From Kiritimatiellia bacterium (GTDB lineage Bacteria; Verrucomicrobiota; Kiritimatiellia; RFP12; JAAYLN01), in contig JAGCUY010000007.1 in assembly GCA_017962605.1 (NCBI GenBank), positions 752-64,751 of the forward strand: 64,000 nt of DNA. The letters run 5' to 3'. A program made the position numbers and the translations under genes. The notes under the pieces were generated by a model. The model did no database searches and was not told the DNA's origin. It saw only the letters and a list, made by a program, of their open reading frames with translations. How positions within the stretch are numbered: position 1 is the stretch's first letter; every line of letters begins with the position of its first letter. Positions 1 to 64,000 of the stretch are shown one piece after another.

Positions 1-1
1 C

Positions 2-1579
2 GAGGGCGAGGCGATACGGAAGACCATCGAGCGCATCTTCTCGTCAGGCTACCCCGAGGAGAAACTGGAGGTGGTCTGCGTCAACGACGGTTCTAAAGAC
101 GACTCCCTTGTCCACATGCTAGCCGCGCAGACGCGCCACCCGCATCTGGTGGTCGTCAACTTTGAGAAGAACCGCGGGCTATGCCACGGCTGGGGCGTGG
201 GGACCTTCCTCGCGCGCGGCGAGTTCATGGTATGCGTCGATTCCGACACCTTCGTCTTCCCCGGCTCGCTGCACAAGCTCATGCAGGGCTTCGTGGACCC
301 GTCCGTCGGCGGCATTTCAGGGCACTGCGACATCGAGAACGCCGACGTCAACACTCTGACGCGCCTCCAGGATGTCCGCTACTATTTCTCCTACAAGATC
401 ATGAAGGCGGCGGAAAGCGTCTTCGGCGTGGTGAGCTGCCTTCCCGGATGCTTCTCTGCATACAGGCGCACTTGCGTGTTGGCCGTAATGGACAAGTGGA
501 TCAACGCCACGGTCTTTGGCGAGCACGGCAACTTCGCCGACGACCGCTCCCTCACAAACCAGATCCTCCGCGACTATCGGATCATCTACGACGACGAGGC
601 GCTGGCGACGACGATTTGCCCGGAAAACTGGCGGCAGTACATCCGCCAGCAGGCACGCTGGGAGCGCTCCTACCTGCGCGAAATCTGGAAGACCGGCAAG
701 TTCATCTGGCGCAAGCACCCCGTTCCGGCCCTCTCGTGGTATGCCATGATGTGGATGCCTATCATAGAGCCGTTCGTGATGCTCGAGGCCCTCGTCATCC
801 TTCCCGTCCAGGCATTCTTGAAGGCCCCGGATCAATACTCGTCCAACCTCGCCGCATGGACGGCGGGCAAGATGAAGGCCATGACGGCAGGCTTGGACGT
901 GTCGGCGGGCTTCATGGGAAGCGTCGCCTCGAAACTGGGATACTCCCTGATCAAGGCGATTGTCGCACCGGAGTCGCTTTTGGCGCTTGCCCTCGTATTC
1001 GCCACCCTCCACTTTTTCCGCCGCGAAACGGAAAACCCCTCGCGTTCGCGTCTGCCCGGCGTCATTCTCTCCGGGGTGTCCCTGGCCTTCTTCGCCGTCC
1101 AGGCGCTGCCGCTTCTCCAAGACATACCCCTTCTTGCCGCCACGGTAAGCGCCGACTATCTCAAGGGCGTCGTCGGCTCTTCCGCGAGCCTGGCGGTGGC
1201 CGGCATGGTGATTCTCGGCGCGGCCTTCTTCCTTGAATGCACGCATGGCGTGAGGCGCTGGGGAGGGTGGGGCTTCGTTCTGCTGTTCCTGCTCTACCTG
1301 CTGTGGAAGACGGCGGCCGTCATGCCGCCGAACATGGAGCCGGGCAACATCTCCATGCCGATCTTCTACCTCTCCGAGGCGCTTCTCGTCCCGCGCACCT
1401 TCCTTATCGGCGTAATGGCCATCACCGCAGTGTGGTCGCTTCACTTCCTGGCCACGACGGGGCGCCGCTGGTGGAAGGCGGGCTTCGCCTTCACGATGTC
1501 ATACATCCTCTTCTTCAGCTGGCAAATCTACTGGGCGATGTACACCATCCGCGGCAAGGCATGGGGAACACGAGGGTAG
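2..1579 (+). CDS. Family-2 processive glycosyltransferase (PgaC/hyaluronan-synthase/cellulose-synthase-like exopolysaccharide synthase), 5'-partial
   Basis: The frame is open from the window edge and continuous with the 71..1579 ORF. Motifs seen: 'CVNDGSKDDS', DxD-like 'VDSDT', and the QxxRW signature 'QQARWERS' of processive GT2 synthases. Multiple C-terminal hydrophobic segments are present. Confidence 0.8.
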   Translation, partial: EGEAIRKTIERIFSSGYPEEKLEVVCVNDGSKDDSLVHMLAAQTRHPHLVVVNFEKNRGLCHGWGVGTFLARGEFMVCVDSDTFVFPGSLHKLMQGFVDPSVGGISGHCDIENADVNTLTRLQDVRYYFSYKIMKAAESVFGVVSCLPGCFSAYRRTCVLAVMDKWINATVFGEHGNFADDRSLTNQILRDYRIIYDDEALATTICPENWRQYIRQQARWERSYLREIWKTGKFIWRKHPVPALSWYAMMWMPIIEPFVMLEALVILPVQAFLKAPDQYSSNLAAWTAGKMKAMTAGLDVSAGFMGSVASKLGYSLIKAIVAPESLLALALVFATLHFFRRETENPSRSRLPGVILSGVSLAFFAVQALPLLQDIPLLAATVSADYLKGVVGSSASLAVAGMVILGAAFFLECTHGVRRWGGWGFVLLFLLYLLWKTAAVMPPNMEPGNISMPIFYLSEALLVPRTFLIGVMAITAVWSLHFLATTGRRWWKAGFAFTMSYILFFSWQIYWAMYTIRGKAWGTRG

Positions 1580-1600
1580 GACGAGTTTAGCAAATCAGCC

Positions 1601-4600
1601 ATGGACAACAAGAACGACAATCCCGACCGGCAGGGGGCGCCGCAGGAAAACGACGCCTTCAACAAGAACTCCACCTGGGCGCGCCCAATGGCGATGGCCC
1701 GCGACACCAACGTCGCCGCATGGTTCGCGCTTGCTGGTGTGATACTTCTCGTCGTCGCCCTGTGGGCCCCCATCTCCCGCGCCTACTGGAACGTCCGCAA
1801 CGCCAGCGCGAACAAGGAGAAGGACGTTCCGCGCACCGAAAAATGCTTCCTGGCGATCGCCTACGAGGGCGTGTCGCATCTGCCGGACCCATCTGGCAGG
1901 TTCATCTCCGCCGATGCCTTCCGGACGCACATCCAGGCGCTACGCGACGCCGGCTACCACCCAATCGGCCTTGAGGACGTCCGCGCCTTCTTCTACGAAA
2001 ACAAGCTCCTCCCGCCGAAGGCCATCCTCCTCACCTTCGACAATGCCCGCAAGAGCACCTACTTCGAAAGCCGCGAAATCATCGACGAGCTGGGCTGGCA
2101 CGCCGTCATGGGCGTCGTTACCAAGAAGGTCGGCACCAAGGACACCGACGTCATCCTCACCCCCTACCTCAAGGGCATGGTGCTTGACAGTCGCTGGGAT
2201 CTGGCGTGCGAATCCAACCAGGGGCTGGACTTCGTAACAGTCAGCCCGCAGGGGCGCAAGGCGCCGTATCTGTCCGCCCCGCTCTGGCTTGCCGGCGAGA
2301 AGCGATACGAGCGCACCGACGAGTTCAAGGCCCGTATCGAGGAGGACCACCAGTCCGCACTTGAAATCTTCGACTCCAAGCTTGGAACCAAGCCAATCGC
2401 CTTCTTCTTCCCCCTCGGGAACTACGGGCAGTTCGAGCAGTCGAACCGCCTCCTGCGCGACGCCAACCTCAACGCCGTGGCCAGCCACTACCCGCTCGGC
2501 TTCGCCCTCAACAACCAGGCCCTCAACGAGGCCTCGACAGACCGCCGCCGCATCAACCGGGCGCTCATCCCGGCGAACATGACCGCCAAGACACTCCTCG
2601 CCACGCTCGATAGCGCATGGCCCTTCGACTCCAACGGCGAGACCGGCTCCAAGCCGATCGACGTGATACGCTGGGTCGCCGACTGGGGCATCATCGAGAA
2701 GGAGTCGGAGTCCTTCACCCTCCGCGCCATGACGGCGGAGGACCAGCGCTTCTCCGACGCAGGGGCGACCATCGGCGGCCGCGCCTGGCTGTCCGGCAGC
2801 AGCCAGTTCTCCGACGGGACCTTTGAAACCCTCTTCGAGCTTGTGCGCGGGGAATTCCACGTCTATCTGCGCTATCGCTCCGAAGACGAATGGGTCAAGG
2901 TCGCATTGACGGAGGGTGGCCGCGCCACTGTCGGCCAATGCCGGTTCGGCGGAGAGCCCGAAATCGTCGCATCCGATGCCATCCGGTCCGACATCGACTT
3001 CCGCACCGTGCACAACCTCTTCATCACCATGCGCGAAAACCTCGTTTACGTCCGCCTCGACGGCGCGCTCCTCTTCAAAGGGCCGGTGCTGCTCCCAACC
3101 GCCAACGAAGGGCCGGCCGCGCCCGGCCTGATAGGCATCAGCGTGCAGGGACCGGATCCCGGCCTCGCGCAGAGCCGCGTCCGCGAATGTCATGTCAGGC
3201 CGCGCGTCAACGGCGTCATCACCTGGCCGGCATCCCTCAACAGGGAACCATCCTACCTGGTGTCGCAGCTCAACGAGTCCGTCTTCCGCTACACGGTCAT
3301 TTCGCCGCCGTGGCTGGACGTCAACCCCTCAGCGCCGCTCGCGTTCCCGTCGATTGACGCCGCCGCGATGCGCGTCGTCGCCACGGCGAACCGCGCGCGG
3401 GTGTTCCCGTTGATCACGCTCCACGCCCAGGCCCCGCTGCCGGGCATTGAAAGGTCCAGGCTGGCGAACCAGCTTGTCGATGAGGGCGCCGACGGCGTGT
3501 TCATCGACGCCAGCGACTTCCCGGTTGACCGCATCTCGCAGTTCAAGGCATGGCTCGACGAGTTGGACAATCTCCTCTCCGTCCGCAAGCTCGGCCTCGC
3601 CGTGAAATTCCCCTCGTCGGTTTCCCACCTCGCCTCGCTGTCGTCGTCCCTTGGACTGGACTCCAACCACCTTCTCGTGGTCGATGACGCCACCGTCCCT
3701 TCTGGAATCGACGCCAACAACACCCTAACGCGCATCGTCATCCCGCCGCCGGCGGACGAGGACGACATCGCCATCGTCTTCCAGCTCTCCGACTACGAGA
3801 ACGTGGCCGAGGACGAGCTTCCCGAAATCGACATGCTTCGCAGCAAGGGCTTCAAGGCCTATGTAGCAGGCGACTACCATGGTGCGACGAACTTCTTCAC
3901 GCGCTGGCGCTCCCTCGAACCCTCCAACTCCGAGGCGTGGGCCATGCTCGGTAACGCCCTCGCCCGCATACCCGACCCGAAAGGCGCCATCGCCGCCTAC
4001 AATGTCGCCCTGCGCCTCAATCCCGGCCAGGTTGACCTCATGGTCGAGTGCGCCCGCCTTCTGGAGTTCAACGACCAGCCCGAAAAGGCCGCCGAGCTGC
4101 TGGACACCTACGCCCGCGCCTTCCCTGAAGACGCCAAGATCGCGATTGCCCAGGCGAACTGGCTTGAGCGCCACGGCAAGCGCAGCGCCGGGCGCGAGAT
4201 CCTCACCAGCCTCATCGCCCGCCACGACAACGACATCCTGAGCCGCCTCGCCCTGCACAACCTGCTCGAAGCCCCCGCCGACAGATACATGAACATGCAC
4301 GCGCTCCTGAAAATCGGCTCCAGCGGCGGCCCATCGCGCCTGCTTGGCTTTGGCCACGACATCGCCGAGTCGGAAATCCTCACCATGCCGGAGTCGAGCG
4401 TATTCTTCGACTTCATCCGCGACACCGCCTCCTCTGGCGACACCGAGGCCCTGCGCACCCTCTATTCCGAGTTCCTGCCCCCGCTCACGCCGATAACGGA
4501 ACGCTTCGATACAGCCGATCTCTCCGACCACTGGACGGCGCGGGGCACGCCGCGCGCCGCCACCGCCGGCACATACGACATCCAGGCCGCTGCCGACATG

Positions 4601-5764
4601 GCCGAGGCATCCCTGCGCCTCAATCAGTCGGAACTCTTCCGCGACGGCTACATGGAGGTGCATCTCGGCGAGTCCGTAGGCGCCTTCTGGATCTACGCCC
4701 GGCGCTCCGGCCGCGCCATGATCCGCTTCGGCTTCAACGACGACGGCTACATCCGCATCCAGTCGTGGAAGAACGGCGAGATACGCACCGGCGACAGCGC
4801 CTCGTGGATCCGCCCGTCGGGCGACATCGTCCTGCGACTGGAAATCCGCGGCGACGGCGCCATGGGATACGTGGACGGGCATCCGATGTTCCACGCCCCG
4901 CTCATGATCCCGCACGACATCGCCTACGGCTGGTGGAGCGTCGCGCCCTATTCCTCGGACCTCGGCAGCGCCCGCGCCCGCATCAGCCTGATTTCGGCCG
5001 GCCCGCAAAACCCCGCCCTCGTCCTCATGCGCGAATACAAGCCGGAAAAAATCGTCGATGCCCTCGACTCCCTCCGCGCGAAGACGCGCTACATCTCTGC
5101 GCTGGCGCCGGTGATGTTCGAGCAGGCCCCGGATGGGACAGTCCTCTCCACGCCGCTTGCAGACTTCATGCCCTTCCGCATGTTCTGCTCCTACCACCGC
5201 ATACGCCTGATGCCGGCCGTGGCGCTTGACTACTATTCCGACGTCAACTCCGAAACGCTCGTCAAGATCATCCAGGAGCACAACCTGTCCGGCCTCGTCC
5301 TTCTTGTGAGGACCATGCCTGATGAGAAGTGGTACAAGAAGACGACGAGCCTCCTCGAGAACACGTCGGCGAACCTCGTCATCGTGCAGCGCGAGTTCCC
5401 GGTATTCTCTGAAGAACCGCCCAAGCCGGGCGAGGAAGTCGCGACCATCCGCGAAATCCAGCGCGGCTCCACCCTCTTCCAGCCCAACGAGCTCTCGTGG
5501 GGCCTGGCCATCCAGAGTTTCGACGAGTGGTATCCCGCAACGGCGATTCCGTCGGCGTCGCCGCAGGTCGTCCTGCTAGGCGGCCCCAAGGCCCGCGCCG
5601 TTGAGGAGGAACCCGTTTCCGCGCCGGAGGAAAGCCCGGCGAAGCCGGAGGAAGAACCCGCCCCCGCGCCGGAGGAAAGTCCGACGGAGCCGGAAAAGCA
5701 AGAAGACGCCAATCCTCCGGCACCCCGGGATGGTTCCGAGGAAACTGACGAAGACAACGCCTAG
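1601..5764 (+). CDS. Large membrane-anchored multidomain exopolysaccharide-modifying protein (CE4 deacetylase-like + TIM-barrel hydrolase-like + TPR repeats + acidic Pro/Glu-rich tail); PgaB/PgaA-like
   Basis: ATG start; N-terminal cytoplasmic stretch followed by one TM ('VAAWFALAGVILLVVALWAPI'). NodB-like motif 'ILLTFDNARKSTYF'. TPR-like helices ('SNSEAWAMLGNALARIPDPKGAIAAYNVALRLNPGQVDL...'). C-terminal repeats 'PEESPAKPEEEPAPAPEESPTEPE'. It lies directly downstream of the GT2 synthase. Confidence 0.6.
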   Translation: MDNKNDNPDRQGAPQENDAFNKNSTWARPMAMARDTNVAAWFALAGVILLVVALWAPISRAYWNVRNASANKEKDVPRTEKCFLAIAYEGVSHLPDPSGRFISADAFRTHIQALRDAGYHPIGLEDVRAFFYENKLLPPKAILLTFDNARKSTYFESREIIDELGWHAVMGVVTKKVGTKDTDVILTPYLKGMVLDSRWDLACESNQGLDFVTVSPQGRKAPYLSAPLWLAGEKRYERTDEFKARIEEDHQSALEIFDSKLGTKPIAFFFPLGNYGQFEQSNRLLRDANLNAVASHYPLGFALNNQALNEASTDRRRINRALIPANMTAKTLLATLDSAWPFDSNGETGSKPIDVIRWVADWGIIEKESESFTLRAMTAEDQRFSDAGATIGGRAWLSGSSQFSDGTFETLFELVRGEFHVYLRYRSEDEWVKVALTEGGRATVGQCRFGGEPEIVASDAIRSDIDFRTVHNLFITMRENLVYVRLDGALLFKGPVLLPTANEGPAAPGLIGISVQGPDPGLAQSRVRECHVRPRVNGVITWPASLNREPSYLVSQLNESVFRYTVISPPWLDVNPSAPLAFPSIDAAAMRVVATANRARVFPLITLHAQAPLPGIERSRLANQLVDEGADGVFIDASDFPVDRISQFKAWLDELDNLLSVRKLGLAVKFPSSVSHLASLSSSLGLDSNHLLVVDDATVPSGIDANNTLTRIVIPPPADEDDIAIVFQLSDYENVAEDELPEIDMLRSKGFKAYVAGDYHGATNFFTRWRSLEPSNSEAWAMLGNALARIPDPKGAIAAYNVALRLNPGQVDLMVECARLLEFNDQPEKAAELLDTYARAFPEDAKIAIAQANWLERHGKRSAGREILTSLIARHDNDILSRLALHNLLEAPADRYMNMHALLKIGSSGGPSRLLGFGHDIAESEILTMPESSVFFDFIRDTASSGDTEALRTLYSEFLPPLTPITERFDTADLSDHWTARGTPRAATAGTYDIQAAADMAEASLRLNQSELFRDGYMEVHLGESVGAFWIYARRSGRAMIRFGFNDDGYIRIQSWKNGEIRTGDSASWIRPSGDIVLRLEIRGDGAMGYVDGHPMFHAPLMIPHDIAYGWWSVAPYSSDLGSARARISLISAGPQNPALVLMREYKPEKIVDALDSLRAKTRYISALAPVMFEQAPDGTVLSTPLADFMPFRMFCSYHRIRLMPAVALDYYSDVNSETLVKIIQEHNLSGLVLLVRTMPDEKWYKKTTSLLENTSANLVIVQREFPVFSEEPPKPGEEVATIREIQRGSTLFQPNELSWGLAIQSFDEWYPATAIPSASPQVVLLGGPKARAVEEEPVSAPEESPAKPEEEPAPAPEESPTEPEKQEDANPPAPRDGSEETDEDNA

Positions 5765-6963
5765 TTCTGCCCGGCGCGCTCGCGGCGCCATTCGCCGGGA
5801 GAAACGCCAAGGCGCTTCTTGATGAGGTGCGAAAGATAAGGGCCGGAGGAGAAGCCGCATTCTTCGGCGATGGCGCGGATTGAGAGCGGCGTCGTGGCCA
5901 GCAGGGAGCGGACGCGCTCCATCCGCGTATCCTCTATTTGCTGGCGTATAGTCTTGCCCGTGGAGCCGAAGAGGCGTTCTGCCTGACGGCGCCCCGTTCC
6001 CATTGCGGCGGCGACGTCGCGCACCCCCAGCAGCGGGTCGGAATGGTGGTCGGCGATGAAGTCCAGCCCCGCCGCGATGCGCGGGTCGGTTTCCGCCGCG
6101 CCGCCACGCGTGCTGCCACGCCGCGAGATGCCGACGACGCCGAAGCGGACGATTGTCGGCCGTGCGGGCCGCGTGGACTTCCGTCTCGCCATCAGCGCCG
6201 CAAGCCGCTCCACGGCCATTCGCCCCGCGCCCTCGAAGTCCAGGCGGATGCTGGAAAGGGCTGGCGTGGTGGAGAGGCAGAGGGTTCCGTCGTCGTCGGT
6301 CCCCAGGATCGCGGCGTCGCGGGGGACGTCCAGCCCCGCGCTCCGGCAGGCACCGAGCGTGAACTTGGCGAGGAGGTCGTTCCCGGCGAAGATGGCCATC
6401 GGGCGCGGCAGCGACGAAAGCCATCCCCCAAGCGCGTCGCGCTCCTTCGCCCAGCCCCATTCGGTTTGCGGCTCGTAGAGGAAGGCCTCGCGGCCGGCCG
6501 CGAGGATTCTGGCGATAAATGGCTTTGCGCGGTAGTCGGTCCATGTGCGCGGCCTAAGCGCTGGGACGAAGACATGGCATTGCCGCCCGAGGGCCAGCAG
6601 TTCGTCGGCCGCGGCCACCGCCACCGCGTCGTGGTCGCATAGGACGATTCCGCGCGGCGAGTCCGCCGCCTTGCCAGATGGCGCGAAGTCGGTGTCCATC
6701 TGCACCAGCGGGGTGCCGGGGCGCATCATGGGGAGCACGCCCGACACCTTCGGCCCTCCGCGGACGAGCACGCCGTCGGCGGCGGCTATGAGGGGCGCGA
6801 CTGGCGAAAGGTCGAGGCCGGTCTGCGCCGGGTCGATTGTCTCAAGCGCCCAGCCCGCGCGCGTTGCGGCGCGTTCGATTCCGCGGAGTTCGGCGCGGCC
6901 GACCTCGGCGTTCGTCGAAACCACTGCCACGACAAGCCTTGTTTTTCCCTCGCCGCCTTCCAT
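5761..6963 (-). CDS. AraC-family transcriptional regulator with periplasmic-binding-protein-like sugar-sensing domain (XylR-like)
   Basis: The C-terminal AraC HTH is 'IRAIAEECGFSSGPYLSHLIKKRLGVSPGEWRR'. The N-terminal ~280 aa form a LacI/PBP-like fold. ATG start confirmed on the minus strand. It is divergent from the GH gene cluster. Confidence 0.75.
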   Translation of the reverse strand: MEGGEGKTRLVVAVVSTNAEVGRAELRGIERAATRAGWALETIDPAQTGLDLSPVAPLIAAADGVLVRGGPKVSGVLPMMRPGTPLVQMDTDFAPSGKAADSPRGIVLCDHDAVAVAAADELLALGRQCHVFVPALRPRTWTDYRAKPFIARILAAGREAFLYEPQTEWGWAKERDALGGWLSSLPRPMAIFAGNDLLAKFTLGACRSAGLDVPRDAAILGTDDDGTLCLSTTPALSSIRLDFEGAGRMAVERLAALMARRKSTRPARPTIVRFGVVGISRRGSTRGGAAETDPRIAAGLDFIADHHSDPLLGVRDVAAAMGTGRRQAERLFGSTGKTIRQQIEDTRMERVRSLLATTPLSIRAIAEECGFSSGPYLSHLIKKRLGVSPGEWRRERAGQN

Positions 6964-7150
6964 GAATGCTCTCCTATTGAAAATGATAGCCTTTTCCCCG
7001 CATCAAGTCAAATAAGAGGCCCCCTCCCCACTATCATCATTTGCGATTTCCATGTCGCAAAAACGCATAATAAAACATGTCGCAACATTCCGTATTTACA
7101 ATGAAAAGCCCTTTTGGGATAATTGATGCCGTCTTTTTCTGGAGTGCCAA

Positions 7151-9037
7151 ATGAATTCATCCGACAAAACCTCCCATGCGGCTCCCGCCGACGCGATGCT
7201 CGGCCCGGCGCTCCGCGACGTGCGCCTCGAAGGCTGGCTGGGCGCAAAGGTTGACCGCTTCATCGCGCGGCGTCTCGTCGATCCCGTCATGCGCGAGCAA
7301 GTCTTCGACGAGGCGCGGCAGGCGTTCGAGTTCCGCGACGACGACGAGGACCGCGTTGGCGGGCTCTGGCGCGGCGAGTTCTGGGGCAAGGAGATGATGT
7401 CCTCCGCCCGCGTCGCCGACTACCTCCAGAACCCGGAGTTCCTTTCCTTCGTCCGCGACGAGTGCCACCGCCTGATGAAGTGTCAGGACGCCGACGGCTA
7501 CCTCGGCAGCTACGCCGACAAGGACTTCATCAGCATCCGCGACCCCGCCGCATGCAAGGCGAAGTTCAACTGGTTCCCCAACTGGAACCTCTGGAACCGC
7601 AAGTACGCCATCTGGGGCTTCCTCATGGCCTACAAGGCGACCGGCGACAAGGCCATCCTCGCCTCCGCCGAGGCGCAGATGGACAACTGGATCGAAATCG
7701 TGCGCCGTTCGGGCGTGTCGCTCCTCGACGCCGGCAACCCGGCCATCAACGGCCTCGCGCCGATGTCGATCCTGAAGCCGCTCCTGATGCTCCACGAGGA
7801 GACGGGGAAAAAGGCCTATCTGGACTTCGCCTCGGAAATCGTCTCGCTCTGGGACCGCGACGACGGGCGCTGCCCGAACTTCCTCCGCAACGCCGCCTCC
7901 GGCAAGGCGCTCCACACCTGGTATCCCGAGCCGCAGTCGTGGGCGAAGGGATACGAGATGATGAGCTGCCTCGACGGCCTTCTCGAATACTGGCGCGTCA
8001 CGGGCGAGCGCCGCTGCCTCGACGCGGTCGTGCAAATCCGCGACCTCCTCGAACGCTACGAGACGAATCCCCTTGGCGGCATCGGCTTCGTGGACAAGTT
8101 CGCCTGCGCGGCCTCGCGCCCGAACGGCATCTCGGACATCTGCGACGCAATCCACTGGATGCGTCTCAACATAGATCTCTACCTCATCACCGGCGAGGAC
8201 CGCTACCTCGACCCCGTGGAGACATGCTGGTACAACAACTTCCTCGCCGGCGTTGACAGGGACGGCCTCTTCGGCGCCTTCGCCGTCCGCGCCTCGGGGC
8301 GGCACGAGCACAAGGTGGCGTGCGGCTACGCCTACAGCCACTGCTGCCTGAACAACGTCCCGCGCGCCTTCATGGACTTCGCCTCAACGGTCGTCACGCG
8401 CGACCGCGAAGGCGTCTTCCACGTGAACCAGTACCAGGACGCGACCGTGATGCTGGACGGTGTGACCTTCACAATCCGCGGCGGTTATCCCGTGGATGGC
8501 CGGGTGACGGTGGAGGTGTCGGACCCAAGCCGCAAGGTCGTCTTCCGCAAGCCCGCGTGGTGCCCGCGCCTCGACGTGGCGCGGAAGGACGGCGTTTACA
8601 CGCTTGCCTTCGACATGAACCCGCGCCTCATCCCCTCCGCGCAGGTCGCGAACCCGCAGGACGCCGCCACGCTGTCCGCCATGGAAAAGTGGGCGGAAGG
8701 CCGCCACGCCATCGCATGGCAGCCGGATGTGGCCAGGGACGTGCGCCGGCTATACCGCAGAACGCCAGCGCTCGCGCTCTGGAACGGCCCGCTGCTGCTG
8801 GCGAAGTCGCGCCGCCTCGGCATGACGGGCGAACAGCTTGAAGACGCCTCCTCCGTCATCGGCCAGGGCTACCGCCCCGTCCTCACGCGCATCGCCTCTG
8901 ACCGCGTCATGGCGGCATGGGAGGCGCGGCTCGTCAAGGACGGCGCGCCCGACGTCACGGCTAAAGTCTGCGACTACCAGTCCGCCGCAGACGCCCGCCT
9001 CGGCGAAGACTTCATCTGGTTCTCCATCTGGTTCTGA
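7151..9037 (+). CDS. GH127/GH146-family (DUF1680) six-hairpin glycoside hydrolase, putative beta-L-arabinofuranosidase-like
   Basis: 628 aa. The Cys-rich motif 'CGYAYSHCCLNNVPRAF' matches the Zn/catalytic Cys-Cys pair of GH127. The size is typical of DUF1680 proteins. Confidence 0.5.
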   Translation: MNSSDKTSHAAPADAMLGPALRDVRLEGWLGAKVDRFIARRLVDPVMREQVFDEARQAFEFRDDDEDRVGGLWRGEFWGKEMMSSARVADYLQNPEFLSFVRDECHRLMKCQDADGYLGSYADKDFISIRDPAACKAKFNWFPNWNLWNRKYAIWGFLMAYKATGDKAILASAEAQMDNWIEIVRRSGVSLLDAGNPAINGLAPMSILKPLLMLHEETGKKAYLDFASEIVSLWDRDDGRCPNFLRNAASGKALHTWYPEPQSWAKGYEMMSCLDGLLEYWRVTGERRCLDAVVQIRDLLERYETNPLGGIGFVDKFACAASRPNGISDICDAIHWMRLNIDLYLITGEDRYLDPVETCWYNNFLAGVDRDGLFGAFAVRASGRHEHKVACGYAYSHCCLNNVPRAFMDFASTVVTRDREGVFHVNQYQDATVMLDGVTFTIRGGYPVDGRVTVEVSDPSRKVVFRKPAWCPRLDVARKDGVYTLAFDMNPRLIPSAQVANPQDAATLSAMEKWAEGRHAIAWQPDVARDVRRLYRRTPALALWNGPLLLAKSRRLGMTGEQLEDASSVIGQGYRPVLTRIASDRVMAAWEARLVKDGAPDVTAKVCDYQSAADARLGEDFIWFSIWF

Positions 9038-9040
9038 CCA

Positions 9041-9150
9041 ACTACGCACTAACCACTACGCACTTTGAACTTTGAACTCTGCACTACGCCCTCTGCACTA
9101 CGCACTACGCACTTTTCAACCTTTCAACCTTTCAACTTCACTAGAACCCC
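9041..9150. repeat. Intergenic degenerate tandem repeats (ACTACGCAC)n followed by (TTTCAACC/TTTTCAAC)n
   Basis: Direct reading of 'actacgcactaaccactacgcactttgaactttgaactctgcactacgccctctgcactacgcactacgcacttttcaacctttcaacctttcaacttcac'. It belongs to the same family as repeats at 23663, 24901 and 62585. Confidence 0.8.
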
Positions 9151-9157
9151 AACAAGA

Positions 9158-11455
9158 ATGGCACACAAAATGAAACACCGTTTCAATGTCCATTCCAATA
9201 ACGCTAACTCCGCGCGCAAATCCGCCGGAAGCGCAGTCGCGCTGCTCGCTGTAGCGCTCGCAACGGCACCAGGCGCAGCCTATGCCGATGATCCGCTCGT
9301 CATCGAGCCGGGATCGCCAAAGGTGATGACGGCGGCGGAGCCCGCCGCCTACTACACAATTGCCAGAGGACCGGACTGGGTACCGGTAGATTACAGAAGG
9401 GATGTCATCCCAGGTTCGGCGCTCGATTTTTCGCGTTTTTCGAATGACACACCCGCCGGAAGTCACGGCTGGCTTCGCCGCGTCGGCGGGCATTTCGAAT
9501 TCGAGGGTCGCCCAGGCGAAAATGTGCGTTTCTACGGGGCGAACATCTGCTTCGATGCCTGTTTCCCAACACAGGAGGAAGCGGAACTTCTCGTCAGGAG
9601 ACTCAAAGCCACAGGATACAATTCGATCCGCCTCCACCATCACGACGAGGCGTGGGCGAAAGCCCACGCCAGTCGAAAGGTTGAAAAGTCGAATAGTGCG
9701 TTTTACGGCGACGACATCGACCGCTTTGACTATCTTGTAGCCACCGCAATCAAGGCCGGACTCTACGTCACGACCGATCTTTACGTATCACGTAGTGTGA
9801 AGTGGCGCGACATCGAAATCGACCGCGACGGTGAAGTCCCCAAGGCCTGGTTCAAGGCCCTGATCACTTTCCACGAACCGGCATTCCGGAATTGGCTGGC
9901 ATTCGCCACGTCTTTCATGGAACACGTTAACCCCTACACCGGCAGAAGATATGCCGACGAACCGGGAATGCCGCTTGTCTGCCTGGTCAACGAAGGCAAC
10001 TACCGGGTGAATTGGGCGAAAACCGCGCAGTTGCCGTGCGTCCGGGAGGCGTGGAGCCGGTGGGCCGCCGCAAAACTCGCCGAGGATCCGTACTTCGCGG
10101 GCGGCGACGACATCTCCGATCCGGCTCGCCTCAAATGGAACAAGCTGGGCCGCTTCACGCACACGGCGCTTGCGACATTCATGGCCGAAATGGAGGAAAA
10201 AAGCTACGCGCGGGAACTCGCCGCGATGCGCGAAATCGGCGCGAAGGCGCTCTTCACCTCGCTCAACCACCCGCCTTTCCATGCGCCCGACCATGCCGTC
10301 CGGCAGCGCCTCTACGACTACTTCGACGATCACTGCTACGTTGACCAGCCGTTTTGGCCGCAACGCAAGTGGCGGCTTCCCGCCGGGCTGAACAACCTCA
10401 ACCCGCTCCTGGACCCGGAGTTCCGCCTCCCGAAAGATGCCTTCAACCGGCTCTGGGGGCTTCCGACAACGATGAGCGAATGGAATTTCGCGGGGCCGAA
10501 CGCATGGCGCGGCATGGGGGGACTGCTCACGGGCGCGATGGCCGCCGGCCAGGAGTGGAGCGGCGTCTGGCGCTTCGCGTACGCGCACCACCGCGATGTC
10601 CTGAGGGACGGCGCCGGGGGATTTTTCGATATCGCCAAGGATCCGCTGAACATGCTCGCGGAGCGGACGGCCGTGCCGCTCTTCCTGCGGGGCGACTTCG
10701 CCCCTCTCCCTCGCAAGATCGCACTGATGATCGATGAAAAGGCGCAGCGTCCGAAGGGGTCGCAAATGCCTGCGTTCTTCCCCGAATGGCGGGCGGAGGC
10801 GGTTTGGCGCTCGCAGGTCGGCGTGGCGTTTCCCGGAACCGAAGTGTCCGGCGCCGAGGCGTTCGACCTCACGTCGGTGATGGACGACGCCGTGCCGCCG
10901 CTTGATCTCGGGAACCCTCCGCAAATGCGCATCGACCGGGAGGCGGGGACGTTTGCCGTTGAAACGCCGCTCACCTGCGGGGGCTTCGCGACGAATGGCA
11001 CGATTTCGGCGGGCGCGTTGACGGCCACTGTCGTTCGCGGCGGCCCGACGACCATCGCGGCCACGTCCCTCGACGGCAAACCGCTTGGGGAGTCCGGCCA
11101 TGTTCTCGTCACGCACCTCACCGACGCGCAGGCCGAAGGCCGCCAGTTCGGCGATGAAACACGGACGCGGATGCTCGCCTGGGGCCACCAGCCGACATTG
11201 ATCCGCGACGGAGAGGCGGAGATCGCACTGCAAGCACCATTGGTGAACAATCCATTCCAGGTGTGGGCCCTCGGCACCGACGGGAAGCGGGAGGGGATTG
11301 TCGCGTCTCGCTTTGAAGACGGCCGCCTCCTTTTCACTGCCCGCGTCCGGGGACCCAACGGCGCATGCATGGCATACGAAATCGACGGTAACGTCAACGA
11401 CACCGGTTTTCCGATGGCGGCGGGTGCCGCCACGGCTTCAACAACAACAAACTGA
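9158..11455 (+). CDS. Secreted TIM-barrel glycoside hydrolase (clan GH-A, GH5-like)
   Basis: ATG at 9158 gives the signal peptide 'SAVALLAVALATAPGAAYA'. GH-A-like motifs 'RFYGANICFDACFP...GYNSIRLHHHDEAW' and 'LVCLVNEGNY' (NE acid/base) are present. Confidence 0.45.
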   Translation: MAHKMKHRFNVHSNNANSARKSAGSAVALLAVALATAPGAAYADDPLVIEPGSPKVMTAAEPAAYYTIARGPDWVPVDYRRDVIPGSALDFSRFSNDTPAGSHGWLRRVGGHFEFEGRPGENVRFYGANICFDACFPTQEEAELLVRRLKATGYNSIRLHHHDEAWAKAHASRKVEKSNSAFYGDDIDRFDYLVATAIKAGLYVTTDLYVSRSVKWRDIEIDRDGEVPKAWFKALITFHEPAFRNWLAFATSFMEHVNPYTGRRYADEPGMPLVCLVNEGNYRVNWAKTAQLPCVREAWSRWAAAKLAEDPYFAGGDDISDPARLKWNKLGRFTHTALATFMAEMEEKSYARELAAMREIGAKALFTSLNHPPFHAPDHAVRQRLYDYFDDHCYVDQPFWPQRKWRLPAGLNNLNPLLDPEFRLPKDAFNRLWGLPTTMSEWNFAGPNAWRGMGGLLTGAMAAGQEWSGVWRFAYAHHRDVLRDGAGGFFDIAKDPLNMLAERTAVPLFLRGDFAPLPRKIALMIDEKAQRPKGSQMPAFFPEWRAEAVWRSQVGVAFPGTEVSGAEAFDLTSVMDDAVPPLDLGNPPQMRIDREAGTFAVETPLTCGGFATNGTISAGALTATVVRGGPTTIAATSLDGKPLGESGHVLVTHLTDAQAEGRQFGDETRTRMLAWGHQPTLIRDGEAEIALQAPLVNNPFQVWALGTDGKREGIVASRFEDGRLLFTARVRGPNGACMAYEIDGNVNDTGFPMAAGAATASTTTN

Positions 11456-11459
11456 ACAC

Positions 11460-14153
11460 ATGGAGAAAACCATGAACTTCACAAAAACAACATCAAAGGC
11501 GCTTGGCCTTCTCGCAAACACGGCCGTCCTCGCCGCTTCGCTCACTGCGGGTTCCGTCCTTGCGGACAATCCCCGCGTCATGAACGGCACCAATGGCTCC
11601 GGTACAACCGGCGCCGGCGGGACGTCCGCTAGCGCCGGTGCTCTCACCAAGGCCATCGCCTGGACAGCAGCAGACGGCGGCAACGTCGTCACGCCGTGGA
11701 GCGCCAACAGCAACACGTGCGTCTATGTCATCCAGAGTGCCGCGAAACTGTCGTCAAGCTCGTCGTTTCCTGATGTCCCGGTCGAACTGGCGAATTCGAC
11801 AGTCATCGACACGTCCGCCAAGACAATCACATTCCCGCGGATGACCGTGAAAAGCGGAGCGAAGGGAATCAGAATCAACGACAATGGGACGTTGACGCTG
11901 AAAGGCGGCTACACGGTGCCGTCGGGCGTCACGTTCCCCCTCGCCGCCAACACGGCCGGTGGCAACGCCGACTTTCCCCGCAACGTGACGCTGAACGCAA
12001 CTCTGACGGGTGAACCGGATTCGATCGTCAAGTACTCATTTGGCATCTCAAGTACTCCCGCCGTCAATCCCGTGCCGTCAACCTTCACGGTTTCCGGCGA
12101 CGCCTCGGCCTTCAAGGGCAAGTATGTTGTCGCCGACGCGCCGACGAGAACCATTGGCGAAACCAACTATGTCGGACAGGCGCATCTCGTGTTCTCTTCC
12201 ACCACCGCTTTCGGCGACCCCACTTCGGAACTTGCCGACGCCGTGACACTCGGCAATAGCGCGTATCTCTCGCTCGGCGCAGGCGTCGTGCAATACGCGA
12301 CGCGCGGCATCACAATCGCCAACAGCGCGACGGGCGGCGTCGAGGTCGCAAGCGGGGAGTCTTTGACGTTGACTGCGCCTGTCGCGACCGGCACAGGCGC
12401 GACCTTCCAGAAGATCGGCGCGGGTACGGTGACGCTTGACGGCGACTGCACCGGCGTGGGCGCGATGGACGTCACGGAAGGGACGCTCGTCCTCGGCGTG
12501 AACGGCCAGTTTGCGAACGGCCTCGCCGTCACGGTCAAATCTGGCGCGACGCTCGTCCAGAACAAATACGTCGGCAACATCGCCGTCACCTGCGAGGAGG
12601 GCGGAATCTACACGCAGGACATCCAGTATGTCGTCCCCTATTCCGACGCAACCGGCGCTTCGACGCCGCTCGACTTCACCGCAGCAGTGCCGGAACTGCC
12701 GCTTTCGGTCCGTCTCACGGAGTCCGTCGAAATCGCCTCCTTCGCGGACAACGGCTACACAGCCAAGCGCATTACGGTCGCGCGCCTTCCCGTCGCGACA
12801 ACGGCCACGGCGGCTGACTTCGCCGACGCATCGGAGAAATACTGCGGCCTTCCGAAGACCTCGTTCGAGATCGTGAACGGCGACGGGTATAAGGAACTCG
12901 TCCTTGTTGCGAAGCCCGTCGTGTGGTCGGTGAAAGATTTCGACAACCAACCTGCGAATGACATCACGCTGAACGGCCTTGCAGGCTACTGGTCTTACGG
13001 CGCCGCCGCTCAATCCGGCTACGACTATTTCGTCACCAATCTGCTTAGAAGAACGGGTGCCAACTCCCTTAATGCGACACCCGGCTTCGACGGCGACTCG
13101 TTGACCGTCTGCGGAACCAAAATCCTCCTTACGACGCCTGGCGTTGATGTCGGTGACATGGCGTGCCACGGCACTGTGGACATTTGGTACAACAACGGCT
13201 CCGTAAAAGGGGACGGCTACACCGGCATTACAAGTGGAGCAATCGAAATCTCCGATGGCGCCACGGTCAACCTCCAGACGCGGAAAAGCACGAGCGGGGT
13301 CGTGATGACAAACCGCATCGCCGTGGCAGTCTCGGGAAGCGGGACTCTCGCTCCCCAGAGTTATACCGCCATCGAGGGTGGCATGCCGGTGTATATTACG
13401 GGCGACAACTCCGACTTCTCCGGCAAAATGCTCGTGACTTGCACGGAGAACGGTGGAGTTTCGGCGGCGGAAACGACGGGCACGACGCTTCACCTCGGCC
13501 AGGGCGCAAGCTTCGGCGGCGCGATGCCTGCGGCGACGGCGGATGGCGTTCTTCTTGAGAAGTATTCATTCCTCATGCCAGAGCAGACGATGACGCTTTC
13601 AGCGGCGAACCGCGGCATAACGATTACTTCTGGCGGCTTCGACGTGCCGGACGGCGTTGCGCTCACGGTCGCCGTCCCGCTCACTGTGGATGGCACGGCC
13701 ATCAAGCGCGGCGCGGGCGAACTCGCACTCGGCGGCGCGGCGGCGTTCGCAAGCGGCAGCCTTACGGTGAAGGAAGGCTCCGTCCGCGCGCTTTCAGATG
13801 CCGCGGTCGCGGGCGACTTCTCGTTCGCGGACGGCACGACGATTGTCCTCGATCCCGGCGCGGCTCTCGTAAACGGCTTCTGCGGTTCGTTCGCCGTCAC
13901 CGGCGAAGGATCGCCGAAAGTGACCATCGCCGTCGATACGGCGAGCGCGGCGTTCAGCGCCGACGGCGCGGCGACGCTGCCCATCTGCACCGTCCCGGCG
14001 ACCAGCCCAGACCTGACCGGCTCGTTCACGCTCGCGAAAGTTCGCGGCTGCAGCGCCGAAATCGTCAAGGGAAATGTCACCGTCGATGGCGTCGCATGCG
14101 TCCGCTACTCGGAACACTTCTCCAAGGCGGGAACCGTCATCTACATGCGATAA
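11460..14153 (+). CDS. Large secreted protein with autotransporter-associated beta-strand repeats (TIGR02601-like), putative surface/adhesin protein
   Basis: ATG at 11460 followed by the signal peptide 'ALGLLANTAVLAASLTAGSVLA'. The protein is G/T/A/S/V-rich, with repeated 'G.GT(L/V)TL.G.N.YTG.T.V..GTL' units such as 'GAGTVTLDGDCTGVGAMDVTEGTLVLGVNG'. No recognisable C-terminal barrel was seen. Confidence 0.5.
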   Translation: MEKTMNFTKTTSKALGLLANTAVLAASLTAGSVLADNPRVMNGTNGSGTTGAGGTSASAGALTKAIAWTAADGGNVVTPWSANSNTCVYVIQSAAKLSSSSSFPDVPVELANSTVIDTSAKTITFPRMTVKSGAKGIRINDNGTLTLKGGYTVPSGVTFPLAANTAGGNADFPRNVTLNATLTGEPDSIVKYSFGISSTPAVNPVPSTFTVSGDASAFKGKYVVADAPTRTIGETNYVGQAHLVFSSTTAFGDPTSELADAVTLGNSAYLSLGAGVVQYATRGITIANSATGGVEVASGESLTLTAPVATGTGATFQKIGAGTVTLDGDCTGVGAMDVTEGTLVLGVNGQFANGLAVTVKSGATLVQNKYVGNIAVTCEEGGIYTQDIQYVVPYSDATGASTPLDFTAAVPELPLSVRLTESVEIASFADNGYTAKRITVARLPVATTATAADFADASEKYCGLPKTSFEIVNGDGYKELVLVAKPVVWSVKDFDNQPANDITLNGLAGYWSYGAAAQSGYDYFVTNLLRRTGANSLNATPGFDGDSLTVCGTKILLTTPGVDVGDMACHGTVDIWYNNGSVKGDGYTGITSGAIEISDGATVNLQTRKSTSGVVMTNRIAVAVSGSGTLAPQSYTAIEGGMPVYITGDNSDFSGKMLVTCTENGGVSAAETTGTTLHLGQGASFGGAMPAATADGVLLEKYSFLMPEQTMTLSAANRGITITSGGFDVPDGVALTVAVPLTVDGTAIKRGAGELALGGAAAFASGSLTVKEGSVRALSDAAVAGDFSFADGTTIVLDPGAALVNGFCGSFAVTGEGSPKVTIAVDTASAAFSADGAATLPICTVPATSPDLTGSFTLAKVRGCSAEIVKGNVTVDGVACVRYSEHFSKAGTVIYMR

Positions 14154-14247
14154 TGTTCGACCATTTTTCCGCAAAACGGCTCTGTGCCCACAGGGGACTG
14201 AGTGCCGACATTCCCGAAAACCGATGCGCCAGAAAAAAGCCTGCCGC

Positions 14248-16041
14248 ATGAAAGACGCATACCAAGCCGACCTTCTCTGGACGTTCACGGACGGTTCGCG
14301 GAAGCGCGAAACGACCCCGCTTGCCGCTCGCGACGCAGGAACTGTCCACTCCCTCCGCATCCCAGCCCTTCGCCTTCGTGCGTCCAGCGCCGTCTCGCTA
14401 CGAATCACGCCTTCCTTCGGCCATGCGGAAAAGGGGGAAGCTGGATTCTGGTTCTCGCCGTATGGCTACTACGGCGAGTGGGACCGCGAAGAGGGCTTCT
14501 TCAAGCCGTCGGCCGACCGCATGAACATGCCGATGTTCGGCTGGGCGACGCCGCGCGGCGCATGGCTCGCCGTCATCGAGTCGCTGCGACTCTACCCGCG
14601 CATGGTCGTGGAAGCGCACGACGGACACTACGCCGTTTCCTGCGAACTCGACGAGGAACTTTGCCGCGACCCCTACGAGGACTTCGAGATTGTCTTCCTT
14701 CCCTTTCCCATCGGGACTGGCTACGCGACGCTTGCGCGGCGCTACCGCGAACTCCAGCTCGCGCGCGGCATCGTGAAGCCGCTCCGAGAACGCGCGGCGG
14801 AAAATCCCGCGCTCGCCTACGCCGCTACAGCGCCCGAAATCCGCATTCGCCAGGCGTGGAAGCCCGTGCCTAGTCCGGTTTTGCACCAGCAGCCGGAGAA
14901 CGAGCCGCCCATCCACGTGGCCGTGCCTTTTTCGCGCGTCCGTGACATTTCCCGCGCCCTTCATGCTGCGGGCGTAGAAAGGGCGGAATTCTGCCTCGTC
15001 GGCTGGAGCGTCGGAGGCCCCGACGGGCGCTGGCCGCAGTCGTTCCCGGCCGAATCGCTTCTGGGTGGCGATGATGCCCTGCGCAAGGCCATCCGCTCCG
15101 TCCAGCGCGACGGGTACCAGATTGTCCCGCACGGGAACTTCCGCGATGGCTATGAAATAGCCAATGCCTGGGATGCCGAATGGACGGTCAAGACGCCGGA
15201 CGGGCTTCCGTCGTTCGACCACGGACATGCTTGGGGCGGAGGATTGCCCTACTACGTCTGCCCGCAACGCGCCTTCGAGCGCTTTGCGACGAAGGACATT
15301 CCGCGCATGGCGGCTTTCGGCTTCAGGGGACTGGGTTATTTCGACTGCGTGTCCATCGTCGAGGCCCCGCGATGCCACGATTCGCGCCATACGTGCAGCC
15401 GCGCCGATTCGACCCGCTGGTGGGAACGCTGCGCCGAGGTATCGAAGCGCGAACTCGGCGGCTTCGCAAGCGAAGGCGCGATGGATTCCTTTGCCGGATC
15501 GCTCGACTCCGTGCTATACGCCTCGTGGGACACGCCGCCGCAAATCGAGGGAGGCAACGAGGAGGGTGGCGGTCTCGCTTCCCGCCATGTTCCGATTGTC
15601 CAACTCGTTTACGGCGGCATCTGGCTTCAGAACCCTTTCACGCTCACCGTCAACGCATCGCTGCGCGACCGTTACTGGCTGCTGAAACTCCTCGAATACG
15701 GCGGACGGCCCACCTTCTACTTCCATTCCAAGTTCATCACAAACGCGAAAAACTGGACTGCGCAAGGCGATCTCTCCTGCGCCACCGACGCCGACTTGGC
15801 CGCCTCTGTGGAAAAGATCAAGGAGGAGTGCGAAATCTGGCGGCCATTCGCGCACCTACAGTTCGAGTTCATGGACGGCCACGAACGCCTCGCCCAGCAC
15901 GTCTTCCTTACGACCTGGAGCGACGGCACCCGCCTCGTCACCAACTACGGCCCCGAACCATTCACCTTTGAAGGCCGCACCGTCGCGCCGATGGACTTCG
16001 CCTTGCAACCTATCGTGGCGGATGTCATGAATATCAATTGA
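14248..16041 (+). CDS. Hypothetical protein, possible glycoside hydrolase (fold unassigned)
   Basis: Long ORF in a GH cluster with no signal peptide. Start is ATG at 14248 or 14224. No family motif was confidently recognised. Confidence 0.35.
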   Translation: MKDAYQADLLWTFTDGSRKRETTPLAARDAGTVHSLRIPALRLRASSAVSLRITPSFGHAEKGEAGFWFSPYGYYGEWDREEGFFKPSADRMNMPMFGWATPRGAWLAVIESLRLYPRMVVEAHDGHYAVSCELDEELCRDPYEDFEIVFLPFPIGTGYATLARRYRELQLARGIVKPLRERAAENPALAYAATAPEIRIRQAWKPVPSPVLHQQPENEPPIHVAVPFSRVRDISRALHAAGVERAEFCLVGWSVGGPDGRWPQSFPAESLLGGDDALRKAIRSVQRDGYQIVPHGNFRDGYEIANAWDAEWTVKTPDGLPSFDHGHAWGGGLPYYVCPQRAFERFATKDIPRMAAFGFRGLGYFDCVSIVEAPRCHDSRHTCSRADSTRWWERCAEVSKRELGGFASEGAMDSFAGSLDSVLYASWDTPPQIEGGNEEGGGLASRHVPIVQLVYGGIWLQNPFTLTVNASLRDRYWLLKLLEYGGRPTFYFHSKFITNAKNWTAQGDLSCATDADLAASVEKIKEECEIWRPFAHLQFEFMDGHERLAQHVFLTTWSDGTRLVTNYGPEPFTFEGRTVAPMDFALQPIVADVMNIN

Positions 16042-16060
16042 CCATCAATGACACAAATGA

Positions 16061-16140
16061 AAAACTCCGTGCCTCCGTGTCTCCGTGCGAACCCCAACTT
16101 TCGCATTCTCTGCGCAACCCTCTGCGCTCTCTGCGTTGAA
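16061..16140 (+). repeat. Related (ctc[ct]gtg)n element at the 5' end of the SGNH-hydrolase ORF
   Basis: 'ctccgtgcctccgtgtctccgtgcg...tctctgcgcaaccctctgcgctctctgcg' has arms similar to the 54631/55331 elements but in direct orientation. In-frame translation 'ILCATLCALCVE' resembles 'NLCGSVSLCEE'. Confidence 0.4.
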
Positions 16141-17274
16141 ATGAACTCCCTCGCTTCCACCTCGGCCTCTCCTCCTGCGTCGCAGAACGACATCGCAAAG
16201 TGGGATCCGAACATGGCGGCGGACAGCGCCGCCGTTGACGAAAACGGCGTAAGGTGGATCGACGGAACGGACCTGCCACTCGAGGGGCGAGTCTTCGACG
16301 ACGTGGAGCACTACTTCGACCGGCTTCCCGCGAACGTCTCGACGAACGTCAACGCCGGCGTCAGGAACATGAAGCACCACACGGCAGGGATGCAATTCCG
16401 GTTCCTGACTGACTCGAAGAAGCTCCGCTTCAGGTGGACGCCGTGGAACGCCGGGCGCCTCGCGATGGGCCACATGCCTTCGACGGGCGTGAGCGGACTC
16501 GACATCTACCGCTGGAACGCCGGCAATGGACGCTGGGTCCATGTGAAATGCTTCCGTCTGCCCGATGAGGCGAAGGAGGACTTCTCCTTCGACCTCGACT
16601 GGAAATACGGCGGGCCGTGCCTCGTCTATCTGCCGCTCTACAATGGGCTGCGCTCGTTCTCGCTCGGCATCGACATTTCGGCCACTGTGGAGCCGCTACC
16701 GTCGCGCGCGAGCGGCGTTGAAAAGCCGGTGGTCTTCTACGGGACGTCCATAACCCAGGGTGCGTGCGCCTCGCGTCCGGGGATGTCGTTCGTGAACATC
16801 GTCGGACGCGACCTCGACGTCCCCGTCGTGAACCTCGGCTTCGCCGGTTGCGGACGGATGGAACTTGAAATGAGCGAGCATCTGGCGCGCATCGACGCAA
16901 GCTGCTACGTCCTGGACTGCCTTTGGAACATGGGAAGCGCGGCCGGCGGAAGCCGCCCCGGCCGCAACGTCGAGGAGAACTACGAGCCGTTCATCCGCAA
17001 CCTCCGCTCCAAGCGTCCCGGCGTTCCGATAGTCATGGCGGGCCAGTGCAACGTCCGCAACGACGAGCCAAACGCCAAGGAGCGGTTCATCAAGGCGCTT
17101 TATGACCGGCTCGTGGCTGAGGGCTGGGGCGACCTCTTCTTCCTCCCCGGCTCCGGGATGTTCGCCGACGACTCCGAGGGCTCCGTTGATGGGTGCCACC
17201 CGAACGACTACGGCATGATGTCGCTCGCACGGGCCTACGGCACCGCAGTCAAAGCGGCCCTTGGATTGAAGTAA
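16141..17274 (+). CDS. SGNH/GDSL-family hydrolase (carbohydrate esterase-like) with N-terminal accessory domain
   Basis: SGNH block I 'VVFYGTSITQGACAS' and downstream D/H blocks ('DGCHPND') are present. The start is uncertain: ATG at 16141, or upstream in-frame codons that would span a repeat element. Confidence 0.6.
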   Translation: MNSLASTSASPPASQNDIAKWDPNMAADSAAVDENGVRWIDGTDLPLEGRVFDDVEHYFDRLPANVSTNVNAGVRNMKHHTAGMQFRFLTDSKKLRFRWTPWNAGRLAMGHMPSTGVSGLDIYRWNAGNGRWVHVKCFRLPDEAKEDFSFDLDWKYGGPCLVYLPLYNGLRSFSLGIDISATVEPLPSRASGVEKPVVFYGTSITQGACASRPGMSFVNIVGRDLDVPVVNLGFAGCGRMELEMSEHLARIDASCYVLDCLWNMGSAAGGSRPGRNVEENYEPFIRNLRSKRPGVPIVMAGQCNVRNDEPNAKERFIKALYDRLVAEGWGDLFFLPGSGMFADDSEGSVDGCHPNDYGMMSLARAYGTAVKAALGLK

Positions 17275-17299
17275 CCGAAGGTCAGACTTGCGGAAAGGA

Positions 17300-17400
17300 T
17301 AACCGAAAATGAAAACCAAGGCAATCGTATTTGAGGATGGCGGCTGAATCCGCCTCTCCGATGTCGCGCTCCAGCCGTGCAAGCGGCTGCAGTGGCTACT
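17300..17400 (+). pseudogene. 5' remnant of a zinc-type alcohol dehydrogenase gene (MKTKAIVFEDGG*, then degenerate)
   Basis: An RBS 'ggaaagga' plus ATG at 17300 encodes 'MKTKAIVFEDGG' and then a stop. The following ~60 nt remain ~80% identical to 18277..18350 (out of frame). Confidence 0.4.
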
Positions 17401-17995
17401 GCGCGGTGACTATCTGCATCAGGTCGAAGAACATCAGGCGCGTGTGCAACGGCCCGTCGCCAGCGATGTTCCGATATTGCCGCTCCTGCTCCTCGGTGCT
17501 GAACATGAAACTGAACCCATTGCTGAGATAGTATTCGCAAGGCGCAGGTTCGTTATAAGCATCCACGACAAGGTAGCGGCATCCCGTCTTGTTGTCATCG
17601 TCAATGAACCAACTCTTGATGCTGTCCATCAGTTCGGTTCCGACATGCTTGCGCATGAATTTGCTGTTGACGCCAAGTCGTCCAATCAACACCGCAGGAT
17701 AAATCATGTCGCGCTTTTGCTGTGGAACGTCCTTGCCAATGCGCTTCCTCCTCGCGTTTGGGAGGTGGTTTGTGAAGATGCTTGCGTTGGAAACGGTAAA
17801 TGCGCAGACAATCTCCTTGGGATTCGCAATTTCAAGGAAAGCGTAAGTTTTCCCCATCAACTGGCGAGCATAGCCAAGATAGTCAACGGAGAAGAACTCG
17901 TCGAGATCCTTGTTCCCGCAACTGAAGGGTTCACATGCGGAGATGATGCGCTCGGAGAGCGGAACGCGTATGCACTTGTCTTTCAAAAAGGCCAT
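17396..17995 (-). CDS. GNAT-family N-acetyltransferase, toxin-like (TacT/AtaT-type candidate)
   Basis: Acetyl-CoA motif A 'IGRLGVNSKFMRKHVGTELM' is present. ATG at 17995 was confirmed. It overlaps the small upstream ORF by 13 nt and has lower G+C than its surroundings. Confidence 0.55.
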   Translation of the reverse strand: MAFLKDKCIRVPLSERIISACEPFSCGNKDLDEFFSVDYLGYARQLMGKTYAFLEIANPKEIVCAFTVSNASIFTNHLPNARRKRIGKDVPQQKRDMIYPAVLIGRLGVNSKFMRKHVGTELMDSIKSWFIDDDNKTGCRYLVVDAYNEPAPCEYYLSNGFSFMFSTEEQERQYRNIAGDGPLHTRLMFFDLMQIVTAQ

Positions 17996-18177
17996 TTGCC
18001 CGCTTTCTTCAATGCTTCTATGCGGCGGTCGTTGTTGACCTCGAAGTCGCGCCATTCGCGCCGCACGGACGCAAAACCAACGCACCCGCGCCGACGGGCG
18101 TTCTTTTCCGCATCACGGACGAACCGCCGGGCGGCTTCTCCAGACAGGACGGGTATGTTGCTTATTGCGAGTGCCAT
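17983..18177 (-). CDS. Small upstream partner ORF (possible antitoxin of the GNAT module)
   Basis: 64 aa, basic, with ATG confirmed. It overlaps the start of the GNAT gene in the typical antitoxin-toxin arrangement. No recognised family. Confidence 0.3.
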   Translation of the reverse strand: MALAISNIPVLSGEAARRFVRDAEKNARRRGCVGFASVRREWRDFEVNNDRRIEALKKAGKWPF

Positions 18178-18276
18178 TTCTTGTTAGCCTTTCTTCAAGA
18201 TTGCGTCAAGAATTATACATAATCCAGCAGAATGATGCAAGTTCCCTTTGCGCTCAAACGGCAAAAATCACCCATC

Positions 18277-18900
18277 AAAACCAAGGCAATCGTTTTTGAG
18301 GAGGGTGGCGGAGTCCGCCGATCAGATGTCGCACTCCCGCCATGCGGGCCGACGCAGGTCCGCGTGCGGACGCTTTTCTCGTTCGTCTCCCCCGGCACTG
18401 AACTGAGGATGCTGGGCGGCCACTACGGCGCGGAGGGGCGCTTCCCGTTCGTTCCTGGCTACGCAAGCATCGGCCGCGTCGAGGAGGTCGGTGCGGAGGC
18501 GAAGGGCTTCCGCGTGGGCGATCTCATCTCGTGCCGCAACTCGGTCTCGTTCGCCAACTGCACCGCCCTCTACGGCGGACACGCCGGGGCGCACGTCTTC
18601 GAGACAGTCGGCGAGGATGTGCCGGTACTGCTTCCGCCCGTCGCGGACGACGAGGCGCTGCGCTACGCCGTGGCGGAGTTCGCCGCAATCCCGCTGCGTG
18701 GCGTCGATGCCGCCGCGCCACGTCCAGGCGAGAACTGCTGCGTCGTCGGCCAAGGTGCGATCGGGCTTCTCTCGGCGCGTCTCGTTCTGCGCCTCCTGTG
18801 TTTGCGCCGCGCCGCCGAGGCCATCTGCGAAATAGACTCCGAGACGCCCATCATCATGGAGACGAATCTCCTCGACCATTCCGAGGCATATCCGAATACG
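18277..18900 (+). pseudogene. Truncated zinc-type (MDR) alcohol dehydrogenase fragment lacking its start codon and C-terminal half
   Basis: Encodes 'KTKAIVFEEGGGV...PGTELRMLGGHYG...GYASIGRVEEVG' (GroES-like domain) and 'CCVVGQGAIGLLSARL' (GxGxxG). There is no ATG and the Rossmann domain is truncated. Confidence 0.5.
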
Positions 18901-19107
18901 GCTGGGACTGGACCTGCCACGCCTTCCGCGAGTCGATCGTGTGGGATGTCGAAAAAGCGGGAAATGATTGGAAGGGGATTAGCCCATCCGTATCGATTGC
19001 GAGGGCGGCCGGGCCACGCGGGGAGTTATCCGAGAAAAATTAATCCGATTTTTCTCGGATGTTTCTTGCGCGATGAAGTTGATTGTGGTATATTCATTTG
19101 CGAGAAA

Positions 19108-20265
19108 ATGAGCAAATTGAAAAACAACGACTTCCCCTTCCATTTTGGCACTGTGGCATCGGGTGACTTCTTCTATGACCGTTCCGATGACGCCGTGAAA
19201 CTGCACGACCTCGTGGCGGGAGGCCAGAACGTCGTTCTTTACGCGCCGCGACGCTACGGGAAATCGTCACTGGCTTTGAAGGTCGCCGAGTCTTGGAAGA
19301 AGGACGGCTTCATCTGCATATACTTCGACTTGATGCGCGTCGAATCCATGGATGAGTTTATCCGGTCATACGCCAACGCCGCCATTGCCGCAGAGGGACG
19401 GACCGAGCATGGCATTAGGGCAATCCTCGCCGCATTGGCGTCGATTCATCCGAAAATCACAATTGGCGACGATGGCAAGCCTGCAATTGAAATCGACTTT
19501 GGCCGGAAAGGACCAACGGCAAAATCGCTTGAGGAAGTCCTGTCTCTGCCTGAAACTCTTTCTTCGTCCAAGCGGCGAATCATAGTCATTTTCGACGAGT
19601 TCCAGGAAGTGGCAACCCTCTCCCGCCGTCTTCCCGCAGAGCGGATTTTCAGGAGTGTAATCCAGCAGCAAAGGAAAACCCGCTATCTTTTCCTGGGCAG
19701 CAAGACGCACCTGATGAGAAGGATGTTCAACGACAGGGCGCGTCCATTCTACAATTCAGCCTCCACCATACTGCTGCCGAAGCCGCCGGAGGAAGAAAGC
19801 GCGGCCTTTCTCAAGGCACGTTTTCTCTCATCTGGGATGGACATTTCCGACGATGTGGTTGCCGGGATAATCCGCGCTTCGGACAACATCCCCTATTACA
19901 TCCAAGCCATAGCGCTCCAGATTTGGCTCCTGGCGAAAAGGCGCGGGGCGGCCAAGCCTGCCGCGGCCGATGTGCCAGCGGCCATGGACGAGCTAGTCGA
20001 AATACACCGAGATGTCTATGAGGCGATTGCCGAGAGATTGAGCGAGACATCGCGCAGGCTTCTTTCCTCTATAGCCCAAGAGCCGACCATCCGTTTCGAT
20101 GCCGACTACAGGGCGCGCCATTCCCTTCCAGGAACGACGACAATAGGCAGCGCGCTTACCAAACTTGTCAATGACGGACTCGTGGAAAGGGACGCGCAAG
20201 GCTGCCACATCGCAGATCCCCTCCATGCGCGATACCTGCGCACTTCAGCAGCAAGGATTCTATAA
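19108..20265 (+). CDS. AAA-superfamily ATPase (Arch_ATPase/DUF234-like ATP-binding protein)
   Basis: The track fuses it in frame to the ADH fragment upstream. It has its own RBS-less ATG at 19108 after an AT-rich promoter-like stretch 'ttgattgtggtatattcatttgcgagaaaATG'. Walker A 'APRRYGKSSL' and Walker B 'IIVIFDEFQ' are present. Confidence 0.55.
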   Translation: MSKLKNNDFPFHFGTVASGDFFYDRSDDAVKLHDLVAGGQNVVLYAPRRYGKSSLALKVAESWKKDGFICIYFDLMRVESMDEFIRSYANAAIAAEGRTEHGIRAILAALASIHPKITIGDDGKPAIEIDFGRKGPTAKSLEEVLSLPETLSSSKRRIIVIFDEFQEVATLSRRLPAERIFRSVIQQQRKTRYLFLGSKTHLMRRMFNDRARPFYNSASTILLPKPPEEESAAFLKARFLSSGMDISDDVVAGIIRASDNIPYYIQAIALQIWLLAKRRGAAKPAAADVPAAMDELVEIHRDVYEAIAERLSETSRRLLSSIAQEPTIRFDADYRARHSLPGTTTIGSALTKLVNDGLVERDAQGCHIADPLHARYLRTSAARIL

Positions 20266-20267
20266 AA

Positions 20268-21020
20268 ATGATTGAAGATTGTTTCAACTTCTCGGCTAAC
20301 GGCAACCCTTGGCGCGGGAGGCGCGTTGCCTTTTTCGGCGATTCGATTACGGATCCCGCCCATATCGGCTGCTCTGAAAACTACTGGGGCGTGCTTGAAC
20401 GCGCAATCGGCATTGTCCCCCTCGTCTATGGCGTAAATGGCCACCAGTGGTGCGGCATCCCCGGCCAAATAGAGGCCTTCTCCGCCGAAAATGCCGAAGG
20501 CCCTGACGCCATCTTCGTTTTTGCCGGAACCAACGACTTCAATTCCAGCATCCCGCTTGGCGAATGGTTCTCGGTCAGCGATGTCGTCGTCAGGCGCAGC
20601 AAGGGCGACACTCCCGTGCGCCGCCGGGATTTCATTTTCGACGACTCCACCCTGCGCGGCCGCATCAACATCGCGATGCGCATGCTTCAGGACCGCTGGC
20701 CCGGCGCCCCGAAATTCCTGCTCACGCCAATTCACCGCGGCTATGCGGAGTTCTCTTCGGACAACGTCCAGCCCGACGAAACCCATTCCAATGAACTGGG
20801 CCTTTTCATCGGCGACTACGTCGATGTCGTTAAGGAGGCCGGCGGCATCTGGTCGGCGACGGTCATAGACCTCTTCTCGGAATCGGGGCTGTTTCCGCTT
20901 CTGCCATCCCACGCCAAGTTCTTCAACCAGACGGGCACCGACCGCCTCCATCCATCTGACGCGGGGCACAGGCGCATCGCCGCCGCGATTCTCCGCCGCC
21001 TGGGCTTCCCCGCTTTGTAA
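20268..21020 (+). CDS. SGNH/GDSL hydrolase family protein
   Basis: 'VAFFGDSITD' (block I), 'FAGTNDF' (block III) and 'DRLHPSDAGH' (block V) are present. Confidence 0.7.
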   Translation: MIEDCFNFSANGNPWRGRRVAFFGDSITDPAHIGCSENYWGVLERAIGIVPLVYGVNGHQWCGIPGQIEAFSAENAEGPDAIFVFAGTNDFNSSIPLGEWFSVSDVVVRRSKGDTPVRRRDFIFDDSTLRGRINIAMRMLQDRWPGAPKFLLTPIHRGYAEFSSDNVQPDETHSNELGLFIGDYVDVVKEAGGIWSATVIDLFSESGLFPLLPSHAKFFNQTGTDRLHPSDAGHRRIAAAILRRLGFPAL

Positions 21021-21095
21021 AGCGCCAGCGCGGCGTCTGCGTTGCAATTTGCGCGGCAATCCTGTAAACTGGATTGCTGTAAAATTTCCACATCC

Positions 21096-22574
21096 ATGCA
21101 GTTTCCGACCGCCATATTCGCCTGCTTTTTCGCCCTTGTCCTTGGGCTGCACTGGACGCTTCCCGAGCGGGGCGTCACGCGCAAGTGGGCCTTGCTCGCG
21201 GCAAGCGTAGCCTTCTACGCCTGGTGGAGTTGGAAGTTCGCGCTCCTCACGCTGGCCTCCGCGGCGCTCAACCATGGCGCGGCCCTTCTGATAGCCTCCG
21301 TGGAGGACGCGAGGAAGCGCCGCGCGCGCCTCGTCGTGGCCGTCGCCGCCAACCTGCTCCTTCTCGCATTCTTCAAGTATTCCGGATTCCTGTTGACCCA
21401 GGTGTTCCACCCGCTTGCCGTCATCTGCTTCCGGCAGTTCGGCGCAATCGAGAACCTGCTTGACTTCGAGGACAGGATACTCCCCTTTGTCGAAAGCATC
21501 ATCCTGCCAATCGGCATATCGTTCTACACCTTCCAGGCAATCGCGTATGTCGCGGACGTTGCCTCTGGCAAGGCGCGTCCGGCAGCGTCGCTGCTCGACT
21601 TCGCGAACTACCTCGCCTTCTTCCCGAAACTCTGCGCCGGCCCAATCGTGCGCCCCTCCGCGCTCCTGCCGCAAATGGAGTCGCTTCCCGCGCGCTCAAC
21701 CGAAGTCGACACCGGCCGCGCCGCAACGCTTGTCCTTGGTGGGCTCTTCAAGAAGGTCGTCGTGGCGAACTGGATCGCACAGCACCTGGCCGACCCCGTC
21801 TTCACCGACCCCGAGTCATTCGGCGCCGCCGACGCCCTCCTCGGCATCTACGGATACACGATCCAGATCTACTGCGACTTCTCCGCCTATTCCGACATCG
21901 CCACGGGCTGCGCGCTCCTCTTGGGCTTCAAGTTCCCCGACAACTTCCGCGCCCCATACGTGGCGAGCTCGCTCCAGGACTTCTGGCGTCGCTGGCACAT
22001 CACTCTCTCGTCCTGGCTACGCGACTACCTCTACATCCCCATGGGCGGGTCGCGCTGCGCCAAGTGGAAGGTCCACCGGAACCTCATAGTCACCATGCTC
22101 CTCGGCGGGCTGTGGCACGGGGCCGGATGGTCATACATACTCTGGGGCGCCATCCATGGCGTCGGCCAGGTTCTCGAACGTCCCTTCAACAAGAAACGCG
22201 CCGCAGACGCGCCGCCAGCTCCTCGCGCGGTCACGCTGCTTCGCGGCATCGTAACATTCCACGTCGTGGCCTTCGCGTGGATATTTTTCCGCGCGGGCGC
22301 AGTGGACGCCGAGGGGCTGACCACGGTCTCGGGCATCCTCTCCGACCTCGGGCACTGGAGCGAACCGGCCACGCTCCTCACGCCAATGGCCATCGCCATG
22401 CTCCTCATCGGCTTCGCCCTGCAGGCGCTCGACGGCGACACGCCGCGCCGCCTCTGGGCCGCCTTCGGGCGCCTGCACCCCGTGGCGCAGGGGCTCGTGG
22501 CCGCCATACTCCTTACCGTCGTCCTCGGACTCGGCCCCGCCGGGGTCGCGCCATTCATCTACTTCCAATTCTAG
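21096..22574 (+). CDS. MBOAT-family membrane O-acyltransferase (AlgI/DltB/PatA-like)
   Basis: 'WRRWHITLSSWLRDYLYIPMGGSR' matches the AlgI/DltB signature with its conserved His. It is multi-TM. ATG at 21096 was confirmed. Confidence 0.8.
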   Translation: MQFPTAIFACFFALVLGLHWTLPERGVTRKWALLAASVAFYAWWSWKFALLTLASAALNHGAALLIASVEDARKRRARLVVAVAANLLLLAFFKYSGFLLTQVFHPLAVICFRQFGAIENLLDFEDRILPFVESIILPIGISFYTFQAIAYVADVASGKARPAASLLDFANYLAFFPKLCAGPIVRPSALLPQMESLPARSTEVDTGRAATLVLGGLFKKVVVANWIAQHLADPVFTDPESFGAADALLGIYGYTIQIYCDFSAYSDIATGCALLLGFKFPDNFRAPYVASSLQDFWRRWHITLSSWLRDYLYIPMGGSRCAKWKVHRNLIVTMLLGGLWHGAGWSYILWGAIHGVGQVLERPFNKKRAADAPPAPRAVTLLRGIVTFHVVAFAWIFFRAGAVDAEGLTTVSGILSDLGHWSEPATLLTPMAIAMLLIGFALQALDGDTPRRLWAAFGRLHPVAQGLVAAILLTVVLGLGPAGVAPFIYFQF

Positions 22575-22580
22575 AAACCC

Positions 22581-22823
22581 ATGCAGCGGACATCTCAAAA
22601 AAGAATTGCCGGAACGCTCCTGGCCGTGGCCGCATTCTACGCGGCGGCGCTCCTCCTGCGTGCGCCGGCGCTTCTTCGAGATGCCGAAAACCTGCCGCAT
22701 GAATCCCCGCGCCGCGCACTGTGCCTCGCCACCATGAAGCCGATCGCGGCATTTTCCCACACCATCCGCCTCGACGCCATTTGCGTCGCGGTGGAAAAAT
22801 TCGAAAGGAAAAACCTGGAATGA
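22581..22823 (+). CDS. Small membrane protein between MBOAT and SGNH partner (hypothetical)
   Basis: 80 aa with one hydrophobic helix. Its position is analogous to small accessory proteins in polysaccharide acetylation operons. It is not an acyl-carrier protein. Confidence 0.3.
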   Translation: MQRTSQKRIAGTLLAVAAFYAAALLLRAPALLRDAENLPHESPRRALCLATMKPIAAFSHTIRLDAICVAVEKFERKNLE

Positions 22824-23572
22824 ACAAGGCAAAATCCAACACCGCCCTCGCCGCCGCGCTGTTCGCGGCATGCTCACTGGCTGGCGCAACGGCCCTTGCC
22901 GCTCCTGCGGAGCAGGCCGAAGAGGTCAAAATCCCGAAGCCCGACACGCCTGTCCTCATGATTGGCGACTCCATGATGCGCATCCTCGGCCGTCAGATGG
23001 AAAAGGCATTCAAGAAGGCCGACGTCCAGCCCGCCGTCGCCTTTTCGTCGCTCGGCTCTGGTCTCGGGCGGCCCGAGGCCTTTGACTGGACGGCGAAGAT
23101 AAAAGAGCTCCTCGAAACGGAAAAGCCGAAGACCGTGTTCGTCTGCCTCGGCACCAACGACCGCCAGGCGCTCGAACTAGAAAACGCCGTCATCAGGTAC
23201 GAGACCGCCGACGTCTGGCGCGAAACCTACGGGAAGCTTATCGGTGGCTTGATGGATCAGCTGCTCGAAGGAGGCGTGACGCGCGTGATATGGATGCTCC
23301 TCCCCGACATGAAGGACTCCGTGGCGCAGGAACACGCGCAGCTCGTGAACGAAATCGTCGGCGAGCAGGCGCAGGTGGAGAGCCGCAAGGACCGCGTAAC
23401 GCTCCTCGACCTCGCGCCGGTCCTCTCCCGCCACCCCGGCAAGTATTCGCAGTATATGATGTCGCCGACGGGCACCTCCCTCTCCGTGCGCGACCCCGAC
23501 GGCGTACACCTCTCCGTTGACGGCGGCAAGCTCATCGCGGAAACCGTCCTGAAGAAATACTGGCGGAAATAA
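22820..23572 (+). CDS. Periplasmic SGNH-fold O-acetyltransferase/esterase partner of MBOAT (AlgJ/AlgX/PatB-like)
   Basis: ATG at 22820 with RBS 'ggaaaggaaaaa'. Signal peptide 'ALAAALFAACSLAGATALA'. 'VLMIGDSMM' (GDS block) and 'VCLGTNDR' are present. Confidence 0.55.
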   Translation: MNKAKSNTALAAALFAACSLAGATALAAPAEQAEEVKIPKPDTPVLMIGDSMMRILGRQMEKAFKKADVQPAVAFSSLGSGLGRPEAFDWTAKIKELLETEKPKTVFVCLGTNDRQALELENAVIRYETADVWRETYGKLIGGLMDQLLEGGVTRVIWMLLPDMKDSVAQEHAQLVNEIVGEQAQVESRKDRVTLLDLAPVLSRHPGKYSQYMMSPTGTSLSVRDPDGVHLSVDGGKLIAETVLKKYWRK

Positions 23573-23612
23573 CTGGACGCCACCCCCGTCCTTTTCTATT
23601 CTATTCCCATCA

Positions 23613-23640
23613 ATCCGGCGCAAGTGCGCCGGATTTACTT
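23613..23640 (+). terminator. Stem-loop terminator candidate after the acetylation operon
   Basis: 'atccggcgc aagt gcgccggat' forms a 9-bp perfect stem, followed by 'ttactt'. Confidence 0.45.
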
Positions 23641-23662
23641 AAGCATTTCAAGCGCAGCGCCA

Positions 23663-23735
23663 AACTTTTCAACTTTTCAACTCCCCAACTTTTCAACTTC
23701 CCAACCTTTCAACTTCTCAACTTCTCAACTTCTTA
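23663..23735. repeat. (TTTTCAAC)n-type intergenic tandem repeat
   Basis: 'caaacttttcaacttttcaactccccaacttttcaacttcccaacctttcaacttctcaacttctcaacttct'. Confidence 0.8.
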
Positions 23736-23887
23736 TACGCGTGAGCGCCAGACATCCTGTGTCTCCGTGCCTATGTGTGAGATTGTCTGCCGTACGGTAG
23801 CACCATGACGAATCCTGTCTGAAAAGAATAGATCATGTCACAAACAGCCCAACAACATCGTAGTTGTGACCACATTTCATCAAATGC

Positions 23888-23917
23888 TTGCCAAAAATAT
23901 CCCAAAAATGGTATAAT
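23888..23917 (+). promoter_or_regulatory. Sigma70-like promoter with extended -10 (TTGCCA-18-TGgTATAAT) driving a leaderless transcript
   Basis: -35 'ttgcca' at 23888, 'tg' at 23909, 'tataat' at 23912..23917, and ATG at 23924. Confidence 0.5.
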
Positions 23918-23923
23918 TGTGCC

Positions 23924-24466
23924 ATGACTTCTTATCAGATTATTTACGATGACGCCATAGGGAATTATGGATTGTTCCCGACTTACAGGGCCAGAGAGCT
24001 GGGCATTTCCGGTGGAACGCTTGTAAAACTCGCACAGCGCGGACGCCTTGAACGGCTGGCGCATGGACTCTATCGCATTGACAAATTCGTTCCGCGCTCA
24101 GACGGGCTTGACGCATACGCATGTGCCGTCGCCTGTTGTGGGAAGGATGCCTATTTGTGGGGGCCATCTGTGCTGGAAATTTATGAGCTATGCCCAACTG
24201 ACCCTTCGCTAAAATATGTCGCCACGCCGCATCGCTTCAGAGGGAAAGTTTCAGAGGGAATTGTCGTCAAGAATCTAATGAAGCCTGAGGAAACAGAAAT
24301 CTATGAGGGGATACGCATTCAGGGGGCGCGACAGGCAATACTTTCCAGTCAGCATATCATAATGCTAGACAGGCTGCTAGAGGCGGTTGATGCTGCAGAG
24401 GAGCGGGGATTGCTTGATTCCACGCAGAAAACGGCCACAATAAGGGAACTTTACAAAAATGACTAA
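23924..24466 (+). CDS. AbiEi-like antitoxin / wHTH transcriptional regulator (type IV TA)
   Basis: N-terminal wHTH 'YRARELGISGGTLVKLAQRGRLERLAHGLYRI'. It is followed by a short nucleotidyltransferase-like fragment and has lower G+C. Confidence 0.45.
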   Translation: MTSYQIIYDDAIGNYGLFPTYRARELGISGGTLVKLAQRGRLERLAHGLYRIDKFVPRSDGLDAYACAVACCGKDAYLWGPSVLEIYELCPTDPSLKYVATPHRFRGKVSEGIVVKNLMKPEETEIYEGIRIQGARQAILSSQHIIMLDRLLEAVDAAEERGLLDSTQKTATIRELYKND

Positions 24467-24750
24467 ACGTCCCAATTCACGCGTCAATCTCGACAAGGCA
24501 ATCGAGCGCAACTTTGGAAGTTATAGGAGTTCAACTGAAATCCGCAGCATAATGGCTGGTGCCATTGTTGGGCAGTTATTGGAGGGTGGATGCAGACTTG
24601 GCCGCCAAAGGTGCTGTCCGGCATTGATTGGGAACCTGTTTATGAGGCCAGTCGTGGAAAGACGGGCATAACGCGAACCCTTGACGAAGCCATTGCGTGG
24701 GCAAATGACCTAATTGCCCGCATTGATGCGGCAAGGTAGGCTCACCGAGC
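24459..24750 (+). pseudogene. Truncated/frameshifted AbiEii-like nucleotidyltransferase toxin remnant
   Basis: A 70-aa ORF 'MTKRPNSRVNLDKAIERNFGSYRSS...' overlaps the AbiEi stop. Translation continues in another frame ('TRTLDEAIAWANDLIARIDAAR*'), so it is far shorter than intact AbiEii. Confidence 0.3.
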
Positions 24751-24780
24751 CGCATTGCGCATCCTGTGAATCCTGTCAAA

Positions 24781-24900
24781 GAACAATAGCCCACGGTGCG
24801 GAAATCTTGTTAGAACACGGTGCGGAAATCTCTTCAAAAGAACGAGCACACCGTGCGAGCCACTAACGACTAACCTCTAACGACTAGCTGCTAACCACAA
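24781..24900 (-). repeat. Left inverted copy (IR-L) of the island-flanking repeat
   Basis: The reverse complement ('gtggttagcagctagtcgttag...gttagtggctcgcacggtgtgc...tttccgcaccgtg...tttccgcaccgtgg') aligns with 39903..40020. Confidence 0.7.
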
Positions 24901-25025
24901 ACCTCTCAACTTTTCAACTTCTCAACTTTTCAACTCCTTGCCTATAACTAACTCCTACACCTACACCTCTTATCTACACCTAACTCCCAACTTCTCAACT
25001 TTTCAACTTTTCAACTTCAAAACAT
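24901..25025. repeat. (TTTTCAAC)n-type tandem repeat block with interspersed CTACAC units
   Basis: 'acctctcaacttttcaacttctcaacttttcaactcc...cccaacttctcaacttttcaacttttcaacttc'. Confidence 0.8.
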
Positions 25026-25119
25026 CCCCTTGACACCTCCCCTGCCCTTTGGTATTCTATTTTCACAATTTCTGATGTGGCGCGGCGGGTGCCACGCTGC
25101 AACCACCAAGGACTAACCA

Positions 25120-25170
25120 CCAAGGACTTTCGACTTTTGACTTTCGACTTTTGACTTGACTTGACAATTT
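25120..25170. repeat. (TTTCGACTT)n short tandem repeat
   Basis: 'ggactttcgacttttgactttcgacttttgacttgacttgac'. Confidence 0.7.
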
Positions 25171-25435
25171 AATTCTGCTTTCTGCATAGCAGTCGTTTAT
25201 CCCGAATCGTCGGAAACTTTTCGTATGGCGACACGATGCAAGACAGCGCGCGACCGCGCGCCTCTTTCTGTGTTTCATACAAGGCCACTTTCCGACGAGC
25301 CCGAGATAAGGACACGGGGAGAGGCCGCAACTTTTTTGTCAGATTTTCGGATTTTTTACGTATATATAGTGAAAAGGGGAATAGCGCAATGTCCTTGACC
25401 AAAGACTACACAACAATAAAGACTGGGGGAACACG

Positions 25436-26110
25436 ATGCACATAGGCCAATTTATAACGAGCCACAAGTTGCTGGTATTTGGCGGCGCGGCCATTGCCGG
25501 TGCTTGCGTGGCCATCGCAACAACGTTTGTTTTGCGGAGGCTGCGCAGAACACGTAAGCCGTCCATGCCGACCTTGCACTCGAAACGGGCAGCGCCAAAG
25601 CCGCTCGAAGCGACGAAAGGACACAAGCCGCCAGTCGCGTTGCCGGCGTCCAACTCGCACGAGCAGCCGGAGCCACAGACTAAACTGCCAGTTACTCCGC
25701 CGTGGCCGACTGCGCCAGCAGTAGGCGGTGGAATTTCGGACAACTGGGCGGAGTTCGTCCGCGACAGACTTGGTGAGCTCGATCCCACTTCATGCGCGGA
25801 CGAAACCAAGTGGGCGCTGGGCGTCGTTGATTTTCTCGATGAACTTAAAGAGGCGGAAGGTGAGGCGTCGCCTGAGGAGCGCAAAGCGTCAGCCACTCTA
25901 CGCACAGCGCTTCTGTCCAGTCTCGATTTCAGAAATTTCAAGCCTGTGGATTCCGATGAATGGAATCCAGAACGGCAACGCGCAGTCGCCGTGGTGCGCA
26001 AACCAGATGCGACGGGGACAAAGATTTTGGGCAAAGGCTCAACGGGACTTTCCCGCAACGGAAAAATCATCCGCAAGCAGGAAGTCAAAATCTCAACAAA
26101 AGGCAACTGA
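25436..26110 (+). CDS. Membrane-anchored hypothetical protein (N-terminal TM, Pro-rich linker, small C-terminal domain)
   Basis: ATG start. TM 'LLVFGGAAIAGACVAIATTFVL'. No recognised domain. It is the first gene of the island. Confidence 0.4.
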   Translation: MHIGQFITSHKLLVFGGAAIAGACVAIATTFVLRRLRRTRKPSMPTLHSKRAAPKPLEATKGHKPPVALPASNSHEQPEPQTKLPVTPPWPTAPAVGGGISDNWAEFVRDRLGELDPTSCADETKWALGVVDFLDELKEAEGEASPEERKASATLRTALLSSLDFRNFKPVDSDEWNPERQRAVAVVRKPDATGTKILGKGSTGLSRNGKIIRKQEVKISTKGN

Positions 26111-26112
26111 AC

Positions 26113-27042
26113 ATGGACTACGATCAATACGACGCGCCCGACATGGCGTTTGGCGCAAACCTCTACGACGACGCATCGCCGGACATCCTCGGCGTCCCCA
26201 ATGCCCAGGCGGACTTTTGGGACATGCAGGAGTTCGCGGACAACTGCGAACCAACTGCCGAAAGCTTCATCATTCGCCAGTTCGGCTATGACAATATCTC
26301 GACAAACGATTTCGCGTACATCTCGAACGCGAACGGATGGTATCAGCCCGGAGGCGGCACTAGCCCCGACGATATCGGCAACATGATGGATATGTTCGGC
26401 ATCGAAAACCACACTTACAGCAATGCCTCCATTGAAAATCTGGCAAGCGAGCTCATGGAAGGACACGGCGTGATTGTAGGCGTTCGCGCAGACCAGCTTT
26501 GGGAGCAGGGGCCGCTGCAGGAACTGTGGAACTGGCTCGCCGACATTTTCGGTTTCGATAATCCAATTGACCAACCGGCCGACCACGCCGTATGCGTGAC
26601 TGGGATAGACATGTCAGACCCTGACAATCCGATGGTCATTCTCAACGACCCTGGACATCCAAACGGGCAGGGCGCGTCCTATCCGCTCGACCGCTTCATG
26701 GACGCCTGGGAGAACAGCAACTTCGTCATGAACGCAACAAACGACCCGCTACCCGCCTTCACGGCGCAAAACGAGGCAATCCGCGACTCCATCTCGCAGT
26801 ATCTTGCCAACAATGACATCGCGCTTCCTTCACCAAATTATACCGTAGCATCTGAGCCAGCAGACATTGACCTGAATGGAATCGCGAATTCCGTCCACGA
26901 GTTTACCACCCCTGTGACTAACATACTGCAAGACATTGCAGGAATCATTGGAGCAATTGCCGGTGTCGTCGTGGCTGGCAATCTTCTTGACAAAGCCCTT
27001 GACGGTTTTTCAGGCGGTGATGACTTTGCCTACTCCCTCTAA
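26113..27042 (+). CDS. Peptidase_C39-like (papain-fold, BtrH/C39_2-type) domain protein with C-terminal glycine-zipper helix
   Basis: ATG at 26113 was confirmed. Cys motif 'NCEPTAESFIIRQFG' and His/Asp region 'DHAVCVTGID...NPMVILNDPGHPNG' are present. The C-terminus is 'IAGIIGAIAGVVVAGNLL'. Confidence 0.45.
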   Translation: MDYDQYDAPDMAFGANLYDDASPDILGVPNAQADFWDMQEFADNCEPTAESFIIRQFGYDNISTNDFAYISNANGWYQPGGGTSPDDIGNMMDMFGIENHTYSNASIENLASELMEGHGVIVGVRADQLWEQGPLQELWNWLADIFGFDNPIDQPADHAVCVTGIDMSDPDNPMVILNDPGHPNGQGASYPLDRFMDAWENSNFVMNATNDPLPAFTAQNEAIRDSISQYLANNDIALPSPNYTVASEPADIDLNGIANSVHEFTTPVTNILQDIAGIIGAIAGVVVAGNLLDKALDGFSGGDDFAYSL

Positions 27043-27072
27043 TCTCAAACCACTCTCATCCCAGTTTTTAAA

Positions 27073-28941
27073 ATGAACACAAACAGCACCCCGACTCTCG
27101 AACAGTTTACCGATGGCGCCACCGCCGTCCTCGCGTTGGAAGCCGCTCTTACGGGCAAACCCGTCGATCCGGAATTAATCAAGAAAATCGCCATGTGGAA
27201 GATGGGCATCTTCCGCATAGTCGTAATGGGCGAGATCAAAAAGGGAAAGTCTTCCTTCATCAACGCCCTTCTTGGCCACAAGAACCTCGTGCCAGTCTGT
27301 TCGGACGTGGCGACATCGACAATCTTCAAGATTTGCTACGGCGAAAAAGTCGGCTACAAGGTCTATTTCTTCCAGGACAGCGGCAAGGCTCCAGTCGCAA
27401 TCCAGGCGGATGAACTCCCCGCATACGGCACAGAGGACGGCAATCCCGGCAACGAGAAGCAAGTTGATTTCATACAAGTCTTCTGCCCGTCGCCGCTTTT
27501 GAAAGCTGGTCTTGTGATTGTCGATACCCCAGGACTTGGAGGACTCTTCAAGCAGCACAAGCGCATTACCTACCAATACGTTCCCAAAGCCGACGCCGTC
27601 TTCCTTGTCACCGACAGCGTTGAGTCTCCAATCGGACAGGCGGAAATTGATCTCCTTGGCGACCTCAAGAAGGTGACAAAGCACATCTTCTTCGTGCAGA
27701 CGAAATCGCGACTTGTCGATGCGGATGCCCGCGAAGCCCGCAAGGAGAACAATATTCGTACCCTCGCGGAACAGGCAGGGTTCGAGAAGGACAAGATCAG
27801 GTATTTCGTTGTGGATTCGGCGACCAAATTCGCCGCCGACGAGGAACATGACTTGAAGAAGCTAGACCGCAGCGGCTTCGGCGAAGTGGCGCGTTTCGTG
27901 AACGGCTACATTCGCCCGAATGTCCACCGGCTCATCATGGCCCGCGCCATGGCGGAAATGCGTCCGAAAATCGACGCCGTATCGCGCGAACTCGACGCCC
28001 AGGCCGCAATCCTAAAGACAAAAAACGAGGAGGAACGTCAGGCCGCTATCAACGAACTGACGCGGGAACAGGAGCAGCTCAAGGCATGGGACTCTACGGA
28101 AAAGCGGGTCGTCTTGGCCATGCTTGAGGATGGCCTTGTCGAAGTCCGCGAGAAAGCGCTTGATACGATAGGCGCGTATAGGCCCAATGGGGCATTCCAT
28201 CAGGAAGTCTCTGCGACTCTCGCTAATCTTGATTCGGCAACGCAAATCGAGGATGCGCTGACAATTATCCAGCAGAACCTCTCCGATACCCTTTCTCAGG
28301 TTCTCTACGACACCGAGAAGGAAATGTCGCAGGGATGCGTGAAACTGCTTTCAGAAATCAGCCGGAAAATCGGCAAGTCTGTGGAACAAGGCGTCCTTCA
28401 GTCCGACTCGAACATTAGCGTTCCGATTTCGGGAGTTCCCGTGGAGATTAATAAATCGACGATGTTTGAGTCTTTGCGAAACGGATGGTTTGGAGGAACG
28501 TTCGGGGCGGCAATTGGTGGAGCCATCGGTAGTATTGTTCCGGTTGTTGGAACGACTGTTGGCGCATGGGTTGGCGCTTTTGTCGGCGGTGCGCTCAGCG
28601 GACTGTCATCAAACAAGCACGAAATGATTGCCGCTCGCAATCAGGCAGGTGCGGTCTTTGGCGGATGGCTTGCCAACGCATACGCCGAGATGTCGCAGAA
28701 AATCGGCTCGGCGCTAGACCAGATCAAGCGCAACGTCACGCGCGGCGTCACGGAAGCGGTGACTTCCGTCATCAAGGAGAAGGCCGACCATATCGCTGAA
28801 CTCAAGCAGATGGGGCAGAAGAGCAGCGAAGAAATAAAGGCGAAGATGGCGGAACTTCAGAAGCGCCAGCAGCAGTTCAAGCAAGCCGTCAACGACATGC
28901 AGGGCGGCGGTGCGGCAGCTGCAGCCGCCAAGGGAGCGTAG
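27073..28941 (+). CDS. Bacterial dynamin-like protein (BDLP/DynA-family large GTPase), copy 1
   Basis: G1 'GEIKKGKSSFINALLG', G3 'VIVDTPGLG', and long helical C-terminal stalk/paddle regions. Confidence 0.7.
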   Translation: MNTNSTPTLEQFTDGATAVLALEAALTGKPVDPELIKKIAMWKMGIFRIVVMGEIKKGKSSFINALLGHKNLVPVCSDVATSTIFKICYGEKVGYKVYFFQDSGKAPVAIQADELPAYGTEDGNPGNEKQVDFIQVFCPSPLLKAGLVIVDTPGLGGLFKQHKRITYQYVPKADAVFLVTDSVESPIGQAEIDLLGDLKKVTKHIFFVQTKSRLVDADAREARKENNIRTLAEQAGFEKDKIRYFVVDSATKFAADEEHDLKKLDRSGFGEVARFVNGYIRPNVHRLIMARAMAEMRPKIDAVSRELDAQAAILKTKNEEERQAAINELTREQEQLKAWDSTEKRVVLAMLEDGLVEVREKALDTIGAYRPNGAFHQEVSATLANLDSATQIEDALTIIQQNLSDTLSQVLYDTEKEMSQGCVKLLSEISRKIGKSVEQGVLQSDSNISVPISGVPVEINKSTMFESLRNGWFGGTFGAAIGGAIGSIVPVVGTTVGAWVGAFVGGALSGLSSNKHEMIAARNQAGAVFGGWLANAYAEMSQKIGSALDQIKRNVTRGVTEAVTSVIKEKADHIAELKQMGQKSSEEIKAKMAELQKRQQQFKQAVNDMQGGGAAAAAAKGA

Positions 28942-28944
28942 CAA

Positions 28945-30555
28945 ATGGGCGATGCGCCATCGGGAATAGGCCGCAAGTTGCAGGAGTCGTTCCGTGACTT
29001 CCTGCACGAGTCGGCGGAGATGTTCGGGGAATACGGGTTCCTCGGCGACTGCGAACGACAGCTTCGTGAACTGGAAGCTGGCATCGTCCGGCCCTTCAAC
29101 ATCGCGGTATTCGGACGCATGAAGACCGGCAAGAGTTCGCTCATCAACGCCCTGCTTGGTCGCGACCTCGCCATCACCGGCGTTGAGGAGACGACGGCGA
29201 CAGTAAACGTCATCTCGCATTCGGATGACCCCGCTATGCGCGGCAAATTCACCGTCCACTGGAAAGACCGTCCGCCTGAAACGTTCCTGCTTGACCGCCT
29301 CACCGTAGACTGGTCAGGCAAATCGAGGGAGGTCGTTGAGAAGGTCGCGAACACGGCCTATCTTCAACTCTACTCGGACGACCCCGCCCTAGCCCTCCAC
29401 GAAATCATTGACACGCCAGGAACAGGTGCGGCGGTCTCTGACCATGAGAAAGTCGCCCAGGCCTTCCTTGATCCGTCCGTGCAGGAGGGGCGCAAGGCCG
29501 ACGCGCTTGTCTATGTCTTTGGCATAAACGGGCGCGAGACCGACGAGGCGAATCTCAAGACATTCCGCGAGGGATGCCTACCCGGATCAAGGCCATACAA
29601 CAGCGTCGGCGTTCTTCACAAATGGGATGCCACCTATTGGAACTCCGGCGGAGACTGGGCGGAAATCCAATCGAAGGCCGAACGCCTAAAAGGGCAGATG
29701 GCTTCCGTCGTGGCGGATGTCATCCCAGTCAGCGCACCAATCGCCATGGCCGCCGCGCGGGCGACCGACGACGACCTCGCGACGGTCATTGCGCTAATCG
29801 GCAATAAGGGCGGCGAGTCCGTGGAGTCGCTGCTACAGGACGATGAAGACTGGAACGACGATGCGGACTGCCTGGCCTTGCGAAAACGTTTCACAATCCC
29901 TTGGATTTGCTTCCGGGTCTGTGTCCGCGAAGCCATCAAACTTGGCGATGGTGCGATGCCGGAGACACTACGCGCCCGTCTCCGCGAACTAGGCGGCATT
30001 GATCGTCTCCGCTCGTTCCTCGACCGGAACTTCTTCAAATCCGCCGCGCTCATCCGGCAGCGCCAGCAATATGCACGATTCCTCCGCGTCAAGGACGAGG
30101 CATACGCCCGCATACAAGACCGTCAGGAGGAACTGGAAACGGACGCCAAAAACTGGGATGCCCTATTTGAGCGGTCGATTGAACCAAGGTCTATTGCTTC
30201 CTGGGTCGAGCGAAAGCGCTTCCATGCAAAATCGGAACTGGAGACGCTCGTTCGGAAATGGACGGATCAGGACGGCCGATACCTCAACAGCGGCATCCCG
30301 AAGATCCTCGACGACCTCAACGCGCTGGACTGGTGCGCCGCCCATCCCGAACGCATATCCGAGACGGAGCTTGCGGCTCTTAATACGATGGCCGATCGCC
30401 TCGCCGGCGATGAAGCTGCCGCTTTGGACGCGGACATGCTCCGCGCCGTAAAAAAGCGCTTTTCGTCGCTCCGGCTCGGAACGCTGGACGCCGCAGGGCG
30501 CAAACTCGCCGATTATCTTTCACGCCGCATTGACGCCGCACTCCGCCTGAAATAA
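28945..30555 (+). CDS. Bacterial dynamin-like protein, copy 2 (paired with copy 1)
   Basis: G1 'GRMKTGKSSLINALLG' and G3 'IIDTPGTGA'. A 3-nt gap separates it from copy 1, the typical tandem BDLP arrangement. Confidence 0.7.
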   Translation: MGDAPSGIGRKLQESFRDFLHESAEMFGEYGFLGDCERQLRELEAGIVRPFNIAVFGRMKTGKSSLINALLGRDLAITGVEETTATVNVISHSDDPAMRGKFTVHWKDRPPETFLLDRLTVDWSGKSREVVEKVANTAYLQLYSDDPALALHEIIDTPGTGAAVSDHEKVAQAFLDPSVQEGRKADALVYVFGINGRETDEANLKTFREGCLPGSRPYNSVGVLHKWDATYWNSGGDWAEIQSKAERLKGQMASVVADVIPVSAPIAMAAARATDDDLATVIALIGNKGGESVESLLQDDEDWNDDADCLALRKRFTIPWICFRVCVREAIKLGDGAMPETLRARLRELGGIDRLRSFLDRNFFKSAALIRQRQQYARFLRVKDEAYARIQDRQEELETDAKNWDALFERSIEPRSIASWVERKRFHAKSELETLVRKWTDQDGRYLNSGIPKILDDLNALDWCAAHPERISETELAALNTMADRLAGDEAAALDADMLRAVKKRFSSLRLGTLDAAGRKLADYLSRRIDAALRLK

Positions 30556-30567
30556 AGGATCACGACA

Positions 30568-32718
30568 ATGACAAACGCAATTGGAATCGACTTTGGAACA
30601 TCAAGGACTATGGTGTCCTATCTGGATTCATCCACGGGCAGGGTGGAATTAGTGACTTTTGGGTGTGATAGGTTCGTGCCCACGACCGTTCACATTGATG
30701 AAAAAGGGCAATATCTTTTCGGTAAAGATGCGGACGAACTGATTGCCACCGATCCCGAAGGCTACTGCCGAGCCTTCAAATTGCATCTTGCGGAGAGTGA
30801 TCCTATATTGCCTCGCGCGGGGGCTACGGCTGAGGATTTGGCGAAGCGTTTTCTTGGCCATATAAAGGAGGAGTGCGAACAGAACGTTTTCCACGGTGAA
30901 CCAATCGGCATGGCGACCATTACGGTTCCGGTATCGTTCTCTCCCGCTCGCAAGGCGGCCTTGAAGCGGGCTGCGGAGGCGGCGGGATTCGCCAAGGTGT
31001 CGTTTCTGCCGGAACCCGAAGCCGCCGGCATAGCCTTTCTGCGCGACAACCCAACGGACAAGTTCTCTCGCGCGCTCGTTCTTGATTGGGGCGGCGGAAC
31101 GCTTGACATAGCGATTATTTCGCGGGATGAAGACGGAACCATCCATGCTGACAGCCATTGCGCCGAGGGGCGTGATGATGTGGGCGGAGAGGAAATGGAC
31201 AGACGGCTCCTTGAAGACATCTCTGCAAAGTGGAAGACCGCTTTTCGGAAACAGCTTTTAAACGATGAGCTGGATGGTGTCCGTTTTTTGCGCAAGTCGC
31301 AAGAAACAAAGGAGAAATTGTCGCAAAAGAGCACGGCTCCCTTCTGGGGCATTCCGCCACAAAAAATAGATGTCACACGGGAGCGATTCAGTCAGCTCAT
31401 CGACGAAATGCTTGATTCCGCCGTCGATTTGATCAAGTCGGCGCTTGCGAAAAACAAAAAACGAGGGAATCCTGCCCCAGACGCCATCCTCCTAATCGGC
31501 GGCACGAGCCAGGTGCCAGCTGTCCGCGAGGCGATGGAGACGAACTTTCCTCAACTCCGTGTTCTTTCCTGGCATCATTCTCACGAGGCCGTCGCCTTGG
31601 GGGCGACAGTGGTAGATGCGGCGGCGAATCCTCAAAAGAACATGCATTCTACTGAAAAGAACACGAATCGAAATCACAAAACTTCTCCAAGGAAGAATAG
31701 AGGTCATTTTGATGTCGTTTGTCCACATTGCGGAAGCATCGAAGATGTGACTGGCAAAGGCCGTTGGAAGTGTGATAATTGCGGCAAACCCTTTGATGTA
31801 GATTCCCGTTCTCATGTTTCAATACCAAAAGAAGAGGAAGGGCCGCAAGCCGACTATTCTGGCAAATGCTTTGAAGAAGCGTTATCCCGCGCAGGTGAAT
31901 TGGCGGAAAATAATGAGTTGAGAAAACTGAAAAAATGCGACGCCGACATTATTGCGAAAGCCGCAGAGAACGGCAATATTCGTGCTGCTGCCATTCTTGG
32001 CCGCCTCTATTCAGAAGGATCTCGTGGCTACCAGGTGGACAACGGGTTGGCGATAAACTGGATGACAATAGCGGCAAATGCGGGTGATAATGACAGTCAG
32101 GCAATTCTTGCTTTGTGGTCTCTTGGTGGCGAAAACAGCCCTGCGCAGAAGAATCGTTCAAATGCACTTAAATGGTCCGAAATGGCTTATGATGGGAATA
32201 GAAGCCTAAAAAACCAAGCGATTCTATTGATTGTTCTGTCGTCTTTTGAAGATCCGGACAAGACACGCATAAGGCGTATAGGCCAAAACATAGATGGCAA
32301 AGTTGCCGATAAAGCCCCGGAAGAATTTTCAACAGCGGAACAAGTACTTCTCGGCATCGTTTATTCTTCTCGAGCTGTTCTGGCTATGAAGTCTGGTAAC
32401 TATGAAAAGGCTCGCCAATTCCTGCAAAAGGGTGCTGACTTTGGAAATCAAGAATCCGTTGACGCTTTGGCGGAATTGGATAGTGAAGCAAACGAAGAGG
32501 AAAATGCCTCAGAAATAACAGATAAACGTACAAATCTGGAAAAAGAAGTAAATCGAAAACCTAAAAAAAACTCTTATACTGATCCCAATGATGCGGCATT
32601 AAGCGGTGCCGCAATTGGAGCCGTCATCGGGACTATCATCCCAGGCGCTGGAACTCTTGCTGGAGCAGGAATCGGTGCAATAGCCGGAAGGCTCAAGGCA
32701 TGGTGGGACAATTTGTGA
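30568..32718 (+). CDS. Hsp70/DnaK-type nucleotide-binding-domain ATPase fused to zinc ribbon, Sel1/TPR-like repeats and a C-terminal glycine-zipper membrane helix
   Basis: Phosphate-1 'IGIDFGTSRTMVSY', phosphate-2 'LVLDWGGGTLDIAIIS' and adenosine 'ILLIGGTSQVPAVRE' are present. Zinc ribbon is 'CPHCGS...CDNCGKPF'. Sel1-like 'AAILGRLYSEGSRGYQVDNGLAINWM'. C-terminal 'GAAIGAVIGTIIPGAGTLAGAGIGAIAG'. There is no Hsp70 substrate-binding domain. Confidence 0.65.
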   Translation: MTNAIGIDFGTSRTMVSYLDSSTGRVELVTFGCDRFVPTTVHIDEKGQYLFGKDADELIATDPEGYCRAFKLHLAESDPILPRAGATAEDLAKRFLGHIKEECEQNVFHGEPIGMATITVPVSFSPARKAALKRAAEAAGFAKVSFLPEPEAAGIAFLRDNPTDKFSRALVLDWGGGTLDIAIISRDEDGTIHADSHCAEGRDDVGGEEMDRRLLEDISAKWKTAFRKQLLNDELDGVRFLRKSQETKEKLSQKSTAPFWGIPPQKIDVTRERFSQLIDEMLDSAVDLIKSALAKNKKRGNPAPDAILLIGGTSQVPAVREAMETNFPQLRVLSWHHSHEAVALGATVVDAAANPQKNMHSTEKNTNRNHKTSPRKNRGHFDVVCPHCGSIEDVTGKGRWKCDNCGKPFDVDSRSHVSIPKEEEGPQADYSGKCFEEALSRAGELAENNELRKLKKCDADIIAKAAENGNIRAAAILGRLYSEGSRGYQVDNGLAINWMTIAANAGDNDSQAILALWSLGGENSPAQKNRSNALKWSEMAYDGNRSLKNQAILLIVLSSFEDPDKTRIRRIGQNIDGKVADKAPEEFSTAEQVLLGIVYSSRAVLAMKSGNYEKARQFLQKGADFGNQESVDALAELDSEANEEENASEITDKRTNLEKEVNRKPKKNSYTDPNDAALSGAAIGAVIGTIIPGAGTLAGAGIGAIAGRLKAWWDNL

Positions 32719-32754
32719 CATCGCAAGCACATTACGTTCAGGTTGAATAATAAG

Positions 32755-35340
32755 ATGAATAATTCTATCGGCATCGACTTCGGCACCACCAAGACGATGG
32801 TGTCGTATTTGAATCCCGTCACCGGCAGGGCGGAACTCGTCGTTTTGGATAAAAATCGCGACCGGCCTTCCATCCCTACGACTATTCATCAGGATGAAGC
32901 AGGGCAAGTCGTTTTTGGTGAAGAGGCCGATGACCAATTAGCCTATGATCCCGAAGGCTATTGCCGCGCCTTCAAACTTCATCTGGGGGAAAACGACCCC
33001 GTGTTGACTCGGACGGGGGCTACGGCGGAGGCACTGACGGAGCGCTTTCTTGAACATATCAAAGAGGAATGCGAACTGAACGTCTTCCACGGAGAGTCGA
33101 TAGACACGGCGACCATCACGGTGCCGGTGCTGTTCTCTCCTTCGCGAAAGGCGTCGTTGAAGCGTGCCGCGGAGGCGGCCGGATTCTCCTCGGTTTCGTT
33201 TCTGCCCGAGCCGGAAGCCGCTGGAACGGCGTTCCTGCGCGACAATCCGGCAGACAAGTTCTCACGGGCGCTTGTCCTCGACTGGGGTGGCGGCACACTC
33301 GACATCGCCATCATTTCCCGGAACGAAGATGGGGCTATCCATGCGGACCGCCATTGCGCGGAAGGACGCGATGACGTAGGCGGAGAGGAGATGGACAGAC
33401 TATTGCTTGGCGCGGGAAATGAATTGTGGCGCGCTACATTCGGGTTGCCCTTGATTGAGTCCGAGGAAAACGAGCCGAAGCTCTTGCGTGAGGCGGAGAA
33501 AGTAAAGATTGGCCTTTCCCGCAAGGATACGGCTACTTTTAGGCGCGTGACGAGGAAAGTCGATGTCTCACGGGCGCAGTTCAAGCAACTTATTGCGGAA
33601 ATGCTCGATTCTGCAGTCGAACTTGTCCAGTCTTCGCTTGCGAAGAACAAGAATCAGGGCAATCCCGCGCCAGACGCCATCCTTTTGATTGGCGGCACTT
33701 GCCAGATTCCAGCCGTCCGCGAGGCAATGGAGACAAACTTTCCTGAACTCCGTGTCCTGTCATGGCATCATTCGCACGAGGCTGTGGCGCTGGGAGCTAT
33801 AGGAACTACCACGGCAAATATCCATTCTGGCGTCAACTTCAAATTCCAAGCCAAATACGATTGGCTCAAAAGAGAGAGGGTGCCAACTCTAGGAGGCGCA
33901 ATTGAATCCGGCATCTACCAGACTCCAGATGGAGGCTGGCAGTGCAACTACGACGGAGATTGGGGGTATGGTTGCGCGATAACGCTTCGTCCCGGCGAAG
34001 CCGAACCCTATGAAGTCCACGGTGAGATCTGCAAACGGTGGTATTGGGAAGGCGGTGCCTTTGACGAAAACGGCAGACGAGGCTGGTTGGGCTATCCTAT
34101 CTCCGACGAAGAGGCCTTTGAAGGCGACGGCGATCCCGCCGATCGCATTTCGCACTTCGAGAACGGGGACATCGTATGGTCGGAGAAAACGAAAGAGACC
34201 CGCATCGTCAACATCAAGGATCTAGCAAAGTGGCGCAACTTCAAATTCCAAGCCAAATATGATTGGCTCAAGAGAGAGAGGGTGCCAACTCTTGGGAGCG
34301 CAATTGAACCCGGCATCTACCAAACTCCAGATGGAGGCTGGCAGTGCAACTACGACGGAGAATGGGGGTATGGTTGCGCGATAACGCTCCGTCCCGGCGA
34401 CGCCGAACCCCATGAAGTCCACGGTGAGATCTGCAAACGGTGGTATCGGGAAGGCGGTGCCTTTGACGAAACCGGCAGGCGGGGCAGGTTGGGCTATCCT
34501 ATCTCCGACGAGGAGGCCTTTGACGGCGACGGCGATCCCGCCGACCGCATTTCGCACTTTGAGAACGGAGACATCGTATGGTCGGAGAAAACGAAAGAGG
34601 CCCGCGTTGTCAACATCAAGGATCTGGCAAAGTGGCGCAACTTCAAATTCCAAGCCAAATACGATTGGCTCAAGAGAGAGAGGGTGCCAACTCTTGGGGG
34701 CGCAATTGAACCCGGCATCTACCAAACTCCAGATGGAGGCTGGCAGTGCAACTACGACGGAGAATGGGGGTATGGTTGCGCGATAACGCTTCGTCCCGGC
34801 GATGCCGAACCACATGAAGTCCACGGTGAGATCTGCAAACGGTGGTATCGGGAAGGCGGTGCCTTTGACGAAACCGGCAGGCGGGGCTGGTTGGGCTATC
34901 CTATCTCCGACGAGGAGGCCTTTGAAGGCGACGGCGATCCCGCCGACCGCATTGCGCACTTCGAGAACGGAGACATCGTATGGTCGGAGAAAACGAAAGA
35001 GACCCGCATCGTCAACGTGTTGACGGATGAAGCTTTGCGCCTATTTGCCGGATTATCCCAAGTAGATGGCGCCTTAAACCAAACGGAAGTTGATTTCATG
35101 GAGAAATGGTATCCCGGTTCCACTACCAAGTCGGCGTGGAACGAAAAATTGCTGTACTCCGACGAAACAATAGAAGCATTAGCCGACAATGCCGCAACAT
35201 CATACAATTGCAACAAACAAGTATTGTCGGCGTTGATGCAGCATCTATGCGAATTCGTTTTATGCGACGGCCTCATGAATTCAAGCGAGAATGCTGCGCT
35301 CTCGTGGATCAACTATTTCTTCTTTACCAAGTATCAATAA
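32755..35340 (+). CDS. Hsp70/DnaK-type NBD ATPase fused to three tandem LGFP-like repeat modules
   Basis: 'IGIDFGTTKTMVSY', 'LVLDWGGGTLDIAIIS' and 'ILLIGGTCQIPAVRE' are present. Then come 3 x ~134-aa repeats containing 'GWLGYPISDEEAFEGDGDPADRISHFENGDIVWSEKTKE'. Start is ATG at 32755 (TTG at 32743 is also possible). Confidence 0.65.
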   Translation: MNNSIGIDFGTTKTMVSYLNPVTGRAELVVLDKNRDRPSIPTTIHQDEAGQVVFGEEADDQLAYDPEGYCRAFKLHLGENDPVLTRTGATAEALTERFLEHIKEECELNVFHGESIDTATITVPVLFSPSRKASLKRAAEAAGFSSVSFLPEPEAAGTAFLRDNPADKFSRALVLDWGGGTLDIAIISRNEDGAIHADRHCAEGRDDVGGEEMDRLLLGAGNELWRATFGLPLIESEENEPKLLREAEKVKIGLSRKDTATFRRVTRKVDVSRAQFKQLIAEMLDSAVELVQSSLAKNKNQGNPAPDAILLIGGTCQIPAVREAMETNFPELRVLSWHHSHEAVALGAIGTTTANIHSGVNFKFQAKYDWLKRERVPTLGGAIESGIYQTPDGGWQCNYDGDWGYGCAITLRPGEAEPYEVHGEICKRWYWEGGAFDENGRRGWLGYPISDEEAFEGDGDPADRISHFENGDIVWSEKTKETRIVNIKDLAKWRNFKFQAKYDWLKRERVPTLGSAIEPGIYQTPDGGWQCNYDGEWGYGCAITLRPGDAEPHEVHGEICKRWYREGGAFDETGRRGRLGYPISDEEAFDGDGDPADRISHFENGDIVWSEKTKEARVVNIKDLAKWRNFKFQAKYDWLKRERVPTLGGAIEPGIYQTPDGGWQCNYDGEWGYGCAITLRPGDAEPHEVHGEICKRWYREGGAFDETGRRGWLGYPISDEEAFEGDGDPADRIAHFENGDIVWSEKTKETRIVNVLTDEALRLFAGLSQVDGALNQTEVDFMEKWYPGSTTKSAWNEKLLYSDETIEALADNAATSYNCNKQVLSALMQHLCEFVLCDGLMNSSENAALSWINYFFFTKYQ
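33835..35013 (+). repeat. Near-identical 402-bp tandem repeat x ~2.9 inside the Hsp70-NBD gene
   Basis: Units start at 33835, 34237 and 34639 ('aacttcaaattccaagccaaata(c/t)gattggctcaa...'), with only a few substitutions between copies. Confidence 0.85.
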
Positions 35341-35425
35341 TGGCATCTGGATGCAGCCAAAAGCACACCATCTAGGAGGAATAACCATGGCCACAACCAA
35401 GACATCCACCACGGAGGACTAATTC

Positions 35426-36592
35426 ATGGGACACACAACCGAACCAACTGGCGAGAAGCCGCCTGTTGAGCAATGGCTCGCAAACACTGGAAAGCATTCT
35501 GCGGAATGGACTTTCCGATCTGTCAAGAACTTCTTCAAATTTGAACACCCAACCGAAACAGAGGTTTCACGATTCGGAAGTGCCGCAGCCACTTTTGAGT
35601 TTTCCCGATTGTTTCCGCTTGCCGTCGTTTGCCTTGGCTTCGGATGGATTGGATCATGGATATGCTCTGTCTGCGATTTGGATGTAGAATCCGATTCCAG
35701 ATGGGCGATATGGCCAATCGCCTTTCTTGCCCTATATGGTGTTATTAGAGCTCTGAAGCATTTCCTGCGGCCAAAGAGCATCGAATGGTGGCCAAATGCG
35801 CTGATCTGTGCATTTACTGCCACAATAGGGTTGCTAACCCTTTTCCTCTTTCAGAGCCTGGCTGACGTAATGGCGGATATTGACGCAAGGCGCGGTTTTG
35901 TGGCATTGGTAAAAATGATTGGGCAATGCTATCGAGCAGTTGACGATCCCGAAGCTGGTCTTTCTGAGAAGTTCATAGGCTATATTGGAGGAGTCGGTCT
36001 TTGTGAGGAATCCGTGAAGATTCTCCCAGTTTGCCTCCTGATGGTCAACAGGAAAAAACTGCCGTTCAGACTTGAATTGTCTTTCCGGTCATTTTTGACA
36101 TTGGCATTCTTCTCCGGACTTGGTTTTGGCATCGGGGAGGCGCTATATAGCTATGCCATTCCTGAAAATGGCGATTTGGATGCCCAATTGTCACGGTGGT
36201 TCGCCTGCGTCCCCTCGCATGCGATCTATACAATGATCGATGCCGCCTTCCTTTGGCTACTGCAACCGCAAATCCAAAGAGCCGCAGACCCCAGAATAAA
36301 AGTAGGTTGGTTTGTCCTTTGCGTGGCAACAGTCGCTGTCTTGCATGGGATCTACGATGTCCTTTGCGTAATTCCATTTGTGGGCGTGCTCCTTGATGCG
36401 GCTTCGTTGGTGCTACTTTGGTGGGCGGTGCGGTTTTCCATTCGGCGCCGCTCCTCGGTTGACGGTTCGGATTCTTCGGGCCTAGAGGACTTCAACGCCA
36501 TGACTTTCAATACTTTTGGCAAATTTTTTGCCAAGACATATCTCATCATTCTCGTCGGCATTATCCTTTATGCCAAGTTCTGGTGTCTTTGA
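35426..36592 (+). CDS. PrsW-family intramembrane metalloprotease (anti-sigma-factor site-1 protease-like)
   Basis: RBS 'ggagga' plus ATG at 35426. Multi-TM. PrsW signature motifs 'CEESVKIL' (EExxK), 'GFGIGEALYSY' (FGxxE) and 'HGIYDVL' (HxxxD). Confidence 0.6.
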   Translation: MGHTTEPTGEKPPVEQWLANTGKHSAEWTFRSVKNFFKFEHPTETEVSRFGSAAATFEFSRLFPLAVVCLGFGWIGSWICSVCDLDVESDSRWAIWPIAFLALYGVIRALKHFLRPKSIEWWPNALICAFTATIGLLTLFLFQSLADVMADIDARRGFVALVKMIGQCYRAVDDPEAGLSEKFIGYIGGVGLCEESVKILPVCLLMVNRKKLPFRLELSFRSFLTLAFFSGLGFGIGEALYSYAIPENGDLDAQLSRWFACVPSHAIYTMIDAAFLWLLQPQIQRAADPRIKVGWFVLCVATVAVLHGIYDVLCVIPFVGVLLDAASLVLLWWAVRFSIRRRSSVDGSDSSGLEDFNAMTFNTFGKFFAKTYLIILVGIILYAKFWCL

Positions 36593-36604
36593 GGAGTATT
36601 CATC

Positions 36605-37381
36605 ATGAAGTTCATCTGTCCGCATTGCAATCAGCATTTGGAGAGTGAAGAGGATGTTGCAGGAATTGGCGTTGAATGCCCCAACTGCGGCAAAACGTTT
36701 GTCGCGGCATCCTCTGGCGCGGAAACCATGCTGGGGGAAGCTCCACAAGAGCGAACGTCTGAAGGCGAACTCGACGCTGCCAATGACTTTCTTGAACGCG
36801 CGATTGGAAACATTCTGCATGCAATCTGGGGCATAATTAGCAGAATCGGCCATGTGATTAAATGGCTTGCAATGCGCCTGTATGATGTTGTCAACTGGTT
36901 ATTCAGAATGCTAATCGACATTGTGAAGTTCTTCTTCACAATCCGTTTCCTGAAGCTTCTGGTTTTGCTGGTAGTTCTTGCGGTCGTATGCGCCGTCTTT
37001 GCGGGTATAATCGCTGCGCCGTTCTTCCTTTTGATTTGGTTCGCTCAGGGGACGCCTTGGGGCACGATGAAGAGTCTGATGGGCATGCCTTTCGTCGACG
37101 CGACCAGAGTTGTTGGGCGGACGGTGTATGCATGGCTCTGCGGAGAAGGGGTCAAACATGGTCTTTACAATGCGGCATGGATTGTTGAGGGAGTTTGGTT
37201 GGTATTGTTTGCAGGTTGGGGTGCCTGGAAGGGCGTTAAGAGCTACAAGCGCGGTGTGATTGCGCGCTGGCGTGAACGTCGAAGGATTCGTAAGGCTGAA
37301 CGCCGTGCGGAAAAGGAAGCCAGACGGGCAGCAAAAGAAGCAGCAAGGCAGGGCGAGGCCCAGCCACTCGCTATTCGCTAG
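36605..37381 (+). CDS. Zinc-ribbon membrane protein (hypothetical)
   Basis: N-terminal 'CPHCNQ...CPNCGK' ribbon, several TM helices, and a C-terminal Arg/Lys/Glu-rich tail. RBS 'gaggag' is present. Confidence 0.4.
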   Translation: MKFICPHCNQHLESEEDVAGIGVECPNCGKTFVAASSGAETMLGEAPQERTSEGELDAANDFLERAIGNILHAIWGIISRIGHVIKWLAMRLYDVVNWLFRMLIDIVKFFFTIRFLKLLVLLVVLAVVCAVFAGIIAAPFFLLIWFAQGTPWGTMKSLMGMPFVDATRVVGRTVYAWLCGEGVKHGLYNAAWIVEGVWLVLFAGWGAWKGVKSYKRGVIARWRERRRIRKAERRAEKEARRAAKEAARQGEAQPLAIR

Positions 37382-37419
37382 CCAAATCGGCGACACAATC
37401 CAAGAAAGGACGGTAAAAC

Positions 37420-38499
37420 ATGGGCACGATACTTGGAGACATGTTCAAGAAGGTCGGGGGTGGCCTTGGAAAAGGCTTTGCGTCATGGCTTGGGCAAATC
37501 TCGACGTGGATTGCGCTTTTAGTCGCAACAGTACTGGCTGTCGCATCTCTGGTTGGCGGCATCTTCTGGATCCCGACAAAAACGCTGGGCGTCCTGATCG
37601 CTGGCATCGGGTGTTTAGCTTCCGGCATTCTCTTTGCCCTCTGTCTGCGAAAGAGCGGAGTATTTGGCTCAAAGGATGCGGAAACCCGTGCTGCATTGCA
37701 GAAGGAAATCGAAAAACTCCGCTGCGAAAAGGATGCCCGCATCGCCGCGTTGGAGGCCGACAACGAACGTCTAAAGCACCAGCGCATCGACGTCAATTCG
37801 TTCGCGCCCATCCTCAAGCTGGGACTTGCCGAGGCTGACATGTCAGTTCGTGATGTGAAAATCGAATGGATGGACGATTTCAAGCCAGGAAACATGTTGA
37901 CGAATGTGATTGGCTACCCCGCGCGCAGCAAATACGTTGGTGTCATTCAACGGTCGTTCAAGGCCGTTTATGGCGTCGATTTGATGAAACTCAAGATTTG
38001 CGAGGATAACGACTGTCTTCGCATAGCCGGTATCGTGCCGGAGAACATCGGCATCAAGGATGACGAAACGCGCTGGCTTCTGCGTCAGACGCAGACTTTC
38101 CGGTTGAAGGGAACTCCTCTGACGCGCGGCGATGGCATCCCGCAGCAATGCGCCATAGGCGACGGCTGGGGCGATGGCGAGAAATTCTGGCAAATCGACA
38201 AGGAAGCGCCGTTCGAGGGCAGTCTCGATCTCAACAAGACTGCGGAAATGGCGAGTGCGCAGGAGCACGAGCTTGGCGAACGCATCAACCGAAGCCAGGG
38301 CGCCGAGTTTAGGATGATGAATGGCTACATCCAGCAAATGGCGCAAGGGTTTGTCAGACTCCTCCTCGCTCCCGCCCACAAGCCTGTGGTCTTCGTACAG
38401 ACTCCGCTTGCCGAAATCGCCGACTCTCCAGCATGGCTCTCTCTGGAAGACTTCGCTGCCGGATTCAACAATAAGTTGCTGGCGGAAAACAAACCATGA
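37420..38499 (+). CDS. Membrane protein with coiled-coil segment and DUF4230-like C-terminal domain (hypothetical)
   Basis: Two N-terminal TM helices, a coiled coil 'ALQKEIEKLRCEKDARIAALEADNERLK', and a region resembling DUF4230 ('VIQRSFKAVYGVDLMKLKI...'). Confidence 0.35.
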   Translation: MGTILGDMFKKVGGGLGKGFASWLGQISTWIALLVATVLAVASLVGGIFWIPTKTLGVLIAGIGCLASGILFALCLRKSGVFGSKDAETRAALQKEIEKLRCEKDARIAALEADNERLKHQRIDVNSFAPILKLGLAEADMSVRDVKIEWMDDFKPGNMLTNVIGYPARSKYVGVIQRSFKAVYGVDLMKLKICEDNDCLRIAGIVPENIGIKDDETRWLLRQTQTFRLKGTPLTRGDGIPQQCAIGDGWGDGEKFWQIDKEAPFEGSLDLNKTAEMASAQEHELGERINRSQGAEFRMMNGYIQQMAQGFVRLLLAPAHKPVVFVQTPLAEIADSPAWLSLEDFAAGFNNKLLAENKP

Positions 38500-39134
38500 C
38501 CAAAACAAGAACGAAGAAGTCCGCCAAGGGTGGGGCCATGAAGCCTTCCCTGCGAGACCGCATCTACACCTCCTTCGAGCAGATGACGGATGCGTACAAC
38601 GAAGTGCGTGATGACCTGATCGCGCTGGGCATTCTTTGGAGGGGCTCGAAGCTCGACAAGGTGGAGTGCTACTATGAATCCATCGCCCCCATTGCCGCTC
38701 TCAAGGGGGGGATGGGGTATTTCAGTTTCAAGGACCACGACATCCATTTTCCCTCCTTATATCTGCCTTTCGGCTGGCTGACCGGCAGCGTTGGCGAAAA
38801 AGATTCTGCATCAAACGTGATCCGCCACGAGTTCGGCCACGCGCTCGCCGATCAGTACCCAGCGGCGCTGAAAAAGGGCGGGCTTTTCCGCGAGGCGTTT
38901 GGAGGAGTCTATTCCGACAAGCCTGCGCCCGACATCGATCCCGACAACTGGGAGTTCGATTGCGTCTCCCCCTACGCCGCAACCGAAACCCGCGAGGACT
39001 TCGCGGAGACTTTCATGCTTTTCCTGAAGCACAAGGGGAAGTTGCCGAAAAAGTTCGCTAATAAACCAGCCATCGCGAAGAAATGGGCCGCTGTGGCTGA
39101 AATCATAAAGCGCGTTCGTGCATTAGAAAACTGA
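38496..39134 (+). CDS. HExxH zinc metallopeptidase-like protein
   Basis: 'IRHEFGHALAD' (HExxH) with a downstream Glu in 'REDFAETF'. Its start overlaps the previous stop (ATGA). Confidence 0.5.
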   Translation: MTKTRTKKSAKGGAMKPSLRDRIYTSFEQMTDAYNEVRDDLIALGILWRGSKLDKVECYYESIAPIAALKGGMGYFSFKDHDIHFPSLYLPFGWLTGSVGEKDSASNVIRHEFGHALADQYPAALKKGGLFREAFGGVYSDKPAPDIDPDNWEFDCVSPYAATETREDFAETFMLFLKHKGKLPKKFANKPAIAKKWAAVAEIIKRVRALEN

Positions 39135-39161
39135 AAGAATACCTAATCAGGAGACCTCATC

Positions 39162-39872
39162 ATGAATAAAACAACAACGAAGAAAAATGCGCCAAAGGCG
39201 CGTAGGGAAACTGAAACCGTAGTCTGCCCACATTGCGATACGGAGTGCCTTGTGTCGGAAAACGGACGCTATGAGTGTCCAAATTGCACAGGACAGTTCG
39301 ATGTAGACTGGTTTGACACGCCGCATGTCCACCAGCCCGACTTGCAGACATGCGGCTGGGCGACGACAAAGTGGCTTCTGTCCGCATTTGGGTGTGAGAT
39401 GCCATCAAACAAGCAACTCGAACGGGAACTGCATGTCCGCAAAGGTCGCGATGGTCTTTCGGGCGCACTTCTCAAGGCTTACAACTACTTTATCGAAGCT
39501 TTCGGCAAGAAGTGGAACTGGCAAAAGATCGACTCTCAGGACATTTCTGGAACTTTGCCCACCGACCTTGTCGCGACACTCAATCGACATGGACTCAAGC
39601 CTGTATTTCCTGGAATCCGCGAACTGCTCCGCTATTCCGACTATAAGAACTACATGAAAGAAGTGTTCGCCCAGCAAGGCCGTTTTGCGCTCTTCTATGT
39701 TAACACGACCCGCGATGGGTCTTATGCACATTGGATCGGGATTGAGAAGTTCAAGAACAGGGTCCGCGTGATGGATCCCATGGACTATGACTACTCGCCG
39801 TTTTCAAAGCACGAAGCCATCCGCAGCAAGCGAATTCGCGCATGCTGCATGATTGGGTTCGTGAGGGCGTAG
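39162..39872 (+). CDS. Zinc-ribbon + Peptidase_C39-like (papain-fold) domain protein
   Basis: 'CPHCDTEC...CPNC' ribbon. C39-type 'QPDLQTCGWATTKWLLSAFG' (Gln/Cys) and 'SYAHWIGIEKF...VMDPMD' (His/Asp). RBS 'aggaga' is present. Confidence 0.5.
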   Translation: MNKTTTKKNAPKARRETETVVCPHCDTECLVSENGRYECPNCTGQFDVDWFDTPHVHQPDLQTCGWATTKWLLSAFGCEMPSNKQLERELHVRKGRDGLSGALLKAYNYFIEAFGKKWNWQKIDSQDISGTLPTDLVATLNRHGLKPVFPGIRELLRYSDYKNYMKEVFAQQGRFALFYVNTTRDGSYAHWIGIEKFKNRVRVMDPMDYDYSPFSKHEAIRSKRIRACCMIGFVRA

Positions 39873-39902
39873 GGCGCTGTCGCGCCTGAGAGGTTTGTCG
39901 CC

Positions 39903-40265
39903 CGTGGTTAGTGATTAGTCGTTAGTCATTAGTGGCTCGCATGGTGTGCATCCCCTATCGAATATTTTCCCGCACCGTAATCTATCGACTTCTCCGCACC
40001 GTGGTCTAGCGACAATTCCTAACCTTAGTCTAGCGACCTTTCCGACCCGTAGTCTATCGATGTTTCCTCGCCATAGTCTATCGACATTCCCGCATGGTAT
40101 AGCCTATCGACTTTTCCGAAACATGATCCAAAGTTTTTCCGAACCATGGTCAGTTTTTCTTTCCGCACCATGGTCTATTTTTCTTTCCGCACCATGGTCT
40201 ATTTTTCTTTCCGCACCATGGTCTATTTTTCTTTCCGCACCATGGTCTTGTGAAACGAATGCATG
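39903..40265 (+). repeat. Right island-flanking repeat (IR-R): 'gtggttagtgattagtcgttag' head plus ~12 degenerate 24 to 27-bp tandem units ending in 4 perfect 'tttttctttccgcaccatggtcta' copies
   Basis: Direct reading. It matches 42030..42310 in the same orientation and 24781..24900 in inverted orientation. Confidence 0.8.
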
Positions 40266-40369
40266 GCGGCGCCGCATCAGCAGCTTGCGCATAGCGGGAG
40301 TGGTTGTGATACTACTCAATCAGATGACAAAGTGTGTAGATAGCAGAATGCGCCTGAGCAGAATACAGG

Positions 40370-40452
40370 TGGTTGTGAAAATGGAAAATTTGGCATATTT
40401 TGTGGTTGTGAAAATGTGAAAATCTGTATGTTTTATGGTTGTGAAAATGGAG
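40370..40452 (+). promoter_or_regulatory. Three ~31-bp direct repeats 'ggttgtgaaaatg' (iteron/operator-like) plus -10-like 'gatataat' upstream of the AAA ATPase
   Basis: 'ggttgtgaaaatggaaaatttggcatattttgtggttgtgaaaatgtgaaaatctgtatgttttatggttgtgaaaatggagcgaatatgatataat'. Confidence 0.4.
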
Positions 40453-40491
40453 CGAATATGATATAATATCTTGAATTTTGGGAGAATCTGC

Positions 40492-41862
40492 ATGATAAAC
40501 AGAAAAATAATGAAGAGGCTTGAACTCCTGCGTACTTCCAATGGAAAGCACGCGCTTCTCATCGATGGCGCGCGACAGACTGGGAAGACTTACATTGTAA
40601 GGGAATTCGCAAAAAGACATTACGAGTCCTTCATTGAAATCAACTTTATCAGAATGAAGAGGGCTCGGGAAATTTTCGAAAACGTCGAAGACGAGAAGGA
40701 CATCCTTGTAAAACTGTCAGCCCTGTTTAAGAAACCGCTGAAGAAAGGCGCAACGCTTGTGTTCCTTGACGAAGTTCAGGAATGCCCGGAGGCTGTCACT
40801 TACATCAAGTTTTTGGTGGAAGAGGGGTCGTGCCATTATGTGTTGAGCGGGTCCCTGCTGGGTGTCGAACTCAAAAACATTCGTTCGGTGCCTGTCGGGT
40901 ATATGGATGAGGTGAAGATGTATCCGCTGGACTTTGAGGAGTTCGTCGAGGCGAACGGTGAGTCCCCTGAATTGGTAGAGGCCGCAAGACAGTCGTGGAA
41001 CAAGCGCCGCCCGCTTGCCTCCGTCTATCACACGAGGCTGCTGAAACTTTTCCGGCTTTACCTTGTTGTTGGCGGCATGCCCGCCGTTGTCCAGAAATAC
41101 ATCGACACCCACGACATCGCCCAAGTCGTGCGCGAACAAAAAAAGATACTTGCGCTCTACCGCCGGGACATAACGCAATACGACGAGGCGAATTCCCTTC
41201 GAATTCGTGCCGTGTTCGACCGCATTCCGGCGGAGCTAAACGAGAAGAACAAGCGGTTTTTTGCGTCTTCCATAAAACCGGGCGTGAAGTTTGAAAACCT
41301 TGGAGACGAGTTCCTTTGGCTGAAAGAGGCTGGCGTGGCCCTTGCCACGGTTAACGTGGAGGCGCCGAAGTCGCCGCTCAAGCTTGCTGAGAAGCCAAGC
41401 TTGTTCAAGCTGTTTTCAAACGATGTCGGACTTCTGGCGGCCCAGTACATGAATGGAATCCAACTTGAGATCTTGAATGGAGCCGTGGATGTCAACTTTG
41501 GGGCCGTTTACGAGAACGCTGTGGCGCAGGAACTCGCCGCGCATGGGTTTGAGTTGAACTATTACGATTCAAACAGGCACGGGGAGATTGATTTTGTTTT
41601 GGAGCGCGAAGGGGGCGTTCTTCCCGTGGAAGTCAAGAGCGGAAAGCACTACAAGCGGCATCGTGCGTTGAACCATGTAATGGCGGACCGTGAATACGCG
41701 ATAAAGGAGGCGCTTGTCCTTGACGATTCGATGCTTTCCGTTGAAAATGGGATATTCTATGCGCCAATCTACATGGTCATGTTCCTGAAAAGGGACACCA
41801 TGCCTGAGAAGATGATCTACTCTGTAGGCACACCGCTGGAAGTGGCAAAAGCCTTGTCATGA
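40492..41862 (+). CDS. AAA+ ATPase (AAA_14 + DUF4143 family ATP-binding protein)
   Basis: Walker A 'GARQTGKTY' and Walker B 'LVFLDEVQ'. RBS 'gggaga' plus ATG at 40492 (the track start at 40471 is TTG). Lower G+C. Flanked by direct repeats. Confidence 0.6.
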   Translation: MINRKIMKRLELLRTSNGKHALLIDGARQTGKTYIVREFAKRHYESFIEINFIRMKRAREIFENVEDEKDILVKLSALFKKPLKKGATLVFLDEVQECPEAVTYIKFLVEEGSCHYVLSGSLLGVELKNIRSVPVGYMDEVKMYPLDFEEFVEANGESPELVEAARQSWNKRRPLASVYHTRLLKLFRLYLVVGGMPAVVQKYIDTHDIAQVVREQKKILALYRRDITQYDEANSLRIRAVFDRIPAELNEKNKRFFASSIKPGVKFENLGDEFLWLKEAGVALATVNVEAPKSPLKLAEKPSLFKLFSNDVGLLAAQYMNGIQLEILNGAVDVNFGAVYENAVAQELAAHGFELNYYDSNRHGEIDFVLEREGGVLPVEVKSGKHYKRHRALNHVMADREYAIKEALVLDDSMLSVENGIFYAPIYMVMFLKRDTMPEKMIYSVGTPLEVAKALS

Positions 41863-42029
41863 ACTTCCAACATCCTGCAGCCCGAACCGCATCCACCGGC
41901 ACGGCCACGGCGGCAAGTGCATCTGGTGCGGCTCAACCTCCACCGGCAGCGGGTGCCCATACTCCCCTACCCGCCGGCATGAACGGTAGAGGGCAGTGTG
42001 AACTTAGTCGCAATACTGTCTGAAGTTAA

Positions 42030-42310
42030 TCATTAGTCGTTAGCCGTTAGTCACTAGTCGTTAGTGGCTCGCACGGAGTGTATTCCCTATCGAATACTTT
42101 CCCGCACCGTAATCTATCGACTTCTCCGCACCGTGGTCTAGCGACCTTTCTGACCCGTAGTCTATCAATGTTTCCGCACTATAATCTATCGACATTCCCG
42201 CACGGTATAGTCTATCGACTTTTCCGAAACATGATCCAAAGTTTTTCCGAACCATGGTCTAATAATGTTTACGCTCCATGGTCTATTGGCATTTCCGAAC
42301 CATAGTCTTG
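42030..42310 (+). repeat. Second direct copy of the IR-R repeat
   Basis: 'cattagtcgttagccgttagtcactagtcgttagtggctcgcacggagtgtattccctatcgaatactttcccgcaccgtaatctatcgacttctccgcaccgtggtctagcgacc...'. Confidence 0.8.
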
Positions 42311-42314
42311 TGAA

Positions 42315-42410
42315 AGGGTGAGCCCTTCGGGCGAAGTTTGGAGGTTTGGCGCAATAGCGCCTTGGATGGTTGAGCCATTAGGGCGAAGTTTAGGAGTTTG
42401 GCGTGAAATC
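42315..42410 (+). repeat. 'gagcccttcgggcgaagtttggag' small repeat element (2 tandem copies)
   Basis: Further copies at 43116..43185 (same orientation) and 49275..49400 (inverted: 'ccaaacttccaaacttcgcccgaagggctcaaac'). Confidence 0.7.
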
Positions 42411-42423
42411 CTTTTTTTGTTTT

Positions 42424-42510
42424 TTTACCATGCGTTTCGTGGAAGTTTACAATTTTTTAACCATGCATTTCGTGGTAATATGACAATTTATTAACCACGC
42501 ATTTCGTGAT
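42424..42510 (+). repeat. Three ~31-bp direct repeats 'ttaaccatgcatttcgtgg' upstream of the truncated ATPase paralog
   Basis: 'accatgcgtttcgtggaagtttacaattttttaaccatgcatttcgtggtaatatgacaatttattaaccacgcatttcgtg'. Confidence 0.6.
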
Positions 42511-42517
42511 TGCTTGA

Positions 42518-43117
42518 TTGGCAAAAATATCGAAATATGATATTGTATTGGAGAGCAGCGCCCGTTTCCGCGAATACGAAGGTGCCTTCATGTGGCTAAA
42601 GGATGCCATGGTTGCAAATGTCGCCCTAAGCGTAACAGATCCGAACATTGGGTTTGACTTGAGCGCCGACGATGCCAAGATGAAATGCTACTTCCTTGAC
42701 ACGGGGCTTCTTGTCAGCCATGCGTTCAGCGAAAACGCGCTTGTCGCCGCCGACATCCACAAGAGAATTCTGTTTGATGACATCGAATTGAATGAAGGAA
42801 TGCTTGTTGAAAATGTCGTGGCCCAAATGCTATCTGCAGCCGGCCACAAGCTTTACTACTACTCAAATTCATCGCGGACCGATAGAGACTCCCGGATGGA
42901 AATTGACTTTCTCCTTGCCAGAAACACCCTGGGCGAGCGGAACAATGTTATTCCCGTTGAGGTGAAGAGCGGGAAGCGGACAACGCACCGTTCGCTAGAC
43001 AAGTTTCGCGCCAAGTTCGCAAACTACGTCCATACCCCTTGCATTCTTTCGCGGCGAGATTTAGAGATAAAGGACGGGATACTTTACCTCCCGCTCTACA
43101 TGACTCCATGTCTTTGA
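42518..43117 (+). pseudogene. N-terminally truncated paralog of the DUF4143 AAA ATPase (C-terminal ~200 aa only, no ATG)
   Basis: The ORF begins with TTG. It aligns to the C-terminal third of the 40492..41862 product ('FMWLKDAMVA' vs 'FLWLKEAGVA'; 'VIPVEVKSGKRT' vs 'VLPVEVKSGKHY'). Confidence 0.55.
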
Positions 43118-43316
43118 GCGCCGAAGTTTGGCGCTTACGCGCCCTTGATGTTTGAGCCATGCGGGCGAAGTTTGGAAATGGAGGATTGCGTGGCAGCGTG
43201 ATGGCAAAGGCTGGTTGCATTATTGCCGCTGTTTGCCTTTGAAGGGGCTTTTTTGATAAAATGAATATGTTGGAATTGCTTTATTTTTGAGAGTGAAAAA
43301 CAACGAGAACCAGGCA

Positions 43317-46300
43317 ATGAATAATTCATCTTTGCACCGCATCCCGCCAGCGGCCGCGCTGGCGCTGGCAGCGTTAGCCCTTTTTTGTGCCAACGCGGAG
43401 CCGCCGCGCTTCCTGGCCCCCATGCCGGGCAAGGAGGAGGAGAAGACGACTACCGACATCCTCCCCATCCCTCCCGAAGCGACCGAGGAGCAGAAGGAGG
43501 AGTATGAGAAGGTCATCGAAAAGGCCCGCACGGACGACGTGTCGGTGACAGACCAGGCCGCCCTCATGTATCGCGGCCTCGCCTGCCTAGTGGACGAGGA
43601 ATATGAGGAGTCCATCCCGTTCTTCGAGGAGGCCCTGCGTCGCGACCCCTCCCTCCAGGCCGCATGGGAGGGCCTTGGATGGGCCCATATCCGCATTGAT
43701 GACAAGAAGACCGCCAAGGCGATCTGGGATTATTTCCGCCGTTTGATGCCCGAACAGCCCCTTCCTTACGCCCTTCTCGGGCAAATGGCCGTCCTCGAAT
43801 ACGACTGGCCCCTCGCCGACAGGCACTTCAAAAAGTCCCTGGAGCTGAAGCCCGACCAGTTCGACGTGCGCTACTGGTACGCCCAGAACCTCATGCGCCT
43901 CGGCAAGGCCAGCGAGGCCGAGGACATCTTCCGCGCCCTCATAAAGCTTGAGCCGGACCGCCTCGACATCGAAATTGACCTCGCCGGCCTTCTCGTCCAG
44001 CGCCTCGAATACAACGAGGCCGTTGAAATATACCGCCGCGTTAACGACGAGATTCCCGACAACCCCCGCTTCCTGCTTGAAGAGGCCCTTCTGGAACTCA
44101 AGGTGGGCGAAGTGACCCGCGCCGACGAACTCTGCCAGCAAGTGCTGGAGCTTGAGCCGTCGAACCTTGACGCCATGCGCCTCCGCGCAGACATCGCGGA
44201 GATCGTCGGCCTGAACGACATATCCCCTCTCCGCGACCTGATCGACCAGACGGACGACCCACTCCAGAGGGCCGCGCTGCGCATCCGCCTCGCCAACCGC
44301 TGCCTCCTTGAAAACCGCAGCAAGCCGGGGCAGTATGAACAGGACATGATCCTCGGCCTGATCCACGACGCCATCAAGGACAACCCGGCCAGCGTGGAGT
44401 ACCGCATTCTCTACGCCCAGCTGCTTGTGATGGACAACCAGTACGCGAAGGCCCGCGCCGTCGCGAACGCCGTCCTCGAGCGCTTCAACCGCGCCAATTT
44501 CGACGCCAAGCAGGTCCTGCTTGAAGTCGATATGCGCGAATCCAAATACGATGACGCCCTCCAGGTTCTTTCCGACCTTTACAGCGGCCTTTCCGCCGAT
44601 GACCCGATGGCCCACTACTACCGCGCCCGCATCTACACCTTGCAGGGCCGCTACGCCGATGCCAAGCGCGAAATAGACTTCATTGAGGCCGCAGCCAGCC
44701 AGGGCGCGGTCCTCTCGCTCGTTTACACCGCCCTCACGGAGAGCGACTGGACGCCCGCCACATCGGTCCGCCGCCTCCACGAGCACATACTCGCCCTCCA
44801 GCAGGAGGGGTGGATACTCGTTCCGCCGGCGGAAATAGAGAGGCTGCTCCGCCCACCGGAAGGCGAGCGGCGCTCCGGCGGCGTGGCGAAGGAGTCAATA
44901 CCCCTGACGGCAAAGCTCGTCGATTACTTCCGCTGGTGCTTCACCGGTAAGAGGAAATACCCATCGGAGGATTCCTCCTCCGCGATCGCCAAGCCCAAGA
45001 AATACTTCACGGTGTTCTTCGACGGCGACCTTCGCTCCTCCCTCCTTCTCGGCAACGAAGTCGCCGAGGACTTCGGCGTGCCATTCGGCATTTTCGTGCC
45101 TACCGGCCCATCCAAGGAATACGTGCCGTCGCGCGCCGGTTGGGACGAACTCCGCGACTACGCCCAGTCTGGCAACTGGGTGGTTGGCAGCCAGCTTCAC
45201 TACGCCTATGAAAAGAAGCCCGTGGACAAGGACAGCCTAGACTGGCGCCCGCCGCTGCCGAACCGCATCTGGCTCCCCGAGAAGAACCGCATTGAGTCCA
45301 TGGGCGAGTGGGACAAGCGCGTCCGCACCGAGTTCCGCATGAGTCGCAACGTCCTCAGACACGAAATGGGCGCGGACGACTCGGCAGTGCCGATGGTCGC
45401 CTATCCCTTCAACGACGTCGGCCAGGCGGGAGCCTGCAACCTCTACTCCGTCCGCGACCCCATAGGCACCATCGTAGCCGAGGCGGCGCGCTCCTATCGA
45501 CTGGGCTTCGTCCAGAGCCAGAGCGGCTACACGCTCTACGGCGACAACCTCCTCCTCTGCCGCCGCTACGCTCCGAGCTGGACCGACGAGGGCGCGGACG
45601 TCGTCCGCCACGCCTACGAGTACCACCCGCTCTTCATCGCGCGCAAGCTACGTGCCGAAGTGGCGATGCTAATGAACCACCCGAACGAGGCGAACGCCAT
45701 GGCAGACGTCCTGAAGCGCGACGGCTATCCCGACGAACTTTGCCGCCAGCTGGATGCGGCCATCCACTCCCACTTCCAGAACAAGCCCACACGCGAGCGC
45801 CCGCCGCTCGTTGTCGAGGAGGACTACTACGACGACAACACCAACGTCGTCATCGCCTCCTCCGTCAACGAGGGGACCGGCAACCCGCTCATCAGATTTG
45901 ACCACCCGTTCGTTGGCGCGCTTGCAATGCACAGCAAGGCCAATGACCAGATAGAGACCTTCGAATACGGCGCCCGCGCCGGCATAGACCTCTCGCGCAA
46001 CACCACGCTGGCCTTCGAGTTCACCAACGGCCGCATGGAGCAGACGGTCCGGCCGCGCTGGGATGCCGTCATCATCACGAACGTCCCATACTCGAAGAGC
46101 AAGTACAAGTTCAAGATGGAAACCCAGACCATCAAGGGCACGCTCACGCACCGCAATGAGAGCGGCACCATCCTCTCCGCCACCCTTGGCATCGCGAAGA
46201 AGTCCCGGGTCTCCACTTCGGTCTCCCTCACGGACATCAACCTCCAGGACGATCTCAACTCGCACGTGTTCACGCTTGATGACGACGACTCAACCGTTGT

Positions 46301-46976
46301 CGGCGCGCTGGGCGCCCTCTGGAACCCCACTGACAACCTCCGCCTCCACTTCATCTACAGCCACGACTACGTGTCATCGGCGGTGAAGAACATCGACTAC
46401 CACGGCGTGAGCGCGAACATGCTGTGGAAGCCGGAGGACGGCTGGAACGTGAACAGCATGGTGCAGTACAGGACCTACAGCGACGACAACGCCTTCTACA
46501 ACGGCATGGTCGAATCCATGTGGGAGACAAGCCAGGACAGTGGCATCTGGGCCGGCCTGCAGCTCTCTACCGTCTCCACCAGCGAACCGCACGACTTCTA
46601 CTGGACACCGTATTGGGACCAGCGCGCCCTGGGCGTCCTCCGCTACACGCAGAACCGCGAGGGCTACCACCTTTCGCTCAGCCTCCTCGGCGGCCTCCAC
46701 CGGGACGAGGCGCGTTCGGACCGCCTTTACGAGACGGAGGTGACCCACGAGAAGGTCGTCGTGGTGGATGGTGTGGAAAATACCGTCAAGGAGACCGGAA
46801 CCGAATACGTGGTCATGGAGACCGGAGCCGCCGGGTGGCATAAGATCTGGGGCTTCTCCGCCAGCTACGAGAAAGACCTTTCCCCGAACTTCACGCTGAT
46901 CATGGAGGGGCAGGTCATGGCGCTGCGCGACTACATCGACCACATGGCGCTCGTCTATCTGCGCGTGAATTTCTAG
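43317..46976 (+). CDS. Single-polypeptide TPR + CE4 polysaccharide deacetylase + C-terminal outer-membrane beta-barrel (PgaA/PgaB-like fusion) exopolysaccharide export/modification protein
   Basis: ATG at 43317 gives signal peptide 'AAALALAALALFCANA'. About 450 aa of TPR helices follow. NodB-like 'KYFTVFFDGDLRSS'. The C-terminal ~400 aa have alternating beta-strand character, and the terminal 'YLRVNF' aromatic residue is typical of OM barrels. Confidence 0.55.
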   Translation: MNNSSLHRIPPAAALALAALALFCANAEPPRFLAPMPGKEEEKTTTDILPIPPEATEEQKEEYEKVIEKARTDDVSVTDQAALMYRGLACLVDEEYEESIPFFEEALRRDPSLQAAWEGLGWAHIRIDDKKTAKAIWDYFRRLMPEQPLPYALLGQMAVLEYDWPLADRHFKKSLELKPDQFDVRYWYAQNLMRLGKASEAEDIFRALIKLEPDRLDIEIDLAGLLVQRLEYNEAVEIYRRVNDEIPDNPRFLLEEALLELKVGEVTRADELCQQVLELEPSNLDAMRLRADIAEIVGLNDISPLRDLIDQTDDPLQRAALRIRLANRCLLENRSKPGQYEQDMILGLIHDAIKDNPASVEYRILYAQLLVMDNQYAKARAVANAVLERFNRANFDAKQVLLEVDMRESKYDDALQVLSDLYSGLSADDPMAHYYRARIYTLQGRYADAKREIDFIEAAASQGAVLSLVYTALTESDWTPATSVRRLHEHILALQQEGWILVPPAEIERLLRPPEGERRSGGVAKESIPLTAKLVDYFRWCFTGKRKYPSEDSSSAIAKPKKYFTVFFDGDLRSSLLLGNEVAEDFGVPFGIFVPTGPSKEYVPSRAGWDELRDYAQSGNWVVGSQLHYAYEKKPVDKDSLDWRPPLPNRIWLPEKNRIESMGEWDKRVRTEFRMSRNVLRHEMGADDSAVPMVAYPFNDVGQAGACNLYSVRDPIGTIVAEAARSYRLGFVQSQSGYTLYGDNLLLCRRYAPSWTDEGADVVRHAYEYHPLFIARKLRAEVAMLMNHPNEANAMADVLKRDGYPDELCRQLDAAIHSHFQNKPTRERPPLVVEEDYYDDNTNVVIASSVNEGTGNPLIRFDHPFVGALAMHSKANDQIETFEYGARAGIDLSRNTTLAFEFTNGRMEQTVRPRWDAVIITNVPYSKSKYKFKMETQTIKGTLTHRNESGTILSATLGIAKKSRVSTSVSLTDINLQDDLNSHVFTLDDDDSTVVGALGALWNPTDNLRLHFIYSHDYVSSAVKNIDYHGVSANMLWKPEDGWNVNSMVQYRTYSDDNAFYNGMVESMWETSQDSGIWAGLQLSTVSTSEPHDFYWTPYWDQRALGVLRYTQNREGYHLSLSLLGGLHRDEARSDRLYETEVTHEKVVVVDGVENTVKETGTEYVVMETGAAGWHKIWGFSASYEKDLSPNFTLIMEGQVMALRDYIDHMALVYLRVNF

Positions 46977-47030
46977 CCATAACCTGAAGATTTGGTAGCA
47001 TACTTAAGTTTTCTACAAGGAGAAGCAGTC

Positions 47031-49271
47031 ATGATTAAAGAAAAGGCAATTGAGATTTGGAGTTTCTTCCGCGCGGCCGGCGTGCTGCAGGCGGTAGTGG
47101 ACGCAAAGGCGTTCCGCGCGCTCAAGGAGCTGCCCAACGAGAACTGGGCCGTGCTGAGCTGCCCGACTACCGGGCTTGACTTCGATGCCCGCACGCTCTC
47201 CTTCATGGACGGCAACGGCGACGGCCACATCCGCATCGAGGAGGTCCTGGGCGCGCTCGCCTGGATGGAGAAGCGCATCGGCGACATGGCCGAGCTTCTC
47301 GACGAGAAGGACGAGGTCGCGCTGTCTTCGTTGTCCGGCACCGACGAGGGCAAGGCCCTCGCCGCTGCGGCGCGTGCTGTGCTGAAGGCCGTAGGCAAGG
47401 ATGGCGCCGCGTCGCTTTCATTGGCCGACGTGCTGGCCCGCTCCGCTTCGTTCAAGGCGGCCGACTTCAATGGCGACGGCGTCCTGGTTCCGGCGGCGGC
47501 CAAGGAAGCGGGCCTTGACGGGCTTATCGGCGAAATCCTCTCGGCCACCGGCGGCGTTTCCGACAGGAGCGGCGCCAACGGCGTGGACAAGGCGACCCTC
47601 GAGGCCTTCTACTCCGACTGCGCCGCATGGCTGGCCTGGCTGGACGCCGGCCGCGCCGACGCGGCGAAGACGCTTCCTCTCGGCGACGCCACCGAGGGCG
47701 CCGTCGCGGCGTTGGATGCCGTGCGCGCCAAGATCGACGACTTCTTCGGCCGCTGCGACCTGATCGCCTTCGACGGCGCGGCATCCGCGGCCCTCAACTG
47801 CGGGGAAGGGGACTACGCGGCAATCGGCAAGGAAGAGGTCGCCGCAGGCGCCGACGCCATCGCCGCCTTCCCGCTGGCCAAGGCCGCGGCTGGCGCGGCC
47901 CTCGACCTCGGCGGCGCCATCAACCCGCAGTGGCGCGCGAGGATCGACGACTTCATCGCCAAGGCGCTCAAGCCGACGCTCGGCGAAAAGGCATCGCTGA
48001 CGCGCGAGGACTGGGCGAAGGTCAAGGCGAACTTCGCTCCCTTCATCGCCTGGAAGGCGTCGGTCGCCGGCGCCCGCGTGGCGGGGCTTGGCGAGGCGCG
48101 TGTCCGCGAGATCGTCGCCGACGCCAAGGCGAAGGACACCCTCGTCGCCCTAATGGACAAGGACCTGTCCTACTCCGGCGAGATCGACCAGCTCGATGAC
48201 CTTGAGAAGTTCCTGCGCTACCACGCGAACCTCAACCGCTTCCTCAACAACTACGTCAATTTCTCCGACTACTACAACCCGGACCGCCCCGAGATATACC
48301 GCGCCGGACGCCTCTACATCGACGGGCGCGTCTGCCGGGAGTGCGTCTATGTGGCCGACGTCGGCGCGCACTCGACCCTCGCCGCGTCAAGCAAGATGTT
48401 CCTGGCCTACTGCAAGGTCACGCGGCCGCAGACGGGCGAGACGCGCACCATCTGCGCGGCGGTTACGGCGGGCTTCTCCTCGACGCTCTGGGTCGGCCGC
48501 AACGGCATCTTCTACGATGCGCAGGGCAACGATTGGAACGCCGTCATCATAAAGGTGTGCGAATGCCAGATCAGCCTGAAGGAAGCCTTCTGGGCGCCGT
48601 GGCTGAAGATCAGCGAGCTTATCAGCGACCAGATCAAGAAACTGCTCTCGTCCAAGGAGACGGCCATGATGTCGGCCGCGACGACCAAGGTCGGCACGAT
48701 TGGCGAGCAGCCGGCGGCCGCGCCTGCGGCGGAGCCGAAGCGCGACGGCGCCGCGATGGCCTCGTCGGTTGCGGCGATCGGCATTGCGATTGGCATCATC
48801 GGCTCGGCGATTGGCGGGCTGGTCTCCGCGCTGAAGGGCATCTCCTTCTGGTATGGCGTGCTTGGCGTGGCGGCAATCGTGCTTGCCGTGTCCGGTCCGT
48901 CGGTTATCCTGGCCTGGTTCAAGCTGCGGTCGCGTGACTTCGCGCCGGTGCTGAACGCATGCGGCTGGGCCATCAACAAGAAGATGCTCATGCCGATGCG
49001 CCTCTCTCGCGTCTTCACGCACGAGGCGGTCATCCCGGTTGGCTCCAACATCAAGCTCGAAGACCCCTATGTCGAGAAGCACTTCTGGCGCAAGACGCTC
49101 ATCGTGGTCCTTGTTCTGGCGGGGTTGGGATTCTGGGTTTGGAAGTGGCACAACAACTGGCTGCCGGAGTCGCTACAGCGCAAGGCCCCCGTCGCCGAGC
49201 AGGCGGCGGAGGCCGCGCCCTGCGCCGACGAAGCCCCGGCTGAACAGCCGGCAGAGCCTAAGGCTGACTAG
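47031..49271 (+). CDS. Hypothetical membrane protein with EF-hand-like Ca-binding loops and C-terminal TM helices
   Basis: RBS 'aaggag' plus ATG at 47031. 'DGNGDGHIRIEE' and 'DFNGDGVLV' are EF-hand-like loops. The C-terminus has 'IGIAIGIIGSAIGGLVSAL' and two further TM helices, plus an acidic tail. Confidence 0.4.
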   Translation: MIKEKAIEIWSFFRAAGVLQAVVDAKAFRALKELPNENWAVLSCPTTGLDFDARTLSFMDGNGDGHIRIEEVLGALAWMEKRIGDMAELLDEKDEVALSSLSGTDEGKALAAAARAVLKAVGKDGAASLSLADVLARSASFKAADFNGDGVLVPAAAKEAGLDGLIGEILSATGGVSDRSGANGVDKATLEAFYSDCAAWLAWLDAGRADAAKTLPLGDATEGAVAALDAVRAKIDDFFGRCDLIAFDGAASAALNCGEGDYAAIGKEEVAAGADAIAAFPLAKAAAGAALDLGGAINPQWRARIDDFIAKALKPTLGEKASLTREDWAKVKANFAPFIAWKASVAGARVAGLGEARVREIVADAKAKDTLVALMDKDLSYSGEIDQLDDLEKFLRYHANLNRFLNNYVNFSDYYNPDRPEIYRAGRLYIDGRVCRECVYVADVGAHSTLAASSKMFLAYCKVTRPQTGETRTICAAVTAGFSSTLWVGRNGIFYDAQGNDWNAVIIKVCECQISLKEAFWAPWLKISELISDQIKKLLSSKETAMMSAATTKVGTIGEQPAAAPAAEPKRDGAAMASSVAAIGIAIGIIGSAIGGLVSALKGISFWYGVLGVAAIVLAVSGPSVILAWFKLRSRDFAPVLNACGWAINKKMLMPMRLSRVFTHEAVIPVGSNIKLEDPYVEKHFWRKTLIVVLVLAGLGFWVWKWHNNWLPESLQRKAPVAEQAAEAAPCADEAPAEQPAEPKAD

Positions 49272-49274
49272 CCT

Positions 49275-49400
49275 GGCGCCTCCGCGCCAGACATCTAAAC
49301 TTCCCAGGCGCGCCAACGCCAAACTTCCAAACTTCGCCCGAAGGGCTCAAACTTCCAGGGCGCGCTAGCGCACACTTCTCGCCCTTTCGGGCAAGGGAAA
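49275..49400 (-). repeat. Inverted copy of the 'gggcgaagtttgg' repeat element
   Basis: 'ccaacgccaaacttccaaacttcgcccgaagggctcaaacttccagggcgcgc' is the reverse complement of the 42315/43116 copies. Confidence 0.7.
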
Positions 49401-49634
49401 CACCCTTCTGTCTGAAAGATTTTTCCATAATATCGCATTTTGAGGAGCGAGGAGGCGAGGCAATTCGCTACGAAAAGTGTGTCGTAGGCTGGATAATTCG
49501 CTACGAAAAGTGTTGCTGGGTGGATGGACCTTAGAAAGTCTGGCGGCGAACTCTACTATAGGCGTGACTATTCCGCCCACCTGAACGAATACAGCGGAAT
49601 CTTCACCATGATGAATATTTCGGTGCATTGTCCC

Positions 49635-49662
49635 TTGACAGAAGGGCAGAAAATGTGATATT
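49635..49662 (+). promoter_or_regulatory. Sigma70-like promoter (TTGACA-16-tgtGATATT) upstream of hipB-like gene
   Basis: 'ttgaca' at 49635 and 'gatatt' at 49657. ATG at 49673 gives a very short leader. Confidence 0.35.
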
Positions 49663-49672
49663 CTTCAATATA

Positions 49673-49888
49673 ATGAAAATTGATGAGATAGGATCGTTTC
49701 TTGCACAACGGCGCAAGTCGCTGAAAGTCTGCCAGCGGGATTTGGCGGCCTTGAGCGGCGTTTCCGAACACGCGCTTGTCAATCTGGAACGCGGCATCGG
49801 CAACCCCACCCTAAAACTTGTCAATGCGGTGGCCGATGCATTGGGACTTGAACTTAACCTTTCCGTGAAGGACCAGGAGGCGACATGA
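49673..49888 (+). CDS. hipB: XRE-family HTH antitoxin (HipB-like)
   Basis: HTH 'LKVCQRDLAALSGVSEHALVNLERG'. It lies immediately upstream of the HipS/HipT-like genes. Confidence 0.6.
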   Translation: MKIDEIGSFLAQRRKSLKVCQRDLAALSGVSEHALVNLERGIGNPTLKLVNAVADALGLELNLSVKDQEAT

Positions 49889-50202
49889 AATGCGTTACGG
49901 TTTATGTGAAGGGGGTCGAGGCCGGTGTGCTTGCCCGCTTTCGAAACGGCAGCTATGAATTCCGCTATACGCGCCGTTATCAGGAAAGCGCGAGGCCGTC
50001 GGTAGCCTTTTCCCTTCCAAAGCGCAAGGCCGTTCATCGCTCGGCAAAGTTGTTCCCTTTCTTTTTTGGGCTGCTTGCCGAGGGCGAGCAGAAGCGAATG
50101 CAGTGCCGGACATTGCGGATTGACGAAAACGATCATTTTTCCCGCCTTGCGGAGACCTGCAGGGAGGGGACAATAGGAGCCGTGTATGTCCTCCCGCGCT
50201 AA
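49885..50202 (+). CDS. hipS: HipS-like protein (stand-alone HipA N-terminal subdomain)
   Basis: 105 aa; RBS 'caggagg'. It corresponds to the HipA_N region and overlaps the downstream kinase by 17 nt. Confidence 0.6.
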   Translation: MKCVTVYVKGVEAGVLARFRNGSYEFRYTRRYQESARPSVAFSLPKRKAVHRSAKLFPFFFGLLAEGEQKRMQCRTLRIDENDHFSRLAETCREGTIGAVYVLPR

Positions 50203-51097
50203 AGTCCCTGATACACTGCCGTTCACTAAAGCGGACCTGAGGCTTCCGGTTATCGCGCGAAAGGGACGGCGAAACTCAATTTCCGGAGTTCAGCCCAAGG
50301 TTTTGCTTTCGATTGTCAAGGGTGAACTTGCGGTTGTGGAGACCGGTGGTGACTTCATTCTCAAGCCCGCTCCGGAGGATTCCCGCGCCAAGTTTCTGTC
50401 GGACATTCCGGCAAACGAGCACTTGACGATGACAATCGCATCACGGCTGTTTCGAATCCAAACGGCGGAAAACAAATGTGTCCGCTTTGCCGACGGGGAA
50501 CTCGCGTACCTTACTCGCCGTTTTGACCGCAGGGGCGGCGAAACCCTCAGACAAGAGGATCTTTGCCAGATTGCCGGGCGCAGCGAGGAAACCCATGGCG
50601 AGTCCTACAAGTATGACTTCAGCTACGAGGAAATGGCCGACATCATCCGAATGGCCTGCCCAGCCTGTCGCGTGGAACTGCCGAAGGTCTTTCGGCAGAT
50701 TGTATTCGACTACATTTTTGCCAACGGCGATGCCCACTTGAAGAATTTCTCAGTCTATGAAAGCAAACTGGGCGACTATGTGATGACGCCTGCCTACGAT
50801 TTGCTCAACACTTTTTTGCATTATCCGGGCGACCCAACATTCATGGCATTGTCCCTTTTTGGCGATCCTGATTTCATGACGCCGGAGTTTGAGCATCTTG
50901 GCTATTACTCGACACCGGACTTTGTGGCATTGGGGCGGGCCTATGGGCTTGACGATCGGGCCGTTTGCAGGATTCTGGATGAATTCAAGACGAATTCAAA
51001 AAAGGTGGAATTGATGGTCAGGGACTCCCTTTTGTCCGAAGATGCGAAAAAGGAATACCTTTGCATCTTCTACGACCGCCTCGCAATGTTTCGCTGA
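50186..51097 (+). CDS. hipT: HipT-like Ser/Thr kinase toxin (HipA C-terminal kinase core)
   Basis: P-loop-like 'ISGVQPKVLL' and catalytic 'GDAHLKNFSV' (DxHxKN) are present. Confidence 0.7.
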   Translation: MSSRAKVPDTLPFTKADLRLPVIARKGRRNSISGVQPKVLLSIVKGELAVVETGGDFILKPAPEDSRAKFLSDIPANEHLTMTIASRLFRIQTAENKCVRFADGELAYLTRRFDRRGGETLRQEDLCQIAGRSEETHGESYKYDFSYEEMADIIRMACPACRVELPKVFRQIVFDYIFANGDAHLKNFSVYESKLGDYVMTPAYDLLNTFLHYPGDPTFMALSLFGDPDFMTPEFEHLGYYSTPDFVALGRAYGLDDRAVCRILDEFKTNSKKVELMVRDSLLSEDAKKEYLCIFYDRLAMFR

Positions 51098-51175
51098 TAT
51101 GCCGGCGAGATGGCGGCACGGTCATGCGGCTGCAATGAAGTGACTTGAGGCTTCCAAAAATCTGCGGGAAATGCC

Positions 51176-52957
51176 CTATTTCGCCGTGAGGGCGGGGTCG
51201 GCGTAGGCCCCTTCGCCTGTCGGCGGGAAATACCAGGTGATGAATGAAGGCGGCGAGAAGTTGACGCCGTCGTCCGCCACGCATATCACGTCGGCTCGGC
51301 AGGACTCGACTCCGAAGGGGGTGGCGAACGGCGACTCGTGGCGCTTGATGTTGATTTCAACCATGCGGCCATTCGGGGCAAGTTCGCGTATGGCGATTTT
51401 GTCCTGGTCGCCCTGTCCCACGAACCAGTGGAAGACAAGGTCCTTGTTGTTTTCGGGGAAGAGGGCGGAGACGACCATCTTGCGGCTGTCGGGCTTGGCG
51501 CGCCAGACGCGCGCGATGGCGAATGGAGAGTCGAAGATCCGTTCGCCGCGCTTGTCGTCGTAGTCGCGGCCGGGGACGAACGATGCGGACTCGTCGGCGA
51601 GGATCCGCAGGGGCGCGATCGGCGGCAGGGCGTTGGTTTCAATCGAGTGGGCGAGCATGGCCAGACGCAGGGTGTCGATGGCTTTGCCGTTGAATATGAC
51701 CGGGTGCGCAGCGGGCGTGAGGTAGTCGGCGCGGCGAACGACATTGGTCTGCGCCATGCGGAGGAGATACTGGAGGGTAGGGGCTATGTGGCCATGCGCT
51801 GCGAGGGCGTCCTTGGTCTCGGGGCGGAATGCTGCGAGGGCGGTTGCGAGGCAGGCGAGGATCGGTCGGTCGGTCCAGGATGAGCCGGGTGCGATGAAGA
51901 GGTATGGCGTGCGGGAGGGGAAGACGTCGCCGTGGATGGAGGGGAGGTAGTCGTGGTGCTGTGGATAGACGTAGGTGGTGTTGGAGAGGTATTGCTGTAG
52001 GAGTATGTGAGGGAATTCGTTCTGGAGCCTGCGGGCGCACGACCCCCACAGCGGGCCGGAGGTGTTGGCCGTGGAGGAGTTGCCGATTGCGATGCGGCCG
52101 GGGAAGTTGAAGAGCGAGACGCCGGTGTCGGTGCCCGCGTCGCGGGATTCCGCGCAGTGCGTGGTAGGAGTGAGGCCGGTGAATGGAGTGACGTCGAGTT
52201 TGGAGTGGCCCCGGTCGTGGTTGTCGTAGAGGTCGCCGGCGTTGCCGGAGGCGGTGCCTTCGGACAGCCATGCGTTGATGGCGGCGCCGGTCTTGCCGGG
52301 GATGGCGGTGGAGCGCGGTGCGTATAGGACTGATGGGGAGCGCGGCGTGAAGAGAGTTGAGAAGCCGCCCGCTTCCATGTTCCATACGGTGTTTGATGTG
52401 GTGATTGGCGCGGTGAGTTCGACCGCGAGGGGATGCGGGGTGCCGGGAACGGTCTCCGGGTGTTCGTGGTTGGAGCGGATGATGGTGAGCGCCCGCTGGA
52501 AGGCCGGATCCCGGCGGAGGAGCGCGAGGTCGGTGTCGGCTGCGGCGCCGTCGGCATCGGAGAAGCCGAGAATCGCCGCGGCGAGGAGCGCGGTGCGGGC
52601 CTCTGGGATTTGGCCGAGGCGGGTCTTGGCGCAGGCGAGGTTGTAGCGCCAGATGGGGTCGCGCGGGAAGAACGATACGGCGTTGGAGCTGATTGTCTCC
52701 ATGGCCGCGTAGTCTGAAGCGGCCATCGCGCGCTTGAAGTCCGCCAGTAAAGCGTTGTGGGCGGGGAATGCCTCCTGGAGTCCAAAGACGGTGGTGGCGG
52801 GAGGAAGGTAGATTGTGTTTTGCGCCTTTGGCTCCTCGGCGGCCTGAGTCGCCTCTGGCGACGATGCCTGGGCCTCGGCGGCCCCAGGCCCACTCTGGCC
52901 AAACGCAATTTGGCCATTGATACAGGCGATGACGAGGAGAGTGGCTGCGAACTTCAT
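51176..52957 (-). CDS. Secreted hypothetical protein
   Basis: ATG at 52957 gives signal peptide 'MKFAATLLVIACINGQIAFGQ' (the track start at 52984 is GTG). No recognised domain. Confidence 0.4.
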   Translation of the reverse strand: MKFAATLLVIACINGQIAFGQSGPGAAEAQASSPEATQAAEEPKAQNTIYLPPATTVFGLQEAFPAHNALLADFKRAMAASDYAAMETISSNAVSFFPRDPIWRYNLACAKTRLGQIPEARTALLAAAILGFSDADGAAADTDLALLRRDPAFQRALTIIRSNHEHPETVPGTPHPLAVELTAPITTSNTVWNMEAGGFSTLFTPRSPSVLYAPRSTAIPGKTGAAINAWLSEGTASGNAGDLYDNHDRGHSKLDVTPFTGLTPTTHCAESRDAGTDTGVSLFNFPGRIAIGNSSTANTSGPLWGSCARRLQNEFPHILLQQYLSNTTYVYPQHHDYLPSIHGDVFPSRTPYLFIAPGSSWTDRPILACLATALAAFRPETKDALAAHGHIAPTLQYLLRMAQTNVVRRADYLTPAAHPVIFNGKAIDTLRLAMLAHSIETNALPPIAPLRILADESASFVPGRDYDDKRGERIFDSPFAIARVWRAKPDSRKMVVSALFPENNKDLVFHWFVGQGDQDKIAIRELAPNGRMVEINIKRHESPFATPFGVESCRADVICVADDGVNFSPPSFITWYFPPTGEGAYADPALTAK

Positions 52958-52988
52958 CGGATGCTGGATGCAGGATCTTTTCACGCTT

Positions 52989-53933
52989 TTACACTTTCAC
53001 GTTTTCCGCCAGGTTCCTTAGTATGGCGGGTGTGACGTCGGCGATGGACGTGCAGGATGAGAGGAGTGCGTCTGCGCCAGGGCCAGTGGCGATCAATGGC
53101 ACAGGGTTGAGGGTGTGGGTCTTCATCGCGATGGCCTCGATGTTGCCATGATCTGAAGAAAGCGCCGTGGAGATGCCCATTTCCGTGGCGAGGGGAAAGA
53201 GTGCGCCCAGGAAGGCGTCGAGGGTGCGCAGGACTGCGCATGCTGCTTCGTATGATCCAGAGTGGCCGACCTGGTCTGTGAGGAAGTATTCGAAAAGGGT
53301 GTAGTCGTAGCCCAGTGCGAGTTGGACGAGATGGTCAGCGGCTTCCTGAGGCGTGACGGTTGGCCCGTCGTAGCCCTTGGAAGCAAGGGATTCGCGGGTG
53401 ATGTCGTGGAGAAGTGCCTGGTTGTGGAGAAGGTCTGCGCGGAAGGAGAGCGTTTCGGGGACGGTGAGCGCGGCCGTGGTGGTCACGGAGCGGAAGCGGC
53501 GGGCGCGGAGTTCATCGGGGGAGTCGGCGAGGTAGGCGTCGGCAAAGCGTGCGCGGCGGCCATCGGCCTTGAGCATGGTGAAGATGTTTGATTCCTCTAC
53601 GAATGCGCGCAGGGTCGGCCCCGGGAAGCCTGTCACGTGGCGGCCCATGAAGGCCGCGGCGTTGCGGCCGCAGAAGAGCGCGGCCTGTCCGGTGGCGCTC
53701 TGGGGAAGTCCGGGAACGCCGAGGCAGGCGTCGAGCGGAACGCAGTGCGAGGCGAGCAGTTCGCAAATGGCGGGGCAGACCTCCGGGCGGATTGGATTGT
53801 CCGCCGCCGGAGCCCCGAGGCCGAAGCCATCTACGAATATGAAAAGCTGCTTCACGGTTGATGTTGGGTTTCTGCTCTGCGCCTGTTCGCCGCGCCGGGC
53901 GACGCGGCTATGTCGATTACAGAATAGCAACAA
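52989..53933 (-). CDS. Alkaline-phosphatase-superfamily metalloenzyme (iPGM/phosphopentomutase-like)
   Basis: 'LFIFVDGFGLG' and 'SSDHGNIE' are metalloenzyme-domain signatures. The start is uncertain: TTG at 53933, or GTG at 53855 ('VKQLF'). Confidence 0.45.
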   Translation of the reverse strand: MLLFCNRHSRVARRGEQAQSRNPTSTVKQLFIFVDGFGLGAPAADNPIRPEVCPAICELLASHCVPLDACLGVPGLPQSATGQAALFCGRNAAAFMGRHVTGFPGPTLRAFVEESNIFTMLKADGRRARFADAYLADSPDELRARRFRSVTTTAALTVPETLSFRADLLHNQALLHDITRESLASKGYDGPTVTPQEAADHLVQLALGYDYTLFEYFLTDQVGHSGSYEAACAVLRTLDAFLGALFPLATEMGISTALSSDHGNIEAIAMKTHTLNPVPLIATGPGADALLSSCTSIADVTPAILRNLAENVKV

Positions 53934-53954
53934 TCCCTTCTGAAGTCAAGAAGC

Positions 53955-53987
53955 TTGGAAAACCGATGCCATGCGGAATGGTATAAT
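53955..53987 (+). promoter_or_regulatory. Promoter with extended -10 'TGgTATAAT' (TTGGAA -35) giving a leaderless start at 53995
   Basis: The 21-nt stretch 'aatggtataatagatgccatga' is nearly identical to 'aatggtataattgtgccatga' at 23907. Confidence 0.45.
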
Positions 53988-56900
53988 AGATGCCATGAGA
54001 CATACCGCGATTGCCATTCTTTCAGCTCTCTACCTGCTCGCTTTTTTCGCGGCTGGCGCGGCTCCCGAGGCCCGCGTCCTGCCATTTGAACGGGCGGCGT
54101 GGGAGAAATACCATCCGCTGGGTGGCGAGTTCGTGGACGGCCGCTATGTCTCGCTGCATGAGCAGGCGCCATCCTTCGAGGTGTCGCGGCTCGTGCCGCC
54201 GTCGGCCAATTTGGCCGTGGAGGCCACCTTCACGCCGGAGCGAAAGGCCGCCAAGGCCGACGGCACCGCCGCGATATCAATCTTCGAGTCGCCAGGCCAC
54301 TACTGGGATCTGGCGCTTTACGAGTCCAAGCCAGGCAAGCGCTCCATCGCCATGTCGGAGCGCAGCGGAACATCGCAAGTGCACTCCGCGCTGAAGATGG
54401 AGGCCGACATCGGCGCTGGCGCCACCTGGGAGTGGGGCCGCGCCTACAGCCTCCGCCTCGCCATCGACGGCAAAGGCGTCCAGGGCGAAGTGCGCGACGC
54501 GGAGAGCGGCGAGCTTCTCTTCCGCCGGCGCTACGCGCTTGCGCCGGGGCATATCGCCTCCGGCCGCCCCGCATTCAGGTTCAACCGCGTCATCGGCAAC
54601 TTCTCGGGCATAAAGGCGACGGTGAATGAAGCAGATTCACACAGAGCCACAGAGGCACAGAGAAGTTCATTGCCCTCAAATCATGAAACAAATCTCTGTG
54701 GCTCTGTGTCTCTGTGTGAGGAGAATAAAAAATTCTATCGCACAACGTGCGCCGAGGACGGGCGCTGGTGGTTCGTGGATCCCGATGGGAAGCGCTTCTT
54801 CCTCTCCGGCATCGGCGTGGTGTCGCACAACGGCTTCTTCAACTCGGCGCTTGGCTACGCCCCATACGCCCGCACAGTCGCCCGCAAGTATCCGACGCTT
54901 GACGACTGGGCCACCAACTCCCTCGCGCGCATCCGCTCATGGGGCTTCAACTTCCTCTCCTCGCCTTCGGCCATCCTCCTGCGGCGCGGCTTCCCGCACG
55001 CCCACGTCATCAACATCGGCCAGAACTTCGCCTGCTACGGCGACGAGTTCGACATCCTCCCCTGCGATGGCGGCCCGTGCTCTGGTTTTCCGAACGTATT
55101 CCATCCGCTCTTCAAGGAATACTGCCGCTTCCGAGTGCGGTCTTTCTGCACGGCCGACCGCGACGACCCCTGGACTCTAGGCTGGTATATCGACAACGAG
55201 CTATCATGGTGGGGCGACAAGCGCAAGTTCAAGACTCCGCCTGCGCGTGGCCTTTTCGACGCCGCCGCCCGCAAGGCGCCCGACCATCCGGCGCGCAAGG
55301 CCCTGGAGGCGTTTTTGGAAGAGTGGAACAATTCACACAAAGATACAGCGTCACATAGGGGTTCATTGTCCACCAATGCCAGTACAAATCTCTGTGTCTC
55401 TGTGTCTCTGTGTGACATTGAGAACATCCCCGTTGAAGTGACCCGCGAGTTCGTGCGGCTCGTGGCCCGCAAGTATTTCGAGGCCACGACAGCCGCGATA
55501 CGCGAGGTCGATCCCAACCACCTGATCCTCGGCTGCCGCTTCGCCGGCTTCGGCTCCGCAGACCCCGTCGTCTGGGAGGAGTGCGGGCGCTTCTGCGACG
55601 CCATCTCGGTGAACAGCTACCCGATGGTCGATCTCGACCGCGGGATTGCGGTGAGCGGCTTCGAGCGGCACGACCGTCCAATCGCCGACATCATCCGCGA
55701 ACGCGCGCGTCCTGCCGGCAAGCCGGTAATCATGACGGAATGGGGCTTTTCGGCGCTCGACTCCGGACTTCCCTGCACGCACGGCGCTGGGCAGCGCTTC
55801 TTCACGCAGAGGGAGCGGGCGGAGGCGACCTCGATCTTCGCCCGCACGATGTGGGCCTTGCCCGAGTGCGCCGGGTATGTCTATTTCATGTGGTGCGACG
55901 AACCGGCTGTCGGCAAGAACGGCCCAAAGAGCGAAAACACCAACTATGGCCTCGTCAACGCCGACGACGAGCCATACGAGGAGCAGGTGGCCGCGCTGTC
56001 CGCAGTGCAGCTGCATCCCGAAGAGTCGCGCCACGCGCCGCTGCCCGAGGCTCGCGAGGTCGTCCCGCCCAGTGCCGCAGAGATGGCCTCGAGGTTTGGA
56101 CGCGTGGAGTCGCAGGACATCTCCATTGGCGTGGCGAGCTCTCATGGCGCGCAGCGTGGCATCTCCATTGGCGGCGGCACGCTCACGCTGGCTCTTCGTG
56201 GGGATGGGAACGGCGCCTTTGAGGCCGATGTGCGCCTCCACCGCATTGCCGGGAGGTCATTTGTCATGGCCGAACTGCTTGCGGTGCGCAACTGCGGCGT
56301 GGAGCCAATGACTTTCGACGCGGCAACCTTCCAGTTCCTGCCCGCCGACGAGGCCGCAGTCGCGGGCACTGCGCCGGCGCGCGGCGACGACGTCTTTGCG
56401 CCGCCGGCCGATGGCCAGCCAACGCCGATCCCGCCAATGCTGTGGCGGCCGTGGCAGTCCGGCGCGTGGGTGCTGCCCGACGGCAACATCCTCGGCATGC
56501 TCTCGCCGCGCACCGTCGGCGTATCCATCAAGTTCCGCAAGGATGACGCCCTCCACGGCGACGCCGAGTATAAATGCGGAAGCCTCACCCTCGCCCCAGG
56601 CAGGGAGTGGAAGCCGCAGCATGCGCCATTCGTGATTGCCGCGGCCTTGTCGGGCGGCGAGGATGCCTGGCGCGACCTCTGCGCCGAAATCCGCGCAGCC
56701 GCCACCTTTCAAACTCCCGCAACCTTTTCCCTAACCATCGACCCCTCCCGCATCCTTGGCCCGGTGAAGCCGGTGAACGGCGTGGGGCAGCCGCCGATTC
56801 TCGGGCTTCGCAAGTATTCGATGTTCCGCTACCTCAAGGAGGCGGGCGTCCCTTTCTCGCGCCTTCATGACGTGGGTGGAATGTTCGGGCGCGGAATCTT

Positions 56901-59625
56901 CGTGGACATCCCGAATCTCTTCCCCGACTTCGATGCCGACGAGAACGATCCCGCCAACTACGACTTCACCTTCACGGACATCTTGGTGAACGCGCTGGTG
57001 GAGAATGGCGTCGAGCCTTTTTTTCGGCTAGGCGTAACTCTTGAGAACTACGCCACGATTCGCCGATACCGCATCGACCCGCCCAAGGACTACGCCAAGT
57101 GGGCGCGCATCTGCGAGCATGTCATCCGCCACTACACCGAAGGCTGGGCCGAGGGCTTCCACCACACCGTCAAGCACTGGGAAATCTGGAATGAGCCGGA
57201 CAACTGGGACGACCCTGAGCAGAACGAATCGTGGCATGGCACCTTCGAGGACTACTGCCGCCTCTATGAGACGGCCTCCAAGCACCTCAAGGCGAAATTT
57301 CCGCACCTCAAGATCGGCGGCCCCGCGAGCTGCGGCGTCGCATACCTGACGGGCTGGGATGTCCCTCGCGCCAAGCACCACCTCGACTGCTTCCACGCCT
57401 TTCTGCGCTACGTCCGCGAACACGATTGCCCGCTTGACTTCTTCTCCTGGCACAGCTATTCGACTGTGGAGAGCACCATGGCGCAGGCGCGCTATATCCG
57501 CGAGAAGCTTGACGAGGCAGGGTTTGCGGGCGTTCCCTCGGTTCTTGACGAGTGGCTGCCGGAGCCAGACCACGACAAGTTGGGCACGGCGGAGCAGGCG
57601 GCTGAAGTCGCGGCGGGGCTGATTGCGATGCAGAACGGGCCAGTTGACGCCGCCGCCATTTACGACGCCCGCTGCTCAATAGGCAAATACAGCGTGCTCT
57701 TCAACCCGCTCACATACGAGCCGCACAAGGCATACTGGGCCTTCGTGGCCTTCAACGAACTTCGCAAGTGCGGCACGGCGGTGGAGATCCACGAGTGCGG
57801 CGCAGACCAGCCTGCGCACGCCCTCGCGGCAGGACGAAAACAAGGCAGTTCCGCTTCCGTCTTGCCGCAAGGGCAAGCGCATGGCGCCGCACTTGCGGTT
57901 TACGCGGCGGCGAAGGGCGCTGATGGCACGGTCGCAGTGATGCTCGCGAACACCGGCGACGAAGAGGCACCGTTCGCGATAGAGAGCGCGGATGACAACA
58001 AGCGGACAACGGCAAGGAGCTGCCGCATCGTCGATGCTTGGCGCACATGGGAGGAGATTCCGCTTCCTGCGGCGCTGCCGCCTCATTCCTTTGTCCTCAT
58101 CTATTTTTCAACCAACCTCACAGGAAAGGCACAAAAAATGAACACACTGAATCCCAATGTCCGCGCGCTCGTCACGGTTGACCAGGCAACCGTAGTCGGC
58201 CCGGTGAAGCCCATGCACGCCGTTAACAACGGTCCCGCCGTGAAGAAGCCCGGCGGCGACCAGGTTCGCGGCAACTTCGATGAATACAAGGCGGCGCGAA
58301 TCCCATTCGCCCGCACCCACGACTCCATCAACTGCGTCTCAGGCGGCGCACACAATTGCGACATCAACGCCATCTTCCCCGACTTCGACGCCGACGAGAA
58401 CGACCCCGCCAACTACGACTTCGTCTTCACCGACCACTACCTCGACAACATCCGCCGCGCGGGGACGCAGGTCTTCTTCCGCCTTGGCCAGACGATCGAG
58501 CACGGGCCGAAGAAATACGGCGTCCTGCCGCCGAAGGACTTCGCCAAGTGGGCGCGCATTTGCGAGCATGTCATCCGCCACTACAACGAAGGCTGGGGCT
58601 GGGGCGTTGACAAGGGCTGGACGACGAAGAACATCGAATGGTCGAACCAGTTCGGCATCGAATATTGGGAAATCTGGAACGAGCCCGATCTCGATCCGTC
58701 CGATGGTGAACCGCCGCGCAACCCGCGCTGCTGGGGCGGGACGACGGAGGAGTTCTTCCGCTTCTTCGAGACGGCCGCGAAACACCTCAAGGCGAAATTC
58801 CCGCATCTCAAGATCGGCGGCCCCGCCCTTTGCGGACGTCTCGACTGGGGCGAGCGCTTCCTAGCCTACTGCCGCGACCACGAGGTGCCGCTTGACTTCT
58901 TCTCCTGGCATGTCTATGCGACCGAGCCGAAGACCATCGCCGGAAGGTGCGACGCCGTCCGGGCGCTGATGGACAAATACGGCTTCGGCAAGGCCGAGTC
59001 GATCCTCAACGAATGGAACTATGTCAAGGGCTGGACGGACGACTTCGTTTATTCGCTTGAAGTGGAGTCGGGGCGCTTCAACCAGAAGAGCGCGGCATTC
59101 GTCATGTCCGCGATGATCGACTGCCAGTGGAAGCCGCTCGACATGCTGATGTTCTACGATTCAAGAGTCGGCAGCGGCATGAACAACCTCTTCAACGCCA
59201 CGACGCTCTGGCCGATGAAGGGCTACTATCCCTTCTACGCATGGTCGAAGCTTGCGGCGCTTGGCACGCAGGTCGCCTGCGAAGTCACGGACGGGGGCGC
59301 CGGCGGCGGCGCCGCTGGCGATGGCCCGGCGACGGGCGTTGTCCTGGATCGCGCCGCCGTCGCGGAGACGCTTGGCCTCCGCGCCGTGGCGGCAAAAGGG
59401 GCTGACGGCTCCGGCGCCGCAATCGTCGCCCGCTATTCCGAGGACAACAACGTGACGGCCACAATCTGCGTGGCGGTTTCCGTTCCCGGCGCAGACCTTT
59501 CCCGGGCGCGCTGCCATGTCACCGACGCCGTTCGGACATTCACCGAGGTGCCTCTCGACATGCAGGAAGACGGCACGGCGCTTCTGCGCATGCAGCCCAA
59601 CTCCTTCGCAGTCGTCGAATGGTAG
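53971..59625 (+). CDS. Giant multi-module glycoside hydrolase (signal peptide + N-terminal domain + clan GH-A module + two GH39-like TIM-barrel modules)
   Basis: It is a continuous ORF. The probable start is ATG at 53995, giving signal peptide 'AIAILSALYLLAFFAAGAA'. The GH-A module has 'WYIDNEL' (acid/base) and 'IMTEWGFSA' (nucleophile). Two homologous modules carry 'FPDFDADENDPANYDF...KWARICEHVIRHY...WEIWNEPD'. An internal RBS plus ATG at 58138 may mark a separate gene (no stop between). Confidence 0.55.
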   Translation: MRNGIIDAMRHTAIAILSALYLLAFFAAGAAPEARVLPFERAAWEKYHPLGGEFVDGRYVSLHEQAPSFEVSRLVPPSANLAVEATFTPERKAAKADGTAAISIFESPGHYWDLALYESKPGKRSIAMSERSGTSQVHSALKMEADIGAGATWEWGRAYSLRLAIDGKGVQGEVRDAESGELLFRRRYALAPGHIASGRPAFRFNRVIGNFSGIKATVNEADSHRATEAQRSSLPSNHETNLCGSVSLCEENKKFYRTTCAEDGRWWFVDPDGKRFFLSGIGVVSHNGFFNSALGYAPYARTVARKYPTLDDWATNSLARIRSWGFNFLSSPSAILLRRGFPHAHVINIGQNFACYGDEFDILPCDGGPCSGFPNVFHPLFKEYCRFRVRSFCTADRDDPWTLGWYIDNELSWWGDKRKFKTPPARGLFDAAARKAPDHPARKALEAFLEEWNNSHKDTASHRGSLSTNASTNLCVSVSLCDIENIPVEVTREFVRLVARKYFEATTAAIREVDPNHLILGCRFAGFGSADPVVWEECGRFCDAISVNSYPMVDLDRGIAVSGFERHDRPIADIIRERARPAGKPVIMTEWGFSALDSGLPCTHGAGQRFFTQRERAEATSIFARTMWALPECAGYVYFMWCDEPAVGKNGPKSENTNYGLVNADDEPYEEQVAALSAVQLHPEESRHAPLPEAREVVPPSAAEMASRFGRVESQDISIGVASSHGAQRGISIGGGTLTLALRGDGNGAFEADVRLHRIAGRSFVMAELLAVRNCGVEPMTFDAATFQFLPADEAAVAGTAPARGDDVFAPPADGQPTPIPPMLWRPWQSGAWVLPDGNILGMLSPRTVGVSIKFRKDDALHGDAEYKCGSLTLAPGREWKPQHAPFVIAAALSGGEDAWRDLCAEIRAAATFQTPATFSLTIDPSRILGPVKPVNGVGQPPILGLRKYSMFRYLKEAGVPFSRLHDVGGMFGRGIFVDIPNLFPDFDADENDPANYDFTFTDILVNALVENGVEPFFRLGVTLENYATIRRYRIDPPKDYAKWARICEHVIRHYTEGWAEGFHHTVKHWEIWNEPDNWDDPEQNESWHGTFEDYCRLYETASKHLKAKFPHLKIGGPASCGVAYLTGWDVPRAKHHLDCFHAFLRYVREHDCPLDFFSWHSYSTVESTMAQARYIREKLDEAGFAGVPSVLDEWLPEPDHDKLGTAEQAAEVAAGLIAMQNGPVDAAAIYDARCSIGKYSVLFNPLTYEPHKAYWAFVAFNELRKCGTAVEIHECGADQPAHALAAGRKQGSSASVLPQGQAHGAALAVYAAAKGADGTVAVMLANTGDEEAPFAIESADDNKRTTARSCRIVDAWRTWEEIPLPAALPPHSFVLIYFSTNLTGKAQKMNTLNPNVRALVTVDQATVVGPVKPMHAVNNGPAVKKPGGDQVRGNFDEYKAARIPFARTHDSINCVSGGAHNCDINAIFPDFDADENDPANYDFVFTDHYLDNIRRAGTQVFFRLGQTIEHGPKKYGVLPPKDFAKWARICEHVIRHYNEGWGWGVDKGWTTKNIEWSNQFGIEYWEIWNEPDLDPSDGEPPRNPRCWGGTTEEFFRFFETAAKHLKAKFPHLKIGGPALCGRLDWGERFLAYCRDHEVPLDFFSWHVYATEPKTIAGRCDAVRALMDKYGFGKAESILNEWNYVKGWTDDFVYSLEVESGRFNQKSAAFVMSAMIDCQWKPLDMLMFYDSRVGSGMNNLFNATTLWPMKGYYPFYAWSKLAALGTQVACEVTDGGAGGGAAGDGPATGVVLDRAAVAETLGLRAVAAKGADGSGAAIVARYSEDNNVTATICVAVSVPGADLSRARCHVTDAVRTFTEVPLDMQEDGTALLRMQPNSFAVVEW
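54631..54720 (+). mobile_element. Palindromic mini-element inserted in frame in the GH gene (copy 1)
   Basis: 'cacacagagccacagaggcacagag' ... loop ... 'ctctgtggctctgtgtctctgtgtg' (arms are reverse complements). It is 90 bp = 30 codons with no stop, encoding '...SHRATEAQRSSLPSNHETNLCGSVSLCE'. Confidence 0.6.
55331..55415 (+). mobile_element. Palindromic mini-element inserted in frame in the GH gene (copy 2, degenerate left arm)
   Basis: 'attcacacaaagatacagcgtcacataggggttcattgtccaccaatgccagtacaaatctctgtgtctctgtgtctctgtgtga'. It shares the 'ttcattg...caaatctctgtg.ctctgtgtctctgtgtga' core with copy 1 and encodes '...SHKDTASHRGSLSTNASTNLCVSVSLCD'. Confidence 0.6.
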
Positions 59626-59636
59626 TGCGCGCGTAT

Positions 59637-59646
59637 GTGGTATAAT
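59637..59646 (+). promoter_or_regulatory. Extended -10 'TGgTATAAT' promoter element upstream of argG
   Basis: 'gcgtatgtggtataatgg' lies 27 nt upstream of the RBS 'ttaggagc'. Confidence 0.4.
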
Positions 59647-59672
59647 GGATAGCGCACTTTTTAGGAGCAACA

Positions 59673-60908
59673 ATGGCACTTACACTTGAATCACTCAAGG
59701 GCTTGAAGGTCGGCGTCTGCGTTTCGGGCGGCCTCGACAGCAAGACTATCGCAAAGCGTTTCACCGAGGCGGGCATCGACACCGTCGCCTTCACGGCGGA
59801 TGTCGGCCAGCCGGACGAGAAGGACATCAACGATGTCGCAAAGCGCATGGCGCCTTGCGGCGTCGAGACTGTCATCGTCGATCTCAAGCCGGAGATGGCG
59901 GAGGCCTGCTTCGACGTCATCGAGGCCCAGGCCATGTATGACGGCGGCTACTGGAACTCCACCGGCATCGCCCGCGCCGTCACCGTCAAGGGCCTCATCC
60001 CCGAACTCAGGAAGCGCGGCTGCACCGTGCTCTCCCATGGCGCGACCGGGCGCGGCAATGACCAGATGCGCTTCGAGCGCTACACCAACGTCCTCGCGCC
60101 CGACATGAAGGTCTTCGCCCCCTGGCGCGACCCGACCCTGCTCAAGCAGTTCCCCGGCCGCACCCAGATGGTCGAGTACCTCGCGCAGTTCGGCATCATC
60201 GCCTTCGTCGGCGGCAAGAAGAAATACTCCACCGACTGCAACCTGGCCGGCCTCTCCCACGAGGCGGAGGACCTGGAGAGCATGCAGACGCCGATGACGA
60301 TCGTCGAGCCGACGATGGGCGTGTGGCCCTTCCAGGCGCCTGACAAGCCGGAGCGCTTCGAGGTCGAGTTCAAGCACGGCCGCTGCGTCGCCATCAACGG
60401 CGAGGCTGTCACGCCTCTCCAGGCGATGCTGCTCGCCAACAAGATCGGCGGCCGCAACGGCATCGGCATGAAGCACGCGCTTGAGAACCGCATCGTCGGC
60501 ACGAAGTCGCGCGGCGTTTACGAGGCCCCCGGCATGGAGCTTCTCGCATGGTGCCTCCGCTACCTCTACCAGGCCACGATGGACAGGCGCGCCACGCTGC
60601 TCTTCCAGCAGCTCTCCAAGCTGGTCGCCGACCAGATCTACGATGGCCGCTGGTTCGACCCCGCCACCCAGGCGGCCCGCGCCGCCATTGGCGTGTTCTC
60701 AAGCAAGGCCACGGGCAAGGTCGCAGTCTCGCTCTACAAGGGCAACATCCTCTTCGAGTCGCTGGAAGGCTGCGCCGCCACCATCTACAACGAGGCCGAC
60801 TCCTCTATGGAGGCCAGCGCCGGCCTCAACCCGGTGAGCTCGCAGGGCTTCGCGGAAATCCAGTCGGTCGAGGCAATCGCCTTGGCCAAGGCCGGGCAAA
60901 TCGTATAA
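59673..60908 (+). CDS. argG: Argininosuccinate synthase (E. coli-type, type II)
   Basis: PP-loop 'VCVSGGLDS'. Motifs 'TADVGQPDE', 'GRGNDQMRFERY', 'YSTDCNLAGLSHEAEDLE' and 'ANKIGGRNGIGMKHALENRIVGTKSRGVYEAPGM' are closely collinear with E. coli ArgG. Confidence 0.9.
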   Translation: MALTLESLKGLKVGVCVSGGLDSKTIAKRFTEAGIDTVAFTADVGQPDEKDINDVAKRMAPCGVETVIVDLKPEMAEACFDVIEAQAMYDGGYWNSTGIARAVTVKGLIPELRKRGCTVLSHGATGRGNDQMRFERYTNVLAPDMKVFAPWRDPTLLKQFPGRTQMVEYLAQFGIIAFVGGKKKYSTDCNLAGLSHEAEDLESMQTPMTIVEPTMGVWPFQAPDKPERFEVEFKHGRCVAINGEAVTPLQAMLLANKIGGRNGIGMKHALENRIVGTKSRGVYEAPGMELLAWCLRYLYQATMDRRATLLFQQLSKLVADQIYDGRWFDPATQAARAAIGVFSSKATGKVAVSLYKGNILFESLEGCAATIYNEADSSMEASAGLNPVSSQGFAEIQSVEAIALAKAGQIV

Positions 60909-60919
60909 GGACCACAGCC

Positions 60920-61387
60920 ATGTCATACCACGAACTGAACGGAACTCTTGAGGCGAAGGGCGTCTCCTTCGCAATCGCGGTCAGCCGCTTCAACAGCTTC
61001 ATCACCGAGCAGCTGGTGAAAGGCGCCCTTGACTGCATCGCCCGCCACGGCGGATCCGACGAGCAGGTGACAGTCGTCCGCGTCCCCGGCGCCAATGAGC
61101 TGCCGATGGTCGCCGACAAGCTCGCCGCAAGCGGCAAGTTCGACGTCGTCATCGCCCTCGGCGCCGTGATCCGCGGCGCCACGCCCCACGCCGACCTCAT
61201 CAACAGCCAGGTCTCGAAGTCGCTGGCCCAGGTCGCGATAGCGCATGGCGTGCCGGTGATCAACTCCGTCATCTGCGCCGACAGCATCGAGCAGGCCGTT
61301 GAACGCGCTGGAACCAAGGCCGGCAACAAGGGCTGGGATGGCGCGCAGGCCGCCATGGAGATGGCAACGCTCTGGAAGAAGCTCTAG
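60920..61387 (+). CDS. ribH: 6,7-dimethyl-8-ribityllumazine synthase
   Basis: 'FAIAVSRFNSFITEQLVKGALD', 'VVRVPGANELPMVA' and 'FDVVIALGAVIRGATPHADLI' are present. The ribH-nusB synteny is conserved. Confidence 0.9.
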   Translation: MSYHELNGTLEAKGVSFAIAVSRFNSFITEQLVKGALDCIARHGGSDEQVTVVRVPGANELPMVADKLAASGKFDVVIALGAVIRGATPHADLINSQVSKSLAQVAIAHGVPVINSVICADSIEQAVERAGTKAGNKGWDGAQAAMEMATLWKKL

Positions 61388-61470
61388 CCCCTAGCCCCTA
61401 GTCCCTGACCCCTAGCCCCTAGCCCCTAGCTACTACCTAGTCCCTAGCCCCTAGCCCCTAGTCCCTACTC
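61385..61470. repeat. (CCCCTAG)n heptanucleotide microsatellite (~11 units with variants) between ribH and nusB
   Basis: 'tagcccctagcccctagtccctgacccctagcccctagcccctagctactacctagtccctagcccctagcccctagtccctac'. Confidence 0.9.
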
Positions 61471-61477
61471 TTCCTGA

Positions 61478-62044
61478 ATGAACAAGTCTTTCAGCAATCT
61501 CGACAGGACGATTCGCCGCCGCCATTCGCGCGAGTGGGCGGTGCAGATGCTTTTCGCCCTCGACTTTGCCCCCCTGGAAGGCGCGATTGACGACTTCTTC
61601 GTCTCATTCTGGCAGCAGCAGGAGGACCTTTTCGTTTATCTGAGCACCGACAAGGAAGCCGCCTTGCGCACCTTTGAGGGCGAGGCGGCAAAACCCCACC
61701 GCGCCTTTGCCGAGCAGATCGTCATAGGCGTCCGCCAGCATCAGGCGGAGATCGACGCGAAGATTGAGTCTTTCCTCGGCGACTGGACGCTTCAGCGCCT
61801 TGGTGGCGTTGACCGCAATGTCCTGCGCGTCGCCATCTACGAGTTGCTCTTCGAGGGCGACACTCCGCCGGCAATCATCATCAACGAGGCGATTGACATC
61901 GCCAAGTATTTCAGCACCCGCGAGTCTGGGCGTTTTGTGAACGGCGTCCTCGACCGCGCGGCCAAGTCATTGGAGCGTCCGGTGCACTACCAGGCCGATG
62001 CTCCCGATTTCAGCCAGCAGGCCAGCCAGGGCGACGACGCCTAG
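61478..62044 (+). CDS. nusB: Transcription antitermination factor NusB
   Basis: 'REWAVQMLFALDF' and 'RNVLRVAIYELLFEGDTPPAIIINEAIDIAKYFSTRESGRFVNGVLD' are present. Confidence 0.85.
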   Translation: MNKSFSNLDRTIRRRHSREWAVQMLFALDFAPLEGAIDDFFVSFWQQQEDLFVYLSTDKEAALRTFEGEAAKPHRAFAEQIVIGVRQHQAEIDAKIESFLGDWTLQRLGGVDRNVLRVAIYELLFEGDTPPAIIINEAIDIAKYFSTRESGRFVNGVLDRAAKSLERPVHYQADAPDFSQQASQGDDA

Positions 62045-62472
62045 CGCGCGATTTCCAGCACGAGGCCGTTGCGGCCGCGCACCTTCGCGCGGTCGCCCGG
62101 CGCAAGCGCCTCGCTGGCGACGGCGTTCCACTGCACGCCGTTTAGCTCCACTTTACCCGGCTTGCCCGGCTCCAGGGCCTCGACGGCGACCACTTCGCGG
62201 CCTATGAAGTCGTCATCGTAGTCAACTGCGGCGTCGGCGTTCTTCTTTGCGCCGTGGCCTATGGCGTGGCGGCGGAAGATGACAAGCGACACGATGGATA
62301 GCGCAAGGAACAGCAATGCCTGGGCGTTGGCGCCCATCTCGGGGAAGAGAAGCGTCGCGAAGGCCGTCAGCACGGCACCCGCGCCAAAGAAGATGATGAT
62401 GAACCCCGGAACGACGAACTCCAGGGCGCACATAACCAAACCTGCGACAAGCCAACTGTAGAACACGGACAT
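62041..62472 (-). CDS. NfeD-family membrane protein (short form, C-terminal OB-fold)
   Basis: RBS 'ggagg' plus ATG at 62472. Two N-terminal TM helices. C-terminal 'GKVELNGVQWNAVASEALAPGDRAKVRGRNGLVLEI'. Confidence 0.6.
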   Translation of the reverse strand: MSVFYSWLVAGLVMCALEFVVPGFIIIFFGAGAVLTAFATLLFPEMGANAQALLFLALSIVSLVIFRRHAIGHGAKKNADAAVDYDDDFIGREVVAVEALEPGKPGKVELNGVQWNAVASEALAPGDRAKVRGRNGLVLEIAR

Positions 62473-62571
62473 TGCTACCTCCATCAGGCGTTTAAAGAAT
62501 ACAATAAGATTATACCACAACTTGCGGTGTCGTCGTAGGGCACGGTTTGCGGGGAACTTTTCATAAATTTT

Positions 62572-62580
62572 TGGTATAAT
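62572..62580 (+). promoter_or_regulatory. Extended -10 'TGgTATAAT' upstream of the 62611 gene
   Basis: 'aaatttttggtataatgttac' is followed by a (TTTTCAAC)2 leader and the RBS 'aaagga'. Confidence 0.4.
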
Positions 62581-62610
62581 GTTACTTTTCAACTTTTCAA
62601 AAGGACCATT

Positions 62611-64000
62611 ATGGAAAACATACTGAAGGAAGTGGCAGACCGCATACGCGAAACCCGCATGGTCTGCGAAATATCCGAGGAGGAGATGGCCGCATGCACC
62701 GGCGTCACCCTCGAAGCCTACCGCGAACTTGAGGCAGGAAAGGCCGACTTCTCCTTCACCTTCATTTACAAGTGCGCCGCGCGCCTTGGCATTGACACCA
62801 CCGATCTCCTCAAGGGCTCAAGCCCCACGCTGAAGGAATACAGCGTCACCCGCGCCGGCGGCGGCCTTCCCATCGCGCGCCGCAAGGGTTTCCGCTACAA
62901 CAACCTCGCCCCCCTCTTCAAGAACAAGATCGCCGAGCCCTTCATCGTCAAGGCCCGCGTCTCAAAGGAGGAGATGGCCGCGCCCATCAAGCTCGCGCAC
63001 CACGAGGGCCAGGAATACGACTACATCCTCTCCGGCAAGCTCAAGGTATCCGTAGATGGACACGAGGAGATCCTCGGCCCCGGCGACTCCATCTATTACA
63101 ATAGTTCCAATCCCCCCGGCATGATCGCATGGGAGGAGGACTGCGAGTTCCTCGCCGTCGTCATCTCCGTTGGCGGCGCCGCCTACGACTACCCCGACGC
63201 CCAGATTGAGCCGGCCAAGCCCGCCGACGTGGCCGACAGGCTGTCGCCACTCCCGCCCGACCCAGTGGCGGCGCGCTTCATCGAGTGCGTCGAGGAGAAC
63301 GGCCACCTCCGGGAAATCAAGTTCCACAACGCCGACAAGTACAACTTCGCCTACGACACCGTCGATGCCATCGCCGCCAAGACGCCAGACAAGTGCGCCC
63401 TGCTGCACCTCGACCGCGAGAAGAACGAACGGCGTTTCACCTTCCGCGACATCTCCCTCCTCTCCAACCAGGCGGCCAACTACTTCGAGTCGCTCGGCAT
63501 CAGGGAAGGGGACACCGTCATGCTCGTCCTCAAGCGCCACTGGCAGTTCTGGGTGGCCTCGATAGCCCTCCACAAGCTGGGCGCCGTGGCCATCCCCGCC
63601 ACGCACATGCTCGTCGAGCACGACTTCGACTACCGCTACAAGGCGGCGAGCGTCAGGGCAATCGTCTGCACCGCCGACGGCGAGACGGCCATGCACGCCG
63701 AGAACGCCGCGAAGAACGTGGAGCAGGAGATCATCAAGATCGTCGCGAACGGCCACCGTGAGGGCTGGCACAGCTTCGACGACGAATTCGGCGCCTTCCC
63801 CAACACATTCGAGCGCCGCCTGTCCGCGGCCGGCGACGCCACGATGTACATGCTCTTCACGAGCGGCACCACCGGCTACCCGAAGATTGCCGCGCACAGC
63901 TTCAAGTATGCGCTCGGCCACTACATCACGGCCCGCTACTGGCACAACGTCGAGCACGACGGCATCCACTTCACCATCTCCGACACCGGCTGGGGCAAGG
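62611..64000 (+). CDS. XRE-HTH + cupin N-terminal region fused to an AMP-dependent synthetase/ligase (acyl-CoA synthetase-like), 3'-partial
   Basis: My own translation from ATG at 62611 stays open to the window end, which is why it is absent from the ORF track. HTH 'CEISEEEMAACTGVTLEAYRELEAGK'. Cupin-like 'HEGQEYDYILSGKLKVSVDGHEEILGPGDSIYY'. AMP-binding motif 'MYMLFTSGTTGYPKIAAHS'. Confidence 0.6.
   Translation, partial: MENILKEVADRIRETRMVCEISEEEMAACTGVTLEAYRELEAGKADFSFTFIYKCAARLGIDTTDLLKGSSPTLKEYSVTRAGGGLPIARRKGFRYNNLAPLFKNKIAEPFIVKARVSKEEMAAPIKLAHHEGQEYDYILSGKLKVSVDGHEEILGPGDSIYYNSSNPPGMIAWEEDCEFLAVVISVGGAAYDYPDAQIEPAKPADVADRLSPLPPDPVAARFIECVEENGHLREIKFHNADKYNFAYDTVDAIAAKTPDKCALLHLDREKNERRFTFRDISLLSNQAANYFESLGIREGDTVMLVLKRHWQFWVASIALHKLGAVAIPATHMLVEHDFDYRYKAASVRAIVCTADGETAMHAENAAKNVEQEIIKIVANGHREGWHSFDDEFGAFPNTFERRLSAAGDATMYMLFTSGTTGYPKIAAHSFKYALGHYITARYWHNVEHDGIHFTISDTGWGK

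Follow-up and report, generated by a model that had tools for sequence, protein, structure and literature searches.

In-frame hairpin elements in a GH50-like glycoside hydrolase gene of a Kiritimatiellia bacterium and their relation to a cross-phylum class of inverted arrays that also bracket GxxExxY genes

The 64-kb stretch of DNA from a Kiritimatiellia bacterium analysed here (hereafter, the window) contains a 1884-aa ORF (53971..59625, + strand) that harbours two related hairpin elements, both in frame and free of stop codons, as a preliminary description of the window had stated. Their arms belong to a class of inverted arrays distributed among many phyla and found also around genes of the GxxExxY family, a membership that goes beyond what the window sequence alone could show. 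In our view, it is rather likely that the elements are MITE-like forms derived from GxxExxY cassettes, without the gene, and that protein loops tolerate them.

Two related hairpin elements lie within one gene

Arm structure, shuffle statistics and folds bear out the presence of the two elements, all parts of which are on the + strand. Copy 1 (54637-54719) consists of a left arm formed by TCA and (CACAGAG+N) x3 (54637..54663), a loop with sequence AGTTCATTGCCCTCAAATCATGAAACAAA (54664..54692) and a right arm formed by T, (CTCTGTG+N) x3 and GA (54693..54719); its 27-nt arms are 93% complementary and enclose 29 nt. As deduced from the GC profile and from an alignment of orthologues (alignment A1), the element with its low-GC flanks spans 54622..54735, that is, 38 codons (aa 218-255). 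Copy 2 (55333-55415) has 26-nt arms, 81% complementary, and a 31-nt loop; its left arm is decayed (TCACACAAAGATACAGCGTCACATAG, 55333..55358) and its right arm is intact ((CTCTGTG+N) x3 plus GA, 55390..55415), and with flanks it occupies 55321..55431, or 37 codons (aa 451-487). The repeat unit, initially taken for a heptamer, is an octamer composed of CTCTGTG plus one variable base; the arms contain nearly no stop codons in any of the six frames, and three octamers amount to exactly eight codons.

The arm pattern occurs nine times in the window, versus 0.35 occurrences expected from shuffles. RNA folding, which had been proposed as a check, predicted strong hairpins for both copies (−46 kcal/mol and z = −6.9 for copy 1; −36 kcal/mol and z = −4.3 for copy 2), copy 1 being by far the strongest hairpin of the window, and the GC content within the elements is 43–47%, compared with ~65% in their surroundings. 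The copies, separated by ~700 nt, have a common orientation, a common frame and alike flanks, and their loops are identical at 20 of 31 positions (65%), a value reached in none of 20,000 permutations. The junctions of copy 1 (CACAGAGAAGTT...ACAAATCTCTGTG) match the inner junctions of the cross-phylum class described below (GAGAA... following the left arm and AAAT preceding the right one), and the outer termini of the window copies are TCACAC...GTGTGA (ATTCACAC... / ...GTGTGAGG).

The whole window did not yield any Rfam match at the gathering score, and the sub-threshold matches by E-value in this region correspond to eukaryotic miRNA-precursor models, which fit any long hairpin and are meaningless here; a scan for tRNA and tmRNA genes found nothing. 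An intein, a translational bypass and a DGR were likewise discarded from inspection of the sequence, which lacks intein motifs, a take-off stop and a template repeat and is read in an uninterrupted frame.

The host gene encodes a GH50-like enzyme

From its translation, Pfam GH39 matches and orthologues, the 1884-aa ORF comprises a signal peptide, an N-terminal beta-sandwich, a GH50-like barrel, a C-terminal domain and two GH39-like modules. Its front part, up to the C-terminal domain, matches orthologues of ~900–940 aa (about 927 aa), and the fused ORF is intact in a second strain (L128, 1880 aa). PDB profile and sequence matches delimit a GH50-like (beta/alpha)8 catalytic domain at 54736..56070 (aa 256 to ~700, + strand), the best PDB matches being the GH50 agarases 5z6p (1.2e-33), 4bq2 and 6xj9, plus BpGH50 5t3b, and all 17 of the top 17 Foldseek matches were to GH50, with a probability of 1.00. 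The DNEL motif (55192..55203, + strand, aa 408-411), containing the putative acid/base Glu410, aligns with IDNE of GH50, and TEWG (55735..55746, + strand, aa 589-592), containing the putative nucleophile Glu590, aligns with GEF(H). Residues D408, N409, E410, L411, T589, E590 and W591 are invariant among the 21 sequences of alignment A1, and E410 (in DNEL) and E590 (in TEW) occupy what we take to be the positions of the GH50 catalytic residues, on strands 4 and 7.

The overall omega of the fused ORF is 0.23, and it falls to 0.05 in the GH50 part flanking the elements, which is under strong purifying selection, whereas dN is ~15 times higher in copy 2 (0.06) than in its flanks (0.004). Intact ORFs in two strains and low omega values argue that the host gene is functional and, together with the GH50 matches, that the elements reside, as proposed earlier, inside a real glycoside hydrolase gene.

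Both copies had been placed between DNEL and TEWG. This location is correct for copy 2 (aa 451-487), which sits in a barrel loop between helices 440-460 and 488-513, but not for copy 1 (aa 218-255), which lies upstream of the catalytic domain, in a hypervariable linker after the N-terminal beta-sandwich and before the barrel. Examination of a structure model, also suggested in the preliminary description, agrees with an insertion in a loop and in a linker, respectively, since in the AlphaFold model pLDDT is below 50 exactly at both inserts (residues 224-251 and 462-472). The peptide spanning the insert includes ...NLCGSVSLCEENK...

Empty alleles and recurrent occupation of the same sites

The elements and comparable hairpins are found in three hypervariable segments of the orthologues, here termed sites 1 to 3, with copy 1 at site 1 and copy 2 at site 2. 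Around 46 of the 50 scorable orthologues show a short loop at site 2, with an anchor spacing of 27–28 aa, and its conserved form, RG(F/L/I)xxPxxA, is found in orthologues with 38–73% identity. Protein P0002, which is 64% identical to the window protein, contains at site 2 the same segment as the window protein, of equal length; however, P0008 lacks this insert despite being 97–99% identical to P0002 outside the three hypervariable segments. Comparison of a filled (L001) and an empty (L003) allele, 97–99% identical, shows 105 nt versus 30 nt at site 2, with a net gain of 25 aa and without any target-site duplication, which corresponds to a replacement and not to the clean insertion of ~29 aa initially described. 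Copy 1 is in turn absent from close orthologues such as P0001 and P0003.

An exhaustive phmmer search against 1.84 billion cluster representatives found no real homologue of the inserted peptide, its single match being a spurious one to a eukaryote-looking kinase-repeat protein; a word-index protein search with this peptide gave no candidates, and the insert peptides have no match in NCBIfam at E values up to 1 or in Pfam at 0.001. Together, the short loop of most orthologues, the empty site of P0008 and the lack of relatives of the peptide indicate that these are lineage-specific inserts and not native protein, and the orthologue alignment thus sustains, for site 2, what had been anticipated.

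The elements of the window are also present, in independent assemblies, in L127 and L128 (95–96.5% identity) and in L001 and L002, with strain-level substitutions inside copy 2. Other orthologues are occupied by different sequences: site 1 contains a distinct hairpin, (TGCAATCGAA)n, in L001 and REP-like triplets in L130; site 3 contains hairpins of the CGCAGAG or CTCCGCG types in L129, L130 and L131; and an independent half element, CTCTGCG x3-TTGAA, is found at site 2 in P0006/L134. The behaviour of the elements can be considered RPE-like because other orthologues carry different in-frame hairpins at the same three permissive sites, whose recurrent occupation indicates, as a natural experiment would, which parts of a GH50-type barrel can accommodate 25–35 extra residues. 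A metagenome scan for the subfamily defined by the loop retrieved four matches, all of them in this gene or in the P0002 orthologue and none at any other locus; this lends no support to a family dispersed through the genome, as had been envisaged, and suggests that the copy number in the source genome may be very low.

The arms belong to a class of hairpins present in many phyla

The palindromes are not unique to the window. Using the pattern AAATCTCTGTGNCTCTGTG, and among the matches listed, we found the class arm pattern in over 120 stretches of DNA, belonging to more than a dozen phyla that include Acidobacteriota, Chloroflexota, Bacteroidota, Planctomycetota, Verrucomicrobiota, Kiritimatiellia, Pseudomonadota, Spirochaetota and others. 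About half of these listed matches have an inverted left arm, and their commonest right ends are GTGAA, GTTAA and GTAAA, neither feature being part of the search pattern. Outer termini of the class are commonly TTCACC... / ...GGT(G/T)AA (TTCACCAC...GTGGTGAA), from which those of the window differ; the TGAGG ending seen in the window is in the minority, with 6 of 243 arms among the listed matches. Also among the listed matches, arms have 2–4 inverted units, compared with three per arm in copy 1 and three in the right arm of copy 2, and the median loop is 29 nt, versus 29 and 31 nt in the window copies. Complementarity between spacer bases is more frequent in the class than arm base frequencies would predict (41 of 66 pairs versus ~46% expected, in our own calculation).

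Members of the class are mostly intergenic, occur both as full hairpins and as single arms, reach a density of one hairpin per 1–5 kb in some loci, and are present also in isolate genomes and finished chromosomes. Gene callers may be translating intergenic gene-less shells into spurious low-complexity peptides. The orientation of half elements is mixed, with 20 pointing toward the start and 41 toward the end of a gene according to crude ORF calls. In L069, a hairpin that seemed to lie in frame within an ORF of 1514 codons was discarded, this ORF being a spurious antisense one from a high-GC genome, and a phage origin was rejected, with only two matches in 2.9 million viral contigs. A full-text literature search for the arm sequences found no paper, and we found no description of the hairpin class in the literature on Kiritimatiellae repeats or on REP/RAYT in these phyla.

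Inverted arrays bracket GxxExxY genes

All six GxxExxY ORFs found in pattern-selected loci, from five phyla, were associated with class-type arms; five were bracketed on both sides, and the sixth runs off the end of the locus, with the left arm alone visible. Loci selected by pattern are biased toward this association, and we used as an unbiased sample eight plasmid records retrieved by protein similarity alone: inverted heptamer arrays surrounded the GxxExxY gene in four of them, two with CACAGAG, and the remaining records contained a plain inverted repeat (one) or direct repeats (three). The cassettes in the plasmid records are placed between housekeeping genes, e.g. fabD and fabG. Both the arms and the inner junctions are common to gene-less hairpins and to the arrays bracketing GxxExxY genes, as observed for the class in other genomes. 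In the window, no GxxExxY gene or transposase was identified among the ~45 ORFs scanned, and no GxxExxY gene was identified in related Kiritimatiellae loci.

By profile match, the gene inside the arms belongs to TIGR04256 / PF13366 (PDDEXK_3), a family whose function is listed as unknown in a superfamily catalogue (Steczkiewicz et al. 2012, PMC3424549). Our search of the literature for GxxExxY, PDDEXK_3, PF13366 and TIGR04256 found this catalogue and incidental mentions, and nothing more; the hairpins offer a testable idea for a large family of unknown function.

Possible origin of the elements

We propose that the window elements would be non-autonomous hairpin repeats, MITE/REPIN-like in kind, whose gene-bearing form would consist of a small GxxExxY nuclease gene inside inverted arrays, (CACAGAG-N)n ... 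(CTCTGTG-N)n. Members of this class would have landed, by insertion or by short-tract recombination, in three fast-evolving and permissive segments of a secreted GH50-like enzyme in a Kiritimatiellae lineage, namely the linker before the barrel, the loop between barrel strands 4 and 5, and the linker after the barrel. Copies would survive because the reading frame is kept, with the ribosome presumably reading them as an extra, poorly constrained and harmless loop peptide. The GxxExxY nuclease could act on the extruded hairpin or cruciform, moving the elements, which, if true, would be a new spreading mode for small elements. Counting against this proposal are the absence of a target-site duplication, the exchange of 30 for 105 nt at site 2, the lack of a GxxExxY gene or transposase among the scanned window ORFs, the restriction of the loop subfamily to this gene and the departure of the termini from the commonest ones of the class, and the position of both copies 700 nt apart in one gene fits local copying as well as transposition.

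Tentatively, we further suggest that GxxExxY genes and inverted heptamer+1 arrays could constitute an undescribed class of selfish elements, present in many phyla, in which the PD-(D/E)XK protein would recognise or cut the hairpin or cruciform of its own arms, and from which the gene-less hairpins would derive; we see this as possible, yet still short of probable. The gene-less hairpins would then be far more numerous than the gene-bearing form, could settle in protein loops and linkers because their arms are nearly stop-free in six frames, and might possibly supply signal-peptide cores.

The elements could instead have originated in place, with nothing mobile involved, by replication slippage of 7–10-nt units at each site, in weakly constrained segments, with a later template switch duplicating the arms in inverted orientation. 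The abundance of unrelated short tandem arrays in intergenic regions of this genome, the differing unit types in the linkers of orthologues, the divergence from a close relative of the units at 16065-16135 (see below), the missing target-site duplication and the confinement of the loop subfamily to one gene would all fit such a process. However, copies 1 and 2 have in common flanks and a 31-nt loop that is not repetitive, so at least one of them must derive from another element; moreover, this heptamer and comparable termini, together with the inner junctions GAGAAAA... / ...AAATCTCTGTG, are found again in more than 12 phyla and around GxxExxY genes, a pattern that independent slippage would not produce, and we regard an origin in place as unlikely. 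A role of the RNA or DNA that would maintain the hairpins, or copy 1 if not both, also seems rather improbable to us; candidate roles include a ribosome pause at a domain boundary that would help the protein to fold or be exported, processing by RNase III, and stabilisation of the mRNA. Copy 1 does lie exactly at a domain boundary and forms a near-perfect 27-bp stem of high stability, the spacer bases of the class tend to pair, and among three strains only 1 of the 114 sites of copy 1 is variable, compared with 10 of 111 in copy 2. Yet this low variability does not depart significantly from that of the gene as a whole (one variable site versus ~3.7 expected; P ~0.12, Poisson estimate), and with zero or one substitutions a strong constraint on copy 1 was rejected; besides, close orthologues do without copy 1, the left arm of copy 2 has decayed, and the Rfam search produced only the sub-threshold miRNA-like matches.

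Loss from most orthologues of a segment that was native to the protein would explain why P0002, with only 64% identity, shares with the window protein a site-2 segment of the same length, but we find this very hard to sustain. The short loop is conserved from close to distant orthologues and is present in P0008, the near twin of P0002, and it is not credible that loss of the segment would have restored the ancestral loop exactly; in addition, the GC content and the hairpin structure are foreign to the gene, and the peptide has no relatives at the protein level. Palindromes can also come from assembly errors, and the related sequences are all from metagenome assemblies; nevertheless, an assembly or sequencing artefact has a practically negligible probability in view of the occurrence of the same elements in independent assemblies, with strain-level substitutions in copy 2, the preservation of the reading frame throughout, and the existence of class members in isolate genomes and finished chromosomes.

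Comparison with known repeats

In-frame colonisation by palindromes is best known from Rickettsia, and here it affects a free-living, polysaccharide-degrading gut bacterium. RPEs are presented, in a review on MITEs (PMC10969869, citing Ogata et al. 2000, 2002), as ~100-nt palindromes located in frame in functional genes, in loops compatible with the protein fold. The window elements are also in-frame palindromic units of ~100 nt, absent from orthologues and encoding a passenger peptide, and the early comparison with RPEs holds for this insertion behaviour; it does not extend to kinship, because there is no similarity in sequence or peptide (no Pfam or NCBIfam match). A model for the RPE1 domain is included in NCBIfam. 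Unlike RPEs, the window elements have arms made of tandem octamers, were seen as just two copies within the 64 kb, sharing a single gene, and reside in a free-living gut Kiritimatiellae bacterium instead of in a reduced intracellular genome, whereas the hairpin class to which they belong spans many phyla, is mainly intergenic and has a candidate partner gene, GxxExxY.

The class resembles REPs and REPINs in that its hairpins lie for the most part outside genes, reach a high density in certain genomes, appear as full hairpins and single arms, and have a small cognate gene that is itself flanked by repeats. According to PMC6006769, REP insertions inside coding sequences are known for tnpA-REP genes, and REPs and their RAYT genes co-evolve. 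However, the gene flanked by the arms has a PD-(D/E)XK fold (PF13366) and not that of an HUH Y1 transposase (RAYT), the window ORFs scanned did not include a Y1 transposase, and neither the window nor the class termini show beside the stem the GTAG or CGTC tags described for REPs (PMC3733652). Additionally, the class arms are tandem heptamer+1 arrays, with one heptamer recurring across phyla, and the window copies are intragenic.

Similarly to bacterial MITEs (ERIC, BOX, QMITE1 and Anabaena MITEs), whose in-frame fusion with ORFs of the host has been documented (PMC10969869), the elements are short and non-autonomous and, at the class level, have terminal inverted repeats in common with a gene-bearing form; they differ in lacking a target-site duplication and a DDE transposase partner, and in that most of the window element consists of inverted repeats. 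The TAACTGA heptamer repeats of Beggiatoaceae, Cyanobacteria and Bacteroidetes consist of 2–6 units, often upstream of start codons, with a patchy distribution across phyla and a mechanism that is not known (PMC4679880). They recall the half elements and the two direct arrays of the window (16065-16135), but they are direct and not inverted, differ in sequence, and no gene bracketed by them is reported. The cyanobacterial STRR are further examples of intergenic heptamer direct repeats. Lastly, intervening sequences of 23S rRNA genes can contain a small ORF in a long stem and are tolerated in a functional gene, with RNase III excising them; in the window, by contrast, the reading frame runs through the element, which is presumably translated.

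Other arrays in the window

What had been described as a third, rearranged copy at 16061-16140 corresponds to two direct arrays (+ strand), with neither an inverted repeat nor the common loop, and is related to the hairpin elements only at the level of the repeat class. The first array, (CTCCGTG+N) x3 (16065..16087), is a class-type half element that does not form a hairpin, and the second contains three CTCTGCG units ending in TTGAA (16108..16135), just before an ATG at 16141. Read from an upstream start at 16048, the latter encodes LCATLCALCV, which is probably the signal-peptide core of an SGNH hydrolase. The units in 16065-16135 differ in number and sequence from those of a relative with 89% identity (L136), where the 16065..16087 array is absent or different. 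An isolated arm fragment, CTCCGTGCCTATGTGTGAGA, is located in an intergenic position at 23763..23782 (+ strand), and many other, unrelated short tandem arrays occupy the intergenic regions, with units such as TTTCAACC, CTTTTCAA, GACTTTC, CTAGCCC and ACTACGC.

Two related hairpins in a functional glycosidase gene

The 1884-aa glycosidase ORF (53971-59625) contains two hairpin elements in the same orientation and frame, encoding the peptide (D/N)SH(R/K)xT...NLCxSVSLC(E/D). Copy 1 has arms of 27 nt (54637-54663 and 54693-54719), 93% complementary, around a loop of 29 nt, and copy 2 has arms of 26 nt (55333-55358 and 55390-55415), 81% complementary, around a loop of 31 nt. Each arm consists of three octamers, in which CACAGAG or CTCTGTG is followed by a single variable base, and the repeat period is thus eight, not seven as in the preliminary description. 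The two-unit arm pattern occurs nine times in the window, versus 0.35 expected from shuffles. RNA folding supported the hairpins, with -46 and -36 kcal/mol for copies 1 and 2 (z-scores -6.9 and -4.3), copy 1 being the strongest hairpin of the entire window. The elements have 43-47% GC, compared to ~64% for the surrounding gene. Their short low-GC flanks are alike and their loops are identical at 20 of 31 positions, a value reached in none of 20,000 permutations; both copies are therefore related to each other beyond their repetitive arms.

Residues 1 to ~900 of the host protein match a family of ~900-940 aa from Kiritimatiellae without any Pfam domain, whose profile matches the GH50 agarases 5z6p, 4bq2 and 6xj9 and BpGH50 (5t3b), with E values down to 1e-33. 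The top 17 matches in a Foldseek comparison of the AlphaFold model with the PDB were all GH50, and motifs DNEL (E410) and TEWG (E590), which do not vary across the family, aligned to the GH50 DNE and GEF motifs; the central domain is thus GH50-like. The gene is also functional, as judged from the intact 1880-aa ORF of a ~95% identical strain (locus L128) and from a low omega (0.23 overall, and 0.05 across the GH50 part). Both the window gene and its L128 counterpart fuse the GH50-like protein, a ~385-aa module and a ~439-aa GH39 module into one ORF of 1884 or 1880 aa whose junctions are free of stop codons; homologue P0003 is likewise fused to the following module, and in L129 (1459-6736) the same three modules are separate, slightly overlapping genes. 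The ~385-aa module matches GH39 in the window, and in L129 its counterpart has no more than a faint Cellulase match. At around 56170-56200 (aa ~733-745), the window protein lacks ~40 residues of the C-terminal domain present in its orthologues (columns ~940-985 of orthologue alignment A1).

Both copies had been placed between the catalytic motifs, which holds for copy 2 (aa 451-487), lying between DNEL and TEWG in a coil that joins helices 440-460 and 488-513, but not for copy 1 (aa 218-255). The latter occupies the linker from the N-terminal beta-sandwich, whose strands end at residue 218, to the first barrel strand at residue 257. Both inserts are modelled as coil or linker with pLDDT below 50 (residues 224-251 in copy 1 and 462-472 in copy 2), which is supportive rather than decisive because low pLDDT is expected wherever few alignment rows share a segment.

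The elements are foreign to the host gene

The conserved anchors around site 2, the barrel loop containing copy 2, are separated by 27-28 aa in ~46 of the 50 measurable homologues, the exceptions being P0002 (+25), P0006 (+20), P0010 (+6) and P0054 (+10). P0002 (loci L001 and L002) contains the same element as the window, of equal length and with 80% identity, whereas its near-twin P0008 (L003) has an ordinary loop without it, confirming that the inserts are lineage-specific. At this site L001 has 105 nt in place of 30 nt in L003, with no target-site duplication in the comparison of the two alleles, and three of the four substitutions within ~30 nt of the L001 insert match the window's allele. 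Since P0001 and P0003, neither of which has the element, are nearer to the window protein than P0002 is, a vertical origin would require many exact losses and is not credible; short-tract recombination or parallel insertion brought the element into the lineages of the window and P0002. The inserted peptide does not represent a protein module, with no match in Pfam or NCBIfam and no real match among 1.84 billion representatives.

Between strains, copy 2 has a dN of 0.06, versus 0.004 for its flanks, and 10 variable sites in 111 nt, versus a gene-wide mean of 3.25%. Three strains show a single variable site in copy 1 (54622-54735) and ten in copy 2 (55321-55431), where variation affects the left arm, the loop and the flank but spares the right arm. 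The L001 and L003 genes share 97-99% identity except in three hypervariable segments, which are fully different and turn over far faster than point substitution: the linkers preceding (site 1) and following (site 3) the barrel, and site 2.

Other orthologues carry different in-frame hairpins at these same three segments. Site 1 contains a long in-frame hairpin of (TGCAATCGAA)n units in L001 (2200-2290) and, in L130 (3622-3726), three tandem REP-like GCCGCCAACGGCGGCGATTTAA units in frame, each a small palindrome; site 3 of L129, L130 and L131 contains in-frame CGCAGAG- and CTCCGCG-type hairpins; and site 2 of P0006 (L134) contains an independent (CTCTGCG+T)x3-TGAA half element in a different reading frame. 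For this reason, the proposed likeness to Rickettsia palindromic elements (RPEs) stands as to behaviour, a recurrent in-frame colonisation of a working gene, but neither as to kinship with RPEs nor as to placement. In-frame intragenic MITEs have been described (PMC10969869), and ours is a variant of this already known kind of in-frame intragenic palindromic repeat. Our results show that the elements are foreign to the host gene, patchy among its orthologues and kept in frame within a gene that is under selection.

A cross-phylum class of hairpins associated to GxxExxY genes

Scanning one genome per species with the pattern AAATCTCTGTGNCTCTGTG matched at least 120 stretches, when ~17 were estimated by chance (18 specified bases, 596 Gb, both strands). 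The matches listed come from Acidobacteriota (many Pyrinomonadaceae), Chloroflexota, Bacteroidota, Planctomycetota, Verrucomicrobiota, Kiritimatiellia, Pseudomonadota, Spirochaetota, Chlamydiota, Cloacimonadota, Sumerlaeota, Abditibacteriota and others. Among them, about half have an inverted (CACAGAG+N)n arm no more than 120 nt away, arms usually end in GTGAA, GTTAA or GTAAA and contain 2-4 units, the median loop is 29 nt long, and complementarity between spacer bases is above expectation; the pattern included neither the inverted arm nor the arm end, unit number, loop length or spacer complementarity. The copies listed are mostly intergenic, certain loci contain one hairpin per 1-5 kb, and only two hairpins are in viral contigs. 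The window elements have the arms, inner junctions and loop length of the class, with outer termini of a minority type.

In four loci, arms 380-500 nt apart enclose an ORF of ~120-130 aa whose start (MNHRDTETQRD...) lies at the left arm and whose stop directly precedes the right arm, and that corresponds to TIGR04256 GxxExxY (Pfam PF13366, PDDEXK_3; E values from 1e-36 to 1e-45). An HMM search of class and related loci retrieved six such genes of ~125 aa (L033:7207-7631, L054:2408-2926, L087:4101-4616, L037:4278-4692, L064 and L071), from a betaproteobacterium, two Chloroflexota, a Flavobacteriales, a Marinimicrobia and a Blastocatellia. All six have class-type arms, on both sides in five, the sixth gene reaching the end of its locus. 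Because these loci were preselected by the arm motif, we took an independent sample of eight plasmid records, picked by protein similarity alone. Inverted heptamer arrays surround the gene in four of them (L137-L140): a Bacteroides finegoldii record with canonical TTCACCACAGAG...CTCTGTGGTGAA arms, and others from Bernardetia, Sphingomonas (CGCGAAG units) and Gemmatirosa (CGCAGAG units); one of the remainder has a plain inverted repeat and three have direct repeats. The cassette unit is often CACAGAG, with CGCAGAG or CGCGAAG in some cases.

Gene-less hairpins have inner ends (GAGAAAA... and ...AAATCTCTGTG) matching the short leader and trailer found in gene-bearing cassettes, the remnant expected from internal deletion of the GxxExxY gene. 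Gene-less hairpins with cassette arms far outnumber the gene-bearing form. GxxExxY cassettes are flanked by housekeeping genes in several phyla, for instance fabD and fabG. PF13366 is catalogued as of unknown function, with "multiple transfers, mixed clades" (PMC3424549), and we found no description of the arms in the searchable literature. The window elements thus belong to a class with a gene-bearing form encoding a PD-(D/E)XK protein, and their main interest is as a lead toward this cross-phylum class tied to GxxExxY genes.

Origin of the elements

The observation of in-frame hairpins is real, if partly mis-described in period, placement and a third copy; orthologue comparison rules out native enzyme sequence, and independent assemblies rule out an artefact. 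We propose that the elements move or are copied via a hairpin or cruciform form, on which a GxxExxY nuclease would act in trans, and that inserts would be translated as a harmless loop peptide, selection keeping only frame-preserving copies in loops and linkers. As read from sequence, (CACAGAG+N)n is stop-free in every frame, its complement contains a stop (TGA) only if the spacer is A, and three octamers make 24 nt, or eight codons; such arms are therefore tolerated with unusual ease within coding DNA. Counting against the proposal are the replacement, instead of a clean insertion, without target-site duplication, the finding of neither a GxxExxY gene nor a transposase among the window ORFs scanned, and a loop-defined subfamily seen only in this gene in a metagenome scan.

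Alternatively, the arms could have arisen by slippage in place, in line with the many unrelated tandem arrays of this genome; however, slippage cannot explain the non-repetitive loop common to copies 1 and 2, nor arms and junctions identical across phyla. Copy 1 could have a structural or regulatory role, but its conservation does not call for one, with one variable site versus ~3.7 expected (estimated P ~0.12).

Other repeats and genes in the window

The supposed third copy, at 16061-16140, lacks both an inverted repeat and a shared loop. It comprises (CTCCGTG+N)x3 and then three CTCTGCG units, all in direct orientation, and lies within the 5' end of an SGNH/GDSL hydrolase ORF (16048-17274). 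An 89% identical locus, L136, has four degenerate units versus the 3 + 3 of the window. These arrays are probably coding, variable among relatives and kin to the hairpin arms at class level only. Distant SGNH orthologues have classical signal peptides, with cores ...LCALLCALFVG... in P0064 and ...ILCALFVG... in P0065, and the window hydrolase reads ...FRILCATLCALCVE... from an upstream start; its signal peptide may be repeat-derived. The arrays at 16048-16140 translate as a plausible signal peptide, MTQMKNSVPPCLRANPNFRILCATLCALCVE..., the cores of relatives being of the LCALLCALFV type.

Unrelated intergenic tandem arrays of 7-8-nt units (ACTACGC, TTTCAACC, CTTTTCAA, GACTTTC/T and CTAGCCC) occur at 9040-9140, 23660-23735, 24860-25020, 25100-25165 and 61384-61470. 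They are reminiscent of TAACTGA repeats and resemble cyanobacterial STRR sequences. Tandem arrays also mark the left edge of a possible acquired or defence island of lower GC (23600-43200; 50-55% versus ~63%), which contains genes for two dynamin-like GTPases, two Hsp70/MreB-like proteins (one with LGFP repeats), a PrsW-type protease, an AbiEi-like regulator and AAA/DUF4143 ATPases. Directly upstream of the glycosidase cluster, 50186-51097 encodes a protein with a HipA-like C-terminal domain (toxin-type kinase).
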